A stretch of DNA of 64,000 bases from a virus, in UHGV virus genome UHGV-0170778; one strand, written 5' to 3'. The position numbers and the translations under genes are program-made. Shown here piece by piece: positions 1 through 64,000 of this stretch. Under the pieces are notes generated by a model, which ran no database searches, was not told where the DNA came from, and saw only the letters and a list, made by a program, of their open reading frames with translations. Every line of letters begins with the position of its first letter. Within the stretch, counting starts at the first letter, position 1.

Positions 1-603
1 CTTAGATATGAAATATCAGATTGGCATCAATTAAGCAAATGTCTGTCTAATAACACAACAAAAACACACATAGAAGTGAGTGACATTGTAAACAATTGTG
101 TATTGACAGGTATTAAAATATCTTTAATTCATGAGGATTTCGGTGCTTTATTTACATGTGTTCTTAATGCAAAAGGAAACATGATTTCAGAAACAGCTCC
201 GAATATTGTTTATCAATTAGATGCACAAACAATATTAGATGAATTATATAAATACGGATACGTCATAACTTACAAAGCAGGTAAAAGTATATCCACAAAA
301 CAGCTCAATTATTTGATGACATTGAGAAAACTACATTTTGATAAACTAAGAATATTAAGTGTTTATGATGTAGATAGATTCGGGCATAATATACATACGC
401 AGTATATTGTTGCTTTCAATTCAAATAAAAACAAATATTGGCTCAATAATGCTTATTCATGTAGTAGAAATGAATTCAGCGAGTCAATATATAACGGAAG
501 CGCTTGTAATATTTCTGGTATAAGCAAGAAGGAGAATTATGACTGGTCTTGGCTTTATAATTTTGTCGCAAATATTGATGATATTCTTTCTGATAACGGA
601 TGA
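1..603 (+). CDS. hypothetical protein, probably 5'-partial
   Basis: Reading frame of ORF 76..603 is open back to nt 1; track start is a GTG. Gene likely begins upstream of the window. No recognisable motifs. Confidence 0.4.
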   Translation, partial: LRYEISDWHQLSKCLSNNTTKTHIEVSDIVNNCVLTGIKISLIHEDFGALFTCVLNAKGNMISETAPNIVYQLDAQTILDELYKYGYVITYKAGKSISTKQLNYLMTLRKLHFDKLRILSVYDVDRFGHNIHTQYIVAFNSNKNKYWLNNAYSCSRNEFSESIYNGSACNISGISKKENYDWSWLYNFVANIDDILSDNG

Positions 604-618
604 TACAGGTGAAAACGA

Positions 619-1164
619 ATGATTTCTAATTTAATTGGAAAAGACATAGAACAGTATAGAATATATTATGACGAAGCACTTGCAGCTCAAGGAATACCTT
701 GTAAGTATCAATATCCTAATTTAGCAGAAACAAACAATCAAGGAGAGTCTGTAGTAGATAGCTATTCTGAGTATATAGATACATTTATATTCTTTGATGG
801 TTCTCCTAAGATAAAAACATTCAAAAGATATGGTTGGGTTGTGGAAAACAATTCCGACCTACCTTTTTTGATACATTGCAGTTTTAACTTGCCTGAGCTA
901 CAAAGAGATTGTTTATTTCATGTTTCTGGACAATACACTAACATGCCAGATAGAATATTTAGAGTAACTGAACTTACTTGTGATTTGCAAGCTCCTGATC
1001 ATATGATTGCTCAAGTAGTTCCTGTATATGGAAATGAAAGTAAAGATGTAGTAGGACGAACAGAGAAAGAAATTGAAACTACTTTCAACAAAAGCAATCA
1101 TTTTATAAAACAACCTGTAGATTACAGAGGCGATTACAGAAGTGAGCTTAAAGGAGATAGGTAA
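619..1164 (+). CDS. hypothetical phage protein
   Basis: 181-aa ORF, packed head-to-tail with neighbours; no recognisable motifs. Confidence 0.5.
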   Translation: MISNLIGKDIEQYRIYYDEALAAQGIPCKYQYPNLAETNNQGESVVDSYSEYIDTFIFFDGSPKIKTFKRYGWVVENNSDLPFLIHCSFNLPELQRDCLFHVSGQYTNMPDRIFRVTELTCDLQAPDHMIAQVVPVYGNESKDVVGRTEKEIETTFNKSNHFIKQPVDYRGDYRSELKGDR

Positions 1165-1766
1165 TGTTATATAAGTATGATAATGCAATAGTTGATGATT
1201 TGAAGAGGAGCTTCAATCCAGAAAATGTACCAAATCCAGTTGTCAGCGTTGTATCTCCGGATCAAATTATTGGACTTGCTGCTCAATTACAGAATGATTC
1301 TATCAAACTTCCTATTGTTGCATTAACAAGAAACCAAGAACAGATAGATTCAAGCCGTACTAACTTTACATCAATGCACAGAGGTGTAGCTACTGTAATT
1401 GATAATGAAACAAATGAATTGTATCATGAAAAAGTAATTCCTATCACTTTATCATATAACTTAACTATTATAACTTCCAATACTGCAGATATGGACGAGA
1501 TGATAAGAGAATTGATGTTTAAGTATATTAACATGTATTTTCTAACAATCAAACTACCTTATGAATCTAACAGAAAAATAAGATTTGGTGTTTCTCTTTC
1601 AAAGGATAGTGAAATAGATAGGACAAGCGGTGTGAGTGAATATCTAAGTAAAGGAAAACTTTATCAAAGTATACTTACATTGAATTGCGAGGGTGCTGTT
1701 TTAGTTTCATATACTCCAGTCAAGCTAAAAAGATTAGAATATGAAATAGATCCAATATCTAAGTGA
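1164..1766 (+). CDS. hypothetical phage protein
   Basis: 200-aa ORF, ATGA overlap with upstream gene, GGAGATAGG RBS. Confidence 0.5.
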   Translation: MLYKYDNAIVDDLKRSFNPENVPNPVVSVVSPDQIIGLAAQLQNDSIKLPIVALTRNQEQIDSSRTNFTSMHRGVATVIDNETNELYHEKVIPITLSYNLTIITSNTADMDEMIRELMFKYINMYFLTIKLPYESNRKIRFGVSLSKDSEIDRTSGVSEYLSKGKLYQSILTLNCEGAVLVSYTPVKLKRLEYEIDPISK

Positions 1767-1803
1767 AATCTAGAACCTTAAATAAAATCAAAGGAGATTT
1801 AGT

Positions 1804-2031
1804 ATGAGATATTTGAATCTAAACAATTATTCTAGATCCTTTTACGGTGTAGAGTTTCATCCTTATGAAGAACACGATGTACCAGGATACATAAATGCAG
1901 ACGGTTTCTTTCGTGTTGCGGATGTATCTAAGGAACCTCCTAAGATAGATAAACAACTTCCTAAAGATGTAACTGTAAAAAAGCTCGAAAAGAGTCAAAC
2001 CAAATTAAAATCTAAACAGGAGGAAAAGTAA
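1804..2031 (+). CDS. hypothetical small protein
   Basis: 75-aa ORF with AAAGGAGAT RBS, abuts next gene. Confidence 0.4.
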   Translation: MRYLNLNNYSRSFYGVEFHPYEEHDVPGYINADGFFRVADVSKEPPKIDKQLPKDVTVKKLEKSQTKLKSKQEEK

Positions 2032-4026
2032 ATGGCTAAAATAGTCATAAATGAAATTTCACAAAACTATACATACAACATTGGTTCATCTTCTTTTGCA
2101 ACTGTTGCATTTCCGATTACAGCTGCTTGGGGACCTGCTTTTGTTGACGAAGAGACTTCTTTCTTTCAGCCTGCATCAAAGGCAGCTGGAAAAACAATAG
2201 ACGATGCATTAGAAAATACTGCATTTATTAGATTCCCTGCAACTCAAGCAGGTCTAGAGGCATTTGTTTCTACTTATCGTGGACCAGAAACAAATTATAG
2301 AATGACAAAAGATTATTCTTACTACATTGCAATGACTCTGCTTACTGCAGGATATGATGTTCTGGTGTGTCGTGTTTGCCCAGGAACGAAAGCAGAGGTT
2401 TGGTATGATTCAGATAAGCATTCATCTTCTGCAGTAGCTCCCACAAATGGATTGCATATATCTGCAAAATATCCTGGTAGTTTTGGTAATCAACTTTCTG
2501 TAGTTGTTAAAGAAGTGTCTAAAGGTACTGTATCTGTAACTACTGGAGAAGAAGCTCATCAGAAAACAGAAACTAAAGCTGCTCCTGAGGCCTATTGGAA
2601 CTTGATTGTATATGCAGAAGATTCATCAGGTACAAGAACAGCAGTTGAGAATCTCTCATTTGTATGTGACGAAACTGATTCAACAGATACATTGCTTTAT
2701 GTAGATGAAGTTTCTTCTTCTTTTATAGATATAACTAAAATAGGCAATATAAATGATGAGTTAATGCAGAGTAAAATGAGCACCATTGAACTGTCTGGCG
2801 GAGATGATTATGCAAAGGTCGATGGTTCAGCTACTTCTTCAACTTTATTAGCTGAAGCTGTAAAATACGCAACATATAGATACACTGCTGCATTAGGTAC
2901 AGAGATCGGAGCAAATAGTAAATATGTTAAAGCTCTTACAGCTGTAGATGGGTCTAAGACAGATAAATCTAAAGCAAAAGCAATTCGACACAATGAGTGG
3001 GTATATTGTGCAGCTTACACAGTATATGATTTGTTGACAGACAGATTGTCCTACAATCCAAATAGAATTGTTTCTCCTGGTTGGGATGATCAGTGGTTTG
3101 AGTTTTTCGGAAGTAAAGTAGATGAATCTACTGGAATTACAGAAATTTCTCCTTTACATAAGAAATTGATGTATGTAGGATATTACAGCCGTTGCGGAAC
3201 TGCATTGATCGACATCCCTCGTTCAGAGCCTAGAAAATTTGTATATAATGATAAAGTAGGCTCTGAAGGATATGCGCAGATGCTTTCAGCGTCCGGTACA
3301 GCTACAAATGTAGGCATTGAAGGATCTACAGTAGTTGTAGCAGGACTTACAGACAATCTGTATGATACACATTCTGCTTTGTTTGCTCCTTGGGGACAAT
3401 ATAAATACGTAGGAACAGGAAAGCAAAACGCTGCTGCTCCGTCATTCTTAGCATTGATGATCCAGAGAGCAATGATTCTAAATCAGTCACTTCAGTATGA
3501 ATGGGCTTTACCTACAAACAGACAGCATAATCTAAAAATCGGCAAACTTGATTACATTGTTAACAACAAACTTCTAAATGAGTGGCAGTCATTAGAAGGT
3601 GTAGGCGTAAATGTAATCACAGATATTCCAGGTTCAGGTACAACATTATGGGGCAACTCTACTCTATATGATGTTCCACCTGCAACATATCAAGCACTTG
3701 CAAACCTTTCAACTCGTTATCTAGTAAACGCAGTAGAAGATGTAGCTTTCAGATGTGGTATGCAGATTACATTCCGCTACAATAACCAAGAAGCTTACAG
3801 TTCATTCTATGCAGGATGTACTCCAATTCTAGACACTATGAAGAATGTAGGTGCAATTGAAGATTATTACATTGAGATGTCTGCTGACATTGATAAATTA
3901 TCTTCAGTCAATGCAAATACAGTTGTAGGTAAAATCTATCTAGTCGTAAACGGCGTAATCAATGATATCTACATCGACCTTATCGCATTGCCACAAGGTA
4001 CAGATCTGAGTCAGTATAGAAGCTAA
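2032..4026 (+). CDS. putative tail sheath protein
   Basis: 664 aa. C-terminal EGVGVNVITDIPGSGTTLWGNSTLY resembles the GVNxIR...G.VWGARTL signature of contractile-tail sheath C-terminal domains. RBS AGGAGGAAAAG. Confidence 0.5.
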   Translation: MAKIVINEISQNYTYNIGSSSFATVAFPITAAWGPAFVDEETSFFQPASKAAGKTIDDALENTAFIRFPATQAGLEAFVSTYRGPETNYRMTKDYSYYIAMTLLTAGYDVLVCRVCPGTKAEVWYDSDKHSSSAVAPTNGLHISAKYPGSFGNQLSVVVKEVSKGTVSVTTGEEAHQKTETKAAPEAYWNLIVYAEDSSGTRTAVENLSFVCDETDSTDTLLYVDEVSSSFIDITKIGNINDELMQSKMSTIELSGGDDYAKVDGSATSSTLLAEAVKYATYRYTAALGTEIGANSKYVKALTAVDGSKTDKSKAKAIRHNEWVYCAAYTVYDLLTDRLSYNPNRIVSPGWDDQWFEFFGSKVDESTGITEISPLHKKLMYVGYYSRCGTALIDIPRSEPRKFVYNDKVGSEGYAQMLSASGTATNVGIEGSTVVVAGLTDNLYDTHSALFAPWGQYKYVGTGKQNAAAPSFLALMIQRAMILNQSLQYEWALPTNRQHNLKIGKLDYIVNNKLLNEWQSLEGVGVNVITDIPGSGTTLWGNSTLYDVPPATYQALANLSTRYLVNAVEDVAFRCGMQITFRYNNQEAYSSFYAGCTPILDTMKNVGAIEDYYIEMSADIDKLSSVNANTVVGKIYLVVNGVINDIYIDLIALPQGTDLSQYRS

Positions 4027-4035
4027 TTCGTTATA

Positions 4036-4108
4036 TATGTTGAAGAGGGACACCGACGGCCATCGTTGCTTTGCTTCCTTGACAAGTTAAGCTAACCTCT
4101 TCAACATA
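4036..4108 (+). other. 13-bp perfect inverted repeat with about 47-nt GC-rich loop directly after sheath gene stop
   Basis: tatgttgaagagg ... cctcttcaacata. Loop gggacaccgacggccatcgttgctttgcttccttgacaag is conspicuously GC-rich for this genome. No T-run follows. Confidence 0.45.
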
Positions 4109-4135
4109 CATATATATTAGATTATAGGAGATATT

Positions 4136-4468
4136 ATGAAAATATACGCAAAGCAAGTAAATTCAGATTATCAACTTTTGTATCAACTTTTCTTAGATGC
4201 ACTAGAAGATAAAGTTCGTTCTTATGGTAAAGACATCTTAGATGATATGTTGTCTCCGATTGATCAGTACAACAATTCATTTATAGTAAAAGATGGAAGA
4301 TACATACATGTAATTGAGGTAAAACGAGAAGATGGTAGTAGGTTTATCTTAAAGTACTATAAAGAAGACGAATTGAAATATATTGATTATTACAAGTCAG
4401 CAGAAAAGGCAGCTATTGCATGGTACTCAAAAATTGTGTATCCAGAAATATCTAAAAATAGATATTGA
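4136..4468 (+). CDS. hypothetical protein
   Basis: 110-aa ORF, GGAGAT RBS. Confidence 0.45.
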   Translation: MKIYAKQVNSDYQLLYQLFLDALEDKVRSYGKDILDDMLSPIDQYNNSFIVKDGRYIHVIEVKREDGSRFILKYYKEDELKYIDYYKSAEKAAIAWYSKIVYPEISKNRY

Positions 4469-4497
4469 TATGTGTAGACAATAGAAAGTTATGATAT

Positions 4498-5034
4498 ATG
4501 GTAATAAACAAAATATTAACTAAAATAAAAATATATGATGTAAATGAATTTGCTCACAAAGTGTATGAGAATTATGAATATTTTAATAAGCTTTGTAGAC
4601 AATTAGCGGATGCTTTAGGGTACATGGTAGATGCTAATATCAGATATTCGGACAGTTCTATTGAATTTATACAAGATGACGCAGGAGGGCACCTAATCAT
4701 TAGTATAAATGTTAAATACATTTCAGGGAACAAATATCTGGAGAATTCCACCTATTATAAAGACACAGAGTGTTATGTGGAAAGGATAGGCGATACTTTT
4801 AAGATAATATTCCCATTTGTAAGAATGAATGTAGTACCTGAAAACATACCTCATAGCCAAATTCGAAACTTTAATTTTTTTGTAAATTATTTTGTAGAGA
4901 GTTTTCTTTATTGCTATTTGGGATATAGTTCTTTTACTTTTGATATCTATGACGCATTAGAATCACGTTATGCAGATATTGATCAAAGACGACGAGAGAT
5001 AATTAGTTATAAAAATAGATTTATGGAGGAATAA
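4498..5034 (+). CDS. hypothetical protein
   Basis: 178-aa ORF. Confidence 0.45.
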   Translation: MVINKILTKIKIYDVNEFAHKVYENYEYFNKLCRQLADALGYMVDANIRYSDSSIEFIQDDAGGHLIISINVKYISGNKYLENSTYYKDTECYVERIGDTFKIIFPFVRMNVVPENIPHSQIRNFNFFVNYFVESFLYCYLGYSSFTFDIYDALESRYADIDQRRREIISYKNRFMEE

Positions 5035-5036
5035 AA

Positions 5037-5423
5037 ATGAAAATATATATTAAATGTAATAGTTCTGACTTTAAGATTTCTTATAGAGGAAATTACAATC
5101 TGGATAACAAGCTAGTAAGTAAAGATAAATTCATAAATGATATGAAGAATTTCTTTGCACGTGTTTTACCTGATTTTGGAATCTATTCTGTTATAATCAG
5201 CAATGCAAAATTGGATATGAATATAACAGACACAGATGTAAAAGGTTTTAATTTTGAAGAAGATGACAGATTAGGTATTTCGTTCAATATTTCTGCAAAC
5301 GGTCAAAAATTGAACGTTTCTACAGAATATGTATATGTTGATGATGAATTTGTAAATGCAGATGATATATATGACAGAACAGATGAAGCTCAAGAGATAG
5401 GAGAATTATTGTCTGGTGAATAA
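5037..5423 (+). CDS. hypothetical protein
   Basis: 128-aa ORF, GGAGGAATAAAA RBS. Confidence 0.45.
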   Translation: MKIYIKCNSSDFKISYRGNYNLDNKLVSKDKFINDMKNFFARVLPDFGIYSVIISNAKLDMNITDTDVKGFNFEEDDRLGISFNISANGQKLNVSTEYVYVDDEFVNADDIYDRTDEAQEIGELLSGE

Positions 5424-5473
5424 ATAAATCAAAAAGAGCTATTGTAGCTAAATAAAATAAAGGATTACGCAAA

Positions 5474-5656
5474 ATGAAAATATATACATCTAGATGGGTA
5501 GATAAACCTGGGGAGATGTTAGATTTAGGTAATAAATTAGCTGATTTATTTGTTACTACTAATATACATGAATATCTCAGTGAAGATGAAATGGATCAGA
5601 TAGCAGAAGTTTCAGATATGCTAAAAGATGTTGCTAAGTTGATGAAAGAAAAATAA
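5474..5656 (+). CDS. hypothetical small protein
   Basis: 60-aa ORF, AAGGAT RBS. Confidence 0.4.
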   Translation: MKIYTSRWVDKPGEMLDLGNKLADLFVTTNIHEYLSEDEMDQIAEVSDMLKDVAKLMKEK

Positions 5657-5683
5657 TTTAGTGTATATAGCCGAATAGCCCAA

Positions 5684-5716
5684 GCAGCAAGACTTTGATC
5701 TTGCTGCTGTTTCTAT
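5684..5716 (+). terminator. rho-independent terminator (cassette copy 1)
   Basis: 9-bp stem gcagcaaga/tcttgctgc, 6-nt loop, followed by tgtttctatatt. Confidence 0.6.
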
Positions 5717-5746
5717 ATTAAAACATTAAGAAACTATTAAGATCTA

Positions 5747-5775
5747 TTGAAATTAGGTCAATATTTCGTTATAAT
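5747..5775 (+). promoter_or_regulatory. sigma-A-type promoter (cassette copy 1)
   Basis: TTGAAA - 17 bp - TATAAT. Part of a conserved approximately 60-bp element aaaacattaagaaactattaaga...tcaatatttcgttataatat. Confidence 0.6.
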
Positions 5776-5825
5776 ATGTATGTGTAAAGTAGATAAATTG
5801 ATACACACAGGGAGAAAAATACAAA

Positions 5826-6692
5826 ATGGATACAAATGTTGACTATGAGAATCTGAAAGAAATTACAGTAAACACACAAGAAGAATTAAACAGAATACCG
5901 CTTGATTTCAAAGGAAGAATTTATGTAGAGTTTGGTACTTATGATAATCCAGCTATTGTTGAGAATGAGTATAGTTTAAGGGTTGTTGCTAGAAAAGGTT
6001 CATGTATAGAAGCTAGAAAAGACGCATATGTTGAGGCTGAAGATAAATCAATGGTTATTGCTCGAGAGGAGTCCAATGCAGTTGCGAATGATAATTCAAG
6101 CATTGAGGCTCGAGATAATTCAAAAGTTTATGCATATAATACTTCAAGAATTGTTGCTTGGGGTCGTTCAAGAGTTTTCTCTGAGGATGATGCAATCATT
6201 GAAGCTCGAGAGCATTCGACAGTTAAAGCTTGGAAGAGGTCAATCATCGCTGCATATGATAGGTCAACCGTCATTGCTTACAATAAGTCTAGTGTTGTTG
6301 CTTGGGGTAAGTCAAAAGTTCATTCTGAGAATAGATGCAGCGTTGAGACTCATGATCAGTCAAAGGTGACTGCGTTAGGGTATTCAAAAGTTGAGGCATA
6401 TGATCAGTCAACTGTTCAAGCTTATCAACAGTCAGACGTTGTGTCCTATGATAATTCAGTTGTTGTTGCTAAAGAGTCAGCAATCGTTAATTCTTATGAT
6501 AATTCAATCGTTGTTGCTAATGGGCATTCAAGCGTAGAGGCTGAAGGAAAATCATTAGTTACTGCTCATAACAATTCTAGCGTTGTTGCTCGTGACAATT
6601 CAGACGTTACGGCTATGGATGATTCAACTGTTGAGTCCTATGATAATTCAACTGTTGAGCTTCGCGATAATGCACAGCTGGTCAATGCGTAA
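5826..6692 (+). CDS. octapeptide-repeat protein (about 28 tandem 8-aa repeats, consensus S-x-V-x-A-x-[DN]-x)
   Basis: 288 aa. From about aa 55 the protein is an uninterrupted array such as SRIVAWGR SRVFSEDD AIIEAREH STVKAWKR SIIAAYDR STVIAYNK ... First gene after cassette copy 1. Confidence 0.6.
   Translation: MDTNVDYENLKEITVNTQEELNRIPLDFKGRIYVEFGTYDNPAIVENEYSLRVVARKGSCIEARKDAYVEAEDKSMVIAREESNAVANDNSSIEARDNSKVYAYNTSRIVAWGRSRVFSEDDAIIEAREHSTVKAWKRSIIAAYDRSTVIAYNKSSVVAWGKSKVHSENRCSVETHDQSKVTALGYSKVEAYDQSTVQAYQQSDVVSYDNSVVVAKESAIVNSYDNSIVVANGHSSVEAEGKSLVTAHNNSSVVARDNSDVTAMDDSTVESYDNSTVELRDNAQLVNA
5990..6692 (+). repeat. degenerate 24-bp tandem repeat array (coding)
   Basis: DNA-level periodicity underlying the octapeptide repeats. 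Also generates a spurious periodic ORF in another frame (6028..6369). Confidence 0.6.
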
Positions 6693-6740
6693 AGTTTGTA
6701 GGTAAATATATAAGCAGTCAGGACATTATATTTAACAAAA

Positions 6741-6773
6741 GCAGCAAGAAATTGATCTTGCTGCTATTTTTAT
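6741..6773 (+). terminator. rho-independent terminator (cassette copy 2)
   Basis: Same 9-bp stem gcagcaaga/tcttgctgc, loop aattga, then tatttttat. Confidence 0.6.
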
Positions 6774-6804
6774 GTCCAAAATATTAAAAAACTATTAAGA
6801 ACAC

Positions 6805-6833
6805 TTGAATTTATATCAATATTTCGTTATAAT
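6805..6833 (+). promoter_or_regulatory. sigma-A-type promoter (cassette copy 2)
   Basis: TTGAAT - 17 bp - TATAAT. Flanks are near-identical to copy 3. Confidence 0.6.
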
Positions 6834-6867
6834 ATATGTGTAATAAAAGATAGCGGAGGTTAATATT

Positions 6868-7062
6868 ATGTCTACTCTAAAAGAATTATATAAAACAGAG
6901 AAGGGTTTCGACAAAGGTGCAACTCTTTCAGTTTATGAATACTCAGACGGAAGTATACATTATACTTTTCGTGATAGACTTGGAAAACCTTCTAATGTAG
7001 ATGGTCACAATGAAGCAGAATTTCTGATTGAAACTTTTAATATGCAGAAACAGAATGCATGA
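6868..7062 (+). CDS. hypothetical small early protein
   Basis: 64 aa, GGAGGT RBS, first gene after cassette copy 2. Confidence 0.45.
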   Translation: MSTLKELYKTEKGFDKGATLSVYEYSDGSIHYTFRDRLGKPSNVDGHNEAEFLIETFNMQKQNA

Positions 7063-7295
7063 AGATTGATTTTTGGAAAGGAGAAAGCACAATGCCAAGA
7101 GTATTGACAGTGGACGGTAGTGTAAAAATCGGAGCATACAGTTTTCCTGATAGGAAAAAGCCCTGTATATGTGTCGAGAAAGGAAACGCTTGTGTTGTGT
7201 ACGGCTCTTTCATTGATATTGACCGTGCAAAAGAATTTATGGATGAACTCGCAGCTCTTGTGGGTGCGAGGAATGATAAGGAGGACGAAGAATGA
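7059..7295 (+). CDS. hypothetical small protein
   Basis: 78 aa, ATGA overlap, GGAGAAAG RBS. Confidence 0.45.
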   Translation: MKIDFWKGESTMPRVLTVDGSVKIGAYSFPDRKKPCICVEKGNACVVYGSFIDIDRAKEFMDELAALVGARNDKEDEE

Positions 7296-7462
7296 CAAAC
7301 TACGAGCGAATAAAAAATATGAGCATTGATGAAATGGCGAACGCCATAAAAAAAGGCCATTTCGGAGACCCGTGTGAGCATTGTTCTTTAAGAAACGAAC
7401 CATGTGCATTCTTATGTGTTAAGGGTATTTTAATGTGGCTTAATAGTGGGTTGAAGGAATGA
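7292..7462 (+). CDS. small Cys-containing protein, tandem paralogue of 7459..7650
   Basis: 56-aa ORF below the track cutoff: MTNYERIKNMSIDEMANAIKKGHFGDPCEHCSLRNEPCAFLC... It shares MTN[YF]ERIKNMS[IV]DEMA with the next gene. ATGA overlaps on both sides. Confidence 0.45.
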   Translation: MTNYERIKNMSIDEMANAIKKGHFGDPCEHCSLRNEPCAFLCVKGILMWLNSGLKE

Positions 7463-7650
7463 CGAATTTTGAGCGAATCAAAAATATGAGTGTTGATGAA
7501 ATGGCATCCGAGATTGATAGAATTTCTCATTATTTATGTGATGATTACGGAGGTTACGGATGTAAAGAATGTCCATTTAATTTTTTAGAAAATCGAAATT
7601 GTAATGCAACAGAATTTGCAAACTGGCTCAATAGTGAGGTAAAAGAATGA
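7459..7650 (+). CDS. small Cys-containing protein (paralogue of 7292..7462)
   Basis: 63 aa, MTNFERIKNMSVDEMASEI..., CDDYGGYGCKECPF. Confidence 0.5.
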   Translation: MTNFERIKNMSVDEMASEIDRISHYLCDDYGGYGCKECPFNFLENRNCNATEFANWLNSEVKE

Positions 7651-8018
7651 TAAATAAAACAATGTATGAAAAAGAAAAAGAAATTACTGACAAAATAGAT
7701 GCAAAAGAAGCAATAAAAATGTTTCAAAATCTTATATTTGCAGAAAATCATAGAATTGCAGAAAACCATTGTAGAAAACTTGCAATAAAAGCCCTTGAAA
7801 AGCAAACACCACAAAAGCCTATCAAAGAAACGGTAAATCGTGGTATATCAGCATCGGGCGAATATGACATTGATTTTAATTATCTTTGTCCAAATTGCAC
7901 GACTGTTGTTGGTGACTATGAAACCAATGATTTTTTTATAAATTTTGCCCCGAGTGTGGTCAAGCATTGGATTGGGGTAAGAGGCCTATTAATTATGAAA
8001 TTTATTTTCAAAATCTAA
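7647..8018 (+). CDS. hypothetical protein carrying the first half of a Cys4 zinc ribbon (CPNC)
   Basis: 123 aa. CPNCTTVVGDYETNDFF lies immediately before a T7 run at about 7931-7937. Confidence 0.45.
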   Translation: MINKTMYEKEKEITDKIDAKEAIKMFQNLIFAENHRIAENHCRKLAIKALEKQTPQKPIKETVNRGISASGEYDIDFNYLCPNCTTVVGDYETNDFFINFAPSVVKHWIGVRGLLIMKFIFKI

Positions 8019-8197
8019 CCGCTCTAATGAACAGGTATAACGACGATAATGAAAATTGCATTACATGCAAAGATTGTCTAAATTACGGGCCTTGTGCAGC
8101 CCCATTTAAGTGTGACGATAATACTAGCGTGTATTTCTGTGATGAATTTGTAAACAAAAATTGCAGTGATATTGAGTTAAAGGAGAAAACAAAATGA
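7967..8197 (+). CDS. hypothetical Cys-rich protein; its frame is open from 7931 and begins with the second zinc-ribbon half (CPEC)
   Basis: Track ORF starts at a TTG. The same frame upstream reads FFYKFCPECGQALDWGKRP... with a TGA immediately before the T7 run. Contains CITCKDCLNYGPC. Likely expressed by a -1 shift from 7647..8018, or the two ORFs are split by a homopolymer error. Confidence 0.4.
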   Translation: MDWGKRPINYEIYFQNLTALMNRYNDDNENCITCKDCLNYGPCAAPFKCDDNTSVYFCDEFVNKNCSDIELKEKTK

Positions 8198-8415
8198 GTA
8201 ATCTCACGCTTAACAACGGCTGGATTAGTGTAAATGACAGACTACCGGACACAAGTAGATATGTGATTGCGTGTTCCGATTTACAAGACGTATTCGAATG
8301 TTGGTATCGCACCATAGACAAATGTTGGGTAAGACACGGCCATATAGTTGTTGAAAACATTACGCATTGGCGAGAACTACCTGACCCGCCGATAATGGAG
8401 GAGAGCAAAGAATGA
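8194..8415 (+). CDS. DUF551-like small phage protein
   Basis: NGWISVNDRLPDTSRYVIAC matches the W-I-S-V-x-D-x-LP signature of DUF551. Paralogue at 8774..9046. Confidence 0.5.
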   Translation: MSNLTLNNGWISVNDRLPDTSRYVIACSDLQDVFECWYRTIDKCWVRHGHIVVENITHWRELPDPPIMEESKE

Positions 8416-8522
8416 CTTGTAAAGATTGTCCACATTTTGATGTGTGCAAAATGTATGGTGCATTCCATACAAAGACACGCTGGAAATCATCGGCAACATC
8501 CACGATAATCCCGAATTGTTGA
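8412..8522 (+). CDS. very small CxxC protein (MTCKDCPHFDVCKMY...)
   Basis: 36-aa ORF with ATGA overlap. It shares its N-terminal motif with the 10226..10627 product. Confidence 0.3.
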   Translation: MTCKDCPHFDVCKMYGAFHTKTRWKSSATSTIIPNC

Positions 8523-8773
8523 AAGGAATAAAAAATGTTTAACTATAAAAAAGCCATACAGAGATATAGAGTTGCTAAAATTTTTGGATTACCTTTTAAG
8601 TTACGCATTAAAGTGTTTTTCAGGGGCAAAGGAACTCCAAAAGAAAATTTTGAAAAAAAGATAATTAATCATAAAAAAGGAGAGCAGGAATGACAGATGA
8701 AGATGAAATCAATATTGACATCGATTGCTTATAAGCAATGCTTATATATGCAAAACTGGAAAGGAGTAGAAGA

Positions 8774-9046
8774 ATGAACTTAAATTTTGCTGACATTATT
8801 AAAGACACAAAACTTATTAACCGTTTCTTAAAATGCCACGATGACAGCATTTTAACAGATAACGGTTGGATTAGTGTAAACGACAAACTTCCAAATAACG
8901 ATGAAGACGTAATTGCGCTGTCTGATTCTGGAGATTCACTTGTCTGTCGATATAATAATGATATGAAGCGTTGGGAAAAGTACGGTTTTACATTAGATAT
9001 GAATTTTATTTATTGGAGAGAACTGTACAAATACAGAAAGGATTAA
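8774..9046 (+). CDS. DUF551-like small phage protein (paralogue of 8194..8415)
   Basis: Start moved to the ATG preceded by AAGGAG. NGWISVNDKLPNNDEDVIALSD. Confidence 0.5.
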   Translation: MNLNFADIIKDTKLINRFLKCHDDSILTDNGWISVNDKLPNNDEDVIALSDSGDSLVCRYNNDMKRWEKYGFTLDMNFIYWRELYKYRKD

Positions 9047-9050
9047 GTCA

Positions 9051-9425
9051 ATGACCAACAAAGAAAGAAAACAGACCGGTCTGTTGCATTCAGCAGATGA
9101 ACTGAAACGGCTCATTTTAGAACACCAAGAGTTGCCGATTTTGGTACTTGCCGGAGATAATGCGAACACTGGCGACTATGGCTTTATGAGTTGTAGCCGT
9201 GTACGCGCACAAGAAGGCGAGTTTCTTGATTGTAAGCAGAAAATCGACGCATGCAAGTGCTACACAGATAGGGATGACTTTGAAGACGATGTGGCAGATT
9301 TTTTGGCTGGTGAAGAACAGTATAGAGATTTGCCGGACGATGAATTTAATGCCCTCGTTGAGCAAACAGTCAATGAGTACGATGATTTTTGGAAGCCATG
9401 CATTCTATTGCATGTAGACAATTGA
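9051..9425 (+). CDS. hypothetical acidic protein
   Basis: 124-aa ORF. Confidence 0.45.
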   Translation: MTNKERKQTGLLHSADELKRLILEHQELPILVLAGDNANTGDYGFMSCSRVRAQEGEFLDCKQKIDACKCYTDRDDFEDDVADFLAGEEQYRDLPDDEFNALVEQTVNEYDDFWKPCILLHVDN

Positions 9426-9436
9426 GGAGGATTAAC

Positions 9437-9616
9437 TATGATGCTCTCATGTAATCGATTTGCGTTTATTCCACATTTGTGTCTTGAATGCAAACGTTAT
9501 ATTTGGCTTGAGGGATATAGAAGAGCTGAAGTTTGGAAAAAATCTGTAGATATGAACATCAAAGAAAATATTTGCAAAAGTTGTCTAGAAAAATTTGATG
9601 TTGGGATTGATAAATG
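9437..9616 (+). CDS. small zinc-ribbon-like protein
   Basis: 59-aa ORF below the track cutoff with GAGGAGG RBS. CLECKRY...CKSC. Confidence 0.35.
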
Positions 9617-9627
9617 AAAGGAGAAAA

Positions 9628-9807
9628 ATGGCTGACAAATTTGTTATTTGCAATAACGAAGACGAAATAAGATCGAATGAATCATGTTATGGTAATCAAA
9701 CATTTGAAATTTCGGCAAAAGATCTTATAGCTCTTTTTGAAGGAAAGACACTTGCTGCAATGGTAAATGATGAATACGGTATATTTATTGAAATAGAGCC
9801 AACTTAG
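9628..9807 (+). CDS. hypothetical small protein
   Basis: Start at MADKFVICNN with AAAGGAG RBS (the track start at 9595 lacks an RBS). Confidence 0.4.
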   Translation: MADKFVICNNEDEIRSNESCYGNQTFEISAKDLIALFEGKTLAAMVNDEYGIFIEIEPT

Positions 9808-9850
9808 AATCTCAAGGAGAATCAAGCATGAAATTTATAGAGGTAGAAGA

Positions 9851-10027
9851 ATGAAAGCAGGAGCACATAGAAAAAAGTATAAGTATATACCGCCTGAAAA
9901 GAGAGTAAGCAAAAAAGAGCAAGAAAGGATAATGCGTAGGGAGCTTCGTAAAGCTATGCGAAAAGCAAGTCCGTTTTATGCTTGGGTTGAAGATAATTGT
10001 GAAAGGTATTTTGATGATGAAGTGTGA
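9851..10027 (+). CDS. small basic protein
   Basis: 58-aa ORF below the track cutoff, MKAGAHRKKYKYIPPEKRVSKKEQERIMRRELRKAMRK... Confidence 0.3.
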   Translation: MKAGAHRKKYKYIPPEKRVSKKEQERIMRRELRKAMRKASPFYAWVEDNCERYFDDEV

Positions 10028-10229
10028 AAATTGTATTCATTTTGAGCTTTGTCCTGTGTGGGACAAGGATAACAATCGCCCTTATAAAGACGGCTATAGT
10101 TATTTCTGTCAAAATTACAGTAGATTCATAGATAAATCGCAAATAATCAAGTTACCTATGAAGACAACAGATAAACTGAAAGAAGAATTAACAAAATACT
10201 GTTACGAAAGGTGTGTTGATGAGTTATGA
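10014..10229 (+). CDS. small CxxC protein (MMKCENCIHFELCPV)
   Basis: Start moved to the internal Met, overlapping the upstream stop. A member of the CxxC-x-H[YF]-x-xC small-protein family. Confidence 0.4.
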   Translation: MMKCENCIHFELCPVWDKDNNRPYKDGYSYFCQNYSRFIDKSQIIKLPMKTTDKLKEELTKYCYERCVDEL

Positions 10230-10627
10230 CTTGCAAAGATTGTTACCACTATGGTGTATGCAAATTTTATAATAAGAATTTACCAGAAGAATATGACCAT
10301 ATTGAGTGGCAATGCGACAGTTTCAAGGACAAATCATGCATTGTTGAATTGCCCTGTAAGGCTGGGGAAACAGTATATTGTCTTGATGACATTGTAGATA
10401 ATGAATTATGTGCTGACTGTGAACACTATTATGAGGGTGGTATGGGTGATTATCCGAGTTGTCAAAAAACTCGTTATGGTTTTAGACCTGCAAAATGTAT
10501 CGAAATTATCGAGATAGTCGCAGATAATGATTTCGTGTTGAAATATTACAACGAGTTTGGTGAAAAAATATTTCTCACCAAAGAGGAAGCAGAAGCAAAA
10601 CTGAAGGAGTTGAACGGAAATGAATAA
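10226..10627 (+). CDS. Cys-rich protein (MTCKDCYHYGVCKFY ... CADCEHYYEG)
   Basis: 133 aa, ATGA overlap. Confidence 0.5.
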   Translation: MTCKDCYHYGVCKFYNKNLPEEYDHIEWQCDSFKDKSCIVELPCKAGETVYCLDDIVDNELCADCEHYYEGGMGDYPSCQKTRYGFRPAKCIEIIEIVADNDFVLKYYNEFGEKIFLTKEEAEAKLKELNGNE

Positions 10628-10826
10628 AGAATTAGCAAGATATTTTGTGAAATTGATTGCGGAAGATTTGCAATTTTCATTCAATGGGATGGGTATTCCA
10701 AGTTATCTTTGTGAATGGTTAGAAAATCAGTTAATACAAGAAAATTATGATGAAGTCGAAGAATTTATAAAGAAAAGATATGACGAACGCGAAAGCACAA
10801 GAAAGAAAACACGTGATGAAACTTAA
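10620..10826 (+). CDS. hypothetical small protein
   Basis: 68-aa ORF. Confidence 0.4.
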   Translation: MNKELARYFVKLIAEDLQFSFNGMGIPSYLCEWLENQLIQENYDEVEEFIKKRYDERESTRKKTRDET

Positions 10827-10864
10827 AATTATTGATAGCTTAAAATCAAGGAGGTAAGTTAGCT

Positions 10865-11326
10865 TTGGAAATAGATGAAATGAAATATTTCCTTAGTAAT
10901 GAACTAAGTGAACTTTCAGATATAACAGGGATGTACTTTGATATTCAGTCAGTTGTATATCGAGAAAATTTACATATATGCATTCAAAAATTAAAGTTAA
11001 GGGCATTTCATCAAGATATCTGCTTTGAATGTAAACTAGACATAAACAATGCAATAGCACACTTTGCTTCTTTGATAGCTATGTGCTATGTTATAGATGG
11101 TGAATATTTATATGAAACAGACAGCTTACTTTATGCTAACCAATTCAAAGCACAAAAATTCGTCATCGAAGTTGTAGATAAGTTCAATGAAATATACAAC
11201 AACTGCAAAGATGTAGAAAAGAGCATAAACGCACTTGAAGCATTTTATGAAACAAACTATGAAGTAAACACACAGGTTGACGATGAAAGATCATTTAGTA
11301 TGAGTAAGGATAATAGTGAACTATGA
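10865..11326 (+). CDS. hypothetical protein
   Basis: 153-aa ORF, AGGAGGTAAG RBS. Confidence 0.45.
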   Translation: MEIDEMKYFLSNELSELSDITGMYFDIQSVVYRENLHICIQKLKLRAFHQDICFECKLDINNAIAHFASLIAMCYVIDGEYLYETDSLLYANQFKAQKFVIEVVDKFNEIYNNCKDVEKSINALEAFYETNYEVNTQVDDERSFSMSKDNSEL

Positions 11327-11438
11327 CACATTAGATGCGTTGTTGTACAGAGTATGTCTACTATATTGCAATGCAAGACTAAAGTATTCATATATGTACA
11401 TAGAAATGACCAGGTAAATTACCTGTTCTGTATTTTTG

Positions 11439-13091
11439 TTATTTTACATATGCATAAACAGCTTGACCACAATCATAAACAGGTAACCATCCGTGATCAA
11501 TCATCAATTCTTCATTTGAGGTTCCTTTTCCGTAATCTGTGTTGAAAAGTTGATCGTATCCTCGTTGACGTAAGAGATTTGCAGTTATTTTATTATTCTC
11601 CAACGACCATATTTCTTGAGGAGGTGTATTCTTAACAAAATGCATACCTAATTTGCTATAAACAGATCCGTCAAATTTAGATAAATCACAATAGGAAATT
11701 ATATTGTTCAGATGATAATGAGAGACGGCGTATTTGAAGAGTTTTGAAGCCCCGCCAGTAATTTTATATCTACTGTTTGAGCAAAGTCGAAGAAGTTCAT
11801 ATTGATAGTTTCTATTATATCTAGAATTACCAAAAGTCATCACTTCAACAAGTTCTCCTTTATACATCAATCCTACTCGAATATTCTGTCCTTTACATGT
11901 ATTCTGGATATGATACTTACATAAGAATTCGTCGCATTCTTTCTTACCTATCTCTACAATTTTGCAGTTACGGGCATATATAACTTCTTTCTTTGTCAAT
12001 AGCTGGATGACTTTGTCCCAGTTATCCCAATCAAAGATATGAATACATCTGAATCCGTTTTCTTTAGCAATATTAGTCTTCTCTAAATGGTAACCTTTAT
12101 CTACAGTAACATTCCAATGGTTTCCAACAATGTTGTGAGTATAAGTAGGATCAATTTCTATTAGAATGTTAGTGTCAAGTATGTGTAAGTCGTAAAATTT
12201 TCCACTTAGATAAAATTCTAACTCTCCGTTTTCATTTGCTGCTTTTACAGCATCTAAAAATTTCAAATTTGTTTTAGATATCCTGTTTTTTCTGCACTGA
12301 GCGTCATTTGTCAAGCAGCCATAAGGAACTCCGTATTTCTTCATACATGTTTCTTGTATTTTCATTTGAATTGTTTCAGATTTTGAAGGGTTATCTACTC
12401 CTAAGTGTTCGATCCAAGTCTGCTTTGCTTTTTCGTCTATTTCGTCAGGCCAAAAAGACCCATAGTTCGCTATTCTATGTTCCATAGCTATTTTATTTAT
12501 TGATTCCACCTGCATTGGATTTTCTTTTCCATATCGTTCCATCATTGTTTGTTTTGCTTTTTCTGTAAATTGATCTATTTTAGATGGATTAGCTTTGCCA
12601 TACTTTGCCTCCATAGTTGCTTTGTATTTATCATATAACTGTTTACTCTGTAAAGTAGTAGGAGCACCGTATCGTTCAGTCATAGTTTTCATTGATTTTT
12701 TCTTTATTTCTGGATCGCTCAATGCCCAGTCAACACCAAATTTCTTCTGGTTAGATGCTTTTGCTTTTTCATAAAATTGATCTGATTGCAAAGCAAATTC
12801 AACACCATACTTATCTTTCATAGATTTTCTGTGATGAGCTTGAACTTCTTTGTTTTGCATAGGATGATCTACACCATATTTTTCTCTACATCTCATCTTT
12901 CGTAATTGAGCTTTACATTCTTTGGAACACGGAGGAGGCTGTTGTCTTGAATTCCATATCATTTGTTTACCACAAACAGGGCAAGGAACATAATGATCGT
13001 CATTACATATTTTAGTAGAACTTCTTTCTGGCATAAATATTTTGCCACATATAACACATTTCTTCGGACTCTTTGGAACACCTTTAGGCAT
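11439..13091 (-). CDS. homing-endonuclease-like protein, paralogue A
   Basis: The only substantial minus-strand gene. Architecture: zinc ribbon (CVICGKIF ... CPVCGK), about 9 tandem approximately 33-aa [KR]YG[VA]xxPxQ repeats, PD-(D/E)xK core (ILIEIDPTYTHN ... YHLEKT ... GFRCIHIFDWDNWD), and a conserved C-terminal domain. Start moved to MPKG. Confidence 0.65.
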   Translation of the reverse strand: MPKGVPKSPKKCVICGKIFMPERSSTKICNDDHYVPCPVCGKQMIWNSRQQPPPCSKECKAQLRKMRCREKYGVDHPMQNKEVQAHHRKSMKDKYGVEFALQSDQFYEKAKASNQKKFGVDWALSDPEIKKKSMKTMTERYGAPTTLQSKQLYDKYKATMEAKYGKANPSKIDQFTEKAKQTMMERYGKENPMQVESINKIAMEHRIANYGSFWPDEIDEKAKQTWIEHLGVDNPSKSETIQMKIQETCMKKYGVPYGCLTNDAQCRKNRISKTNLKFLDAVKAANENGELEFYLSGKFYDLHILDTNILIEIDPTYTHNIVGNHWNVTVDKGYHLEKTNIAKENGFRCIHIFDWDNWDKVIQLLTKKEVIYARNCKIVEIGKKECDEFLCKYHIQNTCKGQNIRVGLMYKGELVEVMTFGNSRYNRNYQYELLRLCSNSRYKITGGASKLFKYAVSHYHLNNIISYCDLSKFDGSVYSKLGMHFVKNTPPQEIWSLENNKITANLLRQRGYDQLFNTDYGKGTSNEELMIDHGWLPVYDCGQAVYAYVK

Positions 13092-13139
13092 ATAATAAAT
13101 CTCACTTTCAATATTATTATTAAATATAAGGTACATATA

Positions 13140-13168
13140 ATATAACGAAATTCAAAAACGAATTGAAA
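13140..13168 (-). promoter_or_regulatory. diverged minus-strand copy of the cassette promoter, driving paralogue A
   Basis: The minus strand reads TTTCAA - 17 bp - TTATAT within tttcgttatattatatgt, one mismatch from the cassette tttcgttataatatatgt. Confidence 0.4.
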
Positions 13169-13219
13169 CCTTATATACTCATAGAACAACAAAGTTAAAA
13201 ATATAAAGGAGATTTATAT

Positions 13220-13765
13220 ATGTTTACACCATTAGCAATGGGAACAAATCACATGTTAGGCGTAGATTCTTATGTCCCCCTAACAACAAACAACTTTGAA
13301 ATTCGAGTGTATAACATGGATGGAAGTGTACCAACAGAATTCTCAGAATTGTTAACATTGAGCACTGATGAAATTGGAGCTATCCAGGAAGAAGAAGATC
13401 AGATCGTTGTACATTATGGAAATGGTCTAATCAAATTCCCGAGTAAAGTATCTTTCAACGATGTAGACTGGACATTGAATTGCTATTGCTCTCCTAATGT
13501 TTATGAAAATCTTCGTGCTTGGAGAAAAATGGTTTATGATCCTGATACAGAGAGAATGGGTCTTCCTACGGAGTATATGAAGCAAGTCTATTTCATTAGA
13601 TATGATGGCCAAGGAAATTGCAGAGATGTAATTAAGTGTCCAGGCTGCTGGCCAGGAGCTCTCAATAATGGTTCCATGAACCAGACTGGTGGTGAACTAG
13701 TTAAAGTAAGTTTGCCGCTAGTTATTTCCAGAGTCATCTACTTGAAACCTGAAGATTTTCAGTAA
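13220..13765 (+). CDS. hypothetical protein
   Basis: 181-aa ORF between the two endonuclease paralogues, GGAGAT RBS. Confidence 0.5.
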   Translation: MFTPLAMGTNHMLGVDSYVPLTTNNFEIRVYNMDGSVPTEFSELLTLSTDEIGAIQEEEDQIVVHYGNGLIKFPSKVSFNDVDWTLNCYCSPNVYENLRAWRKMVYDPDTERMGLPTEYMKQVYFIRYDGQGNCRDVIKCPGCWPGALNNGSMNQTGGELVKVSLPLVISRVIYLKPEDFQ

Positions 13766-13848
13766 TTGAAGTCAAAATTTACAGTCAAGGCAAGCTAAGG
13801 AACATAACCTTTTATCTATTCGTTATATAGATAGGAGGTTATGTTTTT

Positions 13849-15408
13849 ATGATCAAAAAATGTAAGATATGCGGAAAAGAGTTTGAAGCATATGGTACTT
13901 CTGAATATTGCCCAGGCCCTCACTATAAAAAATGTGCTGTTTGTGGTAAAGAGTTTGAATGGGATAGATTGCATCCTAAGAAATGTTGTTCGAGGAAATG
14001 TGCAGCAGCTCTTCGACTTTCTACTATATCATCAGAAACAAGAATATGCGAACTTTGTGGGAAAGAATTTCATCCTAATAATAGTACGCAAAAATACTGT
14101 AAAGATGATCATTACAGACCTTGTCCTGTGTGTGGGAAACCAATTAAAATAACTGAAGACACAAGCATTACTTCTTGTTGTTCTGTTGAATGTAGTAATG
14201 AGCTTAGAAAGAGGACATGTATTGATAAATATGGAGTTCCTATTGTATCTCAGAATGACGAAATACGACAGAAATTGAGTCAAGCTTCAATAGAATCAGA
14301 AAATAAGAGAAAAGAAACATGTATCAAACGATATGGAGTTGAATTCGCTTCTAAATATTCTGAGGTTAGAAGAAAAATATCGAATACAGTTAAAAGCAAA
14401 GAATGTCAAAGTAGAATTAGAAATACGACACAACACAAGTATGGAGTTCCGTTCGTAATGCAATGCGAAGAAGGATTATCTAGATATAGAAAAACAATAG
14501 AATCTAAATATGGAGTTCCATATTTTTGTATGACAGATAAATGCAAAGACTCGCAAGGGAAAGTAATTTCGACTCTAAATAAAAGTTTTGGAAACTTATT
14601 GAGTCAAAATAACATACCATATACATTTGAATACAAGATAGAGAATAGATCGTATGATATTTGCGTCCCTGGATCAAAAACACTGATCGAAATTGATCCT
14701 ACATATACTCATAATGTTATTGGAAATTGTTGGGGACCTGGCTTAGAGATCAATTATCATATAGAGAAGACAAAATTAGCAAATGAATATGGATTCAGGT
14801 GTATTCATATTTGGGATTGGGATGATTGGGATAAGATAATAAATATCATCAGGCCAAAATCCGTCATATATGCTAGAAAATGTAAAATAAGTGTGATTGA
14901 TCGAAAAACAGCAGAATCTTTTGAAATTGATAATCATTTACAAGGCGCTGTAAAAGGACAATCTATTTGCTTAGGTCTATTTTATTGCAATGATCTAGTA
15001 CAGGTCATGACTTTCGGTAAACCTAGGTACAATAAAAACTACGATTGGGAACTGCTTAGACTCTGTTCCATTTCTGATTATGCAGTTGTAGGCGGAGCAG
15101 AGAAGCTATGGAAATATTTCATAAGTAGACATGTATCAGATTCAGTTATTTCTTATTGTGATTTGTCTAAATTCAAAGGAGATGTTTACACGAGATTAGG
15201 TATGTCCTTAGACTTTGTAAACGAACCCAATAAAATATGGTCTAAGAAATCTGAAATGATAACCAATAACTTACTCCTTCAACGAGGGTACGATCAATTA
15301 TTCAATACAAATTATGGAAAGGGGACCTCAAACGAAGAATTGATGCTGGAACACGGATGGTTGCCGGTTTATGATTGTGGTCAAGCAAGATATACATGGA
15401 GTAATTGA
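13849..15408 (+). CDS. homing-endonuclease-like protein, paralogue B
   Basis: Two tandem approximately 60-aa Cys zinc-ribbon modules (CKICGKEF..CAVCGKEF..CCSRKC, CELCGKEF..CPVCGK..CCSVEC), 4 KYGV repeats, LIEIDPTYTHN...YHIEKTKLANEYGFRCIHIWDWDDWD, and C-terminal IYARKCKI...NHLQG...VVGGAEKL. Confidence 0.65.
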   Translation: MIKKCKICGKEFEAYGTSEYCPGPHYKKCAVCGKEFEWDRLHPKKCCSRKCAAALRLSTISSETRICELCGKEFHPNNSTQKYCKDDHYRPCPVCGKPIKITEDTSITSCCSVECSNELRKRTCIDKYGVPIVSQNDEIRQKLSQASIESENKRKETCIKRYGVEFASKYSEVRRKISNTVKSKECQSRIRNTTQHKYGVPFVMQCEEGLSRYRKTIESKYGVPYFCMTDKCKDSQGKVISTLNKSFGNLLSQNNIPYTFEYKIENRSYDICVPGSKTLIEIDPTYTHNVIGNCWGPGLEINYHIEKTKLANEYGFRCIHIWDWDDWDKIINIIRPKSVIYARKCKISVIDRKTAESFEIDNHLQGAVKGQSICLGLFYCNDLVQVMTFGKPRYNKNYDWELLRLCSISDYAVVGGAEKLWKYFISRHVSDSVISYCDLSKFKGDVYTRLGMSLDFVNEPNKIWSKKSEMITNNLLLQRGYDQLFNTNYGKGTSNEELMLEHGWLPVYDCGQARYTWSN

Positions 15409-15560
15409 TTGTAAATTGCATACTAGTATGATATTTTGAATATGTATGCATGAAATTTAATTCAATGATATGTATAATATATAATACAGTAATTAAATAA
15501 AAATAGTCATCTAAATATAACCTTATTTACGTGTAAATAAATATTATTAAGGAGTTTATC

Positions 15561-15929
15561 ATGAAAATCAAACGTACTAAAGTCAATTGTTCAACTGATT
15601 CTGACGGATATATGTTTATCGATGAGCTTGAAAGACTTGTTAAAGAGGAATATGGTGACAAAACAGAATTTTATTCTGAACCTTCTGCACAAGGAGATTA
15701 TACAGGGTACGATATGATTCAAGTCATTTTACCTCATGATATATATGATGTTGAAGAAGACTATATCTTTAACTTTTCTTTCAAACTTAAGGAGGAAGAT
15801 TCAGTTATACAAGATGTAGGATATTTAGATGCAGCTAAACATTACTTCGATATTATCAAAGATGAAATTGATGAATCCAGAAAATATTATACAGATGAGT
15901 ATGATGATGAATACGATGAGTATGCCTAA
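15561..15929 (+). CDS. highly acidic small protein
   Basis: 122 aa ending DEYDDEYDEYA, AAGGAG RBS. Confidence 0.5.
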   Translation: MKIKRTKVNCSTDSDGYMFIDELERLVKEEYGDKTEFYSEPSAQGDYTGYDMIQVILPHDIYDVEEDYIFNFSFKLKEEDSVIQDVGYLDAAKHYFDIIKDEIDESRKYYTDEYDDEYDEYA

Positions 15930-15942
15930 TTAAAATCAAAAC

Positions 15943-15975
15943 GCAGCAAGATCAAATTCTTGCTGCTATTTTTAT
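15943..15975 (+). terminator. rho-independent terminator (cassette copy 3)
   Basis: Stem gcagcaaga/tcttgctgc, then tatttttat. Confidence 0.6.
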
Positions 15976-16006
15976 GTCCAAAATATTAAAAAACTATTAA
16001 GAACAC

Positions 16007-16035
16007 TTGAATTTATATCAATATTTCGTTATAAT
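16007..16035 (+). promoter_or_regulatory. sigma-A-type promoter (cassette copy 3)
   Basis: TTGAAT - 17 bp - TATAAT. About 90 bp near-identical to copy 2. Confidence 0.6.
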
Positions 16036-16115
16036 ATATGTGTAATAAAAGATAAATAGATGTAATGAGGTGTCACAAAGAACTACAAACCTACCAATAC
16101 AGAAAGGTGTTTATT

Positions 16116-16268
16116 ATGAAGTATTATGTAATATCTTATGAAAACGGAGAAACAAGATACGGTGAATTTGCAGACTATATGAGTGCGTTAAATTATGCAG
16201 AAAGCCGTAACGGAGGTTATGAATTTACGATTGAAGAATATGACAGCGAAGATGATTACTTTTGCTAA
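16116..16268 (+). CDS. hypothetical small protein
   Basis: Track ORF 16065..16268. The internal Met MKYYVISYENG has an AAAGG RBS. Acidic C-terminus. Confidence 0.35.
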   Translation: MKYYVISYENGETRYGEFADYMSALNYAESRNGGYEFTIEEYDSEDDYFC

Positions 16269-17099
16269 TTGAAAGGAGTATTACACATGACTAAAACAGA
16301 ATTGAGAGAGGTACTCGATTTGCATCAGAAATGGCTGAATCTTGAAGACGATGGAGTCAGAGCTAATCTGCATGATTGTGATCTAAGTGGTGCTGACTTG
16401 CAAGGTGTAGATTTAAGTAGGGCTAACCTGCTGAGAGCAAATCTACACGGAGCTGATTTACGAGGAGCATATTTAGGTGGGTGTAACTTGTATGAAGCTG
16501 ATCTCAGTTGCGCAGATATGCAAGGAGCTATCTTTCACAATGCTAACTTTACAGGAGCTAACCTTCGAGAATCAAATCTAAGCGGTTCTGATATGTTTTT
16601 AGCTAACTTGAAGAGAGCAAATTTGCAAAAAGCTAATTTAGTAGAAGCAGACCTATTTCAAGCTAACTTGAAGAGAGCAAATTTGCGTGAATCTGACTTG
16701 CGTGAAGCTAACCTAGTAGGGGCTGACTTACGGGGAGCAGATTTGCGTAGTGCAAGAAATGTACCTTTCATTCCTCTCATTTGTCCGGAAAAGGGTGAAT
16801 TTACTTCTTTCATTAGATGTGGTGACTATATTGTAGAACTTTTGATTCCAGCTGACGCTAAACGGTTTTCTGCAACCACAAGAAGATGCTGGGCAAATTA
16901 TGCTAAAGTTCTGTCAATCACAACATTGTCTGGAGACCCTGTCGAAACGATTAGTGTAACAGATACTGAAGTTTCTCCAAACATTGTATACACAGTCGGA
17001 GAATTTGTATATCCGAATTACTTTAGTGATGACCGGTGGGACGAATATTACGGTGGTATCTATTTTTTCATCAATCGACAAGAAGCTGTAAACCATTGA
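16269..17099 (+). CDS. pentapeptide-repeat protein
   Basis: About 27 consecutive A[DN]LxG-type pentapeptides (ANLHD CDLSG ADLQG VDLSR ANLLR ANLHG ADLRG ...), then an approximately 110-aa non-repeat C-terminus. GAAAGGAG RBS. Confidence 0.75.
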   Translation: MKGVLHMTKTELREVLDLHQKWLNLEDDGVRANLHDCDLSGADLQGVDLSRANLLRANLHGADLRGAYLGGCNLYEADLSCADMQGAIFHNANFTGANLRESNLSGSDMFLANLKRANLQKANLVEADLFQANLKRANLRESDLREANLVGADLRGADLRSARNVPFIPLICPEKGEFTSFIRCGDYIVELLIPADAKRFSATTRRCWANYAKVLSITTLSGDPVETISVTDTEVSPNIVYTVGEFVYPNYFSDDRWDEYYGGIYFFINRQEAVNH

Positions 17100-17118
17100 C
17101 GAAAAGGAGAAAATAGAT

Positions 17119-17307
17119 ATGAATAAGGAATATCGTTATGGTATGCTACACAGACCTTACGGTATTGGATGTCAACCTAGTAAAGGTCTAATTCTCGCTT
17201 ACGGTGAATATCCAAACTTCGGCAAGAAGTATTTCAGTGTATTAGTATACGACAGAAAATTGACTAAGAAAGAAATTGACGAATATGAACTGGAGGAAAT
17301 CAAATGA
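17119..17307 (+). CDS. hypothetical small protein
   Basis: 62 aa, AAAGGAGAAAA RBS. Confidence 0.4.
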   Translation: MNKEYRYGMLHRPYGIGCQPSKGLILAYGEYPNFGKKYFSVLVYDRKLTKKEIDEYELEEIK

Positions 17308-17489
17308 GAGTGGAGTATGTCGTTAATAACTATACATTAAGAGCTAAAGTAAAAACAACTCCTAAACATAAACTAGTCGATGTAGATCGAATTGATCGCA
17401 ACCACACGAAGCTCATCTACCGAAATCTAACTCAGCAAGAAAAAGAATTCACTGATAAAGTTCTTGCTAAAAAAGGTAAAGTAGAATAA
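17304..17489 (+). CDS. hypothetical small protein
   Basis: 61 aa, ATGA overlap. Confidence 0.4.
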   Translation: MRVEYVVNNYTLRAKVKTTPKHKLVDVDRIDRNHTKLIYRNLTQQEKEFTDKVLAKKGKVE

Positions 17490-17534
17490 TATCAAAAACA
17501 AATTACCTTTTATATTATACAGAAAGAAACAATT

Positions 17535-17975
17535 ATGAAAATGTATTTGAAATCCTCTAGATCTAATGGTCAAATAGGTATTTGGTGGTACACAGATAAT
17601 AAAGATATATGGGCCAAATTAAAACCTACAGATCAAGGGTATCTAGACGGTTTATATTATCAGTACGACAATACAACAAATCATCTGAATGCTTGGAGAC
17701 AAGTAGTATCAGATAATGTTGAAAACAGAGAAGAAGCAAACACAATCATTGCTAAAGGTTACAAGTCATTAGAACGAGGAAGAGTAATCTACAACACAGC
17801 AACACAATGCTATGAAGTAATTTGTAGTAAAGAACTTGTAAACGATAAAGAGTTCAGAGATAAATTAGTTGATGTATTCAATTTATCTGGTAATAGGGTA
17901 GAATTCAATGCTCTTTCTCATTACTATAAATCAGAGTTGACTGGAAACCCTGCTTTAGATTCATTTGAATATTAA
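17535..17975 (+). CDS. putative tail tube / major tail protein
   Basis: 146 aa. The call rests on position: immediately upstream of the chaperone pair and tape measure. Confidence 0.3.
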   Translation: MKMYLKSSRSNGQIGIWWYTDNKDIWAKLKPTDQGYLDGLYYQYDNTTNHLNAWRQVVSDNVENREEANTIIAKGYKSLERGRVIYNTATQCYEVICSKELVNDKEFRDKLVDVFNLSGNRVEFNALSHYYKSELTGNPALDSFEY

Positions 17976-18044
17976 GTTTGAACATATACAAATTTAATAT
18001 TAAATTAAATATATAAATTCTAAAACCGTTAGGAGAAAAACAAA

Positions 18045-18830
18045 ATGCCAGTATCAGAAAAAATTCAGCTTCTAGGAAAAGGAATGTACAAAGACATTCC
18101 AGATGAGCTGACACTAAACGCAATCCCAACATCTGCTGAACTTGATTATGTAGGTGGAGATGATTTTGACAAAACAATGATTGAAAAAATCTTCCCACAA
18201 GCGATTACAGAAGACATTAACTTCAGCGAACTACTTCAAATAGATTATCAGTGGATCTGTAGATGTTTAAGAATTCTAAATTATGGTCCATATCATACAA
18301 CAAATAACATCATGTGTTCAGCTTGTGGAGAAGTATCCTCCGGAGAATATCAAGTAGACCTAAGAACAGTAAATTGTGTTCCAATCCCTGCTGGAACAAA
18401 GAATGAATTCCAGTTAACAAAAGAAAGCTTCATCGACTTCGACGGAGAAATCACATTCAAGATGTTAACAATGAAAGAGCTCTTTGCATCACAGCAAGAT
18501 AAGACATTTGCAAACAAAGATGGATCCATCAACAAACAGCTTTCCAGAATCTGTTATATGATTAAGTCATTCAAAGGAAAAACAGGTATGCTTCCACTTG
18601 AAGTAAAAACACTTATCAACAAGAAGCTATCACCTGCTGATTTCGTAATCTTGAGAAACAAGATGGATGAGATGACTGACTTCGGTCTAAGAGCAGGAGG
18701 AACATGTACTTGTCCAAAATGCGGAAATACAACAGCAGCATATCTTGCTCTAGTAGATGAAAGATTTTTTCGCCCGACCGTGGGAGATCTCTACGCATGG
18801 AGAGACGATCCAGATCGCAGGAAAGACTAA
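18045..18830 (+). CDS. putative tail assembly chaperone
   Basis: 261 aa with Cys pairs. It overlaps the next ORF in another frame, just upstream of the tape measure gene. AGGAGAAAAACAAA RBS. Confidence 0.4.
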   Translation: MPVSEKIQLLGKGMYKDIPDELTLNAIPTSAELDYVGGDDFDKTMIEKIFPQAITEDINFSELLQIDYQWICRCLRILNYGPYHTTNNIMCSACGEVSSGEYQVDLRTVNCVPIPAGTKNEFQLTKESFIDFDGEITFKMLTMKELFASQQDKTFANKDGSINKQLSRICYMIKSFKGKTGMLPLEVKTLINKKLSPADFVILRNKMDEMTDFGLRAGGTCTCPKCGNTTAAYLALVDERFFRPTVGDLYAWRDDPDRRKD

Positions 18831-19029
18831 AACATTCGCAGAAGTAAGACAACAACAATACGAAAACATAGTAGACGAAACATTATTCATAGCAAGAGCA
18901 TCAGAAGGTGCAGTATCAGCTGATTGGATAATGACACAACCAATATTTATCAGAAAGAAATATGTAGAATCGTTTACAGAAGAATTGAAACAGCGAGAAG
19001 CTGAAATGAAGAAAGTAAAAAACAAATAA
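18757..19029 (+). CDS. putative frameshift extension of the tail assembly chaperone
   Basis: The ORF lies in the +1 frame and overlaps about 74 nt. A T6 run (aga ttt ttt cgc) sits at the start of the overlap. Confidence 0.4.
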   Translation: MKDFFARPWEISTHGETIQIAGKTKTFAEVRQQQYENIVDETLFIARASEGAVSADWIMTQPIFIRKKYVESFTEELKQREAEMKKVKNK

Positions 19030-19041
19030 AAGACGGCGTCT

Positions 19042-19090
19042 GGGTAGGATAAACTTCTAAGGGTTGCGGGGAGTTGTCCTACCCTTTTAT
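19042..19090 (+). terminator. hairpin plus T-tract between chaperone and tape measure genes
   Basis: gggtagga ... tcctaccc 8-bp stem with a long loop, followed by ttttatatt. Confidence 0.35.
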
Positions 19091-19127
19091 ATTGTATATA
19101 AGAAACAAAACATCTAGGAGTGATAAT

Positions 19128-22106
19128 ATGGCAGACAGAAATCCAGATGCTAATATATTACAGAATGAATTCAAAGTAAAGTCCGATGACGGCAATGAAA
19201 CAACTGCAAGACGGAAAGGGGCTAATCCTAAGAATTCAGAAGAATATTTGAAAGCAATATATGATCTACTTAAAGATTCTACTAGATCATCACAATCATC
19301 TGCAAAAAGAAAGCAGAGTGATATTGATGTAGATAACATATTTAGAAATAAACATGCTTTCAAAAATTCTGGAAAAGGTGTACTTGACGGATTTGAAGAT
19401 GCACTTAAAGAACAAATACTAGGAGATAACTTCAAAAAAGAAGTGAGTAAATCTTTAAGTGGATTTGCAGATTCATTAGGCGTAAGTGTAAAGGACTTGC
19501 CGAATGGTATTGGACAGAAACTAGGCAAAGATCTATTTACAGAGTTAGGTAAATCAAAAGCCGGAGCAAAAGTAGCTAATACATTTACAAAAGCAGGTAG
19601 TCAAGCAGCCTCTGCAATTACTGGAGGATTAAGTACTGCAACTAAAGTAATTAAAGACGGAGGGTCTGTTTTATCTGCAGGTGTAAAAGGATTAGGAACT
19701 GCTGCAGCTGCTGTTGGTCCTGAATTATTAGCTATAGGTGCTGCAGCTTCTGTTGTAACAGTTGCTTTGCTTGCTATAGATCCTGCGCTAGAAGGGTTTG
19801 TAAATTACGCAAAAACAGCTCTCAAGACGATGAATAGAGACAATGATCAGCGAAAGAAAAATACAGAGCTGATGAAAAAGCGTCTTGAAGCTGATGTTAA
19901 TACGCTTGTTGAACAACCATTTGCAATACTAAAGCAATCAGCACAAGAAGTATATGATGCTTGGGACAAAAATGTAAGACTGATCAATGCAACTCAAGGG
20001 TATAACAAATCAGACTTACAGAACTTGATGTCTAATTATGCTTCTAGACTTCGTTCAGAAGGATTAGATAATGTAATAAGCGGTACAAGTATCATTGATA
20101 ATTTAGCTTCCGTTCTACAATCTGGGCTATCTGGAAGAGTAGCAGAAGAATTTGCATACTTAGCTACAAAGCTGAATGCAGAGATACCAACACAAGACTT
20201 TTTCAATTATGCAGATACATATGCTTCACTTGCTGCTAATGCTATAAAGAATGGTGCATCTCAATCAGAAGCAATCAGTTATGCAAACTCACAGCTAGAA
20301 CAATTTGCTAGTGATATACTTTATGCTTCAAGACAGCTGTCAGGTGGGTTCAGTACAGGACTTAAGAACGCAAGTACATTATTTGAACAGTCTACTAAAA
20401 TAGCAACAGCTGCTAAAACAGGTAATGCGTCACAGATAGCTGGAGTACTTACATCTGTTTCTGCAATAGTAGGAGCAGTAGCACCTGATCTTACAGATTC
20501 AATAACATCTGCTATATATGATACAGCAACAGGTGGAAACACCTCACAGATAGTTGCATTAAGATCGCTTGCAGGCATAAATGCATCTAATACAGAATTC
20601 TTACAACAGCTTGCAAGAGACCCACAAGGTGTATTTTCAACACTATTTTCCAATCTAGCAAATCTCCAGAATATGTCCAAGAGCAACTATATGGAGGTTG
20701 CAGAAGGTTTATCCGATGTATTTGGAATTTCGTCTGAAGCATTTCAACGAATAGATTTCAATTACTTAGCAAAAGCTATATCTCAGATGAATTTGAACAA
20801 TGCTTCTTTATCTGAGAACTTAGAGCATCTAGCTTCGGGACAAACAACTACAACAACTGAACAGCTTAAGATGCAACAGATAAACAAGTATTTGATAGAT
20901 GAAGGTCTGTCTTATGTACTTGATAATGAAGCAACACGAGCTATTCAAGAGCATATGTGGGATGAACAGCTTGCAAGACAAATGACTGAAGCTGAATACG
21001 CTGTTAACTTGCAAGGGTCTGCACTTGACTACTTAGAAAGTATTGTCCATACTATATCTAATTTGCTCAAGTTATTGAATCCGTATTATGCTATAGCAAA
21101 CGGTGTATCTAATCTTGCAAAAACTGCAATAGCAGCTAACAAGCAAAGAGATGCTGTGAAAACTCTTCTGAAAGCATCGAATGTAGGGTCTGCAAATGCA
21201 AGAACATTCTATAATCTAAGCACTCCAGGTATAGATGCTGGATTAACATCTGGGTTGATCAGCATGATGTATGGATTAAAATTATCTTCAGGTAGTTCTT
21301 CGTCCTTACAAAGAAGAGTCAAATCTGTATATGGGTGGGGTACCTTAAGCAAATCACAAGCAGCAGCAATACAAGGACATATAGCATCACCTTATACATT
21401 CACAGACACATCTGTAGCAAGTGGGACATCATTATCATCTTCTGCTGCAAGTTCTGCACGAGTAGAAAAAATGCTTGCTACTATGGAGTCCATGGCAAGT
21501 GCACAGAATAAAGATAAATCATACAAGTACTCTTATTCGGATTGGGCTAAAACAGCAAGACGATATGGTATATCTAATTTAGATGAAGCATTAGAAGCTG
21601 CTGGATATTCTACATCAGATGTAAAATATCAATATGAACAATATCAAACATTATCTGCAGCAAAGCAGCAGCAAGAAAGACTCGAGAAAGAAGAAGAAAC
21701 TTGGGACATGTTATTAACAAATGTACCTGATATTGATACATTGATAAAAAATAGTATAGTCCCTAAGTTAGAGTCAATAGGTATTGATCTTAATAAGTTC
21801 TTGACACAATGGATAAACTACTATGTGAAACATACAGCATACTTAGAAGCAACTAGATATAAGAGTTCTGATTATGATAAGATACGGAAAAAAGAAAAGA
21901 AGGGTTCAGATTCTATAGTTGCTAAACTTGCAAATACATTAACAAGTAACTTAGTAGATATAAAAGACCCAACAGTTCAGACAAATGTTTTACTTGCAGA
22001 GATGCTGAAAGTGTTAACTACCATAATGCAACAGAACAATAACAAAACAACAAGCACAGAACTTGCAGATTCTTTGAAAGGTCTGTCATTAGGGTTGCTT
22101 AAATAA
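19128..22106 (+). CDS. tail tape measure protein
   Basis: About 990 aa, Ala/Gly/Ser-rich with long helical stretches. Start moved to MADRNPD preceded by AGGAG (the track start at 19074 overlaps the hairpin). Confidence 0.7.
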   Translation: MADRNPDANILQNEFKVKSDDGNETTARRKGANPKNSEEYLKAIYDLLKDSTRSSQSSAKRKQSDIDVDNIFRNKHAFKNSGKGVLDGFEDALKEQILGDNFKKEVSKSLSGFADSLGVSVKDLPNGIGQKLGKDLFTELGKSKAGAKVANTFTKAGSQAASAITGGLSTATKVIKDGGSVLSAGVKGLGTAAAAVGPELLAIGAAASVVTVALLAIDPALEGFVNYAKTALKTMNRDNDQRKKNTELMKKRLEADVNTLVEQPFAILKQSAQEVYDAWDKNVRLINATQGYNKSDLQNLMSNYASRLRSEGLDNVISGTSIIDNLASVLQSGLSGRVAEEFAYLATKLNAEIPTQDFFNYADTYASLAANAIKNGASQSEAISYANSQLEQFASDILYASRQLSGGFSTGLKNASTLFEQSTKIATAAKTGNASQIAGVLTSVSAIVGAVAPDLTDSITSAIYDTATGGNTSQIVALRSLAGINASNTEFLQQLARDPQGVFSTLFSNLANLQNMSKSNYMEVAEGLSDVFGISSEAFQRIDFNYLAKAISQMNLNNASLSENLEHLASGQTTTTTEQLKMQQINKYLIDEGLSYVLDNEATRAIQEHMWDEQLARQMTEAEYAVNLQGSALDYLESIVHTISNLLKLLNPYYAIANGVSNLAKTAIAANKQRDAVKTLLKASNVGSANARTFYNLSTPGIDAGLTSGLISMMYGLKLSSGSSSSLQRRVKSVYGWGTLSKSQAAAIQGHIASPYTFTDTSVASGTSLSSSAASSARVEKMLATMESMASAQNKDKSYKYSYSDWAKTARRYGISNLDEALEAAGYSTSDVKYQYEQYQTLSAAKQQQERLEKEEETWDMLLTNVPDIDTLIKNSIVPKLESIGIDLNKFLTQWINYYVKHTAYLEATRYKSSDYDKIRKKEKKGSDSIVAKLANTLTSNLVDIKDPTVQTNVLLAEMLKVLTTIMQQNNNKTTSTELADSLKGLSLGLLK

Positions 22107-22160
22107 CACCTATTATATACATGACCGTTACAGAAACATTCTATACAGAGGAGTTAATCA

Positions 22161-24800
22161 ATGAACTTCAAAACATTTAGTGTAAATACTACTAATATAT
22201 TCCCTATTGCTAACACCACAAAAGGTGGGCAGCTTGTAACAGAATTCAATCTAAAATCAAGAGAAAGTGTTGCAACAGACCCTAATGTGAAATATACATA
22301 CGGTCCGTCATATACACATGGACAAGATGATTTTGCAATAGGGACAGCAACAGACTCTGAAACAGGAGCAAGCATATCTACAACAGTATTACAGATAAGT
22401 CCAGGAAGATGTGTTCTAAATGGACATTTTGTAGAAAACTTAGTCGATATGCAAATTGATATTGTTCAAGCAAACGCGCAAGCAAAGAAATTAGGGCAGT
22501 CACTTATTCAAGGAGTATGCTGCGTAGGGCTTAAAGCAATGTATAGCACAGAAGTAAACATTGCAGGCAGCTTGCAAGCAGAGAACAATGATACAGATTT
22601 ATATGAAGGCGTTCAGGTAGTTATTCTTCCTGTTGCAGAATTCAAACTTCCATCAGATGTACCTGATAACCAAAATGAAGTAACAGCTCATCTTAAACTA
22701 GGTACATTCACATACAACAATGGAATCATAAAATCATCTATATCACAGAACACAGATAAGATAAAAAATATTGACGGTTCTCGCATATACAATATTGATT
22801 CATTGTTATCAAAACAATATATTTCTAAAGCAAACTTAGATCCGCATAAGCTGTATACATTCGCAACAAAGAATGTGGATGATTCAAGTGACTTACAAGA
22901 CACTTGGTGCGATTCTACAGATTCATTGATGGTTTGGGACTCTTCTCCGCAAGAAGAAAAACTAACCAAAACATCTGATAATCCGAAAGAAGCGTCATTT
23001 AAGATTGATAGCTCAACAGAACAGATAAAACTTGTTGTTCCTCATAAACAAATAGACGGTATGAGAAATACACATGGAGAAGCAACATATTATGTTCCCA
23101 AAACATTGAACATACCTGTTGCAGATTATGACAATTCTACTCCGGGTACAGTTAGTTCTTCGTTTATAAAAACAATAAAGAAAATAGAAGATAAAGTTAA
23201 AAATCTATACAGCAATAACAAGGAAAAAGTAACCCAAGGAAATCTAATTGGTGTTATAAATGTATTAGATGCAGATAACTCATTGCCTACAATCAATAAA
23301 TCATGGGCAATTGGTGATTATATCTTAGTAGTACAAGACACATTAGTTGGATCTTCTGCAGATTCAGAAAGAGATCCTTCTACAATGTATATAGTTACAC
23401 CTGGATATGTTAAAACAGTTAAATATATTGCAGATCCTTCTTCATTGTCAGGTATGTGTGTTGGAACAGTTTCAGGTACAGATCCTGGAGAGACAACAAA
23501 CACACCTAGTTACTTCGATTTCAGCATAGAAGAGTACAGAGGTATTCCAAATAAAGATTACTTAGTTTATGTATATGTTAATCCAGAAACCAATGCAAGC
23601 ACTAAGTTTTATTATCAAATTGCAACCTCTTCTGGAAATGATTGGAGCGAGCCTATTATGCTTACTGCTTCAATTCCTTATGCAACAGAAGATCTAGTTG
23701 GTGGATTCAAAAATGTACCGGATGATGCAATAGACGAAGGATATATCAAGATTGACGAAAACGGACATCTAGTTCTAATTGACTACAGTCTACTTCGTTC
23801 TGGTACACTTGCATATCAGCTTGGAGAAGATTACACATCTCCTTCAGGAATTACAAATGAAGCAATACAAGATGAACTAAACGATTATGTAAACGATAGA
23901 GTTGCATTTGCTAACTTAGAACAACGAGCGAAAAAAGGTTCTTCTGCAAATGTAATTGATATTACTTTGAACTTAAGCAAAGAAGAGGAAGAATCAACAA
24001 TAACAATACAGAATATTGATTCTAGATTCAATACTTGTGTTTACCTCCATATAGCAGGAACAGAAGTTGACAGTAATACTATTATAAACATAGTAAATTG
24101 TGAGAAGATAAGAATAGATAGTAACATTGGTGGAGTTAACGGAAACAAGCCTAGAATAAATCTTTATAATTCTTGTTTATACTATGATTCAGGTGTACTT
24201 AGTACATTGAATAGCATTTCAGGATTGAGCTTGTGGTATGAAAAGTATGAAAACACAGATCCTGATATTCTAGTAAACAACATGACTGTACAAGCTGTAA
24301 ATAGTCCTATCATTGCTGAATCAACAGATTTCTGGGCAACAGACACTCCAAATGATAACCATTTTAGATATGCTTTACAAAGTGTAACATATGGAAAAGA
24401 TGGCAACATAATTGGATTTGGTATATACATAAATAACTCAACTACATCGAACATTATGGACGGTAGGTCTATATATGTATCTGATTTTACTATTCCTCAA
24501 GGGTCTGCTCTAACATATCCAGAAAACAGAGTAACTAACAAATTGAAGATATCTGGAGCATTTGTAACATCTTATGCAACAACACTTGAAGACGGAACAA
24601 CAGGATATCAAGTAATTGAAACAATGTTCTCTGCAGTAACTGGTACATATGACGGAGAGTCTATTGAGAAGGGAGTTATTTCGTTCAGCGTAAATGCAAA
24701 TAAAGTGTATGGTACAGTTTATGGTATAACTCCAGGAGATCCAATAGATGCTTGGGACTCTGGTGCATATCATGTATTTACAGGAGGAGCATTGAACTAA
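22161..24800 (+). CDS. large tail/baseplate structural protein
   Basis: 879 aa directly after the tape measure gene, GAGGAG RBS. Ser/Thr/Asn-rich. Confidence 0.5.
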   Translation: MNFKTFSVNTTNIFPIANTTKGGQLVTEFNLKSRESVATDPNVKYTYGPSYTHGQDDFAIGTATDSETGASISTTVLQISPGRCVLNGHFVENLVDMQIDIVQANAQAKKLGQSLIQGVCCVGLKAMYSTEVNIAGSLQAENNDTDLYEGVQVVILPVAEFKLPSDVPDNQNEVTAHLKLGTFTYNNGIIKSSISQNTDKIKNIDGSRIYNIDSLLSKQYISKANLDPHKLYTFATKNVDDSSDLQDTWCDSTDSLMVWDSSPQEEKLTKTSDNPKEASFKIDSSTEQIKLVVPHKQIDGMRNTHGEATYYVPKTLNIPVADYDNSTPGTVSSSFIKTIKKIEDKVKNLYSNNKEKVTQGNLIGVINVLDADNSLPTINKSWAIGDYILVVQDTLVGSSADSERDPSTMYIVTPGYVKTVKYIADPSSLSGMCVGTVSGTDPGETTNTPSYFDFSIEEYRGIPNKDYLVYVYVNPETNASTKFYYQIATSSGNDWSEPIMLTASIPYATEDLVGGFKNVPDDAIDEGYIKIDENGHLVLIDYSLLRSGTLAYQLGEDYTSPSGITNEAIQDELNDYVNDRVAFANLEQRAKKGSSANVIDITLNLSKEEEESTITIQNIDSRFNTCVYLHIAGTEVDSNTIINIVNCEKIRIDSNIGGVNGNKPRINLYNSCLYYDSGVLSTLNSISGLSLWYEKYENTDPDILVNNMTVQAVNSPIIAESTDFWATDTPNDNHFRYALQSVTYGKDGNIIGFGIYINNSTTSNIMDGRSIYVSDFTIPQGSALTYPENRVTNKLKISGAFVTSYATTLEDGTTGYQVIETMFSAVTGTYDGESIEKGVISFSVNANKVYGTVYGITPGDPIDAWDSGAYHVFTGGALN

Positions 24801-24801
24801 G

Positions 24802-25356
24802 ATGTCATTTACAAAAGATTTAGTTAAGATACATCTGATAAATGAAGGTTACTTACCTAACTATCCATACCATCTAATATCAGATGAGGAAATGTGTGAT
24901 GCATTTATACATGAAGATGAAGGGTACTTTTTTGATGAGTACCCTCTTCTCTCTGATAAAGAAGAAACATCTAACGCATATAAAGATTTAGTAAATGTAA
25001 TCAAATATTTCATAGCCGAATTGAAGTTATCAAAACAGGACAGTTATGAACTTCCAGATTGGATATACTCTTATATGTTAGGAAAAGTAATAAGTGTAAA
25101 TTCGGACATACTTGATATACACGATTTGATCTATCCATTAGGTGTAGATAATATAGAGGATATATTTGATGCAAAATGTGAAGATAGATGTTTAGAAATA
25201 AGTAAACTTCAAGTATCTGTTATGGAAACATATAAATTGAAAGACTCTTCTGGAAACTATATCATAGGAGCCAATGGTAATCCATTAACAAATAGACCTC
25301 CTACGATATTTGGAGAACCTCATATAATAAAGTATATAAGAGTAAATATCCTTTAA
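24802..25356 (+). CDS. tail-module protein, hypothetical
   Basis: 184 aa, ATGA-type abutment. Confidence 0.45.
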   Translation: MSFTKDLVKIHLINEGYLPNYPYHLISDEEMCDAFIHEDEGYFFDEYPLLSDKEETSNAYKDLVNVIKYFIAELKLSKQDSYELPDWIYSYMLGKVISVNSDILDIHDLIYPLGVDNIEDIFDAKCEDRCLEISKLQVSVMETYKLKDSSGNYIIGANGNPLTNRPPTIFGEPHIIKYIRVNIL

Positions 25357-25374
25357 GAAAGGCAGAGATAATGT

Positions 25375-26388
25375 ATGCAATTTTTATCTATATCTGATAA
25401 CACTACATTATCACAATTAAATAGTTTAGTAGGGCATGAAAATACAGATGCTATATTGAATGTTAATGGGTTGAAACGAGCTCCAAAAGTAGGAAAACAA
25501 CTTGTTGATAAAGCTAATAGTATAATAAATTCAGAAGATGTTAAACCTGTAAATTGGCAGAAAAAATTATCTGTCCTTAATACATTTACAGGTGATTCTG
25601 ATATATATGAATATGCATCATTGTTAGGTTCCGATGGTTGGAAAGTATTATCTACTATAAACACATTTCCAAGTATGTTAAGGATACCGGAGTCTATAAC
25701 ACTTCCAGATAACTTCCAGATACTAGGAAATAATCAGCCTGTGTCTAGAGATGTATATGAAAAAGTAAGAAGTTATTTGATAGAAGAGCCTCATGAAATA
25801 GATCCAAAAGTATTCAACACATTTCAAAATGTTTCTAATTCTAGTATACTCGGATATGATGTAGGTAAAAATCCAATTGACTGGTTCAACCTACCTTGGG
25901 GTAAAATATCATTATATTCCTCCATAAATAATGAATATGTAGATTTCCCAGTATATCCAGAAACTATTAGTGATGGTGTAAGCGCTACATATGATACAAT
26001 GCCTGATATGATTTATCAATATGAACCATGGCAAACATATCAAAGTTCAGGCCCTCGCACAATAACATATGAATTTCATATGCATAGAGATATGTGGTCA
26101 GGTAATCATAATGATGGTAGATGTTATGATTTAGTTAATTTCTGTAAAGCTCAGTGTTATGCAGAATACAGTGGTGCTGCAGTGAATACATCTACATGTA
26201 CAATGTATATATCTGGTAAATCTCATCTTTCTGGTATTGTTACACAAGTAGAAGAAGATTGGGGAGGCCCATTGGGGCATGATGGATGGTACTTAGAACT
26301 AACACTTAGAATAACAATGACAGAAGTATCTCAGAAAGCATTGAATTATCAAAGTGTAAGAAATGAAAGGACAACATATTCAATATGA
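25375..26388 (+). CDS. baseplate/tail structural protein, hypothetical
   Basis: 337 aa. Confidence 0.45.
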   Translation: MQFLSISDNTTLSQLNSLVGHENTDAILNVNGLKRAPKVGKQLVDKANSIINSEDVKPVNWQKKLSVLNTFTGDSDIYEYASLLGSDGWKVLSTINTFPSMLRIPESITLPDNFQILGNNQPVSRDVYEKVRSYLIEEPHEIDPKVFNTFQNVSNSSILGYDVGKNPIDWFNLPWGKISLYSSINNEYVDFPVYPETISDGVSATYDTMPDMIYQYEPWQTYQSSGPRTITYEFHMHRDMWSGNHNDGRCYDLVNFCKAQCYAEYSGAAVNTSTCTMYISGKSHLSGIVTQVEEDWGGPLGHDGWYLELTLRITMTEVSQKALNYQSVRNERTTYSI

Positions 26389-26822
26389 GTTATGTAAAGC
26401 CTATATACTATAACACATTAGATCCTTACATTCAAATTGAACATGAAGGTATTCAATATACAACATGCAGGGATTTTAATCATATAAGCAGATACAAAGG
26501 GCTTCGTCAAATAATACACTGTCCAGATACATCAAGATACATATCGCTAGAAACACCTAATTCCATTTCTATAAATGATCTTGATTTCGATTACTATGAG
26601 GTTCCAAAATCAGAAGAAAACAGATTAGATATAATTGCAAATAAATTCTTAGGATCTCCACAATATAGTTGGGTCATAAGTTACATAAACGGTATAGAAG
26701 ACGGTTTTACAGTAAGAGAAGGACAGAAGATAAAGATAATCAGAAGTTTTACAGATCTATTCAATAAAGGTGAGATACTCGCAACAATATCTGCACTTAC
26801 ATTGAATTTAGGGTCTGAGTAA
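26385..26822 (+). CDS. LysM-domain baseplate protein
   Basis: RLDIIANKFLGSPQYSWVISYINGI matches the LysM consensus (xDxxxxIAxxY...W..I...N). Confidence 0.5.
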   Translation: MSYVKPIYYNTLDPYIQIEHEGIQYTTCRDFNHISRYKGLRQIIHCPDTSRYISLETPNSISINDLDFDYYEVPKSEENRLDIIANKFLGSPQYSWVISYINGIEDGFTVREGQKIKIIRSFTDLFNKGEILATISALTLNLGSE

Positions 26823-26845
26823 ATATAGATGAAAGGAGATTAGGT

Positions 26846-28300
26846 ATGAAGAAACAACCATTTGTTACATTTGTTTTAGCTGGTGTGTCTCTCACAGACT
26901 TCGGCTGGAAAATACCTTCTCCGTTTTCTTCTCTAGAATTAACAAACAGTGAAATATCTTCAATGACAAGCTGGACATTAAATTGTATGGTATCAGGAGA
27001 TTCAGATAAACAAGTAAATGTAGCTTCATTTGAAGCATTGCTTTATAGCGCAGCACAAGCAGCATCTTCTAATCCAAATACAGCTGGTATTCCTGTTTCT
27101 TTCAATTTTGGATGGTTAGATGATGACGGAAATGTAGTCGAGTATCTATCATACCAAGGATTTTCAATAAACTTTGATGTAAGTGTGTCTGGTAGATATA
27201 TGAACTACACCATGAAAGGATACGCTTCTACTGTTGTTCAAAGTAGTATGCCTGTACTTAGAATACCTGCAATAACAGGAATAGTCCAACCGTCTGCTAT
27301 AGTAGAATCTCTTGCAAAGTCAATAAAAGCAACTTCATATTATCAATTAGACATTGATCACAATGACGCTCCAACACTTGTTAATCACAATGCACTTACA
27401 ACATCATTTAACAGATATGTTAGAGGTACATTCGCACCTACAGATGATTATGATAACTTCCCTGGACTTTTACCATTAAGTAAATCATACAGTGGGTCAA
27501 GAGATGCAGCTGGGTTGAAATATCCTTTCAAGAAATTAAGTCAAGTGATGAATAATTTGAAATCAAGTCCTCTTTCTAATTTCTTGAAACAAAGCAATAC
27601 AGATACTACACCACAATGTTCATCATTTTCTTATTGGGTAGATGAACCGACAATGAATAAGCCAGGTGTAATACATTACAAAAGTAATGCTAATCTGTTA
27701 ACAAAACAGAGCGGTCAAGTATTACAATATGGTACAGCAGATACAAATGTATTATCAATTTCAGGTTCATATAATGGTGTAGCATATAATATGACTGATA
27801 TGAATTTCACTCAACTTGGTTTTGCTGTAGATGGTAGCGGTAATACAATTATGAAAGGCGCCGAAGTTGTTAATAGCTGGAGTTCATCTCTTGCAGATAC
27901 ATTCCAGACATCTAACATAATCAATGATGTAAATGCACTTGCATCTCAGTTCAGCGGAGATTTCTCTGTTGAAATTCCAGGTTCACTTAAAGTATATGAA
28001 GTAGCTCAACCTATATCTTTAATCGTACTTTCAGGAAATACATTATCTCCTATATCAGGGATATACAATATTGTATCTGTAACACATAGGCTGTCAAATA
28101 CATTTATCACAACATTAAAGATACAAAGACTTGTAATGAGTTCTGCAAATACAACAGCAAGCTATCAAGGAATATATGTATCTGGTTCAAGCAAATATCC
28201 TAGAAGCTCGTTTACTCCTACATCTAATATAAAATCACCTTATTCTGTAGATCTAGGCATAATGTATCCAACATTCGAGCACATGCAAATTTCGTTATAA
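26846..28300 (+). CDS. baseplate/tail structural protein, hypothetical
   Basis: 484 aa, AAAGGAGATTAGG RBS. Confidence 0.45.
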   Translation: MKKQPFVTFVLAGVSLTDFGWKIPSPFSSLELTNSEISSMTSWTLNCMVSGDSDKQVNVASFEALLYSAAQAASSNPNTAGIPVSFNFGWLDDDGNVVEYLSYQGFSINFDVSVSGRYMNYTMKGYASTVVQSSMPVLRIPAITGIVQPSAIVESLAKSIKATSYYQLDIDHNDAPTLVNHNALTTSFNRYVRGTFAPTDDYDNFPGLLPLSKSYSGSRDAAGLKYPFKKLSQVMNNLKSSPLSNFLKQSNTDTTPQCSSFSYWVDEPTMNKPGVIHYKSNANLLTKQSGQVLQYGTADTNVLSISGSYNGVAYNMTDMNFTQLGFAVDGSGNTIMKGAEVVNSWSSSLADTFQTSNIINDVNALASQFSGDFSVEIPGSLKVYEVAQPISLIVLSGNTLSPISGIYNIVSVTHRLSNTFITTLKIQRLVMSSANTTASYQGIYVSGSSKYPRSSFTPTSNIKSPYSVDLGIMYPTFEHMQISL

Positions 28301-28305
28301 ATAAT

Positions 28306-28848
28306 ATGGAACAAAATATATTTAAGACCATTAAATATTCACCACTAACAAAATCAAAATTAAATATATTGATACCATATATAGACGACAATATATCTGA
28401 TCTATATAAAAAGTATAAAATATACAACACTGGTGTTTATGCTAATTCAGATTCGACAAAGAATGTTTACAGCGTAGCTTCCGGTGTTGTTCTATTTATA
28501 GTTAAGTCATATGATAATAAATTAGCAATCACAATACAATTTGACGCAGATGTTTGTTTTATATACTCAGGGATAACAAAAACAAACCTTTCAGAGAATG
28601 ATGTAGTAAACCAAGGTCAGTTAATAGGTCAATATTCTGATAAATTTCATTTTCAGTATTTGAAAAGAAACTATATTTCTACTAACAACCAAAATATAAA
28701 TGTTGGGACATCATATATCTATAACATGAGTTATTTTCAACTTGATCCTATTGATTTTGTAGAAGGTAAAAAAGATCTAGATAAAGAAAGCATAATAAGT
28801 GAATCAGAAATAAACCCTCTTTTAGAAACAGATTTCGGTGAAGGATAA
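28306..28848 (+). CDS. hypothetical tail-module protein
   Basis: 180-aa ORF. Confidence 0.4.
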   Translation: MEQNIFKTIKYSPLTKSKLNILIPYIDDNISDLYKKYKIYNTGVYANSDSTKNVYSVASGVVLFIVKSYDNKLAITIQFDADVCFIYSGITKTNLSENDVVNQGQLIGQYSDKFHFQYLKRNYISTNNQNINVGTSYIYNMSYFQLDPIDFVEGKKDLDKESIISESEINPLLETDFGEG

Positions 28849-29984
28849 TGGCAGCATACAAAGTAGTTATAGGTCCAAAAACATTTACACTTAGAATAGA
28901 TACAGATGGTGCAAGCAAGAATTATGGATCTACAAGTCATCAAAGTCAAACATCATTTACATTCAATGGTAAATCAATAGCAGCAGATAAAGTTCCTTTC
29001 ATAGTTAAACCTATATCTGATAAAAGTACGAAAATGGGGCAATGCGCTGTTTTAATTGATAACAATAAACATACTAACACTTATTGTATAATAGGCGACG
29101 CTGGTCCATCTGCTAATGGATGGGGCGAGGTTTCACTTAAAACTGCGTGGAACTTAGGTTACTCTGAAAAACAAGCAAATGGATCAAGAGGACCTCATTC
29201 TAATTTTACAATTATTGTATTTACAGATAGTGTACCTAAATGGGACAGTAAAAAAGATCTTAATTCTCAAATAGAGGAAGAATGCAAGAAACGATGTGAA
29301 ACATATAAACAAGTAGTACAGACTTACACAGCTAAATCTGCACATAATGCTTCATCAGGAGAATCGTATGATCCTTCTATAGTTGTTACTACAGGCACAT
29401 ATAAAGAATCACAACAACTTGTTAATCTAGATGTGATCAAACAGTATCTGATAACAATAAATAGAAATACAGATGTTAGTAAGTTGAATTTCAGTAAGCT
29501 CAAAAAAGAAGATGTTGTTGGTGCAATGGTAGAAGCTGGATACTATATGAATTCAAAACGACATATAGCTTCTAGGTTTAGAAATCCAAGTATTGACCTA
29601 CAAGTAAAAACATTAAATAGAAACAATATTCTTTACGGACTGTATACATACTCAAGAGCTAATTCAGTTGTAGAAGCTAAGAAAGAGCTAGAACAGTTAG
29701 AATATGTATTAGACCAATATCCACCAATCCTTGGAATCTGGGTCAGAATTCAGCTTCACGGAAAAACAAAAGCAATAAATGATAAAATATTAGATGAATA
29801 CAGATCTAAACTAGTTGAATACGGATTGAAATCCAAGATCGGTATAATAGCAACTAAATCTGAATTAAATAATATACACTGGAAAAATCACAAGAACAAT
29901 TGGTTCCTTTGGTATATAGATAAAGTAAAAAACATAGACACAGTAGATGATCAACTATTGACACCTACATTTTTTGATATTTAA
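28848..29984 (+). CDS. tail-associated protein with N-terminal DPBB/3D (RlpA/MltA-like) domain
   Basis: CAVLIDNNKHTNTYCIIGDAGPSANGWGEVSLKTAWNLGY resembles the vrVxxxxNGxxvvVrVnDRGP...iDLSxaAAxxLG core of the double-psi beta-barrel of lytic transglycosylase-like 3D/RlpA domains. Confidence 0.45.
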   Translation: MAAYKVVIGPKTFTLRIDTDGASKNYGSTSHQSQTSFTFNGKSIAADKVPFIVKPISDKSTKMGQCAVLIDNNKHTNTYCIIGDAGPSANGWGEVSLKTAWNLGYSEKQANGSRGPHSNFTIIVFTDSVPKWDSKKDLNSQIEEECKKRCETYKQVVQTYTAKSAHNASSGESYDPSIVVTTGTYKESQQLVNLDVIKQYLITINRNTDVSKLNFSKLKKEDVVGAMVEAGYYMNSKRHIASRFRNPSIDLQVKTLNRNNILYGLYTYSRANSVVEAKKELEQLEYVLDQYPPILGIWVRIQLHGKTKAINDKILDEYRSKLVEYGLKSKIGIIATKSELNNIHWKNHKNNWFLWYIDKVKNIDTVDDQLLTPTFFDI

Positions 29985-29986
29985 TT

Positions 29987-31591
29987 ATGGGAAAGTATAG
30001 ATCACCATTTGGAAGAAAAGTTAGAGTATCAACACCATTTCATAAACCTGGTAGCTGGGCTGCTGGGTTTCATACTGGTGTGGATCTTGTGCCGATAGAT
30101 GGATCCAAACATCCTCCGTTGTACGCGATAGCTAATTGTACTATACTCAATTCGTCTGGTGGAAGTTCTTATGGAAATCATATCATAGCAAGAACAACAG
30201 ACAATCGTGTTTTCTTAATGGCACATATGCGAGACAAACCGCTTGTTAAACCTGGACAAAAAGTGTATGCAGGACAACAAGTAGGGTACATGGGCAATAC
30301 TGGTAACTCTTTTGGTGAGCATTTACATATTGAAGTAGAAACATCAACTAAATGGGCATACAACTCTCATTTAGTTAATCCATTAGATTACATAGATATA
30401 AATAAATTTTCTAATTCAGGTTGCTCTTCAACTTCTATAATCGATACTTTCATAAAAGAAGCTGAATCGCACAAAGGACAACAAGGCGATTGGGTTTGGA
30501 AACGAATGGGTCGTCCTGTAGGAGAAGCATGGTGTGCTTCTTTTATATGTGCGTGTGCGGATAAAGTAGGAAAACTATTAAACTATGTAATATACAACAG
30601 TCCCTCTGTTCGTAGAATGGTAACAGAAGGGCAGAAGAAGAAATATGGGAAGTACTTAAAAGGACCTATGTATGGAAATTCTCCTACACCTCAAAAAGGA
30701 GACTTGATTACATTTGATGAAGGGTTCAATACTTCTGGATATGATCACATAGGGATAGTAATCAAAGTATCTAAATCTAGAGTATTCACAATTGAAGGTA
30801 ATGTAGGTGGAAGAGGTAGTAGATACAATCATGTTGACTATAGAGATTATTCAAGAACAAACAAGATGATATCTGGGTACTATCGTCCGGATTGGTCTAA
30901 GGTAGACGAATCATATACAACAGAGGAAGATGAATCTGTTGTAGAGCTCGCTCCTTTGTATGATCATCTAAATGATAGAAATGATATGACACTTAGAGAG
31001 GTAGGGTACATATATAACAACCAACCTTCTATAAAACAAAGTAATGTAGGGCTTGTTGTTATAAATTATACAGATATGCTTTACAACATTTTTGAAGTTG
31101 TAGCAAGACAAGGTACACAGAATAACAATAATCCACAGTACAGCACAGCAAGTTTATCTGCAGGTCCAAAAAATACAATAAATTTCTTAGTTGACAAAGG
31201 ATTGAATACAGCAGCAGCTGTTGGAATAGCAGCAAATATAAAACACGAAAGTAGTTTCAATACAGCGTCAATAGGTGATAATGGAACATCTTTTGGAATA
31301 TGTCAGTGGCATCTAGATCGTGGGGATAACATGAAAAAGATGGCTGGCAAGAATTGGAAAACAAATTTAACAGGTCAATTAAATTATTTATGGTATGAAT
31401 TAACAAATAGCTACAAATATTCTGTACTTAGTCCTTTGCGTTCTGTTTCTAATACATTATCAGGAGCTAAAAAAGCAGCAGATATATTTGTACGACATTT
31501 TGAAGTTCCTGCAAACATAGACTATCAGTCAGAGCAAAGACAGAAGACTGCAACAAAATATTGGGGCAAATTGAAACAATATCTACAGTAA
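29987..31591 (+). CDS. tail-associated multidomain peptidoglycan hydrolase (M23 peptidase + CHAP + phage-tail-lysozyme-like)
   Basis: M23: HTGVDL ... GNTGNSFGEHLHIEVE. CHAP: GDWVWKRMGRPVGEAWCASFICACA ... DHIGIVIKV. C-terminus: FGICQWHLDRG, as in phage tail lysozyme domains. Confidence 0.7.
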   Translation: MGKYRSPFGRKVRVSTPFHKPGSWAAGFHTGVDLVPIDGSKHPPLYAIANCTILNSSGGSSYGNHIIARTTDNRVFLMAHMRDKPLVKPGQKVYAGQQVGYMGNTGNSFGEHLHIEVETSTKWAYNSHLVNPLDYIDINKFSNSGCSSTSIIDTFIKEAESHKGQQGDWVWKRMGRPVGEAWCASFICACADKVGKLLNYVIYNSPSVRRMVTEGQKKKYGKYLKGPMYGNSPTPQKGDLITFDEGFNTSGYDHIGIVIKVSKSRVFTIEGNVGGRGSRYNHVDYRDYSRTNKMISGYYRPDWSKVDESYTTEEDESVVELAPLYDHLNDRNDMTLREVGYIYNNQPSIKQSNVGLVVINYTDMLYNIFEVVARQGTQNNNNPQYSTASLSAGPKNTINFLVDKGLNTAAAVGIAANIKHESSFNTASIGDNGTSFGICQWHLDRGDNMKKMAGKNWKTNLTGQLNYLWYELTNSYKYSVLSPLRSVSNTLSGAKKAADIFVRHFEVPANIDYQSEQRQKTATKYWGKLKQYLQ

Positions 31592-31600
31592 GGTGATAAT

Positions 31601-31900
31601 ATGATAACATATGGATATGCAAAAGATTATTACTACACAGACGCAGGAACGCTCATGGTCAAAGTTAGAATTCCATCTATTCATGGTGCTTACAGTCAAG
31701 CTGATTACAAAGGTAAAACAATTCGTAATTATGTGGTAGATAGTGATCTTCCTTATTATCCTTCACTTTTGTTACAGCATTTGCCTACTGACGGAGATGT
31801 TGTAGCATTGATGTCATCTAATAATAGTAAAAATAATCTGCTTGTTATTGGATTAACAGGCGGGTCATATAATTCAGGTAATACAAATCTAGAGGATTAA
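31601..31900 (+). CDS. small baseplate-module protein
   Basis: 99 aa. Confidence 0.4.
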   Translation: MITYGYAKDYYYTDAGTLMVKVRIPSIHGAYSQADYKGKTIRNYVVDSDLPYYPSLLLQHLPTDGDVVALMSSNNSKNNLLVIGLTGGSYNSGNTNLED

Positions 31901-31902
31901 AT

Positions 31903-32334
31903 ATGTCAACTTCTTCACTTGCTTTTCCAAATTTAATAGATGTTGCTAGAAACAAAGTATCTGTTTTAGAAAATGACGCATCTGTAGTAAACAGAACCCG
32001 TCTACTTATACTTACAGAGCCGAATGAATTATACAATTCATTAGATTTCGGTGTAGGTCTAAAACAGTATTTGTGGCAATACAATACAAAGAATGTCAAA
32101 GCAATAATTCAAGATAGAATCATTGCACAGCTTAGGAAATATGAACCTTGTTGTGTTCCAGACCAAACAGTATTTTCTGACGGCCTTATTTCTGACAGCG
32201 AATATGACTCAATGTATGTAAAAGAACAAGATAAATTGAAGATGACAGTAGGATTGAAAACATCATATAGCGACAATGTTTCTATTGATCTATCCGATGT
32301 TTATACTTTGATCAACGGAGGTAAATCTAATTGA
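31903..32334 (+). CDS. putative baseplate wedge protein (gp25/W-like)
   Basis: 143 aa. The call rests on size and on position directly before the J-like gene. Confidence 0.35.
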   Translation: MSTSSLAFPNLIDVARNKVSVLENDASVVNRTRLLILTEPNELYNSLDFGVGLKQYLWQYNTKNVKAIIQDRIIAQLRKYEPCCVPDQTVFSDGLISDSEYDSMYVKEQDKLKMTVGLKTSYSDNVSIDLSDVYTLINGGKSN

Positions 32335-34250
32335 AAACATCTGAATATTATCAGAACGGAATGATAAAATATACATCTAGAGATTATGAATCAATAATGG
32401 AGGAGTTTTGGGAACTTGTTCCTAAATTGACAGATCTTTGGAAACCAGAAGCAGATGCAGATCCAGGAGTAGTGCTTGGAAAATATCTAGCTTCTATTGC
32501 AAGTATGCTTGGAGTTAATTTAGATTGGTTAGCAAATGAACTTTTTGCTCCGTCTGTTACTCAGAGAAAAAATGCAGAAAAACTATTCGATTTAATTGGA
32601 TATAACTTAGTGTGGTACACAGCAGCAAAAACCGAAGTTACTTTCAAAAACAACACAACACAAGATTTAACATTAAACTTTTCATTTAATGGGAATAACT
32701 TTGCTACACTTAATGCGTACACAGATATAACACAACAACCTAGAGTAATAACTTATAATATAATTCCATTCACTAATGTGTATGGAGCAAAAGACACAAG
32801 GAGTAAAAGAGAAACAACTACTGATAATGTTGACATCTTCACGAAATCAGATAAAGTTCGTCTTGCTCCTGGAGGAAGTGTAACTCGTGTAGCTGTAGAA
32901 GGTGAGCTAAGGCAAGTAAGTGTTTCTGTAGCAGACATCAAGAGTAACAACTATATAATCAATCTACCATCTCAGCATGTAGATACAACAGCAATTTGGG
33001 TTGTAGCTAAACCTTCGTTATCAGAATCATCAGAATATTTGAAAACACAATGGATACAAGTAGACTCTCCTTCAGAATTCATTGTACCAGAACCTAGATT
33101 TGCAGTAACATATGATTCATATTCAAATGCAAGAATTCAAGTATCTAATTATCTCAATCAGCTTGAAAATTATGATAACAACTGGATAATGGTATATTGG
33201 TTAGATTGTTCAGGTGTTATTGGGAGCGTAGGTAAAAATGTATTAAGCAATTACCTAGAAGCTGCTACAGATGGTGACACAACAGTAAGCGATTCATCTG
33301 GAGACATTACAATTTCTAATCTTTCCAATACTGTAGAACTTCCACACACTCATACAGTAACAGGAAAGAGTCCAGAAACAGCAAAAGAAGCATATTATAA
33401 TAGTAGAAATTATATAAACACATTTGATTCTTTAGTCACTTTACCAGATTTCAATAGATTTTTGAATAGAGAAGCAGGAGTCGATTGTGGATTAGTTATA
33501 GATTGCCAAAAGGCATTAGAAATTAACTTAGCTATCTACAACGATAAGAATCTAACAGATACTCAGAAATCTAAGATGTATATTACAAACAATGATTTCC
33601 CAGCATCTGGAGATACAGTGCTGGATTGGGGCAAAGTGCTTAATTTAGGATTTGATCCTACAGATCCACAGAAATTTGTATTTGCAGCAAATTTCAAAAA
33701 ATATACAGCGATGTGTTATGCTATACATAATGATTTCCAGAATAGCGATTTTGGACAAAGTCAAACATCTAATGCACAAATAAGAAATGTAAGAAAATTC
33801 ATTCAATATAAACCACCTATAATGTTCATTGATAATGTAGTTGCAGATTATAAACCTCTACAAGCAATGACAGTAGAATTAGAATTTGGATATGTTAGAG
33901 TATTTCCTTGGTACTGTGTAGGTACTATAACACCTTATTCTCCTGTTGATAGTATGAATGCAGAGAACATAATCAATAAAGTAAAAGAAGATTTAGCTCT
34001 TTACTTTTCTCCTGCTAATCGACAAATAGGGCAGAAACCTACTTTGATGGAAGTAGTAGATGTAATAGAAAAAGCAGATGATAGAATTCGTCATTTTGAT
34101 CCAGGTGCTCCTGGAACTAAGAATTATGGAATAGTATGGGACAAATGTGATATAGAATACTTCAACCCAATTTCATTTGCTCAATATGAAACATTAGATA
34201 ATTCTACATTGAATATTCGAATCAATCCTGATTATTTGATTGAAAGCTAA
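32331..34250 (+). CDS. putative baseplate J-like protein
   Basis: 639 aa, overlapping start. The call rests on position and size in the baseplate module. Confidence 0.35.
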   Translation: MKTSEYYQNGMIKYTSRDYESIMEEFWELVPKLTDLWKPEADADPGVVLGKYLASIASMLGVNLDWLANELFAPSVTQRKNAEKLFDLIGYNLVWYTAAKTEVTFKNNTTQDLTLNFSFNGNNFATLNAYTDITQQPRVITYNIIPFTNVYGAKDTRSKRETTTDNVDIFTKSDKVRLAPGGSVTRVAVEGELRQVSVSVADIKSNNYIINLPSQHVDTTAIWVVAKPSLSESSEYLKTQWIQVDSPSEFIVPEPRFAVTYDSYSNARIQVSNYLNQLENYDNNWIMVYWLDCSGVIGSVGKNVLSNYLEAATDGDTTVSDSSGDITISNLSNTVELPHTHTVTGKSPETAKEAYYNSRNYINTFDSLVTLPDFNRFLNREAGVDCGLVIDCQKALEINLAIYNDKNLTDTQKSKMYITNNDFPASGDTVLDWGKVLNLGFDPTDPQKFVFAANFKKYTAMCYAIHNDFQNSDFGQSQTSNAQIRNVRKFIQYKPPIMFIDNVVADYKPLQAMTVELEFGYVRVFPWYCVGTITPYSPVDSMNAENIINKVKEDLALYFSPANRQIGQKPTLMEVVDVIEKADDRIRHFDPGAPGTKNYGIVWDKCDIEYFNPISFAQYETLDNSTLNIRINPDYLIES

Positions 34251-34261
34251 TTGGAGGTACA

Positions 34262-35500
34262 ATGATGGATTTCAAAGATATATCTGTACCAGAAATATAT
34301 AAATCAAGTCAAGATTTTAGATTCTTCCTTGACTGGTTCAATACTGCATTAACTAAGATAAAATATGACACAGAGAATTTATCTGACATATATGACCCAT
34401 TGAGATGCCCAGACAACTTAGTCTGGGCTCTTGCTGATACTATGGGATACAAATTTGATGATAGATTACCTATATCTTTCAATAGACTTGTGCTTCTTTA
34501 CTTTATGAGCATGATTCGTAACAAAGGAAGTAATGACGGGGTAACACTTGCAGCAGAAATCAATCTAGCCCAATTCAAATTATTGATGAATGCGTCAGGA
34601 TATACAGATGAAAATGGTGATGTTCATCAACCTAAAAACATATTATATAGTAGACTTGATGATACTTCTATACCTGTAAATGCTGTATATGTTACTTCTA
34701 ATGTTGAAGAAGGATATATCGACATAGTATACTTTTCAACAAATATACCAAAAGATGCATGTATCGAATATGTAAGACCATTAGGTATGTATTGTTTCCA
34801 ACATGCAGGAGTTAGAATGGATACTAGAACAAAAATATCTATTGATTCTAGATTAACTAATATAAATGATATACTTACAAATTCTGGAATAGTCAAGATG
34901 AACTTTGGTCCTACCTACTTGACACACTATACAAGAAGAGATTATGCTTCATTGCAGAAAATGGAAGTGATCACAGACAATGATAAACAGCATGCACAGC
35001 CTTCCGAAAAAAGAGATAATACTATGTATCCTGCAAATGAATATGTAAATATTACAGCATTGAAAAAACTTGGAAATCCTGGATATAGAACAATCTATTC
35101 ATTACAACTAAGTAACAATGAAGAAGTGATGAAGGCTTTGATAGATCCAATATTCAGTTTAGGTCAAGGTCCTTTAGATGTAACTGTTGAATATGCTGAT
35201 GATTATCTAAAATATCCATATAAAGATAAATATGCAAATGCAACTCCAAACGAAGATACAGCTAAAGCACATAATTTAAGATATGATTTGGAAAGAGAAA
35301 CTTCTATCACATCAAATGTATACACTGATGATAACCCGAAATTGAGACCAGAAACACAGCCTGCTGTTAATCCTATGATGGCATCTATTGGAGATTCAAT
35401 AGCCTTAAATTCGGATAATACACTTTATACTGATGTAGATAAAACTACTGGAGAAATCAAACAGGTTAGTAGCACAGACAAGAAAGGCAAGAATTCATGA
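34262..35500 (+). CDS. baseplate/tail fibre module protein
   Basis: 412 aa, GGAGGT RBS. Confidence 0.4.
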   Translation: MMDFKDISVPEIYKSSQDFRFFLDWFNTALTKIKYDTENLSDIYDPLRCPDNLVWALADTMGYKFDDRLPISFNRLVLLYFMSMIRNKGSNDGVTLAAEINLAQFKLLMNASGYTDENGDVHQPKNILYSRLDDTSIPVNAVYVTSNVEEGYIDIVYFSTNIPKDACIEYVRPLGMYCFQHAGVRMDTRTKISIDSRLTNINDILTNSGIVKMNFGPTYLTHYTRRDYASLQKMEVITDNDKQHAQPSEKRDNTMYPANEYVNITALKKLGNPGYRTIYSLQLSNNEEVMKALIDPIFSLGQGPLDVTVEYADDYLKYPYKDKYANATPNEDTAKAHNLRYDLERETSITSNVYTDDNPKLRPETQPAVNPMMASIGDSIALNSDNTLYTDVDKTTGEIKQVSSTDKKGKNS

Positions 35501-36018
35501 AGATATATGTAAGATGCTCTAATGATGTAGAAGATTATAGAGACTGTGTTATAGAAAAATTAGACACAGGATATTCTGTATATGACAGTTCTGGAAACGA
35601 ATTAACTTCTGGATTAGAAGATATATATGAAGCAAAAGATTATGTAGATGCATTGAACAAAGACGATATTGATTTCAATAAGTATTTATCTGAAGATGTA
35701 AATACTATCAAAGTATTGTATCGATCATTTTCAGACGACCAAAAGCAAGCATTTGATGAATATATGACATATTATTTGTATGCCGATTTCTTGAGATATT
35801 GTAGCATATCTCTAGATGAGGACAACGCTATTCAGCAAAATGTTTTATTCAAAAAACAACCAGTATCTATTGATTCAATACATAACGCATACAATCAATT
35901 CCTAAAGGTGACTAAACATAAATCGTTCAAATTCTATAAAATACTTGTTAACACTGAAAGAACAGATATGTCTGAAAAGTATAAAATACATTTTGAACAT
36001 AGATATGTACAACCTTAA
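35497..36018 (+). CDS. hypothetical protein
   Basis: 173 aa. Confidence 0.4.
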   Translation: MKIYVRCSNDVEDYRDCVIEKLDTGYSVYDSSGNELTSGLEDIYEAKDYVDALNKDDIDFNKYLSEDVNTIKVLYRSFSDDQKQAFDEYMTYYLYADFLRYCSISLDEDNAIQQNVLFKKQPVSIDSIHNAYNQFLKVTKHKSFKFYKILVNTERTDMSEKYKIHFEHRYVQP

Positions 36019-36046
36019 TTATTTGTAGAGAGAAGGTACTTAGTTT

Positions 36047-36352
36047 ATGGCAAATACACCTAAATCTTTAGATGACATAGTTCCTATTGCTCAAGGACCT
36101 GCTACTGCAATAGCGCCTGGATCAGAAGAAGAAAAGAAAGACCAACAAACAGGATATACTAATCCTAATCTTCACAGACGAATTGTCGAAGGAGAAGATG
36201 TTTCTAATGAAGATAAATCATTTGAATTATCTGGATATTCTGGATCTTCTATATCTGTTTCATATAAATTAGGGGTACACGGAACTAATTCATATAGAAC
36301 AACAGATTATGTAGTACATGATGAAAATTCTACTACATCTGAAATTCCGTAA
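36047..36352 (+). CDS. hypothetical protein
   Basis: 101 aa. Confidence 0.4.
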   Translation: MANTPKSLDDIVPIAQGPATAIAPGSEEEKKDQQTGYTNPNLHRRIVEGEDVSNEDKSFELSGYSGSSISVSYKLGVHGTNSYRTTDYVVHDENSTTSEIP

Positions 36353-36370
36353 TGTCTAAGTAGGTATATT

Positions 36371-36610
36371 ATGAACAATACAGGTCAGAAACATAAGAAA
36401 TATGTTTTCAATATTTATCAATATGGTAGATTGATTGATACATTAGTGTTCAATGATTTTGGTGCAGCAAAACAATACTATTATAGAACATGGGCTCATT
36501 ATGATGTAGCTACTGTACCAATAGTAGATGGAAAAGAGCTAACTCTAACAGAAGCTGATAGATTATTTGAATACGCTAGATATTTATGGGAGTATAAAAG
36601 TGTCCAATAG
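36371..36610 (+). CDS. hypothetical protein
   Basis: 79 aa. Confidence 0.4.
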   Translation: MNNTGQKHKKYVFNIYQYGRLIDTLVFNDFGAAKQYYYRTWAHYDVATVPIVDGKELTLTEADRLFEYARYLWEYKSVQ

Positions 36611-37733
36611 TTTAACACCTAACAAAAATTTAGGTATCAAACACAATGTAACATTTAGAGTAATAGATGAACGAACTGGAAATGTTGTTCAAACATATCA
36701 AGGGCATAATTCAGCAACAAACTCATTGTTGTATGGAATAGCTCATTATCTAAAAGGTGATGGAGTTCTTAATCAAGGTGCTCATATGCTAAGTTCATTT
36801 GTTCCTAGATATATAAGTTTAGGCACAATGGGACTTTCTAGTCAAGAAGAAGACGAAAATCATTTGCCTGTAGGTATTGGTGGTACCCCTAATCCAGATG
36901 ACCCAAATGATGAAGAAAACAGATTTGTTAATTACATGTCACATAGACCTGGATACGGTGCTGACGGATATGACATAAATCTAAATAATGGTCGAGATGT
37001 TTTTGGATTAGGTAAACCGTTTTCAAAAACTGATAATGTAATATCTGGTACAACAGAAACATTGAAACTAGGAGATATAAACAACGATGGAGTAGTAGAT
37101 GTGAATGATCTGCTTCTTCTAGTTGATTATATGTGTGATAAAGTAACATTATCTGAAAAACAATTGAAATGTGCAGACATTGATAAGGACGGACATATTG
37201 ATTGTGAAGATGTTCAATTGCTTCGCCAAGCTATTGATAATAAAACAGATCTAGGTACAATTGAATATACAAACACAACTTATCAAACAATAAATTGTGA
37301 GTTGATATCTAATTCATTTCCTCGTCAGCTCATTTCGTATAGAGAAATAATACCAGAAACAAAAGCAGAACAGCCTCAAACAATTGATGTTGTATACAGT
37401 GCAATGATATCAACAGGGGCACTATCACAATTCAGAGATCCTGGTAAAGATTATATATTTATAACAGAAGCAGGTTTATGGTCAAGTGATGAATATACTG
37501 ATGGTGCAGATAACGGACTTTTAGCTGGATATCGGCTTGTTCCTACAAATGATAACTATTGGGATATGACCGAACCGTCAAATAGAATGCAGCTTAAGCG
37601 TTCAATCCTGAGAGTAGGAATAAATCAAGTAGTTCAAGTTATTTGGAAAATACAAATAGGGTCAATTGATGATATACTTGATTACTATCATGTAAATACA
37701 ATATCTGATACAGGAAGTGAAACAGATGTATAA
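36567..37733 (+). CDS. tail fibre/receptor-binding candidate with a dockerin type I module
   Basis: GDINNDGVVDVNDLLLLVDYM ... ADIDKDGHIDCEDVQLLRQAI is the duplicated 22-residue calcium-binding dockerin repeat (DxNxDGxVxxxD + helix), at nt about 37071-37245. The true start may be the GTG at about 36600, which has a GGAG RBS. Confidence 0.6.
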   Translation: MNTLDIYGSIKVSNSLTPNKNLGIKHNVTFRVIDERTGNVVQTYQGHNSATNSLLYGIAHYLKGDGVLNQGAHMLSSFVPRYISLGTMGLSSQEEDENHLPVGIGGTPNPDDPNDEENRFVNYMSHRPGYGADGYDINLNNGRDVFGLGKPFSKTDNVISGTTETLKLGDINNDGVVDVNDLLLLVDYMCDKVTLSEKQLKCADIDKDGHIDCEDVQLLRQAIDNKTDLGTIEYTNTTYQTINCELISNSFPRQLISYREIIPETKAEQPQTIDVVYSAMISTGALSQFRDPGKDYIFITEAGLWSSDEYTDGADNGLLAGYRLVPTNDNYWDMTEPSNRMQLKRSILRVGINQVVQVIWKIQIGSIDDILDYYHVNTISDTGSETDV

Positions 37734-37971
37734 CGATGATTTCAGTTATTACAGAGACAAACTAACAACAATGAGTAATTACATATTGGACTGTGCAGGA
37801 TGGATGGATAGATTAGCAACATATGAGGATATCTATCAATCCGATATTGACGCATTAGAAGATATTGTACAAGACATTGTTGATGGCGTTAGTCGTCTAG
37901 AAAATGAAATAAAAGCAATACGAAAATTTAGTTTAAGGAGAAGTCTCGATGAAACGAAAAGTAACGATTAA
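37717..37971 (+). CDS. hypothetical protein
   Basis: 84 aa. Confidence 0.4.
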   Translation: MKQMYNDDFSYYRDKLTTMSNYILDCAGWMDRLATYEDIYQSDIDALEDIVQDIVDGVSRLENEIKAIRKFSLRRSLDETKSND

Positions 37972-38296
37972 AGCAAATAACAGCTCAGATAGATTAGAAA
38001 ATCCAGCATATTCAAAATTAAATTCTGAGTGCCAGTCAGCTGGGTACAGACTTGATTATGCTGTATGGATTAAAAATAGACTGTTTCTGAGCATAATTCC
38101 TGTAGCTAATTACGCAACGGAGCTTACCTTAGATAGGAAAGAACCTAACACTGTCAGAGCACAGACAACTGCATATGGTTCACTATCTCTGGACAAATAC
38201 AAAGATTTTGCAGACCAAGTAGCTAAAACTGCTCATCTACTTAGAGTTTTAGAAGAGTTTGATTTTGACAAATTGCCTCATGAGGACGAGGAGTAA
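37949..38296 (+). CDS. hypothetical protein
   Basis: 115 aa. Confidence 0.4.
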   Translation: MKRKVTIKANNSSDRLENPAYSKLNSECQSAGYRLDYAVWIKNRLFLSIIPVANYATELTLDRKEPNTVRAQTTAYGSLSLDKYKDFADQVAKTAHLLRVLEEFDFDKLPHEDEE

Positions 38297-38299
38297 TAA

Positions 38300-38659
38300 A
38301 TGGAACAATACATTTTTACACCATCTAGTGTTCTAGATTTGTTAACACAGATAGATGAACTTAAAGATTATGATATTGGTCTAACAGAGACATTTGACAA
38401 TCAGTTTAGGTTGACTATTGGAGATTCTGTATATGATATAAATTCAGAAAATACTGATATTGTAAGTATAGATGACTCTGCGTTAAACAACATTGTTGGA
38501 CTGAATGAAGATACTTATGAAGATCTTCAAGAGTCTGGAAGTGTTGAAATTGAAAACAAAGATGTAGATATAACATCTGGCATCATAAAAGAAGCACTTA
38601 AAACTTTGCTTGTAGGCGGTATGGTTCGCTTAACAGGTAAACTCCTAAGGAACAAATGA
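38300..38659 (+). CDS. hypothetical acidic protein
   Basis: 119 aa. Confidence 0.4.
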   Translation: MEQYIFTPSSVLDLLTQIDELKDYDIGLTETFDNQFRLTIGDSVYDINSENTDIVSIDDSALNNIVGLNEDTYEDLQESGSVEIENKDVDITSGIIKEALKTLLVGGMVRLTGKLLRNK

Positions 38660-38674
38660 TGGAGGGTATACAAT

Positions 38675-40000
38675 ATGGCAAAGAATAATTCTATATTAGG
38701 CACATTCAGCGGTGAATGCGCCGATTCTGCTATTACTAACTTGAATGGGATGGACATTAGCAGAGAAGTATTTGAAAAACTATTTGAGTCTGATGAATAT
38801 AAAAAAGCATTAGAGTGTAAACAGTACATCGGATTTTTAGGACATCCAGAAGACCCTGATTGTCAAGATTACAAAGATGCTTGCATTACAATGACAGATT
38901 GCAGAATTGATGATGACGGCAAAGTTTATGGTGATTTTGATCTAATTGACACACCTACAGGACGAGTTGTAAAGGCATTTATCGACGCAGGTGTAAAGTT
39001 TGGCATTTCTATCAGAGGTGCAGGCGACTTAATTGGAAATTCAGTAGACCCAGATACTTTTGTATTTAGAGGCTTTGACTTAGTTTCATTTCCTGCTTAT
39101 CCAGACGCTATTCCTACATTTACAGAAATAGCAGCTTCAACAGATATGCAAAAACGAAAGAAATATCAGAAAGTATGCAAGTCACTTAAAGATAACCTAT
39201 CTTCTATTACAAGTTCCTCTGCAATAGATGTAATGAAGTCTCAATTTGCTCCACAGTCTGATGAATATAAATCACTTCAAGATAGAGAAGATGAACTTTC
39301 TAAAAATTCTGTAGTTGATATAGATGACGATATGGAAGAAATCTATGCAGAAAAAGTTCGTGACTTAGTAGATGCTTATGTAGAAGAGCACGAAAAAGCA
39401 GAGTCTGCTCTATCCGAACTTGATAGAGTTAGAAAAAGATCAAAGGATGAGCTTGATCAGTCTCAGAGAGTATCTAACCGCATAAAAAGAATTGCAAGTT
39501 CTCAGCTTGCTTCTGTTAAACAAGAAGTTGTAAAAGCAAATAAACAGATAGATTCTTTGAAATCTAAAATAATTGCAACCAGAAATGCCAACCTTATATA
39601 CGAACAAGAGATAGAGAAACAGAAGAAAAAGATTTCTGAACAGACACAGATTATTTCTAGTTTGAAGGCTTATCGCTCTGAAACCGTCTTAGCGAAAAAA
39701 GAACTTCAGTCTAGAACATCTAACTTAGATGCAGAGAATAAGAAGTTGATGTCAGAAAAAGCATCTCTTGAAAAGGTAATCGCAAGTTACCAAGACGCAT
39801 TTGCTAGCTTATATGCGTTAAACATCGGTGCTAATCTAAATGATTCTGTTACAGTAACTGCTTCAACAAGTGTACAAGAGTTAAAATCTATGATAAACAA
39901 ATGTTCACATGGTAAGCAGATTTCGAAATCAAATTCAGTATATGCTTCAGCTTCAATAGAAGATGTAGCAGATAATGACGAAAATTTGATTTGTCTATGA
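38675..40000 (+). CDS. putative prohead protease / scaffolding fusion protein
   Basis: The N-terminal approximately 150-aa domain (LGHPED ... GVKFGISIRGAGD) resembles the His/Ser region of HK97-type prohead proteases. The C-terminal approximately 250 aa is charged coiled coil (scaffold-like). It sits immediately upstream of the capsid candidate. Confidence 0.45.
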   Translation: MAKNNSILGTFSGECADSAITNLNGMDISREVFEKLFESDEYKKALECKQYIGFLGHPEDPDCQDYKDACITMTDCRIDDDGKVYGDFDLIDTPTGRVVKAFIDAGVKFGISIRGAGDLIGNSVDPDTFVFRGFDLVSFPAYPDAIPTFTEIAASTDMQKRKKYQKVCKSLKDNLSSITSSSAIDVMKSQFAPQSDEYKSLQDREDELSKNSVVDIDDDMEEIYAEKVRDLVDAYVEEHEKAESALSELDRVRKRSKDELDQSQRVSNRIKRIASSQLASVKQEVVKANKQIDSLKSKIIATRNANLIYEQEIEKQKKKISEQTQIISSLKAYRSETVLAKKELQSRTSNLDAENKKLMSEKASLEKVIASYQDAFASLYALNIGANLNDSVTVTASTSVQELKSMINKCSHGKQISKSNSVYASASIEDVADNDENLICL

Positions 40001-40047
40001 TTCTATCTTCAATAAAATTTTAATATATTTATAGGAGTGTAAATAAA

Positions 40048-41511
40048 ATGGCTATCAAAAGAACAAGCTATGCGCCTACACAGCGCACTCGTAGACCTGT
40101 TACTGCCAGCCAGAGCATTACCTCCGGTGCTACTCGTCGTCAGTCAGCTCCTTCTAAGGTGATGGCTAACATGCAGCAGCTTTCTCCGGAGAAGCGCGCC
40201 TTTGCTCGTCAGCTGATTTCTAATACTCAGCGTCAGTCAAAGATTATGGCAGCTACAAACACATCAAACATCATGGCTAAGCCCGAGTTCATGGACCTTC
40301 TGCCTCTGTTCGTTCAGAAGCTGATTGTTGCTGATGTATTCGGTACTGTAGCAATGAGATCTCGTCAGCAGATTATCCCTTATTTCAAGGTAACTGCTGA
40401 GAACACAAAGGGCGAGACTCAGGCTAACACAATCCTGAACAGCCCGATGGTAAACCGTCAGGGTAGAGATGCAAATTATTCTAGCAATATTGTTAAGAAT
40501 GAGATTGTTGCTTCTGCTACTGGTTCTTTCCAGACTGCAAACCTGATGTATACTCCAGTACTTCCTGGTTCTGTTACTGTTTCTGCTAATCTTGCAGCTG
40601 GTGTTAAGAAGTATTTCGATGACCGTACTGGTAAATTAGTAGATGCTGAGGGTAGAGACAAAGGCACTATTGAATATGCAACTGGTAAAATCAACTTGAC
40701 TACTCCTGAAACACTTGCCTCTGGTGATTCTGTTACCGCTACTTACATGTATGATAATGAGACTGTAGGTCCTCATCCGACTTCCGACACTACTCTTGAC
40801 CATGGTCAGTATGGTGCTCGTATGGGCAAGTTGTCACTTCAGTTAGATGAATTCGACATGAAAGCTACTGCTCATCAGCTTGCTTGCTATTGGAGTGTTT
40901 ACTCTGCATTTGCTGCTCAGAATGAGTATGGTGCTTCTGTTGCTGATATGGCTCGTGAAGCTGCTATGTCTGAGATCACTGCTGAGATTAACACAGAAGG
41001 CTTCCAGCTGTTGAAGAATGCTTCAATGTATCAGCCTCAGTTCAACTGGGATGCAGCTCCTGTACTGTCTGGCTCTGTTGTTCCTTCTGATTACTTGAAC
41101 ATGTTCAAGCTGAAGCTGAACCAGGCTGCTGCTAGTGTATATCAGGCAACTAACCTTGCTCGTCCGAACAGACTTGTAGTTGGTACTAACGCTGCTGAGT
41201 ACATGGCAATGATTAACGGCTTCCAGGCAGATAGCATTGAAGATACCGTTGGTCCTTATCATTTCGGTAAACTTGACCAGTTCGAGATCTATGTTGATCC
41301 GTCTTATGATCCCAATGAGTGGGTTATGGCTTGTAAATCTAATGATATTCGTCGTAACTCAGCATTGTTCGGTGAATATATGCCGCTTACATCTACCGAT
41401 GCAATTGGTCTTGCAGATGCTTCTGTTCAGCAGGGTATCGTGTCAATGTACGGTATGAAGGTGGTCAATGCGGCCAGCGTAGTTAGCGGTAAAATTATCG
41501 GCACTTTCTAA
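40048..41511 (+). CDS. putative major capsid protein
   Basis: 487 aa, position after protease/scaffold. GC content and codon usage (cgt, ctg, gct) are markedly shifted versus surrounding genes, as expected for a very highly expressed gene. A terminator follows. Confidence 0.5.
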   Translation: MAIKRTSYAPTQRTRRPVTASQSITSGATRRQSAPSKVMANMQQLSPEKRAFARQLISNTQRQSKIMAATNTSNIMAKPEFMDLLPLFVQKLIVADVFGTVAMRSRQQIIPYFKVTAENTKGETQANTILNSPMVNRQGRDANYSSNIVKNEIVASATGSFQTANLMYTPVLPGSVTVSANLAAGVKKYFDDRTGKLVDAEGRDKGTIEYATGKINLTTPETLASGDSVTATYMYDNETVGPHPTSDTTLDHGQYGARMGKLSLQLDEFDMKATAHQLACYWSVYSAFAAQNEYGASVADMAREAAMSEITAEINTEGFQLLKNASMYQPQFNWDAAPVLSGSVVPSDYLNMFKLKLNQAAASVYQATNLARPNRLVVGTNAAEYMAMINGFQADSIEDTVGPYHFGKLDQFEIYVDPSYDPNEWVMACKSNDIRRNSALFGEYMPLTSTDAIGLADASVQQGIVSMYGMKVVNAASVVSGKIIGTF

Positions 41512-41564
41512 GTCAGCGAAGGCTTAGATAAAATATTTCAATAACTCAATAATTTCTCTCGATT

Positions 41565-41598
41565 TAGCTGCTCTTTCATTAGGGCAGCTATTTTTATG
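41565..41598 (+). terminator. rho-independent terminator after capsid gene
   Basis: tagctgc / gcagcta stem, followed by tttttatgtg. Confidence 0.45.
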
Positions 41599-41666
41599 TG
41601 TAAATTTCGTTAAATAACCTTTATTAAATCGTTATAATAGTTGTAATGGTAGTAAAGGTGGTTTAT

Positions 41667-43280
41667 ATGACTAAAATATGTGCAGAATGCGGGAAAGAAT
41701 TTGAAGGAAAAGGAAAACAAAAGTATTGTAATAGAAAACACTATAGAAAATGTGTTATATGCGGGCAGAATTTTGAAATTTCGCGAGATCAACTTCAAAA
41801 TGGAGACCAAAGGAGAACCTGTTCTAAAAAATGCACTATAGAGCTTAGAAAACAAACTAATACTAAGAAGTATGGAGGCGTAGCTCCGGCGTGTTCAGAA
41901 TCTGTTAGAGAAAAGATGCAATCTACTACCTTAGAAAGATATGGAGTGAAGCATGCAGCGCAAGCTGATATTTTCAAAGAGAAGTCAAAGCAAACAGCTC
42001 TATCTAAGTATGGTGTTGAATATTATGCAAAAACAGACGAAAGCAAACAAAAACTAACGGAACGATGGAGAGACGAAGAATATAAACGCAAAGTTGTTTC
42101 TAAAATAGCAGCTACAAATCTTGAGAGATATGGGTTTAGAAGTTCTATGCAGTCATTAGATGTTCAATTACGAAATGTAACATCTAAGATGACAGATTCA
42201 TCTAAATATCAAACCTTTCTGAAATTCAAAAAGAATCCAAGAGAAGTTATAGAAAGTTTAGAATTAGACCATAAACCTACTTTATATGAATTAACTTCAT
42301 ATATAGGAGTAAACGAAAGCACTGTCGGTGTATATATACATTTGAATAATTGCGAAGATTTGATTTCCCATAGATCTTCTATTATGGAAACTGATGTTGT
42401 TGCTTTTTTGAAAGAATTAGATCCGGAAATTGTCATATCTAGATGTGATAGAACTATCATTTCTCCATATGAAATAGACATCTACTTACCTGAATACAAA
42501 ATAGGGATAGAATGTAACCCAACAGCTACACATAATGTAGATATAAATGTGTTCGACAATAGTAAACCTACAATGTCCATAAGTTACCATCAAATGAAAA
42601 CTAACATGTGTGAAGATAAGGGTGTACGATTGATTCACATATTTGGATATGAATGGAAATATAAACAAAAAATATTAAAATCTATAATCAGCAATGCTTT
42701 ATGTAAGAACAAAAATAGAATATATGCAAGAAAATGCGAGATACGAAAAGTAGACAGTTATGAATGTTCTAAATTTCTAAATGAAAATCATCGACAAGGG
42801 AAAGTAGGTTCGTCTGTAAGATTAGGGCTGTATTTTGAAAATAAACTAGTTTCTATAATGACATTTGGAAAATTAAGAAAAACTATAGGCTCAAATGGAG
42901 ACGGGTATGAACTGTTAAGATTCTGTTCCACTCTAAATACATGTGTTGTTGGTGGTGCAAGTAAACTGTTTAATTATTTCATAAAAACATACAGTCCAAA
43001 TTATATTAGATCTTTTTCAGATAGAGCACATACAACAGGAAATATTTACAAATTATTAGGTTTTGTAGAAGTTAATAGAAGCACTCCTGGATATTGTTGG
43101 GTGAATATCAATACAGAAAAAGCATATCATAGAATGAATGCACAGAAACATAATATAAAGAAATTTCTAAATGATGATAGCATTGATCTATCTAAGTCAG
43201 AACGAGAAATAATGACAGAACATAGATTCGCTAGAGTATTTGATTCAGGTACAATTACATGGGAATGGCATTCTATATAG
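41667..43280 (+). CDS. homing-endonuclease-like protein, paralogue C
   Basis: CAECGKEF..CVICGQNF..CSKKC zinc ribbon, 4-5 KYGV-type repeats (ERYGVKHAAQ, SKYGVEYYAK, ERYGFRSSMQ), IGIECNPTATHN...YHQMKT...GVRLIHIFGYEW core, and C-terminal IYARKCEIRKVD...NHRQG...VVGGASKLF. Start moved to MTKICAECG, which has an AAAGGTGG RBS. Confidence 0.6.
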   Translation: MTKICAECGKEFEGKGKQKYCNRKHYRKCVICGQNFEISRDQLQNGDQRRTCSKKCTIELRKQTNTKKYGGVAPACSESVREKMQSTTLERYGVKHAAQADIFKEKSKQTALSKYGVEYYAKTDESKQKLTERWRDEEYKRKVVSKIAATNLERYGFRSSMQSLDVQLRNVTSKMTDSSKYQTFLKFKKNPREVIESLELDHKPTLYELTSYIGVNESTVGVYIHLNNCEDLISHRSSIMETDVVAFLKELDPEIVISRCDRTIISPYEIDIYLPEYKIGIECNPTATHNVDINVFDNSKPTMSISYHQMKTNMCEDKGVRLIHIFGYEWKYKQKILKSIISNALCKNKNRIYARKCEIRKVDSYECSKFLNENHRQGKVGSSVRLGLYFENKLVSIMTFGKLRKTIGSNGDGYELLRFCSTLNTCVVGGASKLFNYFIKTYSPNYIRSFSDRAHTTGNIYKLLGFVEVNRSTPGYCWVNINTEKAYHRMNAQKHNIKKFLNDDSIDLSKSEREIMTEHRFARVFDSGTITWEWHSI

Positions 43281-43426
43281 GGAATAGTAATCGTTCAAAA
43301 TATGGTGCAGATTGGTTCACACATACCAATAAATATGTAAAAGTAGAAAAAGAAACTTGTATATACATTCAGAATTCTAATTTTGTTATTTCTATACCCA
43401 AAATATTAAGAAACTATTAAGAAGAC

Positions 43427-43455
43427 TTGAAATTATATCAATATTTCGTTATAAT
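43427..43455 (+). promoter_or_regulatory. sigma-A-type promoter (cassette copy 4, no obvious upstream hairpin)
   Basis: TTGAAA - 17 bp - TATAAT within ccaaaatattaagaaactattaagaagacttgaaattatatcaatatttcgttataatat. Confidence 0.55.
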
Positions 43456-43512
43456 ATAGGTAGTCAGGTAGATAAAAAGTAACAAACTACATGAATTATA
43501 GGAGATTTACAA

Positions 43513-43773
43513 ATGAAAGAAATCAGACTTATTTCTAGTGTTAAAGTTCGGAATGCATGTGTTGAGCATAACTGGTTCACTTGTGGTAGCCAAGAAGAAT
43601 ACGAAATATTCTCAGAACATATCTATAAACTGGACCTTGAAACTAGAAATATAACAACTAATCGACTTGAACACATTGCAAAGAAAATTAAACAATATAG
43701 CGATACAGAGTACGATGTAGCAGCTATTATGTTTGTCTTAGCCAATGATTGTTGTAAGTCTTATTTCAGATAA
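43513..43773 (+). CDS. hypothetical small protein
   Basis: 86 aa, AGGAGAT RBS. Confidence 0.45.
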   Translation: MKEIRLISSVKVRNACVEHNWFTCGSQEEYEIFSEHIYKLDLETRNITTNRLEHIAKKIKQYSDTEYDVAAIMFVLANDCCKSYFR

Positions 43774-43836
43774 GCACAAGTACATCTTCTGCTATATATT
43801 GACACAGTTATTCAATTTTCAAGAAAGGTTACACAT

Positions 43837-44427
43837 ATGAATGTAATACTTAACAACATGATGAAGGTAGAACTTAATATACCTAGAGATCATCTGAATG
43901 CTAAAAATACAATACATGAATTGTTAGCCAACTATACTGAATTCCATTGCGATGAATCTGTAGAAACTGCAAGTCTCAGTAAAGTGTATTTTCAATCATG
44001 TCCGGAGTGTTCTAAACGATATATTCGTTCTGCTGTTTTAGAGCCTATTAACATTGGTGGAACATCATGGTATATGTATGTAAGTATAGAAGAGGAAACT
44101 AAATACAAAGATTTTGATTTTGAATACTTTTCATTGAAGGATATTATTTCCTCTGCAAATAATTCTAAGCTGCCTCTTAGACTGATAGGCTATAATTTGC
44201 AAGGTATGGACTTTGAAGGTATGGATTTGTCTTGTTGGGCACTTATCGGATGTAATTTGAAGAATGCTAAATTCAACAACTGTAATTTACAAGATGTAGT
44301 GTTTACTGGCTGTGATATGACTCGTACAGATATGTATGGAGCTAATACAGAAACTATTAAAGTAAACATGTGCAATTTAGACGAACTAATTCACGACCAC
44401 AATTTAGAAATAAAACAAACGATCTAA
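43837..44427 (+). CDS. pentapeptide-repeat-containing protein
   Basis: The C-terminal half carries about 11 pentapeptides: LIGYN LQGMD FEGMD LSCWA LIGCN LKNAK FNNCN LQDVV FTGCD MTRTD MYGAN. Confidence 0.55.
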   Translation: MNVILNNMMKVELNIPRDHLNAKNTIHELLANYTEFHCDESVETASLSKVYFQSCPECSKRYIRSAVLEPINIGGTSWYMYVSIEEETKYKDFDFEYFSLKDIISSANNSKLPLRLIGYNLQGMDFEGMDLSCWALIGCNLKNAKFNNCNLQDVVFTGCDMTRTDMYGANTETIKVNMCNLDELIHDHNLEIKQTI

Positions 44428-44463
44428 TATTTTTATTTCGTTATTTATATCAGGAGGGATGTT

Positions 44464-44688
44464 ATGAAAACAGAAAATGTAAATCATCCAAGTCACTATA
44501 CACAAGGAAATATAGAGGTAATTGATATCATTCAGTCAGTTACTAAAGACTTGAAAGGTGAACAAGCATTCTGTATTGGAAATGCAATCAAGTACATTGC
44601 TAGATTCAATTACAAAAATGGTGCAGAAGATCTAAAGAAAGCTATTTGGTACATTGAACGAACGATTAAAACTTTGAAGGAGGACTAA
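44464..44688 (+). CDS. DUF3310-like phage protein
   Basis: N-terminal VNHPSHYTQGNIEVIDII resembles the NHPxHY...IExID signature of the phage DUF3310 family. Confidence 0.45.
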   Translation: MKTENVNHPSHYTQGNIEVIDIIQSVTKDLKGEQAFCIGNAIKYIARFNYKNGAEDLKKAIWYIERTIKTLKED

Positions 44689-44689
44689 T

Positions 44690-45076
44690 ATGTCAAAATC
44701 ATTTTATACTCAAGAACAGATAAATCAAGTTATTGAACTCTACAAAGATAGGACTAAATCAATTAAAGAAATTGCAGATATTGCAAATGTATGTGCATCT
44801 TCTGTTAGCAGAATAGCTGCTGAAGCTGGACTTCCTCTTCGGCATCCTAAGAATGCTAAAGTAGTATGTCAGAAATGTGGGCATGTTTGTGAAAATGAAG
44901 CGAAGTTTTGTTCTATGTGTGGTGCTGAGATTTTAAGTCCAAAGAGAAGTGCGATAAAAGCATCCAAATCACTATATCGCCTTGTGCCTTCTATGCCTAG
45001 CTCTATACGAGAAAAAGTAGATGAATACATTAAAATCATTGATCATTACATTGCAAACTCAAAGGAGGCGAAATAA
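44690..45076 (+). CDS. putative DNA-binding regulator (HTH + zinc ribbon)
   Basis: IKEIADIANVCASSVSRIA is helix-turn-helix-like, followed by CQKCGHVC...CSMCGAEI. Confidence 0.4.
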   Translation: MSKSFYTQEQINQVIELYKDRTKSIKEIADIANVCASSVSRIAAEAGLPLRHPKNAKVVCQKCGHVCENEAKFCSMCGAEILSPKRSAIKASKSLYRLVPSMPSSIREKVDEYIKIIDHYIANSKEAK

Positions 45077-45078
45077 GA

Positions 45079-45282
45079 GTGATTTGTCCTAAATGTGGTA
45101 GCGAAGATATTTGCGTAATTGATACAAGATCTTATGAAGGATCTGTATTCAGAAAGAGAAAATGTAAAACATGTAAAGCTAAATTCTGCACAGAAGAGTA
45201 TGTTATGTGTGATAACACAGAATACAATGCTGCATGTGTTGCATTGAAACATGCTCGGGAAGATAAAAAGAAAGACATTTAG
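45079..45282 (+). CDS. NrdR-like zinc-ribbon mini-protein (no ATP cone)
   Basis: MICPKCGSEDICVIDTRSYEGSVFRKRKCKTCKAKFCTEEY aligns with the NrdR N-terminus (MxCPFC...VIDSR..EG.SxRRRRxCxxCxxRFTTxE). The protein ends after 67 aa, where the ATP cone would begin. Confidence 0.5.
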   Translation: MICPKCGSEDICVIDTRSYEGSVFRKRKCKTCKAKFCTEEYVMCDNTEYNAACVALKHAREDKKKDI

Positions 45283-45285
45283 AGA

Positions 45286-45537
45286 ATGTATTATGTAATT
45301 CATGTTGAATTAACCAAGAAAGGCATTTCTAATAAATCTGAATGGGTGATAGACGAATTCTTTTCTGAGGAAGACTTACTAACTTACATTCGTAATCATC
45401 TAAATGCTTGGAAATACAAATTCAGACGCCTTAAACTATTTATGTATGAAAATGCAAAACTTGTAGGTTCGTATGAATATAAATATCTACTTGACAATCT
45501 ACTTCAAGATGTAAAAGAAGATATTGAATATAGGTAA
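45286..45537 (+). CDS. hypothetical small protein
   Basis: 83 aa. Confidence 0.4.
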   Translation: MYYVIHVELTKKGISNKSEWVIDEFFSEEDLLTYIRNHLNAWKYKFRRLKLFMYENAKLVGSYEYKYLLDNLLQDVKEDIEYR

Positions 45538-45660
45538 TATTTGCTTGCAAACACCAACCTTATATAGAAACAAGTAAAAGCCTGAGAACCTTTTACCTAT
45601 TGAGTTATTGATTTGAAAATGGTGTACACACACCAAAAATAAATACGGAGGTAAAACTTA

Positions 45661-46035
45661 ATGGCAGAGTATAAAGTAACAATTACTTACAAAGCTCTAG
45701 AAGACGAGAGAAACAAGCATATTGTTGCACCTATTTGCAGAATCTACGAACCTAATAATGCTTACATTGATATGAAAGCTTATGATGGCACTGTATATGA
45801 TACTAATGTAGATGGCTTTGGCAATGTTAGTGTTCCTGAGCCTTATGCAAGTACTTCTATCCCGTTCCCGGTTCCGCTTGCTCAGTTCAAGCTGGCTGCT
45901 GTTGGTAATGGTAACACAGTAGAGTTCAAAGTAAGCGATTATGCAGAAGCTTTCTATTACAAGCAGGTTGGTCTTGCGATGGCTTCACAGGGCTTCACAG
46001 TTGCTATTGAAGAAGTCCAAGCTCCTGGTAAGTAA
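45661..46035 (+). CDS. probable abundant virion protein
   Basis: 124 aa, GGAGGT RBS, partially GC-shifted codon usage like the capsid gene. Confidence 0.35.
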   Translation: MAEYKVTITYKALEDERNKHIVAPICRIYEPNNAYIDMKAYDGTVYDTNVDGFGNVSVPEPYASTSIPFPVPLAQFKLAAVGNGNTVEFKVSDYAEAFYYKQVGLAMASQGFTVAIEEVQAPGK

Positions 46036-46084
46036 TTAGACCTACAAGGTTAGGTTTTGTATAAATAGGCGAGGAGGCTAAAAC

Positions 46085-46795
46085 ATGAACATGGAAGAGA
46101 TTGTATCTCAAGTTAGTTTCATGTTAGGCCTACCTACTACTGAAAATAATACTAAACAGCAGATAGAGATGGGTGTAATGATTGCATTCAGAGAGTTGAA
46201 GCGATACATGAGAACACCTACTGACAAAACTGTCCCATATTCTACAAGAATAGATCTATCTGCTGTTGGTATTAAAACTCAGAAAGTGCTCAGTGTATTT
46301 GCAGCACGACCTAGAATAGGCTTAACGATGAGTTCTATTGACAGCGGAAATGTATTCCAAACAGCTGCCGCTGTAAATGTGTATAGCCAGATAGGTAACA
46401 CAGCGTCAATAAATATAGACCCGATAGTTACAGAAATGGCGATGGCACAAGTTAGAAATACACTAACTACTGATTTTCAATGGACTTATGACAGGAATAA
46501 TGATGTTGTATATGTACCTCATAGAGATCCAGTACCTTCTGAGGTAACTATTCGATATGTTCCTGAATATTCAGATGTATCTGAAATCAATTCTCCATCT
46601 TGGATTGATTATCTGATTAGAATGTCAGAAGCAAATGTTAAAAAGTCTTGGGGTAGGGCTAGATCTAAATATACTATAGAAGGATCTAATGTCACCTTAG
46701 ATGGCCAGACCCTATTAGACGAAGCAAATGCTGAACTTGAACAAATAAGATCAGAGTTAGAATCAAGTAGAAACAAGATGGTTGTTATAAACTAA
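46085..46795 (+). CDS. hypothetical (head-module?) protein
   Basis: 236 aa, GAGGAGG RBS. Confidence 0.4.
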   Translation: MNMEEIVSQVSFMLGLPTTENNTKQQIEMGVMIAFRELKRYMRTPTDKTVPYSTRIDLSAVGIKTQKVLSVFAARPRIGLTMSSIDSGNVFQTAAAVNVYSQIGNTASINIDPIVTEMAMAQVRNTLTTDFQWTYDRNNDVVYVPHRDPVPSEVTIRYVPEYSDVSEINSPSWIDYLIRMSEANVKKSWGRARSKYTIEGSNVTLDGQTLLDEANAELEQIRSELESSRNKMVVIN

Positions 46796-46814
46796 ACTAT
46801 AAAGGAGATCAAAT

Positions 46815-47180
46815 ATGTATATTCAGAAAAAACGCGCTACTAAATCTATCAAAGCTGCTGAAGACATCGATGATGTTGACATCACTGTAAATAATGCAGA
46901 TGTAGATGTAGCTCCTGAAGCTTCCGATCTTTTGTTTGAAGCAGAAGATGTAGCTCAGTTAGTTGCAGAGGTTACCGGTGACGATGTTGTTGTAGAGACT
47001 GATGACGAGGCTGATACCGTTACATTCACTGTTGGTGACGATCAGTTCGAGGTACAGCCTGACGGTGACGAGGAGATTGTTGAAGCTTCTACTCGTTTTT
47101 CTCGTAAGAAGAAAACCGTGTCCGCTTCTACTCGTCGTTCTGCTGGTCGTGCAAGAACAATTAAGCGCACTCGCAAATAA
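46815..47180 (+). CDS. acidic protein with strongly basic C-terminal tail
   Basis: 121 aa. The D/E-rich body ends in SRKKKTVSASTRRSAGRARTIKRTRK. cgt-rich codons suggest high expression. Confidence 0.45.
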   Translation: MYIQKKRATKSIKAAEDIDDVDITVNNADVDVAPEASDLLFEAEDVAQLVAEVTGDDVVVETDDEADTVTFTVGDDQFEVQPDGDEEIVEASTRFSRKKKTVSASTRRSAGRARTIKRTRK

Positions 47181-47276
47181 TTTTGTAGAAAGCTTAAATA
47201 TAAACCTAAGATATATGCGAGTGCATATACAGCAAATGCTGTATCTGTATTCGCATTTATTATTTGTGAGGTAGTT

Positions 47277-48296
47277 ATGAGAAAAGTTATAAAATGCTCA
47301 ACTAGAATTGAAGCAGGAGTATTGCAGAAAATAAAAGAAAAGTTAAAGAAGTTAGGAACTAAGGTAAATAAATTCATATCCGGTCTACCAAATATCGGGA
47401 TTGAAGTCATTTCATCTAAGGTCAATGATGCAGAAGGTGTAGATTTGAAGCTTAGGATAAATGAAAACGAAGCTAATGTTACTTTGAACCCTACAGATAC
47501 AGAAAATGTAGTGAATGTTATTATCAAAGATAAGAATGGTTCAATTAAAACAGAAGTAGATAATGTAGACGAGGATAAAGTAGAAAGTCTATTACTTGAT
47601 AATTTTGATAAATTATTTGGGTACAATGAAGATGTAGAAGCTTGTGCATACATCAACTGCACATTATCTAAAACTAAAACAAAATCAGGATATAATATCA
47701 ATCTACATAAGATATCAGCAAGTTTAGATGTAAACCCTGAAGTTAATGTCGAATGCTTAAATGATCTATGTGCAGATACACAATTTTGCAATGAACTAAC
47801 AGAAACTCCTTCATCATATTCATTAGAATGTTATGATGACCATATTGACTGTTTTGAATGTGACGGAGTTGAAGAAGTAGATACAACAGAAAGCATTATA
47901 TTGCATCTGGTTCATTTTCATAATGTTATGGCCTTCGCACATTGGAATATAAGAGGATCTAACTTTTTTGAGTTACATGGCGTATTAGAAAACTACAAAT
48001 CACAGTCTAGCTTTGAATTAGATGAATTCATGGAACTCTATGCAGAAGCTCATACAGAAAAATGCACACCATATCCGTATGACATATATGAATGTCCATT
48101 TACAGCTAATGATTTTGAAGATTGTGATCAAAACAGAATTATGAAAGTAGTTCAAGAAGAATTAAGAAATCATGTAGACATTCTAGAGTTGTATTATTGC
48201 AATTATCCTTCTGATGTACAGAGCAGATTAGATGATATGATCAGATATTGGTCTAAAGAAGCAAATTATAAATTAGATCATACTATATGTGAGTAA
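47277..48296 (+). CDS. protein with C-terminal Dps/ferritin-like domain
   Basis: MAFAHWNIRGSNFFELHGVLENY ... ELDEFMELYAEAH matches the Dps helix-A signature (HWNVxGxxFFxLH) and downstream acidic metal-ligand region. The N-terminal approximately 200 aa is Cys-containing and unrelated. Confidence 0.5.
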   Translation: MRKVIKCSTRIEAGVLQKIKEKLKKLGTKVNKFISGLPNIGIEVISSKVNDAEGVDLKLRINENEANVTLNPTDTENVVNVIIKDKNGSIKTEVDNVDEDKVESLLLDNFDKLFGYNEDVEACAYINCTLSKTKTKSGYNINLHKISASLDVNPEVNVECLNDLCADTQFCNELTETPSSYSLECYDDHIDCFECDGVEEVDTTESIILHLVHFHNVMAFAHWNIRGSNFFELHGVLENYKSQSSFELDEFMELYAEAHTEKCTPYPYDIYECPFTANDFEDCDQNRIMKVVQEELRNHVDILELYYCNYPSDVQSRLDDMIRYWSKEANYKLDHTICE

Positions 48297-48341
48297 TCGT
48301 TATCAAATACGAAATATACATTAAACTTTGATGGTGTTCGT

Positions 48342-48764
48342 ATGTCTCTTGGAAATGACGAAAAAATAACAACATATATGCGACGATGTGATAATCCATA
48401 TATGCTTGTACGAAATATAGCAGAAATAGCACGAGAAAGGGCAGATGTAGTAGGAGATGGTGTTCACATCTCTGAATCAGATGCCCTTACTTGGGTTATA
48501 CAGAATAAAGAGCCTGAATTACTTCAAGAGTATAAAAAAGGAGAAGTAATGACAAAATCTCAGAAAAACAAAGAAATAGTAGATGAAACACTTTGCTATA
48601 TAGAAGATGCAGATATTCGTCTTGGTTATAAAAAGTCTATCATAGAATGCTTACAAAGGAAGAAAATTTATTTTGTATATCCTTCTGCTATCAATAAAGA
48701 TGAATCTAAGAAAGCAAGGATACGAATACTAGTTAAAATGACATTTGAGAAATTATACTTCTAA
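48342..48764 (+). CDS. hypothetical protein
   Basis: 140 aa. Confidence 0.4.
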   Translation: MSLGNDEKITTYMRRCDNPYMLVRNIAEIARERADVVGDGVHISESDALTWVIQNKEPELLQEYKKGEVMTKSQKNKEIVDETLCYIEDADIRLGYKKSIIECLQRKKIYFVYPSAINKDESKKARIRILVKMTFEKLYF

Positions 48765-48817
48765 ATTGAACATATACCTTATATAAACTTAGAATTTAAT
48801 ACAGAAAGGGTATGTTC

Positions 48818-49336
48818 ATGACTAAAGAAGCAAAAGAGAAGGAGTTAGTTGAAGAAAAACCTACTCCTGATGTAAAACCAGAAACTAAGAGCAGTAAAGA
48901 TGCTGTATCAAAGGTATCTGAAAAGAAGAAAACAACCGAAGATAAAATAGATACAACACCTAAAAAAGTTGAAGCTGAGAAGAAAGAAGATATAGCTGAA
49001 AAGCAAAAAGACAGTTTAGTACAGACAGAAACTGTGGATGACAAAAAACAGATAGTAGAAAATAAGATATCTGAAGCAGCTGTATGTTCCTCAATTGATC
49101 TTCTACCAGTAAATACTGGAGAAGAAATTAAATTTGCTGTAAGAGGAAAAGATTACAAACTACACATATATGATAACAGATTAGGTACACAAATCAAAAC
49201 TGTTGCATTTGGTGCTGTTACTGCTGTGATAAACAAAGACGAACCTTGCAATAAAGTATTGGTGTACGCAGATCCTAGTTGTTCTAAAGAAAGTATTCTT
49301 GGATGGGCAAACATCTCTGACTTAGTTGCTTTATAA
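48818..49336 (+). CDS. Lys/Glu-rich protein, hypothetical
   Basis: The start is probably the Met at MTKEAKEKE. A low-complexity charged N-terminal half is followed by a compact C-terminal domain. Confidence 0.4.
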   Translation: MTKEAKEKELVEEKPTPDVKPETKSSKDAVSKVSEKKKTTEDKIDTTPKKVEAEKKEDIAEKQKDSLVQTETVDDKKQIVENKISEAAVCSSIDLLPVNTGEEIKFAVRGKDYKLHIYDNRLGTQIKTVAFGAVTAVINKDEPCNKVLVYADPSCSKESILGWANISDLVAL

Positions 49337-49359
49337 ACAATTAAGGAGATGAAAAAGAA

Positions 49360-49995
49360 ATGTCAATCGGGGATATGATAAAAGCTGTTGCAGATAATGG
49401 AATAACTGTAGTTATATGTTCTGTTGCTATCTGGGTTGCATGCAAGCTAATTGGTATTGCTTTTAAGCGTATGAATACTAGATCTAACAACAAAAAGCAT
49501 GATAAACTGATAAATGTTAGAGATGAAGTAGGAAAAGAAATACAAATTCTATTAGATGAATTCATATCAAATTCAGGAGGAAGAAGTATACAAGTAATAG
49601 AATTTTCTAATTCAGTTACATCTGTAGCTTTTTTGCCTTTCCGATATATGACTTGTACATATGAATCTTGCAGATTTGGTGTACCAAGCATTGGAAACAA
49701 AATAGATCACATGTCTACTTCTTTATTTACACCATTTTTCAATGCTATGAAGAATAAACAGTATTGTGTATTTGATGTAAATTCAAAAGACACCCTAATG
49801 GGAGGGGCAATGTATGATTTGTTTTTGTCATTAGGAACATCTAAATCGTTATGTTCTATGCTTTTTACAGTAAAAGGAAAAGCTGTAGGGTACATAACAT
49901 TCCAGCGTGACGAACCCTTCACAGAAAAGGATATGGAAGGAATACAGTCATTATCTAAACAGATTCAAGCATTATTATGTGTATTAGATAATTAG
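49360..49995 (+). CDS. N-terminally membrane-anchored protein, lysis-module candidate
   Basis: One predicted TM segment (ITVVICSVAIWVACKLIGIAF) is followed by a 170-aa soluble domain. It lies directly upstream of the secreted hydrolase gene, AAGGAGAT RBS. Confidence 0.3.
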   Translation: MSIGDMIKAVADNGITVVICSVAIWVACKLIGIAFKRMNTRSNNKKHDKLINVRDEVGKEIQILLDEFISNSGGRSIQVIEFSNSVTSVAFLPFRYMTCTYESCRFGVPSIGNKIDHMSTSLFTPFFNAMKNKQYCVFDVNSKDTLMGGAMYDLFLSLGTSKSLCSMLFTVKGKAVGYITFQRDEPFTEKDMEGIQSLSKQIQALLCVLDN

Positions 49996-50011
49996 AAAGG
50001 AAATTCAAACC

Positions 50012-51628
50012 ATGAAAACCAAATGTAAATCTATTGTATGCATTAGTATGTCTATTCTGCTTATAGTTTGTTGCTTCTTTGGATGCACAACTAAGCAAGA
50101 AGAACCTACTACAACTCAGACTAGTACTACTCAAAAAGAAGGATCTGTTGTAATTTCTAATGAAGTTATATCAGATGTAGACAAAACTTTAAGAGACATC
50201 AAAGCCAATAAAGACTTGTCAACTAATGAACCTGTTTCTGGTTCAGAGTCGTCTGAATTGTCTATTGAAGCAGAAGAAGGAGTAGAATCTGATGCTGTTG
50301 TAGAGCAAGAAAACATTTCTTACGACGGAACAAATTCAGGGAATGGCAAAAAACTGCTTGGCAAATACCAAGGACTTACATATTACAACCAAGGTGACAG
50401 CCGCTGGGCTAATCGTCCTTATACTTCCTCTGGTAACAGATCACAGACCATTAAATCATCAGGTTGTGGACCTACATCTGCTGCAATGGTAATAAGCTCA
50501 TCAAAAGGTGCTATTTTACCAACAACAACTGCAAATCTTTTTGTTTCTAATGGTTATAGAACAAAAAACAACGGAACGGCTTGGGCATGTTGGTCATTTG
50601 TAGCTGATTATTTTGGGTTCAAAGAATATCATACAACTACTAATTTCAACAAAGCATTATCTTACTTGAAAACAGACAAAGATAAAAATGGTATTTCTGA
50701 TTACTTTGTTGTAGTTTCTGTTAACTCTGGACTTTGGACAACCGGTGGACATTACATCGTGCTTATCGGACATTCAGGAAAAACAATTACTGTATATGAC
50801 CCATATCTGTATGCTGGTAAATACAAAACAGCTTCTAGAAAAGCTGCAAAAGTAAAAGTTGTAGGAAATTCTGCATATGTTAGCGAAGCTAGTTTCAAAA
50901 AGTATTCAAATGCAGTTAAATATTGGGTATTCAGCAATGACCAGACCGGTAAAGCACCTAAGGTAACTAAAGTAAATTATGTTAGATATGTAGCTACATC
51001 TGAATCAGTATTGAATGTTAGAAATACATATTCTAATTCAGGTAAGATAGTAGGTACAGTGAAAAAAGGTGAAAAAGTTAAAGTATCTGCTATATGTAAT
51101 GGGTACAGTCAAATTGGTTCAAATAGATGGGTTTCTTCTAAGTACCTAACATCTACTAATCCTAATGCAAAACCTGCAAAGAAGCCTGCAGCTAAGCCAA
51201 AATATATTACAGAAGTAGGTAAAACATATAAATTTGCAAAAGATACAGTTCTTTATTCTAAATCAAATCTTTCAGGTACAAAGTACCAATACAAGAAAGG
51301 TACTTCTGCAAAAGTTAAAAAGCATATATCTGAAAAAGTAGATTATGTTTTAATTCCTGCTACAGGAAGATCCGCTTACATTAAATCATCAGATTTGAAA
51401 GCTAACAGTTCTACTAAATCAAAGAAGAAATCTACTGTAGGAAAAACAAAAACACTTAAATCAGATAGAACATTGTATTCTAAATCAAACTTATCTGGTA
51501 CAAAATATCAATATAAGAAAGGCACAACAGTTACAATTTTGAAGAATGTGTCTTCTAAAGTAGATAAAGTTAAAGTTAAAACAACTGGTAGAGTAGCTTA
51601 CATTGATTCAACAAAGAGCTATAAGTGA
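50012..51628 (+). CDS. secreted/lipoprotein cell-wall hydrolase candidate (papain-fold peptidase + 2 SH3b-like repeats)
   Basis: Signal peptide with a lipobox-like LIVCCFFGC. Acidic linker. SSGCGPTSAAMVISS is like the C39-type Cys-peptidase nucleophile region. Two approximately 70-aa C-terminal repeats (K..YK.AKDTVLYSKSNLSGTKYQYKKGT...V) are like SH3b wall-binding modules. Confidence 0.5.
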   Translation: MKTKCKSIVCISMSILLIVCCFFGCTTKQEEPTTTQTSTTQKEGSVVISNEVISDVDKTLRDIKANKDLSTNEPVSGSESSELSIEAEEGVESDAVVEQENISYDGTNSGNGKKLLGKYQGLTYYNQGDSRWANRPYTSSGNRSQTIKSSGCGPTSAAMVISSSKGAILPTTTANLFVSNGYRTKNNGTAWACWSFVADYFGFKEYHTTTNFNKALSYLKTDKDKNGISDYFVVVSVNSGLWTTGGHYIVLIGHSGKTITVYDPYLYAGKYKTASRKAAKVKVVGNSAYVSEASFKKYSNAVKYWVFSNDQTGKAPKVTKVNYVRYVATSESVLNVRNTYSNSGKIVGTVKKGEKVKVSAICNGYSQIGSNRWVSSKYLTSTNPNAKPAKKPAAKPKYITEVGKTYKFAKDTVLYSKSNLSGTKYQYKKGTSAKVKKHISEKVDYVLIPATGRSAYIKSSDLKANSSTKSKKKSTVGKTKTLKSDRTLYSKSNLSGTKYQYKKGTTVTILKNVSSKVDKVKVKTTGRVAYIDSTKSYK

Positions 51629-51714
51629 TTGATATTTGTTTTTGAGAACATAATAAATCAATAATATACCAAAGAGGTGTTACAATAGTTCCTTTTGATG
51701 TATAATTCGATAAT

Positions 51715-51746
51715 AGTGCTGAGAGAAATCTCGGCACTATTTTTAT
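51715..51746 (+). terminator. rho-independent terminator after the hydrolase gene
   Basis: agtgctgaga-GAAA-tctcggcact (10-bp stem with one G.U, GNRA loop) followed by atttttatg. It lies inside the N-terminus of track ORF 51695..52165. Confidence 0.55.
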
Positions 51747-51793
51747 GTTTAGATAGACCATATTTCGTTAATAAATATGAAGGAGTGGTTATA

Positions 51794-52165
51794 TTGAAAT
51801 TTGAAGTTTATAATTCTGAAAACAAGATTATGGAATGGACAGAAGACTTTGAATGTATTAAAGACAGTTATCAAAAAGGTCATTTAGCTGAAATGCGAAA
51901 GCAGAAATGGAAATTCAAACTAGACGGAAAATTGATTTCATATCCACAAATTGAGGATATGATACTTAGAAATATATGTAAGAAAGATTACAAACCAGCG
52001 CCAAAAAAGAAAGTACGAAAAATACTGTGTAAAAATAATAACACTACATACAACAACATGAGCGAATGTGCAAAAGATCTTGGTTTTGATCCAGCTGCTA
52101 TTTCATATGTTATGAAGAAAGGTACAAATGAATACAAAGGATATAAATTTGAATTCGTCGAATAA
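51794..52165 (+). CDS. small protein with C-terminal HTH-like motif
   Basis: Start moved to a TTG that has a GAAGGAGTGG RBS, downstream of the terminator (alternative start at the ATG at 51830). C-terminal NNMSECAKDLGFDPAAISYVMKKG is HTH-like, as in endonuclease-associated DNA-binding modules. Confidence 0.35.
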   Translation: MKFEVYNSENKIMEWTEDFECIKDSYQKGHLAEMRKQKWKFKLDGKLISYPQIEDMILRNICKKDYKPAPKKKVRKILCKNNNTTYNNMSECAKDLGFDPAAISYVMKKGTNEYKGYKFEFVE

Positions 52166-52166
52166 T

Positions 52167-52346
52167 ATGCCTAAGGAATTAGCAAAACTGCTTGCTGTAG
52201 GCGTTATGTATACTTTGAATGGTATTCCTAAAGATCTATACGAAACAGTGTATGCAAAATTGATAACCGGAGACTATGAAGAATTACTAGACATCTTGGT
52301 ATGCTATTCTAGATCACCACAAGAGGAGACGTATTACATTCAATGA
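52167..52346 (+). CDS. hypothetical small protein
   Basis: 59 aa from MPKELAKLL. The track ORF 52128..52346 overlaps the previous gene. Confidence 0.3.
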   Translation: MPKELAKLLAVGVMYTLNGIPKDLYETVYAKLITGDYEELLDILVCYSRSPQEETYYIQ

Positions 52347-54151
52347 ATAAAATAAATGTAATAGAATCAGATAATGTTTATGAAATCTCTTTCCAATATG
52401 ATCCTAATGTTATTGAATTGATCAAAAATGTTCCTGGAAGACGATGGAATTCTGAAGAAAAATTATGGACAATACCATCATCTAATCTAGGAATGTTACT
52501 CAATCAATTCAAAGGCACTATGTATGAACATTCATTGAACATCTATTCAAGTGAAAATATAGATGTAACTCCTTCTTTAGATGTTAGCGTAAAAATACCT
52601 GATGTAGACATATCTGATTTTGAATTTCAAGTTGCAGAAGGAATGCATCCATACAAACACCAATTAGATTTTATCAAATACGCGTCTAATAAAGAGGGCA
52701 AAGGATTTTTACTTGGAGATGATATGAGACTTGGCAAGAGTCTAGAAGTATTGAATCTTGCCCTTTATAGAAAACAACATAACTCAAAGTTCAAGCGATG
52801 TCTAATTATATGCAACATAGCAACATCTAGATTCAATTGGATCGATGATATAAACAAACACATCCATTCTGAAGAATGCGGATATATACTAGGATCTAGA
52901 ATAAAGAGAAATGGAGATATAACATACAAAGATAGCAAAGAGAAGTTAGAAGATCTGGAATTAAATAGAACTTATGGAAAGAAAGGGTCAGACCCACTAC
53001 CTTTCTATATAATAACAAATGTAGAATCAATAAGATATAAAGCAGGAAAGTCATATCCTATTGCTGAAGCTATCATAGATATGGTGAATGCAGGTGAGAT
53101 AAACATGATCGCAATTGATGAAGTTCATGTAAATATGTCACCTCAATCAATGCAAGGTAAAGTAATCAGCAAAATATTCAATGATACTTTAGGTAATGTA
53201 GAATGGATACCTATGTCAGGTACTCCTATAACTAAATCGCCTATAGATCTTTATTTACCTTTGAAGTTAGTTAAGGGGCATTCATTCAAAAGTTACTGGG
53301 CATGGTGCCAACATTATTGTATCTATGGTGGGTATGGAAACCATGATATAATAAGCTTCAAGAATATTCCTGAAATTAAAATCATGCTTCAAATGAATAT
53401 GCTTCGTAGACTTAAATCACAAGTACATGATATGCCGCCTAAAAATAGAATAATTGAATATGTCGAAAACACAGAATATCAAAAGAAGTTATATAAAGAG
53501 CATCAATTGGATTTGATGAGTAGACGAGAAGCTATAATCAACAGTATGAATCCAATGACGGAATTACTGATTCTTCGACAAATCAATGGTAGTCCTGAAT
53601 TAGTAGACACAGATATAGAAATTGATACTAATTATGTAAAATATAATGCTAAATTGCAGAGATTACTTGATCTTATCCACGAGATAGTCGATATTAGACA
53701 GGAAAAAGTAATAATATACTCTAATTGGGTGAAGCCTCTTCAAACCTTGTATAAGTTTATCTCAAAGGAACACAAAGTGTGCTGTTTTACAGGGACAATG
53801 AAAGAAGAAGTAAGGCAGAAACATAAAAGAGTATTTATCAATAATCCTAACTATAAAATATTGATAGGTACTATTGGTGCTTTGGGAACAGCTCATACAC
53901 TTACTGTTGCAAACAATGTAATATTCTATGACGAACCTTGGAACCCAGATATACGGACACAAGCAGAAGATAGAATATACGGTTTGAATACAACAAAAAC
54001 AGCTAATATATACACAATTTTAACTAAAGACACTGTAGATGACAGAGTCCACAATATATTAGCAAACAAACAAATGATATCAGACTATATGATTGATGGA
54101 GATATGTCTATTCGTAAAAATCCACAATTATTTGATATGTTATTGAGGTGA
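52343..54151 (+). CDS. SNF2-family DNA-dependent ATPase/helicase
   Basis: Motif I GFLLGDDMRLGKSLE. Motif II IAIDEVHV. The C-terminal helicase lobe (VIFYDEPWNPDIRTQAEDRIYGLNTTK) is typical of SNF2/Rad54-like proteins. Confidence 0.75.
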   Translation: MNKINVIESDNVYEISFQYDPNVIELIKNVPGRRWNSEEKLWTIPSSNLGMLLNQFKGTMYEHSLNIYSSENIDVTPSLDVSVKIPDVDISDFEFQVAEGMHPYKHQLDFIKYASNKEGKGFLLGDDMRLGKSLEVLNLALYRKQHNSKFKRCLIICNIATSRFNWIDDINKHIHSEECGYILGSRIKRNGDITYKDSKEKLEDLELNRTYGKKGSDPLPFYIITNVESIRYKAGKSYPIAEAIIDMVNAGEINMIAIDEVHVNMSPQSMQGKVISKIFNDTLGNVEWIPMSGTPITKSPIDLYLPLKLVKGHSFKSYWAWCQHYCIYGGYGNHDIISFKNIPEIKIMLQMNMLRRLKSQVHDMPPKNRIIEYVENTEYQKKLYKEHQLDLMSRREAIINSMNPMTELLILRQINGSPELVDTDIEIDTNYVKYNAKLQRLLDLIHEIVDIRQEKVIIYSNWVKPLQTLYKFISKEHKVCCFTGTMKEEVRQKHKRVFINNPNYKILIGTIGALGTAHTLTVANNVIFYDEPWNPDIRTQAEDRIYGLNTTKTANIYTILTKDTVDDRVHNILANKQMISDYMIDGDMSIRKNPQLFDMLLR

Positions 54152-54155
54152 TAAA

Positions 54156-54425
54156 ATGAAAAAGTTAATTCTTTCTTCTACAAAGATTGAAGCAAAAACA
54201 GATCTAGATGAAAACCTTCAGTTGCAGATTGATGATGTCAAAGATAATTTTGACTACGCAATTGACGGCATTGTAAAGATATCTAAAGAAAGTAAAGATG
54301 GTTTGAATAAAGCAAATCAGATCATTTTGAAATTAGCAGAAGGCGTTGAAGCTGCAAATAAACAAGTAGCTGGAGCTATTTCTGGTTCAAATTCAGCAGA
54401 AGGAGTCAAGAATAATGAATATTAA
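54156..54425 (+). CDS. hypothetical small protein
   Basis: 89 aa. Confidence 0.4.
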   Translation: MKKLILSSTKIEAKTDLDENLQLQIDDVKDNFDYAIDGIVKISKESKDGLNKANQIILKLAEGVEAANKQVAGAISGSNSAEGVKNNEY

Positions 54426-55350
54426 GAAGAAGTCTAAAGGTACACCAGAACAAATGCTTGAAGCATTTGAAAATAAAATCAATGAGTTAGAAGGTAATGC
54501 TTCTATCGAAAGTTCTGTAGATGTGCTAGGTACAAATAATGACGATAATATTGGAAGATGGGCTCAAATTGATTTAAACGCAGAAGATGAATATAAATAC
54601 TCAGGAAATTTAGGTCGTAGTTGGGTTAGTGTTGATTCTGACGCAATTGATATTTGGCCATCTAAAGAAGCTGCAATTGAAAACGGCAAGTCTTCATTTA
54701 AACGCAATTATAAATACGGTAGAGATTGGGATGTTGTAAACATTGATGATGTTGTAGATATTACATCTGCAGATGCAGCTATTGACACAGATTATCTCGA
54801 AAAATTATGTGAATATGTAACTGCTGATCTAGATGATGCAGGTTATGAAGCAGTTGCTCGTGTTGAAGGCGAGTACATTGTAATTGAATCAATGTATGAT
54901 GCAGATAGCAGATATGTCCAGCCTATTGATGATATTGAACCTAATTGGGATGGCTTGAATGACGATGCTGCAGAACTCGCAGACGCATATATGGACGAGT
55001 ATCCTGATTCTGAAGGTTACACCTCTTTTCAGGCTTGGTATAATAAAAACTATGCAACTGATATGACTCAAATGGATTACTTCTTGGATCGAGCAGAAGA
55101 CCTAGCAATGTATTATGATGAGGATGAGCTTCCGCTTGAGAAACTACCCGAAATTGCAAAGAGATGGGCGGAGATTGCAAAGGAAAAATCTTGGAGCGGG
55201 GCTTGGAACTATCCAGGTCTTTGGCATAATTATAGTGATGAGCTGAATGATATTCGCGAAGACTTATATGACGAGCTTGAGAGAGACGGATATCCGGATT
55301 GTTACTTCCGACAAGCTGCAGAAGAAGTATTAGGACATCGATTAAGTTAA
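54415..55350 (+). CDS. highly acidic protein
   Basis: 311 aa, D/E/Y-rich. Confidence 0.45.
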   Translation: MNIKKKSKGTPEQMLEAFENKINELEGNASIESSVDVLGTNNDDNIGRWAQIDLNAEDEYKYSGNLGRSWVSVDSDAIDIWPSKEAAIENGKSSFKRNYKYGRDWDVVNIDDVVDITSADAAIDTDYLEKLCEYVTADLDDAGYEAVARVEGEYIVIESMYDADSRYVQPIDDIEPNWDGLNDDAAELADAYMDEYPDSEGYTSFQAWYNKNYATDMTQMDYFLDRAEDLAMYYDEDELPLEKLPEIAKRWAEIAKEKSWSGAWNYPGLWHNYSDELNDIREDLYDELERDGYPDCYFRQAAEEVLGHRLS

Positions 55351-55457
55351 TTGGTGAAAATGGAGCAATCGAAGTTGAATATCAATAATATACTTCAGTC
55401 AGATGCTAACAACACTATTACGGAAATTTACTTTAAGGCTAAGGAGCAAGAGTTCTT

Positions 55458-55859
55458 ATGAAAAGATATATCAAAAGTGCTACACAAGAAAAAGCGTTTA
55501 CAAAAGATGGACGAATTGAATTGCCCAAAAATATATCCACAATCATAGAAAGCACGATGCCGTCTCTCGATAATGTAGTATTTACTTATAATATTGATGA
55601 AGACAGCATATATTTACGTGCAGATTTGTCAGATGAGTTTGATTATGAATATGAAGACAAGGAATTAGAGCTAGACGCTAGATTTGCAATAGAGGATTGG
55701 GCAGATGCAATTGCAAATAGCGTAGACGATGAAAAATTAAAGGAGTGTATACTTCGAAGCATAAAATCTGATTGGTATTCTGGAATGACTTTCTATGGCG
55801 GAGGGGATAGACCTTTCACATATGCGGGGTTCGAATATCCAATATATTTAGAAATTTAA
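55458..55859 (+). CDS. hypothetical protein
   Basis: 133 aa, AAGGAG RBS. Confidence 0.45.
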   Translation: MKRYIKSATQEKAFTKDGRIELPKNISTIIESTMPSLDNVVFTYNIDEDSIYLRADLSDEFDYEYEDKELELDARFAIEDWADAIANSVDDEKLKECILRSIKSDWYSGMTFYGGGDRPFTYAGFEYPIYLEI

Positions 55860-55880
55860 AACATAGAATTATACAATATA

Positions 55881-56165
55881 ATGAACATTTTACTAGGTTA
55901 TGTATTTAAATGGAGTGAAGTTGGTCCTACAGTTAGGGTTAGAAACGATTTAAGTGTTGCTAAACAGTATTCTAATCTATCTAGTGCTAAAAGAGCGTTA
56001 GCTCATATCAATTACTACAATAAAATTTACCTTTATGACGATACCTCAGAATTTCCTGTTGTACAATATGTAAAGGAAAATATACTTCAAAATTACAAAA
56101 GACATAATGTATCGGGTAATTTTGAAGATGTAAGTAAATGTAAATTAGAGGTGGTAGAATTATGA
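55881..56165 (+). CDS. hypothetical protein
   Basis: 94 aa. Confidence 0.4.
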   Translation: MNILLGYVFKWSEVGPTVRVRNDLSVAKQYSNLSSAKRALAHINYYNKIYLYDDTSEFPVVQYVKENILQNYKRHNVSGNFEDVSKCKLEVVEL

Positions 56166-56461
56166 AAAGAATGATTAAAGCAAGTTATAATAAAGTCAAT
56201 ACATTGAATTTTGTATTAGATGAGAATGAAAGGGAGCGATATATTCATACACTTATTGGTGAAATACAAGATATATTGTTTCATTCAAAAGGTATGAAAG
56301 CTGAAATTTATGACATAGATTATAATCTGATTATTGATATTCTTGGTGTTTCTGATAAAGATATCATTGATACAATTACAATTCCTTATAGTGATATCAT
56401 ATATGATTGGGATGATGTCTATTTTGCAGCAACTAAAATTGTTGAAACTATAATGGAATAG
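56162..56461 (+). CDS. hypothetical protein
   Basis: 99 aa, ATGA overlap. Confidence 0.4.
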   Translation: MKRMIKASYNKVNTLNFVLDENERERYIHTLIGEIQDILFHSKGMKAEIYDIDYNLIIDILGVSDKDIIDTITIPYSDIIYDWDDVYFAATKIVETIME

Positions 56462-56471
56462 GATTTATATT

Positions 56472-56999
56472 GTGCATATAACAGATACACTTGGAAAAGA
56501 TGCAGAAAAGAAAATAAAAGAGTGGTTAGACCGTCCTGAAAACGGATATTGCTTTGATAGAATTCCTGACCAACTTTCAGGATTTTATGGAAGTTCTAAT
56601 ATATGCGATTTCACTTTATTCAAATATCCTGAAATGTATTATATAGAAAGCAAAGCTACTTACAATGCTAGATTTGATTTCAGTATGATATCAGATAATC
56701 AGTTTCAAGGATTGCTAACAAAATCTCAGATTGATCATGTGAATGGACTAATAGCTATTCTATTTGCTTCATACAAGAGAGCATTTATCTTAGATATAAA
56801 TCAAATAAAATCTATAATAGATTCAGGTAAAAAATCTATAAATATAGATAAGATAGACAAATGGGATTTCAAATATGGAGAAATACCTACTATACCTAAC
56901 AATAGAAAAAAGCTTCTGGACTATTCAGGTGAGATAGAAGAAGTTTGGAAAACAGCAAAATTACAACATAAAGGAGAAACTTATGAAGAAATATGTTAA
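56472..56999 (+). CDS. PD-(D/E)xK nuclease, Hjc-type Holliday junction resolvase-like
   Basis: GSSNICDFTLFKYPEMYYIESKAT fits S...D-(hydrophobic)-x(n)-E-x-K of archaeal-type Hjc resolvases. Confidence 0.4.
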   Translation: MHITDTLGKDAEKKIKEWLDRPENGYCFDRIPDQLSGFYGSSNICDFTLFKYPEMYYIESKATYNARFDFSMISDNQFQGLLTKSQIDHVNGLIAILFASYKRAFILDINQIKSIIDSGKKSINIDKIDKWDFKYGEIPTIPNNRKKLLDYSGEIEEVWKTAKLQHKGETYEEIC

Positions 57000-57237
57000 A
57001 GCGCAGAAAAGTAAGCAAGATATTTATACTAATCTGAAAGATAACTTGGAAAACGAACTATTATCTGAATTTGAAGATAATTTAGCTTTAGTTATGAATA
57101 ATAAAGACGGATATGATGCAGACTATGCGCCAGGTGATTATGGATCTCATCCAGATTTAGAAAAACATGTAGACGAAGCTAGAAATGAGTATTTATCTGC
57201 ATTAGCACATCTAATGTTAGCAGAATATACAGAATAA
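56983..57237 (+). CDS. hypothetical small protein
   Basis: 84 aa. Confidence 0.4.
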   Translation: MKKYVKAQKSKQDIYTNLKDNLENELLSEFEDNLALVMNNKDGYDADYAPGDYGSHPDLEKHVDEARNEYLSALAHLMLAEYTE

Positions 57238-57280
57238 AGTTTGTATTTTTGCATGTATTAAATAAAATACATAAATCAGA

Positions 57281-57309
57281 TAGCTCGCTCATATGCGGGC
57301 TATTTTTAT
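57281..57309 (+). terminator. rho-independent terminator (cassette copy 5)
   Basis: tagctcgc-tcatat-gcgggcta (8 bp with one G.U), then tttttat. Confidence 0.5.
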
Positions 57310-57340
57310 ACTAAAAATATTAAGAAACTATTAAGAAGAC

Positions 57341-57369
57341 TTGAAATTATATCAATATTTCGTTATAAT
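57341..57369 (+). promoter_or_regulatory. sigma-A-type promoter (cassette copy 5)
   Basis: TTGAAA - 17 bp - TATAAT within ctaaaaatattaagaaactattaagaagacttgaaattatatcaatatttcgttataatatatg. Confidence 0.55.
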
Positions 57370-57395
57370 ATATGTAAATAAAGGAGGAATAATAA

Positions 57396-58310
57396 ATGAT
57401 TCTAGAAAAAGAAAAACCTGGTATGATTTATTCAGACTACAAGTACATTTTCGTTCCGTTTACATGGATAGTACGCTGTAGACATTGGGAAGTTAGAGAT
57501 TTTGAAGGATCTCTCTTAGGCGAGGTAGTAGAAGATATTCTATCAGGGCCGCCTAAGTTTAGTCCAAATTGTAGCGACGTAGAAGATGAAGATGTGTTGA
57601 ATCAGTTTGATATCTTCAAGAATAATTGCCCTGCTTATTATGTTCATCCTGTTCGAATGTTCGAAGTAATGGAAGATATGGAATATGATGACAAATACTT
57701 CACTTTATTTTTAGGATCATTAGTATACAGACAATGGTGTTCTACTGGAAAGATTGAGAGAAGCAGAGAAATGAAAATATGTGATCGCTTTTTTATGATG
57801 CGTTCATGGCTAACAACTACAGACTTCTTATATGCTCCAGCATCTAGTAGATACCACGATAGCGAGCACAGAGGCTTGTTAAAACATACAATAAAGGTAG
57901 TAGAAAAACTGAGTGAACTTTTTCAATGTTATTCATTCCAAAGATACTCTTCGTCATATTCATTTGCTTCTGCTGTACTTGTTGCATTAGTACATGATTG
58001 GTGCAAGATTAACTATTATGAAGCTTACAATAGAAATGTTAAAAATGATAAAACAGGGCAATGGGAACAAGTAGAATCTTACAAAATAAAAGATGTCATC
58101 GGTACTTGTTTAGGTCACGGAGTATCATCCATGTTCCTTGCAAACAAATTCTTTAACTTAACGAGAGCAGAAGCAGAAGCAATTAGATGGCACATGGGTG
58201 AATACAATGTAGCTCCTAACGAAATGAATGAACTACATCAAGCAAATGCTTATAATCCTTTATGTTATTTGATCCAATTTGCAGATAGACTCGCATGTAC
58301 AAAATACTAA
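57396..58310 (+). CDS. HD-domain phosphohydrolase-like protein
   Basis: RYHDSEHRGLLKH and LVHDWCK supply H..HD..H and a second HD. First gene after cassette copy 5, GGAGGAATAATAA RBS. Confidence 0.4.
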   Translation: MILEKEKPGMIYSDYKYIFVPFTWIVRCRHWEVRDFEGSLLGEVVEDILSGPPKFSPNCSDVEDEDVLNQFDIFKNNCPAYYVHPVRMFEVMEDMEYDDKYFTLFLGSLVYRQWCSTGKIERSREMKICDRFFMMRSWLTTTDFLYAPASSRYHDSEHRGLLKHTIKVVEKLSELFQCYSFQRYSSSYSFASAVLVALVHDWCKINYYEAYNRNVKNDKTGQWEQVESYKIKDVIGTCLGHGVSSMFLANKFFNLTRAEAEAIRWHMGEYNVAPNEMNELHQANAYNPLCYLIQFADRLACTKY

Positions 58311-58380
58311 ACAGCAAGGTTGTATGTTTCTTGCATACAACCTTATCTATTTTTGAATCTAATTATACAGGAGGTACAAA

Positions 58381-59070
58381 ATGTTCATAGATTTTGATGA
58401 TGATGTATATGTAAATCAGGTAACTATTCCTGAAGTTCGAAACTATATCAAATCAGATGCACAGATTGCTCAAGAAGAAGTAGAGAAGCAAGGATATAAA
58501 TGCAGTGTTTCTTATGACTACAATTCTGCTAGAAATACAGAATCAGAAGAAATAGTAACACGAGTATTATTCTCTGTTAAGATTGATGATGATAAAGTAG
58601 AAGTTCCGGCAGAGTATGTAGTATCTAAATCAGGTGAAATCTATTCTGATGTAGACGGAAATGATATAGCAGAGAATGCTATCAATCGACATCTAAACCC
58701 TGAAATTTTTGCTAGTACGAAATCTAGAAAAACTAAAATTACAGCAGCTGAGGATGGTTACGATTTTGCAGAAGATGTAGACGATTTTTCAGATACAGTA
58801 GACGATCTGTCCGATACTGTAGACGACCTAAAAGATGCAGTCGATGACGATGTTTTTGATCCAGACGAACCTAATATTGAGATGGATAATAACATTTCTG
58901 GACATTACATTGCAGAATGCGATAGATGTCATGGAATCTTCATTTCTGCTGTAATTGAATCTGATCAAGAAATTGATACCATTTCCGGTGTTTGTCCTGT
59001 ATGCAACAAAGATACAGAACAGCATCTCAAATGGGTAATCAAGGATATTGATACAAAAGAGAATAGTTAA
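58381..59070 (+). CDS. acidic protein with C-terminal zinc ribbon
   Basis: 229 aa. Approximate tandem DDxSDTVDDL repeats. CDRCHG ... CPVCNK. Confidence 0.45.
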   Translation: MFIDFDDDVYVNQVTIPEVRNYIKSDAQIAQEEVEKQGYKCSVSYDYNSARNTESEEIVTRVLFSVKIDDDKVEVPAEYVVSKSGEIYSDVDGNDIAENAINRHLNPEIFASTKSRKTKITAAEDGYDFAEDVDDFSDTVDDLSDTVDDLKDAVDDDVFDPDEPNIEMDNNISGHYIAECDRCHGIFISAVIESDQEIDTISGVCPVCNKDTEQHLKWVIKDIDTKENS

Positions 59071-59227
59071 TTATAACAAACAAAACAACACAAACATTAG
59101 TTACTTTACTTCTTCTAACTACAGTGATTATTGTAATTGTGCTACTTTACATTAAACAATAGCTTAATGCTATATTGCTAAACAGATTAAATCTGCTATT
59201 ATTTGTAATAAGGAGGAGAATTGATAT

Positions 59228-59503
59228 ATGAAACGATTAATCAAAGCAAGCACACAATTAAAAAGAATTTCATCTTACAACGAGTTCGACAATGGTCGCA
59301 TATTGCATAATTGGGTAAAAATGACTGATGAGGAAGCGGAAGAAGCTGCTAGAATAGCTTCTTTGAAAGACCCTACAAATGTATATTATGTAGCTTATGA
59401 TGATTTAATGGACAGTTCATCAAGTATATGTTGGATAAATGGTAAATCTTATAGTTCAACTGAAGGTTATAAATTTTATGTAGAAAATATTAAAAACAAA
59501 TAA
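59228..59503 (+). CDS. hypothetical small protein
   Basis: 91 aa, AGGAGGAG RBS. Confidence 0.45.
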   Translation: MKRLIKASTQLKRISSYNEFDNGRILHNWVKMTDEEAEEAARIASLKDPTNVYYVAYDDLMDSSSSICWINGKSYSSTEGYKFYVENIKNK

Positions 59504-59557
59504 AGCATCAGCTGAATGCGTATATATTAAAGATATAAATACTTCGGAGGATAACAA

Positions 59558-59947
59558 ATGAACGATACATTGAATACTATACTAACACAAGTTATTGAAA
59601 TTGTAATTGCTACTCTAACAACAGTAGTTGTTTCTGTATTGCTACCAAAACTCAGAGATTACATTACAAGTAAAATAGAAAACGAAAAATTCAAAGCAGC
59701 TATTAGTGAAATAGAGACAGTTGTAGCTACATCTGTTCAGTATGTTAATCAAACGCTAGTAGATGACTTAAAGAAAAATAACAAATGGGACGCTGCATCT
59801 CAAAAAGAAGCATTTGAATTAGCATTAAAAACAGTCATGGAGAACTTATCTACAGAAACTAAGAGTTATTTAGCTGTTAATTCAGACAATATAGTAAACA
59901 CATTGACAAAGTATATTGAAGCTGCAGTGAACAAGGAGAAAAAATGA
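59558..59947 (+). CDS. single-TM membrane protein, holin-like
   Basis: N-terminal hydrophobic helix ILTQVIEIVIATLTTVVVSVLLP, followed by a charged helical C-terminus. GGAGGAT RBS. Confidence 0.3.
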   Translation: MNDTLNTILTQVIEIVIATLTTVVVSVLLPKLRDYITSKIENEKFKAAISEIETVVATSVQYVNQTLVDDLKKNNKWDAASQKEAFELALKTVMENLSTETKSYLAVNSDNIVNTLTKYIEAAVNKEKK

Positions 59948-60993
59948 AAGAAGATTACAAAGAAATATTCAATGCAAATAGAGATTTAAGGATATTGTTG
60001 TTGCAATTGAAAGAAAAAACAACAAATTTCTTTTCTGATATAACTGAAATGGATTATTCTGATGCAGAAGATTACATTGATGTATATTATTCTGTAGTAG
60101 ATAATTATTATAAAATATATGTAGGTGCAGAACTCACGTATGAGTCATTATATGAGTTAGGGCAGAAATTAACAGATATTATAAATGATTACAACGAAGA
60201 TTCTTATTTTGAGCCTGCAGAGCCAGGAATTTTAGTTGCTGCATTACCTACAGATTCAATTACAGCTTCTACTGTAATGTCTTCAATCAAATTAGATGAT
60301 CCTGATATGTCACTGTATAAATTTGGTGAAACTGTACTTGATATAGTAACATACAAAACAGGCTTGAATCTTCGTCTAGATGATGTAACTATAGACGAAA
60401 ACGAGTACAGAACACAAGTAGAAGTGTCTTTAATAGATGTAGATACAGAAGAATTTTATTCTAGTACATTATATATTCATCCGGATGAAAATGTAGATGA
60501 AAATTATCTTATGGATGCTGCAGAAGGTTTCGCTTTGTCATTTGCAAAAGATCTAACATCTAATGATTACTCAAATCAAACAGTATTAGGATATGCAGAC
60601 GCAGACGAACCTCAGTACTTGAGTTATGATCCAGGAGAAGGAGTAGACGAAGACACAGACGAATCTGTAAAAGCATATTTTGATATTGAATTAAAATCAT
60701 CTAACGACGGAGATATAGAAGTATATGAAGATGTCTCAGATATAACACTAGAATTCAGCTATGATTCGTTGATACCTGAAAATGACAAATATTACAGTGA
60801 CATCATAAAAGAAGATGTTTTAGATTTAGTAGCTGATTATCTATACAAGAACAGAAAGTTCGGTAGACTACATGTAAGTGGAATAGCTACTATGAAATAT
60901 CATTTCTCAGATGTAGATACTGTAGACCCAGATTCTAATTTCTATCTAACACTAGAAGATAGTTATTTAGATGTTAATGTAGATAAAATATAA
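59944..60993 (+). CDS. very acidic protein
   Basis: 349 aa, D/E/Y-rich. Confidence 0.45.
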   Translation: MKEDYKEIFNANRDLRILLLQLKEKTTNFFSDITEMDYSDAEDYIDVYYSVVDNYYKIYVGAELTYESLYELGQKLTDIINDYNEDSYFEPAEPGILVAALPTDSITASTVMSSIKLDDPDMSLYKFGETVLDIVTYKTGLNLRLDDVTIDENEYRTQVEVSLIDVDTEEFYSSTLYIHPDENVDENYLMDAAEGFALSFAKDLTSNDYSNQTVLGYADADEPQYLSYDPGEGVDEDTDESVKAYFDIELKSSNDGDIEVYEDVSDITLEFSYDSLIPENDKYYSDIIKEDVLDLVADYLYKNRKFGRLHVSGIATMKYHFSDVDTVDPDSNFYLTLEDSYLDVNVDKI

Positions 60994-61021
60994 TTTCATT
61001 TGATAACTACGAGGTATTTAC

Positions 61022-63847
61022 ATGGAAAAAGTAAAATTTTGGAAAAACACATCTTCTGAGTTTGACAAGATAACATCAAAAGATGCAAACACGATATATT
61101 ACCTAACAGATACAGGTAAGATCTATTTAGGTGAAAAAATGTATGGTGGCACTGATATGCCATTCACAATAGTTAGTAAAGATGACAAAAGATTCTCTTC
61201 GTTTGATACTTTATTCCTCAAAGGAGAGAACGACGGTGAATTCAAATTAAGCGTAGATCCGGGTGTATACTGTTTAGCTGACGATATGGAATTCGCATTT
61301 AGTGCTTTTATACTCCTTGAAGATTATCTCAAGTTTATGTACCAAGGTCAGTCTGCGGATCTAGGAAACTTAGTATATAAGAGTACACAATGTACATTAC
61401 CTAAAGGTTCATTCATATATATTACAGAAAATATGCTTGAAATATATTGCACATATACTGATGTAAAAACATATGGTCCTGGTGGTGGGTCAAGTGAATC
61501 TTTCACTCATTGTGAAGTTTATATCATAGGAACATCTCCTGTTGCATTAGACGACAATGAACACGTATGTGGTTTGATTGAATTCGACAGCATAATGCGC
61601 GACATGGAAGACGGAATATTAACATATCCACTCGAATATGCAATGATGAATATAGAAGGATACAAAGAAGGAGATACATTAGTTGTAACTAATAATGATG
61701 ATGACCCTTCTTCTCCAGGATCTTGGTCAGGACCTAAATTCAAAATAGGGTCTGCAGGTGTTCAAGCAACACAGATTACTGATGTCAACTACACGAACTA
61801 TCAGACCATGGATCAGTGGTCAGCATTGAACGATGGTATGTATCTTGTAAATACAGATAAGCTTTCAATCAATGTAGTTGGTAAAAACAAAGTATATTCT
61901 GTTGGTTCTGCTGGATTTTGTGCTCTACTAGGAATAGAAGAAAATTACAACAAATCTTTATCTATCCCTAAAGGAAATTATATTTCAGTATATACTACTG
62001 AAGCTGGAAGATCATCTTATTACAAATATAAGATGATGGTTATATACCAAATTGAAGCAAATCCAGATGCTGAATCAAATAACAGACCTAGTGCTGGACA
62101 AGCTGTTGTAATTACTTTAGGTAGTACCTATATGAGTAATCCTTTTTCAAAAGATGTAAAAGTATATGATTTCAACGAATCGTTGATGCTTCAGTCAACA
62201 TTAAACAACTATATCAGTTTAATATTTACTCCGTTATCGTCTCCAGATACTGTACCAAAAGATGGACAGTTAGCACAGTGGGAAGGAGATGCTGATCACG
62301 GATTTAAGTTGAAAGGTGTCGATGCTCCTAAAGGTGTTCCTATTACAACAATCAATACCACTAACAAATCAGAATTTACTACACTTAAAGGTATATTAGA
62401 CCATCCAGACGGTATGTATCTTGTAGATGATTGTGGTGTTACTAATGGCGATGCACAACTTACTATTGCTCCTTTCAAAGGACATTGTTCAACAATATTG
62501 TTGGCTTCTAAGGCTCAATTCCAACAAGTAGTGGATTCAGGGGAGATAAAGTGCTATAAAGGTTCTGTTATCTATGTACAAACAGATGGTGACATATCCA
62601 ATGGTGCAACAAGATACGTATCTATTTGTAATGTTCCAGTGGGTGTGAGCGGAGAGCCAAGCGACCTAAATCGTGCATATCCAGATGCAGGAACATCTAT
62701 TTTTAATATAGAAATACAGCCTGCTATGGACAATATTTATGACATAGATGGCGGTACAAACACATTCTTTACACATCCAGGATATGCAAGTTTGCTCAAT
62801 TCTTATGCAAATGCTTATGTAGCAGGAGGTTTAATATCTGGAAAATCATCGTACTCTCCTGGACAGTTGATCCAAGTTGTTAATGATACAGATTCTTGGG
62901 CTGGCGAGTGTAGGTTCACAGGCGTAGATGCTTCTGAATTCAAATCACCATTTACACTAATTACTAATGAAAACGCAACAAACTATAATACACTTGATAA
63001 ACTTTGTCATTTAGAAGATGGTTTGTATCTATGTAAAGATACTTATAAAGCTAATCAAGATTATATCGTTGATATAACATTCAAAGGTATAAATCTTGCT
63101 GATGCTGCTACAGCTTCGTTTACTGGAACTCAACCTACTCCTGATACAAACGGAGATACTAAGTGTAAAAATGGAGCAATCATAAGTGTAGTAACTCAAG
63201 AAGGAAGTACTAAAAACAAAATAGTTCGTATCACACACGGACTAAGTGCAAACATAAAAACTCAAGGTAACGGATTTGACGATATATACATTGTCGCACA
63301 ACCAGATGATAGTAGTGCTTCTACTCTTGTTTATGGTGTTACTGGTACAAATGTTAAATATTATAGACCTTTTAGTGTAAATGCTATCTATGGTAGTCTG
63401 CTTCCATTTGCTGCTATGAGTAACTCATTGACGGGTGGCAGTGTTAACGGGAAGAAGATTGCTGTATGGAATAGACCAGAAGGCACAGATATGCCTACTC
63501 TTGGTTTTGCAGATATGCCTACTTCAGATAAGTTCCAAGAGAATGAAAGTACATCAGTTGTATTAAACAATCATACTGAGTATAGATGTAAAGTGATGGC
63601 TTCACTTAATCTGTCATTACCTGAAACAATACCTGACGATTATAACTCAAGGATAATATTTGAAAGTGGAGAGACTGCTACTACTCTGTCATATACTGCT
63701 GGCTCAATAAAGTTTACTGGTGATGACTGTGATAGTAGTAATGCATTTGTCCCAGCTAAGAATACTTCATATGAAGTTGATATAAAGTATTTAGGACTTG
63801 ATAGTTCAGGTAATAAAAGAATCATTGCGAGAGTTGGTGCATTTTAA
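61022..63847 (+). CDS. large hypothetical protein (possible virion or host-interaction protein)
   Basis: 941 aa, GAGGTATTTAC RBS. Gly/Thr/Ser/Asn-rich. No catalytic motifs seen. Confidence 0.45.
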   Translation: MEKVKFWKNTSSEFDKITSKDANTIYYLTDTGKIYLGEKMYGGTDMPFTIVSKDDKRFSSFDTLFLKGENDGEFKLSVDPGVYCLADDMEFAFSAFILLEDYLKFMYQGQSADLGNLVYKSTQCTLPKGSFIYITENMLEIYCTYTDVKTYGPGGGSSESFTHCEVYIIGTSPVALDDNEHVCGLIEFDSIMRDMEDGILTYPLEYAMMNIEGYKEGDTLVVTNNDDDPSSPGSWSGPKFKIGSAGVQATQITDVNYTNYQTMDQWSALNDGMYLVNTDKLSINVVGKNKVYSVGSAGFCALLGIEENYNKSLSIPKGNYISVYTTEAGRSSYYKYKMMVIYQIEANPDAESNNRPSAGQAVVITLGSTYMSNPFSKDVKVYDFNESLMLQSTLNNYISLIFTPLSSPDTVPKDGQLAQWEGDADHGFKLKGVDAPKGVPITTINTTNKSEFTTLKGILDHPDGMYLVDDCGVTNGDAQLTIAPFKGHCSTILLASKAQFQQVVDSGEIKCYKGSVIYVQTDGDISNGATRYVSICNVPVGVSGEPSDLNRAYPDAGTSIFNIEIQPAMDNIYDIDGGTNTFFTHPGYASLLNSYANAYVAGGLISGKSSYSPGQLIQVVNDTDSWAGECRFTGVDASEFKSPFTLITNENATNYNTLDKLCHLEDGLYLCKDTYKANQDYIVDITFKGINLADAATASFTGTQPTPDTNGDTKCKNGAIISVVTQEGSTKNKIVRITHGLSANIKTQGNGFDDIYIVAQPDDSSASTLVYGVTGTNVKYYRPFSVNAIYGSLLPFAAMSNSLTGGSVNGKKIAVWNRPEGTDMPTLGFADMPTSDKFQENESTSVVLNNHTEYRCKVMASLNLSLPETIPDDYNSRIIFESGETATTLSYTAGSIKFTGDDCDSSNAFVPAKNTSYEVDIKYLGLDSSGNKRIIARVGAF

Positions 63848-64000
63848 TGAATCGAAGAAGGTCTTTAATACTTTTTAATAATTCAGAAGTACCTAAGGAA
63901 TTTACAAGAGTATCCTATATTCAAAAGAATGGTCATACTCAGTACATTGACACAGGAGTTGTTGCTATACCTGAGTGGACTTACGGATTTGATTTTGAAA
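63847..64000 (+). CDS. hypothetical protein, 3'-partial
   Basis: TAATG stop/start overlap. The ORF runs to the window end. Confidence 0.3.
   Translation, partial: MNRRRSLILFNNSEVPKEFTRVSYIQKNGHTQYIDTGVVAIPEWTYGFDFE

Follow-up and report, generated by a model that had tools for sequence, protein, structure and literature searches.

Three paralogous genes beside the tail tube and major head protein genes

The window, i.e., the whole 64,000-nucleotide stretch of DNA analysed here (UHGV-0170778), belongs to an uncultured, distantly SPO1-like myovirus. A megablast search of positions 9000-20000 against isolate phages returned no match, indicating that this phage has no close cultured relative. 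The window contains three intact open reading frames, designated hefA, hefB and hefC, which are located next to two structural genes:

11439..13091, minus strand: hefA, Hef-like homing endonuclease gene; 550 aa; PHROG 3339, E 1.6e-87; DUF7487, E 7e-34
13220..13765, plus strand: tail tube protein gene; PHROG 4542; 64-85% identical homologues in 40 viral contigs
13849..15408, plus strand: hefB, Hef-like homing endonuclease gene; 519 aa; PHROG 3339, E 9.6e-71
40048..41511, plus strand: major head protein gene, directly upstream of hefC; PHROG 138; homologues in L041-L051
41667..43280, plus strand: hefC, Hef-like homing endonuclease gene; 537 aa; PHROG 3339, E 3e-106

The tail tube gene is thus flanked by hefA on one side, directly upstream and in divergent orientation, and by hefB on the other. 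The three genes had been described as diverged paralogues in an initial annotation made from the sequence, and this description holds: hefB shares 39% identity with hefA (E 6e-125) and 30% with hefC (E 6e-58), hefA and hefC are 29% identical, and tblastn finds exactly these three copies in the window. The start positions proposed there for hefA (13091) and hefC (41667) are preferable to those of the longest open reading frames (13136 and 41646), the former having a GTGAG ribosome-binding site and an independent gene call that likewise gives 550 aa, and the latter having the ribosome-binding site AAGGTGG. All three products share zinc modules, KYG repeats, a nuclease core and a C-terminal domain of ~185 aa, while hefC encodes an additional ~100 aa with an HTH-like segment between repeats and nuclease. 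The AF2 model of the hefB protein has a pLDDT of 93.2.

The following elements were located upstream of the hef genes:

13140..13148, minus strand: TCGTTATAT promoter-like motif upstream of hefA
13820..13828, plus strand: TCGTTATAT promoter-like motif upstream of hefB; an AGGAGG ribosome-binding site then follows, at about 13834-13839
41565..41590, plus strand: terminator-like hairpin between the capsid gene and hefC
41629..41637, plus strand: TCGTTATAA promoter-like motif upstream of hefC

It had been proposed that each copy possesses its own promoter. A sigma-70 consensus scan lends this no support, as matches in the window were no commoner than in shuffled sequence, and the sigma-70 assignment was dropped in favour of the over-represented motif TCGTTATAW. 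This motif lies 20-45 nt before the start of all three hef genes, occurs ten times in the window against 1.3 expected, and is the element on which the proposal now stands.

Assignment to the Hef-like family

For all three proteins the match to PHROG 3339 (‘homing endonuclease’) extends over the whole length, with E values of 1e-70 to 3e-106 over 470-530 profile positions. A tblastn search matched 361 phage records, with the annotations Hef-like homing endonuclease, homing endonuclease EDxHD and F-LimIII. The region aligned with annotated GenBank homologues comprises the nuclease plus the C-terminal domain, and the motifs of both are collinear with those of proteins annotated as Hef-like in phages of Shigella, Klebsiella and Campylobacter. 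The homing-endonuclease-like nature assigned to these genes from the outset is thereby borne out by profile and homologues alike. Hef-type phage endonucleases were placed in the Vsr-like EDxHD family by Taylor et al. 2011 (PMC3239194), and BFVD contains many viral proteins of the same architecture under the name homing endonuclease. Homologues of hefB number more than 4,493, and the Hef-like family amounts to about 13,000 clusters at 50% identity. We consequently regard hefA, hefB and hefC as ordinary Hef-like representatives of the Vsr-like EDxHD family.

The initial annotation had taken these genes to represent a new, undescribed family of homing endonucleases. Such a reading could appeal to the lack of any Pfam or NCBIfam name beyond a DUF (NCBIfam gave no match for the hef proteins) and to PDB sequence searches that returned only zinc-finger noise, but the full-length PHROG 3339 match, the annotated Hef-like/EDxHD homologues, the placement by Taylor et al. 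and the BFVD architecture leave it with hardly any likelihood. A label of HNH endonuclease, suggested by PHROG 559/1271, was also rejected, because these matches begin only at profile position ~144-175, so that the N-terminal ~150 residues, i.e., the HNH part, fall outside the matched region; Pfam detects no HNH domain in the hef proteins.

Zinc modules and KYG repeats

The N-terminal portions of the hefA and hefB products are composed of the following modules:

12888..13073, minus strand: hefA zinc module (C2CH + C4), single copy, from Cys/His pattern and alignment to hefB
12297..12887, minus strand: nine 23-aa [KR]YG helical repeats of hefA (DUF7487)
13849..14223, plus strand: two tandem zinc modules of hefB (aa 1-62 and 63-125), beta-hairpins plus helix in the model
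14224..14553, plus strand: four [KR]YG helical repeats of hefB (DUF7487)

The Cys/His pattern C-x2-C...C-x3-H followed by C-x2-C...C-x3-C is present in all three proteins, in agreement with the N-terminal Cys zinc module originally noticed, and the tandem duplication reported for hefB is evident from two copies that are 40% identical (E 1e-11). The hefA module additionally shows a weak match to the YacG treble clef. Pfam DUF7487 (PF24308) covers the KYG region of all three proteins (46.6-118 bits against a cut-off of 27) and is matched in 68/68 relatives. The repeats had been described as 4 to about 9 tandem units of ~33 aa; the counts of nine in hefA and four each in hefB and hefC agree with this range, whereas the period is in fact 23 aa, with a spacing of 34-36 aa now and then in hefB.

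The Vsr-like nuclease domain

As the PDB sequence searches mentioned above, whether with single sequences or profiles, returned neither 3R3P nor Mom, structure prediction combined with Foldseek was needed for the remaining two modules. The nuclease domains are located as follows:

11997..12296, minus strand: Vsr/EDxHD-like nuclease domain of hefA, from alignment to hefB, with fold evidence from the hefB model
14554..14853, plus strand: Vsr/EDxHD-like nuclease domain of hefB (aa 236-335), domain model pLDDT 93.8
42363..42707, plus strand: nuclease domain of hefC, from alignments

The Foldseek list for the predicted hefB domain is headed by I-Bth0305I (3R3P; E 1.7e-4, TM 0.68-0.70, rmsd 2.9 A, 21% identity), followed by Vsr (1CW0/1VSR), which upholds the earlier suggestion of a Vsr/PD-(D/E)xK-like core. 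In hefB numbering, which is used throughout for both this and the C-terminal domain (D270, E281, D283, H288, H304, K307 and G315 here, H363 onward there), D270, H288 and K307 are invariant among 68 sequences and E281, H304, D323 and D325 nearly so. D270 and H288 are the equivalents of I-Bth0305I D196 and H213, i.e., the metal-binding Asp and general-base His, and of Vsr D51 and H69. The hefB segment YD270...LIEID283PTYTH288 aligns in gapless register with Vsr PD51...VIFTH64GCFWH69 (D51-H64-H69 corresponding to D270-D283-H288), and with one indel to I-Bth0305I D196...LAIEVN208GVYWH213. The corresponding motifs read YDL...LIEIDPTYTHN...YHLEKT...GFRCIHIFDWD in hefA and IECNPTATHN...YHQMKT in hefC. 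Position 283, which is Asp in 38 and Asn in 29 of the 68 sequences, fits the variable ‘x’ of EDxHD; it is Asp in hefA and hefB and Asn in hefC. The last acidic residue of EDxHD, D222 in I-Bth0305I (where the D222N mutation abolishes cleavage) and D97 in Vsr, finds no clear counterpart in the Hef proteins: a gapless alignment from G315 gives the (near-)invariant H304 as partner, while a 2-residue shift would point to position 306 (Asp 19, Glu 18, Asn 9; Met in hefC). Candidates by sequence for the first Glu of the motif, I-Bth0305I E170 and Vsr E25, are N244 or E261 of hefB.

With Asn283 and Met306, hefC is without two acidic positions of hefA and hefB, and one or more of the copies, hefC above all, might on this account be decaying, nuclease-inactive relics retained by linkage. 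We consider this quite improbable, given that all three open reading frames are intact, that hefC retains D270, E281, H288, H304 and K307, and that it is hefC that gives the strongest PHROG 3339 match. The loss of Asp283 was rejected as a sign of inactivation, since Asn is native at this position in the active I-Bth0305I (N208; PMC3239194) and in 29/68 relatives (43%).

Gain and loss in related phages

The initial annotation had raised the matter of empty sites in related phages, and junctions devoid of hef genes were indeed found in relatives at exactly these sites. At the tail tube junction, sheath, tube and next gene are contiguous, with gaps of 20-50 bp, in three relatives (L009, L014 and L016), and at the capsid junction the capsid gene and the next gene are contiguous in five (L041, L043, L048, L049 and L050). 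The tube and capsid junctions of other related uncultured myoviruses are occupied by one to four Hef-like genes. Five relatives (L001, L011, L019, L025 and L039) have a hefA orthologue of 51-56% identity that is placed and oriented as in the window, three (L008, L010 and L013) have a hefB orthologue (50-57% identity) downstream of the tail tube gene, and in L042 a hefC orthologue (43% identical) follows the capsid gene. Each Hef lineage thus keeps its own position and orientation at the junctions, while the lineage that occupies a given junction changes among close relatives and copy number varies from 0 to 4. Such gain and loss at the tube and capsid junctions is the pattern expected of free-standing homing endonuclease genes, although deletion could also produce presence and absence, as could illegitimate recombination at promoter cassettes that occur repeatedly.

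Based on sequence and structural models, we therefore propose that hefA, hefB and hefC are free-standing Hef-like (EDxHD) homing endonuclease genes positioned beside the tail tube and capsid genes, a reading to which we assign a probability of roughly 0.78. In this scheme a long stretch of target DNA would be bound by the zinc modules together with the 23-aa KYG repeats, which form a variable array; variation among the modules is greatest in these two, in keeping with a role as specificity determinants, and the tail tube gene is a likely carrier or neighbour of the target sites of hefA and hefB. The Vsr-like nuclease would then cut the target in gene-less relatives that infect the same cell, an activity deduced from I-Bth0305I and from published reports on the Hef protein of phage U5. 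Repair by recombination from a gene-carrying genome would copy the gene into the junction beside the structural gene, a step suggested by the presence/absence pattern.

A Mom-like GNAT domain at the C-terminus

The nuclease is followed in each protein by the C-terminal domain:

11445..11996, minus strand: Mom-like GNAT domain of hefA (GGASKL), Ser at the position equivalent to Mom S124
14854..15405, plus strand: Mom-like GNAT domain of hefB (aa 336-519), Glu at that position
42708..43274, plus strand: Mom-like GNAT domain of hefC (GGASKL)

A conserved C-terminal domain had been predicted; it proves to span ~185 aa and to be modelled as confidently as the nuclease (pLDDT 93-94). Its VVGGAxKL segment, previously read as a GNAT-type motif, does correspond to a canonical motif-A/P-loop, and Foldseek places phage Mu Mom first for the hefB domain (8BV8, E 2.7e-8), with the GNAT acetyltransferases all ranked lower. 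Matches in BFVD also include standalone Mom and NAT_SF proteins. Comparison with the Mom profile by hhalign in local mode returned E values of 8e-5 to 2e-4 and probabilities of 44-60%; global mode misaligned the second half, while local mode and then a profile of 264 sequences gave a consistent register. Pfam Mom (PF25680) matches hefC with E 5.6e-6 and 26.6 bits, against a cut-off of 27.1, and hefB with 15 bits, while hefA has no match, so that none of the three proteins reaches the gathering score; among the relatives, 24/68 match at E<=0.01.

The Mom residues mapped by hhalign are those of experimental importance (PMC13219725, PMC7261163). The equivalents of H58, E108, R111 and Y159 (H363, E401, R404 and Y447 in hefB) are invariant in the 264 sequences, R111, which maps to R404, being specific to Mom and not general among GNATs (PMC7261163), and the columns equivalent to W48, D149 and W181 are at least 97% conserved. 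S124, which is essential in Mom, corresponds to position 418, where Ser occurs in 40% and Glu in 38% of the 264 domains (Ser in hefA and hefC, Glu in hefB). Mom R151 has no clean counterpart, a conserved K441 being close by. As the GGA P-loop of the Hef domain is missing from Mom, the co-substrate may differ; no tRNA gene was found in the window, so that nothing nearby points to a tRNA as co-substrate.

The C-terminal domain, carried by 13,454 cluster representatives, is the best-conserved module of the Hef-like family, with a mean pairwise identity of 57%, where the nuclease has 46% and the repeats have 33%. A literature search, the coverage of which was incomplete, returned no paper on its Mom-like identity and none linking Mom with Hef-type endonucleases, and the domain has apparently been undescribed until now.

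Possible functions of the Mom-like domain

Every member of the Hef-like family possesses the Mom-like GNAT domain, with Mom-type pocket residues that are invariant or nearly so. On the strength of these residues and of the predicted fold, the domain may be a functional transferase that uses acyl-CoA or aminoacyl-tRNA and acts on a DNA base within the target or close to it, a possibility that we place a little short of an even chance. Such an activity could serve to label the carrier genome or shield it, or help cleavage; otherwise, the domain would be a conserved, non-catalytic nucleic-acid-binding or base-flipping module. The more specific proposal that Hef-like enzymes are bifunctional, with a Mom-like domain that covalently modifies DNA at or near the homing site by means of acyl-CoA or a charged tRNA, is tentative and, in our estimation, rather unlikely.

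A catalytically dead domain with a purely structural role, i.e., dimerisation, DNA clamping, base flipping or the binding of a host factor such as tRNA, is a credible alternative that nonetheless falls below even odds. It would account for the variable S124 equivalent (Ser 40%, Glu 38%), for an R151 without clean counterpart and for Pfam Mom scores under the gathering threshold in all three proteins, and I-Bth0305I functions without any such domain (PMC3239194). It is less easily reconciled with four invariant pocket residues and three more that are at least 97% conserved across 264 diverse sequences, with the intact Gly-Gly-Ala P-loop, and with conservation above that of the nuclease, which would be unusual in a mere scaffold.

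The presence of a nuclease and a modification-type domain in a single polypeptide also raises the prospect of a domesticated single-chain cut-and-modify system, comparable to a fused restriction-modification enzyme, in which the Mom-like activity would be the main benefit, serving to exclude competing phages or to protect phage DNA from host nucleases. Mom is an anti-restriction enzyme (PMC13219725), the family is very large (13,454 clusters), and the genome carries three copies, each behind a promoter-like motif. Patchy presence, a copy number of 0 to 4 and the turnover of lineages at the junctions fit selfishness better, and the variability of the DNA-binding modules points to a wide diversity of targets; we accordingly judge domestication improbable and retain the reading as homing endonuclease genes.

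As genes, hefA, hefB and hefC are routine: three more Hef-like genes, which mark two recombination hot spots in uncultured myoviruses, i.e., the sheath-tube-next gene and capsid-next gene junctions. The gain is family-wide and lies in the observation that the module conserved best is a GNAT domain of Mom type, the pocket of which seems to be intact. Only recently was Mom itself shown to be a DNA aminoacyltransferase that depends on tRNA (2023 preprint, Nat Commun 2026). If Hef-like proteins do modify DNA, Mom-type chemistry would acquire a second biological setting and homing a new principle, whereby a selfish nuclease is coupled to DNA modification, for example for self-protection of the carrier, blocked re-cleavage or repair. 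Such a finding would also change the understanding of the Hef-like family and widen the known range of phage DNA hypermodification enzymes.

Comparison with known systems

The closest known systems are the Hef-like proteins of isolate phages, and the set compared comprised U5 Hef, LIMEstone1 F-LimIII/VII/VIII/X, CP220/PC5 Hef, the ‘homing endonuclease EDxHD’ of Klebsiella phage Muenster and PHROG 3339. This set spans T4-like, Vi1-like, Campylobacter and jumbo phages. Its members likewise display the order repeats, nuclease, C-terminal domain, and share with the window proteins the nuclease motif YD...IE[IF][DN]...H[NS]...YH..K...G..[LI]H[IV][FW] and the C-terminal motif IYARKC...NH.QG...FGK.R...ELLR.C...VVGGA.KL...SY.D...Y..LG...DCG. 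Their genes are also free-standing and adjoin conserved structural or replication genes, including that of the tail tube; in LIMEstone1, too, a Hef-like gene adjoins the tail tube gene. The identity of the window proteins to these members is only 26-30%, and they differ in the doubled zinc module of hefB, in a repeat number of 4 to 9, and in position 283, which is Asp in hefA and hefB but Asn in classical members. The phage that carries them, an uncultured and distantly SPO1-like myovirus, is likewise unlike the classical Hef-like phages.

I-Bth0305I, the EDxHD prototype, and Vsr resemble hefB in nuclease fold (TM about 0.7), and the equivalents of D196/D51, E206, N208/H64, H213/H69 and K225 are found in Hef. 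I-Bth0305I is intron-encoded, has 266 aa and NUMOD/HTH DNA-binding motifs, and ends at its nuclease domain (PMC3239194), whereas the window proteins are free-standing, carry zinc modules and KYG repeats, and possess an added Mom-like domain of 185 aa. Vsr, unlike the Hef proteins, is a mismatch nickase with a zinc site within the nuclease fold. Finally, Mu Mom (8BV8, PF25680), a Gly-tRNA-dependent DNA adenine-N6 aminoacyltransferase of the GNAT superfamily, is, like Hef, a phage protein that acts on DNA. Mom is a standalone protein of ~240 aa with its own translational regulator, Com, and has N-S-E at the P-loop, while the Hef domain is fused to a nuclease, has the canonical GGA P-loop, and shows Ser, Glu, Asn or Gln at the position of Mom S124.

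Gene copies and family assignment

A tblastn search with the three window proteins and three reference proteins as queries identified exactly three copies of the gene in the window, designated hefA, hefB and hefC, at the places where the initial annotation had located a paralogous trio. Each is an intact ORF, and their neighbours are conserved structural genes:

2032..4026, tail sheath gene
11439..13136, minus strand, hefA (longest ORF)
13220..13765, tail tube gene
13849..15408, plus strand, hefB
38675..40000, head protease gene
40048..41511, major head protein gene
41646..43280, plus strand, hefC (longest ORF)

hefB is 39% identical to hefA (E 6e-125) and 30% to hefC (E 6e-58), and hefA and hefC share 29% identity, so that by sequence comparison the three are clear, if diverged, paralogues. 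The shorter starts originally chosen for hefA (13091) and hefC (41667) are preferable, since a Shine-Dalgarno-like sequence precedes both and none precedes the upstream ATGs; furthermore, hefA is also called as a 550-aa gene, independently, in an ENA contig of the same phage.

PHROG 3339, 'homing endonuclease', covers essentially the full length of each of the three proteins (E 9.6e-71, 1.6e-87 and 3e-106). Relatives in 361 isolate-phage records (tblastn), from phages of Vibrio, Campylobacter, Acinetobacter, Klebsiella, Escherichia, Dickeya and other hosts, are annotated as 'Hef-like homing endonuclease', 'homing endonuclease EDxHD' or F-LimIII, and three of these relatives, from Shigella phage vB_SdyM_006, Klebsiella phage Muenster and Campylobacter phage PC5, are collinear with the window proteins, with the same layout from the nuclease through the entire C-terminal domain. 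With more than 4,493 homologues of hefB scored, the Hef-like family is very large; at E<=1e-3 the C-terminal domain alone retrieved 13,454 cluster representatives, in which it nearly always lies at the C-terminus of proteins of 400-800 aa. In BFVD, numerous viral proteins bearing the name homing endonuclease or endonuclease-like share this fold architecture. According to Taylor et al. 2011 (PMC3239194), the Vsr-like EDxHD family, of which I-Bth0305I is the founder, includes the Hef-type homing endonucleases of phages. The proposal of an undescribed family is thus incorrect, although the accompanying module anatomy was largely right, and on homology the three genes are assigned as ordinary new members of the known Hef-like, EDxHD-type free-standing homing endonucleases. 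The capsid protein of this uncultured myovirus is 29% identical to that of its nearest isolate.

Occupied and empty sites

Using the tube and capsid proteins, 51 related viral contigs were gathered, onto which the window proteins were mapped. In three of these (L009, L014 and L016), sheath, tube and a homologue of window ORF 18045..18830 follow one another with gaps of 20-50 bp; in the window, 9.2 kb with approximately 14 small ORFs and hefA separates sheath from tube (4027..13219), and 4.3 kb with hefB and small ORFs separates tube from ORF 18045. The small ORFs of the 4027..13219 block are mostly without assigned function, and the sheath-tube gap itself is only 20 bp in the three compact contigs. 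At the capsid site, five contigs (L041, L043, L048, L049 and L050) carry homologues of ORFs 45661 and 46085 within 50-270 bp downstream of the capsid gene, as compared to a capsid-to-ORF 45661 interval of 4.1 kb in the window, containing hefC and two ORFs. Empty sites in related phages, suggested earlier as a check of mobility, occur at both junctions.

Other relatives possess one to four Hef-like genes at tube/capsid junctions (four in L008, three in L010 and L039), and the Hef lineages keep their own position: hefA-type genes (51-56% identity) lie upstream of the tube gene and divergent, hefB-type genes (50-57%) downstream of it, and in L042 a hefC-type gene (43%) comes after the capsid gene. 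A presence/absence pattern of this kind classically marks free-standing homing endonuclease genes, though alone it is no proof of ongoing homing. Among known systems, a review of T4 mobile elements (PMC2988022) gives nrdB, also the target gene of T4 MobE, as the gene cut by the Hef of phage U5. LIMEstone1 has four Hef-like genes, one adjoining the tail tube gene (PMC3296691).

Expression signals and accessory genes

The motif TCGTTATA[AT] is located 20-45 nt before the start of each of the three genes, and occurs 10 times in the window versus 1.3 expected, nearly always a short distance before a gene. This over-represented motif renders the suggestion that each copy has its own promoter plausible, but a sigma-70 consensus scan of the window was uninformative and lends it no support. 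A terminator-like hairpin (41565..41590) lies between the capsid gene and hefC.

Separately, a promoter cassette of ~55 bp, AAATATTAAGAAACTATTAAGAAGACTTGAAATTATATCAATATTTCGTTATAATATA, with TTGAAA-17-TATAAT, is present in five near-identical copies, each before genes (~5721-5778, 6779-6836, 15981-16038, 43401-43458 and 57315-57372); those at 6824 and 16026 agree at every position for >70 nt. Repeats of this kind could serve as recombination substrates for swapping accessory cassettes around Hef genes.

Pentapeptide-repeat proteins are encoded at 16269..17099 (also matching DUF5758) and 43837..44427, each downstream of a Hef gene, inside a variable insert and behind a repeated-promoter copy; neither had a tblastn match among the related contigs compared, compact ones included. 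A 62-aa ORF at ~17119..17307 has a precomputed Pfam DarA_C match in the ENA gene calls of this phage (contig L056, 6271-6459). In the insert downstream of hefC, a small protein (44690..45076) with an N-terminal HTH (HTH_7/sigma-70 region 4-like) and a zinc ribbon may be a regulator.

Nuclease, zinc modules and repeats

The nuclease domain of HefB (residues 236-335; model pLDDT 93.8) returned the I-Bth0305I catalytic domain as best PDB match (3R3P; E 1.7e-4, TM 0.68-0.70, rmsd 2.9 A), followed by Vsr, in agreement with the Vsr-like core predicted earlier. Residue correspondences were drawn from the verified Vsr sequence and the 3R3P sequence.

Corresponding nuclease residues (HefB; Vsr; I-Bth0305I)
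D270; D51; D196
E281; -; E206
D283; H64; N208
H288; H69; H213
K307; -; K225

Across 68 sequences, D270, H288 and K307 are invariant; position 283 varies (D38/N29), in keeping with the 'x' of the EDxHD motif. I-Bth0305I D222, the last Asp of this motif, lacks a clearly conserved counterpart; candidate equivalents are H304, which is invariant, or position 306, which is mostly D/E/N and Met in hefC.

All three N-termini carry C-x2-C...C-x3-H, then C-x2-C-G-K...C-S-x2-C, consistent with two zinc sites (C2CH and C4). The second appears treble-clef-like, as a helix begins at its last two ligands in the model and weak YacG/treble-clef Pfam matches were obtained. As initially described, hefB has two tandem copies of the module (40% identity, E 1e-11). 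The [KR]YG-centred repeats also stand, with nine, four and four units in hefA, hefB and hefC, but their period is 23 aa, not ~33 aa, with two longer spacings in hefB. These repeats correspond to Pfam DUF7487, above cut-off in all three window proteins and found in 68/68 relatives, and form helix-loop units in the predicted HefB structure. Target specificity would naturally be sought in the variable zinc and repeat modules. Between repeats and nuclease, hefC has an extra segment (42140..42360, aa ~166-239) with an HTH-like stretch, PTLYELTSYIGVNESTVGVYI; absent from hefA and hefB and without a Pfam match, this segment recalls the NUMOD/HTH region of I-Bth0305I.

A Mom-like C-terminal domain

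Members of the GNAT superfamily share the motif pattern R/Q-x-x-G-x-G/A, which by column counts is fitted by [R/K]-V-V-G-G-A of the Hef domain. In the full-length HefB model (pLDDT 93.2), the best PDB match of the C-terminal domain was phage Mu Mom (8BV8, E 2.7e-8), with dozens of GNAT acetyltransferases ranking behind it, so that the initial reading of VVGGAxKL as GNAT motif A was right in substance. Mean pairwise identity is highest in this domain (57%), compared to 46% for the nuclease, 37-41% for the zinc modules and 33% for the repeats, which suggests a target-independent role, probably catalytic or cofactor-binding. Since the window proteins score below the Pfam Mom gathering score, by a small to large margin depending on the protein, the domain is named Mom-like and the proteins are not filed in the Mom family. 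Some relatives have two copies in one protein (P0029, of 829 aa, P0243, P0244 and P0291 are the proteins cited with these hits), a few proteins of 133-300 aa contain little besides this domain, and BFVD holds standalone versions of 180-220 aa.

An incomplete literature search combining Mom/GNAT with homing endonuclease, Vsr or Hef, and covering DUF7487, found nothing relevant, and the two Mom mechanism papers, PMC13219725 and PMC7261163, do not mention nuclease fusions. The remaining interest lies in this family-wide domain, whose function is readily testable.

Mom glycylates adenine N6 in dsDNA via Gly-tRNA(Gly); its essential residues are R111, S124 and R151, with W48, H58, Y59, D149, Y159 and W181 important (PMC13219725), R111 being specific to Mom rather than general among GNATs (PMC7261163). 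A Mom profile of 110 homologues was aligned first to a 67-sequence and then to a 264-sequence profile of the Hef C-terminal domain, and the two local alignments (E 8e-5 with probability 60%; E 2e-4 with probability 44%) are in identical register.

Mom positions and Hef equivalents (conservation over 264 sequences)
W48; F358; 98%
H58; H363; 100%
E108; E401; 100%
R111; R404; 100%
S124; position 418; Ser 40%, Glu 38%
D149; D438; 97%
R151; no clean equivalent; K441 nearby, 98%
Y159; Y447; 100%
W181; W464; 99%

Position 418 is Ser in hefA and hefC and Glu in hefB, and Mom has N-S-E where Hef has the Gly-Gly-Ala loop.

Follow-up and report, generated by a model that had tools for sequence, protein, structure and literature searches.

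A dockerin in the variable loop of a putative virion-exposed protein from an uncultivated gut or rumen myovirus

Introduction

Why would the structural gene region of a bacteriophage encode a dockerin, and what could such a module bind there? The question arises from a stretch of 64,000 nucleotides of the virus genome UHGV-0170778 (hereafter the window, that is, the whole stretch that was analysed). The source phage is an uncultivated contractile-tailed phage (myovirus) of about 140 kb, from gut or rumen, without a cultured close relative. The G+C content is about 34% in the window (33.7%), where no tRNA genes were found. A sequence-only reading had described a type I dockerin inside a tail fibre or baseplate-distal protein and had derived from it adsorption through cohesins, or tethering to cellulosome-bearing cells or particles, and a cellulolytic or ruminococcal/clostridial host. 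We examined the module itself, the protein that displays it, the position of the gene and the hosts of related phages.

Results

The module is a dockerin with two calcium-binding repeats

The + strand at 37071-37245 translates to exactly the peptide that the sequence-only reading had singled out, and the opposite strand has stops. The dockerin module spans 37071..37244 (+ strand, residues 158-215) and comprises two tandem repeats, each about 22 residues long and containing a Ca2+ loop of 12 residues with D/N at positions 1, 3, 5, 9 and 12. Repeat 1 (37074..37139, + strand, residues 159-180) consists of the loop DINNDGVVDVND (residues 159-170) and then helix 1, and repeat 2 (37176..37241, + strand, residues 193-214) consists of the loop DIDKDGHIDCED (residues 193-204) and then helix 3.

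The Pfam family PF00404 (Dockerin_1), whose curated cut-off is 22.9 bits, matched the module with 40.2 bits, covering positions 1-56 of the 57 in the profile (E = 3.9e-10); a failure in dockerin HMMs, which the sequence-only reading had named as a refutation, thus did not occur. EF-hand families of Pfam matched it weakly and below threshold. The precomputed PF00404 label was present on nearly all of the best 120 of 1,091 homologues. When a profile of 32 homologues was compared with solved structures, the matches were dockerins, among them the double dockerin 8x39 of C. thermocellum (E = 3e-14), 4fl4, 2ccl, 1ohz and the dockerins of R. bromii Amy16 and Amy10; EF-hand proteins followed far behind. 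The predicted three-helix fold superposed on solved dockerins (1OHZ/2CCL type) at 1.2 Å with 34% identity.

Conservation was assessed in an alignment of 26 dockerin representatives that shared less than 85% identity. In repeat 1, the residues G158, D159, N161, D163, G164 and D170 were invariant and D167 was kept in 24 of the 26 sequences. In repeat 2, D193 was found in 22, D197 in 24, G198 in 25 and D204 in 24 of them. Two cysteines were also conserved, Cys202 at position 10 of repeat 2 (22/26) and Cys179 (21/26). In some clades (P0109, P0111 and P0189) the second repeat was degenerate and missed by Pfam. The most variable residues of the whole module were those at positions 10 and 11 of repeat 1 (residues 168-169; 3.27 and 2.94 bits), and position 11 of repeat 2 was variable too (2.38 bits). 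The source phage has V168-N169 at positions 10-11 of repeat 1 and C202-E203 in repeat 2. In the type I complex of C. thermocellum, specificity lies mainly at positions 10-11, together with 17-18. The LL and VQ pairs to which recognition had been ascribed do exist, but they lie at repeat positions 13-14 and not at these main specificity positions.

The earlier claim of a dockerin with duplicated Ca2+ loops is confirmed by the Pfam match over the full profile, the structure-profile matches and the conserved ligands, and it is practically certain that the module is a real dockerin. Fixed Ca2+ ligands combined with variable recognition positions are what would be expected if the dockerin works and its partner changes from phage to phage; judged from its residues, the module is apparently functional.

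The gene and its protein

The mechanical ORF starts at a TTG at 36567 (listed ORF 36567-37733). We found a ribosome-binding site, GGGAG, at 36588..36592 (+ strand), 7 nt upstream of a GTG at 36600, and direct reading of the sequence showed no comparable site before the TTG at 36567. A homologue with 94% identity (P0001) and the gene call in the related locus L002 both start at the equivalent GTG. Because of this ribosome-binding site with its 7-nt spacer and of the agreement with both starts, the true start is almost certainly the GTG at 36600. The scaffold-plus-dockerin gene would then span 36600..37733 (+ strand) and encode 377 aa; all residues are numbered from this GTG.

The protein consists of a scaffold in two halves with a loop between them. 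The N-terminal half (36600..37013, + strand, residues 1-138) has many invariant alignment columns and ends in an invariant GLG motif. The C-terminal half (37296..37655, + strand, residues 233-352) runs from CELIS to WKIQ and also contains invariant columns; across the scaffold, column entropy averages 0.90 bits. The cargo loop between the halves (37014..37295, + strand, residues 139-232) is an insertion hot-spot and holds the dockerin in the source phage. According to the AF2 secondary structure, the dockerin stands between an ascending stalk beta strand (37053..37067, + strand, residues 152-156) and a descending one (37257..37271, + strand, residues 220-224), the latter in a conserved LGTxEY motif with L218, G219 and Y223 conserved.

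No enzymatic domain was found in the scaffold-plus-dockerin protein with Pfam, and no signal peptide is visible at its N-terminus (MSNSLTPNKNLGIKHNV). Without a signal peptide, the dockerin would leave the cell only through lysis, for example as part of a virion, and such an exit fits a virion component.

One loop of the scaffold carries different cargo in related phages

Genome and viral collections supplied 88 related loci, whose orthologues we compared between the GLG and CELIS motifs. The loop was empty (9-20 aa) in 47 distinct sequences. In the source phage and its closer relatives it held the dockerin (93-99 aa), and elsewhere it held a CBM5/12-like module (51-65 aa; 2 of the 7 inserts tested reached the Pfam CBM_5_12 threshold and 4 were sub-threshold), cysteine-rich modules (52-59 aa), an unrelated module of about 100 aa (158 aa in one phage) or other modules (82-154 aa). 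At least six cargo classes share this one loop. Many relatives have, in addition, C-terminal extensions with Big_2 Ig-like domains, YadA_head repeats or seven DUF285 repeats, and the longest of the extended proteins have 2,333 aa (fetched loci) and 2,708 aa (representative library). The identifiable cargo was a binding or adhesion module in every case; thus, the protein behaves as a display scaffold on the particle's exterior, and the dockerin, being placed in a loop that swaps its cargo, behaves as expected of a receptor-binding or adhesion ligand module.

The scaffold matched no PHROG or Pfam family, either with or without the insert, nor did PHROG searches with ten relatives that lack the dockerin or are extended yield an informative family. 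A tblastn search of the dockerin protein against 50,697 GenBank phage records returned no match. The family is unnamed, and the sources give its members as 'hypothetical protein'. It is common in metagenomes (1,091 homologue clusters at 90% identity), and many of the metagenome contigs that bear a homologue are 138-146 kb long and look like whole genomes; ERZ27242522 k141_148867, of about 143 kb, is an example among the dockerin-bearing phages. Among 1.84 billion proteins, the family is small (145 representatives) and confined to this phage group.

In a neighbour-joining tree based on scaffold-only columns, the dockerin-bearing members appeared at three places. The internal branches of this tree are very short and have no bootstrap, so it gives no verdict on one versus several acquisitions of the dockerin. 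The flanks and the cysteines are shared among the dockerin inserts, which suggests that these have a common origin.

Position of the gene and probable location of the protein

Among the tail genes of the window we identified those of a tail sheath (2032-4026), two gp25-like proteins (26385-26822 and 31903-32334), tail-associated lysins with M23, CHAP and lysozyme (28306-28848 and 29987-31591), a gp6/J-like baseplate wedge (32331-34250, + strand; phrog_219 baseplate wedge, E = 4.5e-4) and a P2 gpI-like protein (34262-35500, + strand; weak match to Tail_P2_I, E = 0.09). Three small ORFs follow (35497-36610), then the dockerin gene (36600-37733, + strand), another three small ORFs (37717-38659), a prohead protease/scaffold (38675-40000, + strand; Peptidase_S77, phrog_207), a Gp23-type major capsid protein (40048-41511, + strand; phrog_138, PF07068) and a head-tail adaptor (46085-46795). 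A separate tail-fibre candidate with an N-terminal tail-tip motif was found at 61022-63847. Three large neighbouring ORFs (19074-22106, 22161-24800 and 26846-28300) are without annotation.

The dockerin gene lies after the gp25-like, gp6/J-like and gpI-like genes and directly upstream of the head genes. The fibre gene H of P2, right after the J/gpI-type baseplate genes, occupies the equivalent slot. The order of baseplate genes, scaffold gene, protease and capsid gene is conserved in three related loci (L001, L002 and L007). The scaffold gene was present in all 54 related loci with full flanks, and the J-like and gpI-like genes adjoin it in 50 of these (13 of 13 dockerin-bearing and 37 of 41 dockerin-free loci). 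The capsid protein was only 26-29% identical to those of Bacillus, Streptococcus and Listeria myoviruses; these phages differ in gene order and were dropped as a positional guide.

The best non-dockerin structural neighbours of the scaffold (109-128 residues aligned), tentative ones, were all tail components and none came from capsids: the phi812 baseplate protein 9euf_b, the GP4 fibre-tail adaptor 8jou_a, the KP1 baseplate wedge subunit 9f4a_A4 and the HFTV1 baseplate hub domain 9h4p_BD. Searches with PHROGs, Pfam and tblastn linked the protein to no tail-fibre or receptor-binding family described so far. The sequence-only reading, which had called the protein a tail fibre or baseplate-distal component, holds as far as a structural module right after the baseplate genes is concerned; that the protein belongs to the virion and to the tail is something that we infer. 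The dockerin protein probably provides a virion-exposed binding module, and it probably sits on the tail and not on the head; the position after the J-like and gpI-like genes and the very long extensions in relatives support the tail. A location on the head or neck may be considered because the gene lies at the boundary of the tail and head genes. The protein need not be the main receptor-binding protein either, given the separate fibre candidate at 61022-63847.

Hosts of the phage group

The complete Ruminococcus callidus ATCC 27760 chromosome contains one relative (L007, around 1.47-1.50 Mb of NZ_CP186925.1), with a gene order identical to that of the window and with 62% identity in the capsid protein and 60% in the J-like protein. 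In this element the scaffold occurs as two tandem copies, both without a dockerin, and the one firm host link thus concerns a dockerin-free relative. Its G+C content is 38.7%, compared with 33.7% in the window, and G+C was dropped as a host clue because it is too indirect. Further relatives, found as contigs that span a whole phage, fall into the bins of a yak-rumen Ruminococcus, of an Oscillospiraceae MAG and of several Clostridia MAGs. Two relatives sit in bins of Bacteroides type, probably through mis-binning. The dockerin was absent from every locus that had been binned with a bacterial genome.

R. callidus has an elaborate cellulosome: it encodes 76 enzymes with dockerins and eight scaffoldins, among them a scaffoldin anchored to the wall (PMC13463774). 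The tail lysins with M23, CHAP and lysozyme would fit a Gram-positive host. Genomic context and gene content support the view that the phage group infects Ruminococcus-like Clostridia. The ruminococcal or clostridial host that had been proposed from the dockerin is thus borne out for the group, through the R. callidus element and the Clostridia bins; for the dockerin-bearing members themselves such a host is putative.

Search for a cohesin partner in the window

We searched essentially all + strand ORFs of at least 60 aa in the window, some of them run as concatenated pseudo-proteins, and detected no Pfam cohesin. Ruminococcal cohesins often escape HMM detection, and R. callidus possesses many cohesins (PMC13463774), so this negative result is weak. 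We also found no gene within 10 kb on either side that was specific to the dockerin-bearing loci.

Discussion

A possible route from scaffold to host attachment

We propose that a conserved scaffold of about 270 aa, probably anchored at the baseplate periphery, would use one surface loop as a cargo site, and that in the source phage this loop would project a dockerin that is complete, both Ca2+ loops included, on a stalk of two beta strands. The dockerin would bind, in a Ca2+-dependent manner, a cohesin of a host cell-surface scaffoldin, and this binding would provide the primary, probably reversible, attachment to cellulosome- or amylosome-bearing cells. Variation at the recognition positions of the dockerin would tune the cohesin choice of each phage. 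That the ligand is a cohesin and the purpose adsorption is something that we infer from sequence and predicted structure; such an attachment is plausible, and the comparison with related phages favours it. For the chain as a whole, from a baseplate-peripheral adhesin or receptor-binding protein to a dockerin that binds the cohesin of a surface scaffoldin for primary attachment, we would give an even chance that it is right. More tentatively, and with somewhat less than an even chance, this gut and rumen phage group could use host cohesin-dockerin recognition as its receptor system, with positions 10-11 re-targeting the phages between cohesins.

The attachment could serve another end. The dockerin might be a tether or decoration, possibly on the head or neck, that holds virions on cellulosome- or amylosome-coated cells or on fibre or starch particles, while infection proceeds through another receptor-binding protein. 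Such a tether would raise the encounter rate, as has been proposed for Ig-like decoration domains on mucus, and it would suit a gene at the tail/head boundary, just ahead of the protease and capsid genes. The Big_2 domains of some relatives match the PHROG 'structural protein with Ig domain', which is filed under head and packaging; most relatives can do without the cargo, and the fibre candidate with the tail-tip motif could serve as the other receptor-binding protein. The structural neighbours of the scaffold, all of them tail or baseplate parts and none from a capsid, speak against this reading, and so do the extensions of 2,300-2,700 aa, which in our judgement are typical of fibres rather than of capsid decoration. 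We consider the tether rather unlikely.

It is decidedly unlikely, in our estimate, that the dockerin fold serves a ligand other than a cohesin, as a Ca2+-stabilised module that binds another surface target or stiffens the loop. Organisms in which no cohesins are known can also have dockerin-like modules, and a non-cohesin ligand is possible on that ground. The weak EF-hand matches, the lack of a Pfam cohesin in the window and the degenerate second repeat of some clades point the same way. They are countered by the full-length profile match and the high fold similarity to cohesin-binding dockerins, and by the pattern of hypervariable positions 10-11 next to invariant Ca2+ ligands, which fits a protein-recognition surface. 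The related host group is, moreover, rich in surface cohesins (PMC13463774).

The cohesin could also belong to the phage, in which case the dockerin would engage, during virion assembly, a cohesin-like domain on a second protein of the phage and attach a fibre or accessory subunit. HMM-negative cohesins are common in ruminococci (PMC13463774), which makes the Pfam negative weak, and the large unannotated ORFs described above lie nearby. Against this stand the lack of a Pfam cohesin in the window ORFs scanned and of any ORF specific to dockerin-bearing loci within 10 kb on either side, the fact that most relatives have the same neighbours without a dockerin, and the strong differences in recognition positions between close relatives; we regard an assembly role as improbable. 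It is highly improbable that the protein is a non-virion factor, released at lysis, that loads onto host scaffoldins (for cohesin blocking, phage exclusion or cellulosome remodelling), since, although dockerins are normally carried by secreted enzymes, this gene lies inside a conserved structural operon in every full-flank locus and its product has tail parts as fold neighbours and neither a signal peptide nor an enzymatic domain.

What dockerin-mediated attachment would mean

If attachment through a host cohesin is correct, it would make the phage the first virus with demonstrated adsorption by cohesin-dockerin recognition, and the scaffold would be a natural display platform that accepts a dockerin, a CBM and other binding modules. 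Cellulosomes and amylosomes would then be phage receptors, and thus a liability as well as an asset to the cells that bear them. Fibre and resistant-starch degradation by keystone ruminococci would be linked to phage predation in gut and rumen. The fast divergence of ruminococcal cohesins and dockerins would also become easier to explain. For an abundant group of uncultivated phages, hosts could be assigned directly, through the cohesins that each dockerin binds. The cargo loop tolerates inserts of 0 to about 160 residues and may be of use in phage re-targeting. With another ligand, this would still be a clear case in which a phage structural protein has captured a module from the host's surface-assembly system.

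Comparison with known systems

Members of the family have been deposited before, under machine-made labels. The entry A0A8S5UCJ3 (Siphoviridae sp. ctgN495) is a 400-aa orthologue with 54% identity and the same architecture, automatically named 'Dockerin type 1'. In the searchable literature we found no analysis of the architecture, cargo loop or function of the family, nor of dockerin-based phage adsorption, and dockerins in phage structural proteins had only incidental or unrelated mentions.

The phage module resembles the type I dockerins of cellulosomal enzymes (PF00404; C. thermocellum Xyn10B, 1OHZ/2CCL) in its two 22-residue EF-hand-like repeats with their helices and in its fold. It differs from them in being an internal insertion in a structural protein, whereas theirs stands at the end of a secreted enzyme, in its conserved Cys179 and Cys202, and in belonging to a protein without a signal peptide. 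The C. thermocellum dockerin presumably has Ser-Thr at positions 10-11, from which the V-N and C-E of the phage differ.

With modular phage receptor-binding proteins and adhesins, the protein shares a conserved anchor with swapped cargo (CBM5/12, Ig-like, YadA-head and LRR-type DUF285) and a place in the baseplate region. Unlike in those proteins, including the CBM-decorated baseplate and tail proteins of phages of Gram-positive hosts, the cargo here is a docking module of a host surface assembly and not a glycan-binding one, and the scaffold belongs to no named family. We would therefore class the protein as a modular phage adhesin, whose new feature is host surface-assembly cargo in the swappable loop of an unnamed scaffold.

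Variation of the dockerin and its scaffold

Two cysteines of the dockerin were conserved in most of the 26 representatives of the protein family (<85% identical): Cys179 (37134-37136), which is located after helix 1, was kept in 21 of them, and Cys202 (37203-37205), at position 10 of the second Ca2+ loop, was kept in 22. These residues might form a Cys179-Cys202 disulfide bond within the dockerin; a disulfide of this kind would be unusual among dockerins.

The scaffold around the cargo loop had a second variable site at 36870-36920 (approximately residues 92-108), after a conserved P.GIG motif. The relatives concerned were P0013, P0190 and P0193: P0013 had an insertion of ~25 aa there, and some representatives had ~70-80 additional residues ahead of profile position ~95. 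We also found the scaffold gene as two tandem paralogues (9569-10546 and 10561-12099; 325 aa and 512 aa, respectively) in the element of the R. callidus ATCC 27760 chromosome (L007; NZ_CP186925.1, ~1.48 Mb). The 512-aa paralogue had a C-terminal extension of 229 aa, and neither of the two L007 paralogues contained cargo in the loop. The same tandem pair was present in the IMG/VR contigs L076 and L081.

Other genes of the window

Three paralogous homing-endonuclease genes (phrog_3339/HNH) were identified at 11439-13136 (-), 13849-15408 (+) and 41646-43280 (+), all within the structural region. One of them was found directly 3' of the major capsid gene, where the related locus L002 has a DUF7487 protein.

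Two further proteins could be fibre-like. The product of a 941-aa ORF (61022-63847, +), distant from the baseplate genes, is another candidate fibre or receptor-binding protein: it comprised three internal repeats with the pattern ..NY.TLD....L.DG.YL..D.. and an N-terminal 'Phage tail tip domain' motif that was below the threshold (22.5 vs 23.7 bits). The other, a 288-aa protein (5826-6692, +) that matched phrog_15773 (unknown function), was made up of short ..S.V.A.D.S.V.A..-type repeats over nearly its whole length and could be a structural or fibre-like protein with a beta-helical fold; its gene had the tail tube region on one side and the accessory genes on the other.

A 538-aa protein (50012-51628, +) combined a lipoprotein-type signal (…CCFFGC) with Peptidase_C39_2 and SH3_3 domains and, at the C-terminus, a pair of long repeats rich in lysine. 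Its role may be that of a cell-wall hydrolase that is exported, or of a lysis factor. Finally, two pentapeptide-repeat proteins (16269-17099, +, fused to DUF5758, and 43837-44427, +) and a small ORF (17119-17307, +) with similarity to the DarA ('defence against restriction') C-terminal domain are possible anti-defence genes amid the structural genes.

A shared N-terminal motif

At least 12 small to medium ORFs of the window started with the common motif MK[IRK][YLM][IV]K[CAS][ST] (ORF starts at 4136, 5037, 5474, 15561, 17535, 35497, 47277, 54156, 55458, 56162, 56983 and 59228), with examples such as MKIYVRCSND, MKIYIKCNSS, MKRYIKSATQ and MKRLIKASTQ. The motif looks like a common leader. This putative leader would perhaps be a capsid-targeting or protease-cleaved propeptide, by analogy with the propeptides of the T4 internal proteins.

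Follow-up and report, generated by a model that had tools for sequence, protein, structure and literature searches.

A phage-encoded, stand-alone NrdR-type zinc ribbon without an ATP-cone, and its possible interference with host NrdR control

In most bacteria, ribonucleotide reductases of every class are under the control of NrdR, which is being investigated as an antibacterial target. In a 64,000-nt stretch of phage DNA (UHGV-0170778; the whole stretch is referred to here as the window), an earlier note had pointed to a 67-residue product that resembles the N-terminal zinc ribbon of NrdR and ends without the nucleotide-sensing cone, and had proposed that such a fragment could deregulate host dNTP synthesis. 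The locus raises two questions, namely whether this small protein is indeed an NrdR-type ribbon, and what a ribbon that has no sensor might do for a phage. The translation quoted in that note corresponds to the plus-strand ORF at exactly 45079–45282; the coordinates of this gene and of the features around it are collected in Table 1.

The 67-aa protein is an NrdR-type zinc ribbon without an ATP-cone, and its similarity to NrdR is far beyond chance. Its ribbon contains two CxxC motifs (C3/C6 and C29/C32), the D15/R17 pair, a basic run (R25-K26-R27-K28), and the signature F36-x-T38-x-E40. The protein matches Pfam family PF22811 (Zn_ribbon_NrdR) with an E-value of 2.8e-10 and 40.4 bits against a gathering score of 27.2, and the alignment places model positions 1–42 of 42 on residues 1–40. 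A sequence search of the PDB with the 67-aa protein returned NrdR as each of its best five matches, and a profile built from 77 stand-alone relatives matched NrdR in the PDB with an E-value of 2e-11, the next match following at 4e-3. The similarity also held in profile–profile comparison, on which the earlier note had made its claim depend: hhalign of the family profile against 20 canonical NrdRs gave a probability of 99.5% and an E-value of 3.7e-22, pairing columns 1–45 with positions 1–47 (of 155) of NrdR and ending exactly at the border between ribbon and cone. Other ribbon families were all below threshold for this protein, with 10.9 bits against 28.6 for Lar, 14.4 against 21 for TFIIS, 14.9 against 29 for TFIIB, and 14.2 against 39.6 for TIGR03655.

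Structure prediction gave the same picture. The AlphaFold2 model of the 67-aa protein has a pLDDT of 90.1 overall and 96 over residues 1–40, with predicted strands at residues 11–19, 22–29, and 35–41 followed by a predicted C-terminal helix. When this model was compared with the PDB by Foldseek, the 13 best matches were all NrdR, with rmsd values of 0.6–1.4 Å and ~40% identity. The protein thus shares the C4 ribbon of NrdR (TIGR00244, K07738; PDB 7P37 and 7P3F from Streptomyces coelicolor, and 9FXK, 9FVR, and 9GEX from Escherichia coli), including the two CxxC motifs, the three-stranded sheet, the sequence V13-x-D15-[ST]-R17, the basic run before the second CxxC, and F-x-T-x-E. Measured against the E. 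coli ribbon, identity is ~40% and rmsd ~1 Å, and both the interface triad and the D/R pair are kept.

The likeness ends with the ribbon. No match to the ATP-cone family PF03477 was found in the 67-aa ORF or in the next ORF, and the NrdR equivalog TIGR00244 of NCBIfam aligns only over positions 1–44 of 147, with 26.5 bits against a cutoff of 124.65. By score, by length (140–220 aa in NrdR), and by the absence of an ATP-cone, the protein thus falls outside NrdR proper as defined by TIGR00244 and K07738. The earlier note had described it as stopping where the cone would start; the lack of a cone is borne out, whereas the simple stop is not, since the chain runs on into the predicted helix and a basic tail that have no NrdR counterpart. 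Both the hhalign and the Foldseek alignments end at about residue 45, leaving the helix without NrdR or ATP-cone homology, and this C-terminal region is variable across the family, with a Lys/Arg-rich end being common. Unlike NrdR, the phage ribbon would therefore operate without nucleotide sensing and without the cone-mediated tetramer; it is also phage-encoded and differs in a hairpin loop that is two residues shorter, in F24 and C12, and in having its own C-terminal helix.

The reading frame itself is well supported. The GTG start lies 2 nt past the TAA stop of the preceding ORF, downstream of a ribosome-binding site with a GGAGG core at 45064–45068, and the choice of this start is supported because the M-x-C-P-x-C N-terminus that it produces coincides with the start of most relatives. 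The protein occurs in identical form, or with a single substitution (99% identity), on at least nine contigs from independent metagenomes, two of which are 118–121 kb long. Two variants with 88% identity are likewise 67 aa long, and their substitutions are confined to positions that vary across the family. Judged by these patterns of conservation, 45079–45282 is a real gene under selection. Besides the zinc ligands, the protein contains four further cysteines, C12, C37, C44, and C53, of which the 88%-identical variants retain the last three but not C12; they might conceivably serve a second metal site or a redox role.

Table 1 Features of the ribbon locus and of the phage around it. Positions are those of the window unless a contig is named.
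Feature	Position	Strand	Description
Stand-alone NrdR-type zinc ribbon gene (cassette gene 5)	45079..45282	+	67-aa ORF, 67 codons, GTG start, TAG stop
Ribosome-binding site	45062..45068	+	AAGGAGG, 10 nt 5' of GTG; read from sequence
Zinc-ribbon domain, residues 1–45	45079..45213	+	Pfam PF22811, hhalign, AlphaFold2, Foldseek
C-terminal helix, residues 47–66 (predicted), KKK-rich tail	45217..45276	+	AlphaFold2, pLDDT 77–87
Six-gene tightly packed cassette	43513..45537	+	Same gene order in L001–L006
Cassette gene 1	first gene from 43513	+	86-aa ORF
Cassette gene 2	43837..44427	+	Pentapeptide-repeat protein
Cassette gene 3	44464..44688	+	DUF3310, 77 bits
Cassette gene 4	44690..45076	+	128-aa protein; zinc-ribbon match at threshold, sub-threshold HTH matches
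Cassette gene 6	45286..45537	+	83-aa ORF
Promoter cassette before the six-gene cassette	43401..43455	+	Upstream element AAATATTAAGAAACTATTAAGAA, -35, 17-nt spacer, -10
-35 element of this promoter	43427..43432	+	TTGAAA
-10 element of this promoter	43450..43455	+	TATAAT
Five near-identical ~75-bp promoter cassettes	5721..5795, 6779..6853, 15981..16055, 43401..43475, 57315..57389	+	
Terminator hairpin, three copies	5685..5712, 6742..6769, 15944..15971	+	GCAGCAAGA-N6-TCTTGCTGC, then T-run
Second pentapeptide-repeat protein	16269..17099	+	Also carries DUF5758
DUF7487 protein	11439..13136	-	
DUF7487 protein	13849..15408	+	
DUF7487 protein, adjoining the capsid gene	41646..43280	+	Near-threshold Mom-family match, 26.6 bits vs 27.1
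Type I dockerin protein	36567..37733	+	40 bits
GTP cyclohydrolase I gene	L013:1..504		Related contig, ~9.5 kb upstream of the window start

To relate the ribbon to the characterised proteins, residues were mapped onto E. coli and S. coelicolor NrdR by adding 2 after the shorter hairpin loop. The alignment is thus not strictly residue-for-residue, as the earlier note had put it, although the ribbon similarity that it described stands. In S. coelicolor NrdR, D15 and R17 recognise conserved G·C base pairs in the NrdR box, and R17A abolishes DNA binding while D15A loosens specificity (PMC9110341). Both residues are unchanged in the 67-aa ribbon. Among 134 short relatives, D15 is kept in 92 (69%), with Glu or Asn in 30 more (22%), and R17 is kept in 105 (78%); NrdR-length proteins of the same match set retain the two residues at similar rates. 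The rest of the DNA face is less uniform. The phosphate-contacting RRRR motif (residues 26–29) of NrdR corresponds here to F24-R25-K26-R27, in which three of the four residues are basic and the first is aromatic; moreover, NrdR R37 is replaced by K35, and R12 (K12 in E. coli) by C12.

The residues of the ribbon–ribbon interface are kept more strictly. In E. coli NrdR, R27, R29, and E42 form salt bridges between ribbons arranged head to head, and the E42A variant is monomeric and has lost repression of PnrdA (bioRxiv 10.1101/2025.03.28.645925). The equivalents R25, R27, and E40 are all present in the phage protein. Across the 134 short stand-alone relatives R25 and E40 are invariant (134/134 each, 100%) and R27 is found in 127 (95%), so that these three, together with T38, are the most conserved non-cysteine residues. 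What is conserved here is the set of residues, from which dimerisation of the phage ribbon is predicted.

Two further features separate the short proteins from NrdR as a group. The spacing between the two CxxC motifs is mostly 22 residues in the short forms and mostly 24 in NrdR-length proteins, and an aromatic residue occupies position 24 in 104 of 184 short forms (57%), where 40 of 45 NrdR-length proteins (89%) have Arg. Because of these differences in loop spacing and at position 24, the stand-alone proteins resemble an old subfamily in its own right more than host genes that were truncated recently. The differences of the stand-alone family on the DNA face (the shorter loop, the aromatic residue at position 24, and Cys in place of R12) suggest a separate lineage of some age that may have targets of its own, a point that weighs against an action on host NrdR.

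The extent of this subfamily was assessed by an exhaustive phmmer search over 1.84 billion cluster representatives, which recovered at least 266 clusters (50% identity) at E ≤ 1e-3. The great majority of these are 50–105 aa long, and almost all are phage-borne. A few members carry two tandem ribbons, with or without an ATP-cone behind them: P0004, P0010, and P0139 are two-ribbon proteins of 123–125 aa, and in P0018, P0037, and P0057 (177–209 aa) two ribbons are followed by ATP-cone-like sequence. The tandem proteins would in effect be natural single-chain ribbon dimers, an arrangement consistent with ribbons that work as dimers.

The family is already visible in databases. Many viral UniProt entries of 50–105 aa (BFVD) bear the name 'Transcriptional repressor NrdR-like N-terminal domain-containing protein', some members are called "transcriptional regulator NrdR family protein" by JGI, and the nearest PHROGs families are listed as function unknown. 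Our literature search turned up no description and no functional study of stand-alone or phage NrdR ribbons. The gene studied here is thus one more member of a large, database-flagged, and functionally uncharacterised phage family. Among the named relatives with the PF22811 domain are UniProt A0A8S5VH50 (64 aa) and A0A6J5KH30 (59 aa) and ORF6 of Bacillus phage 1 (YP_010579113.1, 60 aa). Like these proteins, the 67-aa ribbon is of phage origin, falls within 50–105 aa, consists of a ribbon with a short variable tail, and carries the signature residues; its identity to members outside its own phage lineage is 33–55%.

Ten independent genomic contexts were examined, all of them phage. The ribbon gene is usually found where the replication module ends, with other small genes around it; unlike relatives in that position in siphophages, the present gene belongs to a cassette within the structural-gene region. 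In three loci (L007, L021, and Bacillus phage 1, with ORF6 and ORF7) a gene for a MazG-like NTP pyrophosphohydrolase adjoins the ribbon gene or lies one gene off; a dUTPase gene is found near it in L020, and ThyX, PhoH, and DUF3310 genes are found near it in L009. Such recurrent adjacency to nucleotide-pool genes would fit an action on host dNTP supply, but it may simply reflect a shared spot at the close of the replication module. The loci span 32–64% GC, which implies that the hosts are diverse. In Synechococcus phage S-CRES1 (L027, OQ587939.1), an unannotated ORF for a 68-aa ribbon lies at 24616–24822 in an annotation gap, ~4 kb from the genes for ribonucleotide reductase and dUTPase; the complete genome also encodes ThyX, thioredoxin, and glutaredoxin.

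The phage of the window is a common gut phage and has a genome of ~119 kb with 33–34% GC and a set of structural genes that includes a T4-type major capsid protein, a prohead protease, a portal protein, and a gp13-like neck protein. Megablast against INPHARED found no close relative of this phage, and a search of IMG/VR with its flanking SMC-like protein yielded no relative. The six-gene cassette with the ribbon is an insertion flanked on one side by a homing-endonuclease-like gene, which comes after the major capsid gene, and on the other by the gp13-like neck gene. The neighbours named in the earlier note, an HTH/zinc-ribbon regulator and a DUF3310 protein, were recovered as cassette genes 4 and 3, the former with its zinc-ribbon match at threshold and its HTH matches below it. 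A PADLOC search for known anti-phage defence components matched none of the six cassette proteins at E ≤ 0.01.

Several other genes of this phage deserve mention. Pentapeptide-repeat proteins can mimic DNA, and the two encoded here, one in the cassette and the other elsewhere in the window with its own copy of the shared promoter upstream, may be takeover or anti-defence factors. The three DUF7487 proteins are paralogous, and PHROGs lists this group as homing/HNH endonucleases; the copy at the left is the only large minus-strand gene. The GTP cyclohydrolase I gene, upstream of the terminase and portal genes, raises the possibility of a 7-deazaguanine-type DNA modification in the phage. The type I dockerin protein suggests, from its domain assignment, attachment to a cohesin-displaying Bacillota host surface. 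Relatives of this protein are found on MAG contigs of 9–149 kb that have been binned, discordantly, as Muribaculaceae, Ruminococcus, Clostridium, and Bacteroides; among them are contigs of 63–148 kb in bins of the first three groups. Most likely these contigs are phage DNA placed in the wrong bins.

Ahead of the cassette lies a consensus promoter that scored 11/12 in our promoter scan and belongs to a set of five in the window, where none was expected. Each of the five contains AAATATTAARAAACTATTAAGAA, that is, two TATTAAGAA direct repeats 11 bp apart, followed by TTGAAA and TATAAT. The 17-nt spacer is invariant, and the invariance extends well past the two hexamers. A 21-nt imperfect dyad is made up of the upstream element together with the -35/spacer region. 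Directly 5' of three of these cassettes lies a copy of the same terminator hairpin, yielding a repeated terminator–promoter module. The five cassettes could be early promoters of one class that is regulated through an operator. From the promoter sequence we infer that the ribbon depends on host polymerase and is probably co-expressed early with other likely takeover genes.

Where the ribbon might act on DNA was addressed by searching for the 16-bp NrdR box, ACACWATATATWGTGT, which NrdR binds in pairs upstream of nrd operons. No box with two or fewer mismatches was present in the window. At three mismatches there were 7 matches against 3.3 expected, none of them correctly paired and none in a promoter. 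The ribbon-carrying loci of nine other phages, among them a 50-kb part of S-CRES1 in which its reductase gene lies, likewise contained no box at two or fewer mismatches, and the flanks of the present phage (L013) yielded a single two-mismatch match, located inside a coding region and outside the window. As a control, the same scan of the 701 bp upstream of E. coli nrdA detected one box at two mismatches; a stricter scan for box pairs was disregarded, as it missed this nrdA control, in which one box of the pair is degenerate. The lack of good boxes in ribbon-carrying phage loci implies that, if the specificity of NrdR has been kept, the targets lie in the host and not in phage DNA. The 4.3 kb of intergenic DNA in the window also contained no recurrent palindromic operator apart from the three terminator hairpins.

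Several explanations of the ribbon gene have to be weighed against interference with host NrdR. It might be a decaying or split captured nrdR whose cone has been truncated, lies in the next ORF, or is reached by read-through of the TAG codon. The 83-aa ORF does follow in the same frame, behind TAG and one codon, and a fusion across TAG would produce ~152 aa, near the length of NrdR. Yet this ORF has no Pfam match and an hhalign probability of only 0.1% against NrdR, for which reason a split NrdR was rejected. Read-through was rejected as well, because in-frame neighbouring ORFs are common in the window with all three stop codons and the long ORFs of the window are intact under the standard code. 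Since, moreover, the 67-aa length persists in the 88%-identical variants and hundreds of independent stand-alone relatives are 50–100 aa long, we regard a gene remnant as scarcely credible. The ribbon might instead bind protein and have no sequence-specific role on DNA, docking for example on RNA polymerase, replication proteins, or a host factor. Zinc ribbons often mediate protein contacts, the sub-threshold matches to TFIIS, TFIIB, and Lar-type ribbons could be taken as a hint in this direction, and the top-conserved residues R25, R27, and E40 are protein-interface residues in NrdR. NrdR itself may have protein partners, as an integrative model of an NrdR–Soj complex is found in the PDB (9a6n). 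However, the matches to other ribbon families are far weaker (E 0.0012 or weaker, versus 2.8e-10), and if DNA is not bound, it is hard to see why D15, R17, the basic run, and K/R35, which contact DNA in NrdR (PMC9110341), should have been conserved; a purely protein-binding role is in our view improbable.

A further candidate is a transcription regulator internal to the phage, of ancient lineage, that acts on the phage's own operators, for example in early or middle timing, and has no link to nrd. Small DNA-binding proteins encoded in early or replication regions are usually regulators, and the ten contexts examined fit this pattern. The traits specific to the subfamily, that is, the shorter loop, the aromatic residue at position 24, and the separate C-terminal helix with its basic tail, also agree with such a function, and the 21-nt dyad of the five invariant promoter cassettes could be the operator for a cassette-encoded regulator. 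This dyad is unlike the NrdR box, however, and could equally well be bound by the neighbouring 128-aa protein. The results of the operator and box searches described above speak against a phage-internal regulator too, both in the intergenic DNA of the window and in every ribbon-carrying phage locus scanned. Moreover, the base-reading residues are kept in phages that range from 32% to 64% GC, which would be unusual for a protein with phage-specific operators. On balance, a regulator of this kind is possible and, we think, doubtful.

The explanation that we prefer, tentatively, is that the ribbon interferes with host NrdR control in a manner that favours derepression. We propose that it would be made early by the host RNA polymerase from the consensus σA-type promoter and would pair head to head via R25/R27 and E40, the partner being either a second copy or the ribbon of host NrdR. 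D15 and R17 would mediate contact with NrdR-box-like DNA. Because the ribbon can neither sense ATP/dATP nor assemble, by way of a cone, into the tetramer that spans two boxes, host nrd promoters would be uncoupled from nucleotide control. In the outcome that we favour, repressive NrdR tetramers would be disrupted and host ribonucleotide reductase would rise to serve phage DNA synthesis; an alternative outcome of the same mechanism would be constitutive occupancy of the boxes and hence repression. Derepression is favoured because no phage reductase was seen, there being no ribonucleotide reductase gene in the window and 10 kb on each side (~83 kb of the ~119-kb phage). NrdR boxes overlap promoters, so that simple occupancy would repress the host reductase with no obvious benefit to the phage, a point that counts against the proposal.

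The architecture of the repressor bears on this mechanism in both directions. The NrdR tetramer relies on contacts between pairs of ribbons (PMC9110341), and high-affinity binding needs the tetramer and two boxes, mutation of either box drastically lowering affinity (PMC12051234). Given that the tetramers need these contacts and that two boxes are required for repression, free ribbons in excess could break up the repressive assembly. The same requirement implies that a lone ribbon dimer may bind weakly, which weighs against an action on host NrdR. Deregulation of host dNTP synthesis by the ribbon, as the earlier note had suggested, would be plausible in either direction, and the residue comparisons lend indirect support to the idea that the ribbon could bind NrdR boxes or pair with host NrdR.

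Phages are known to touch the NrdR system. Orf6 of pneumococcal phage Cp-1 binds host NrdR in a yeast two-hybrid assay (PMC4840434), the NrdR regulon is switched on in the course of SpSL1 infection (PMC6755750), and nrdR homologues (K07738) are enriched in gut phages of spore-formers (PMC10294663). Cp-1 orf6 resembles the ribbon in being a small protein of a phage with the NrdR system as its target, which for the ribbon is a proposal; it differs in being reported solely as a protein–protein interaction (PMC4840434). A conceptual parallel is provided by the truncated Spo0A of gut phages, which keeps the DNA-binding effector domain and has lost the receiver domain (PMC10294663). In both cases a host master regulator would have been cut down to its DNA-binding module and freed from its input signal. 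The fold and regulon of Spo0A are unrelated, and that case is likewise bioinformatic only. A more general form of our proposal, in which cone-less ribbons are a widespread phage 'sensor-less decoy' that breaks the tetramer and turns on host reductases regardless of the dATP/ATP ratio, we consider unlikely as a rule for the family; such decoys would act either by Arg/Arg/Glu pairing with host NrdR ribbons or by competition for single NrdR boxes.

The main value of these findings is a family-wide hypothesis that is cheap to test, the family itself being already catalogued in databases. Because the family is large (at least 266 clusters at 50% identity), one biochemical result would annotate many phage genes that now have no function. 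If the proposed interference is true, the naked NrdR head deployed by phages would amount to a minimal form of repressor inhibitor or mimic that occurs in nature, and would offer a scaffold of 60–70 residues for probing the ribbon–ribbon interface recently shown to be essential for repression. It would also show how viruses secure dNTPs without a reductase of their own.
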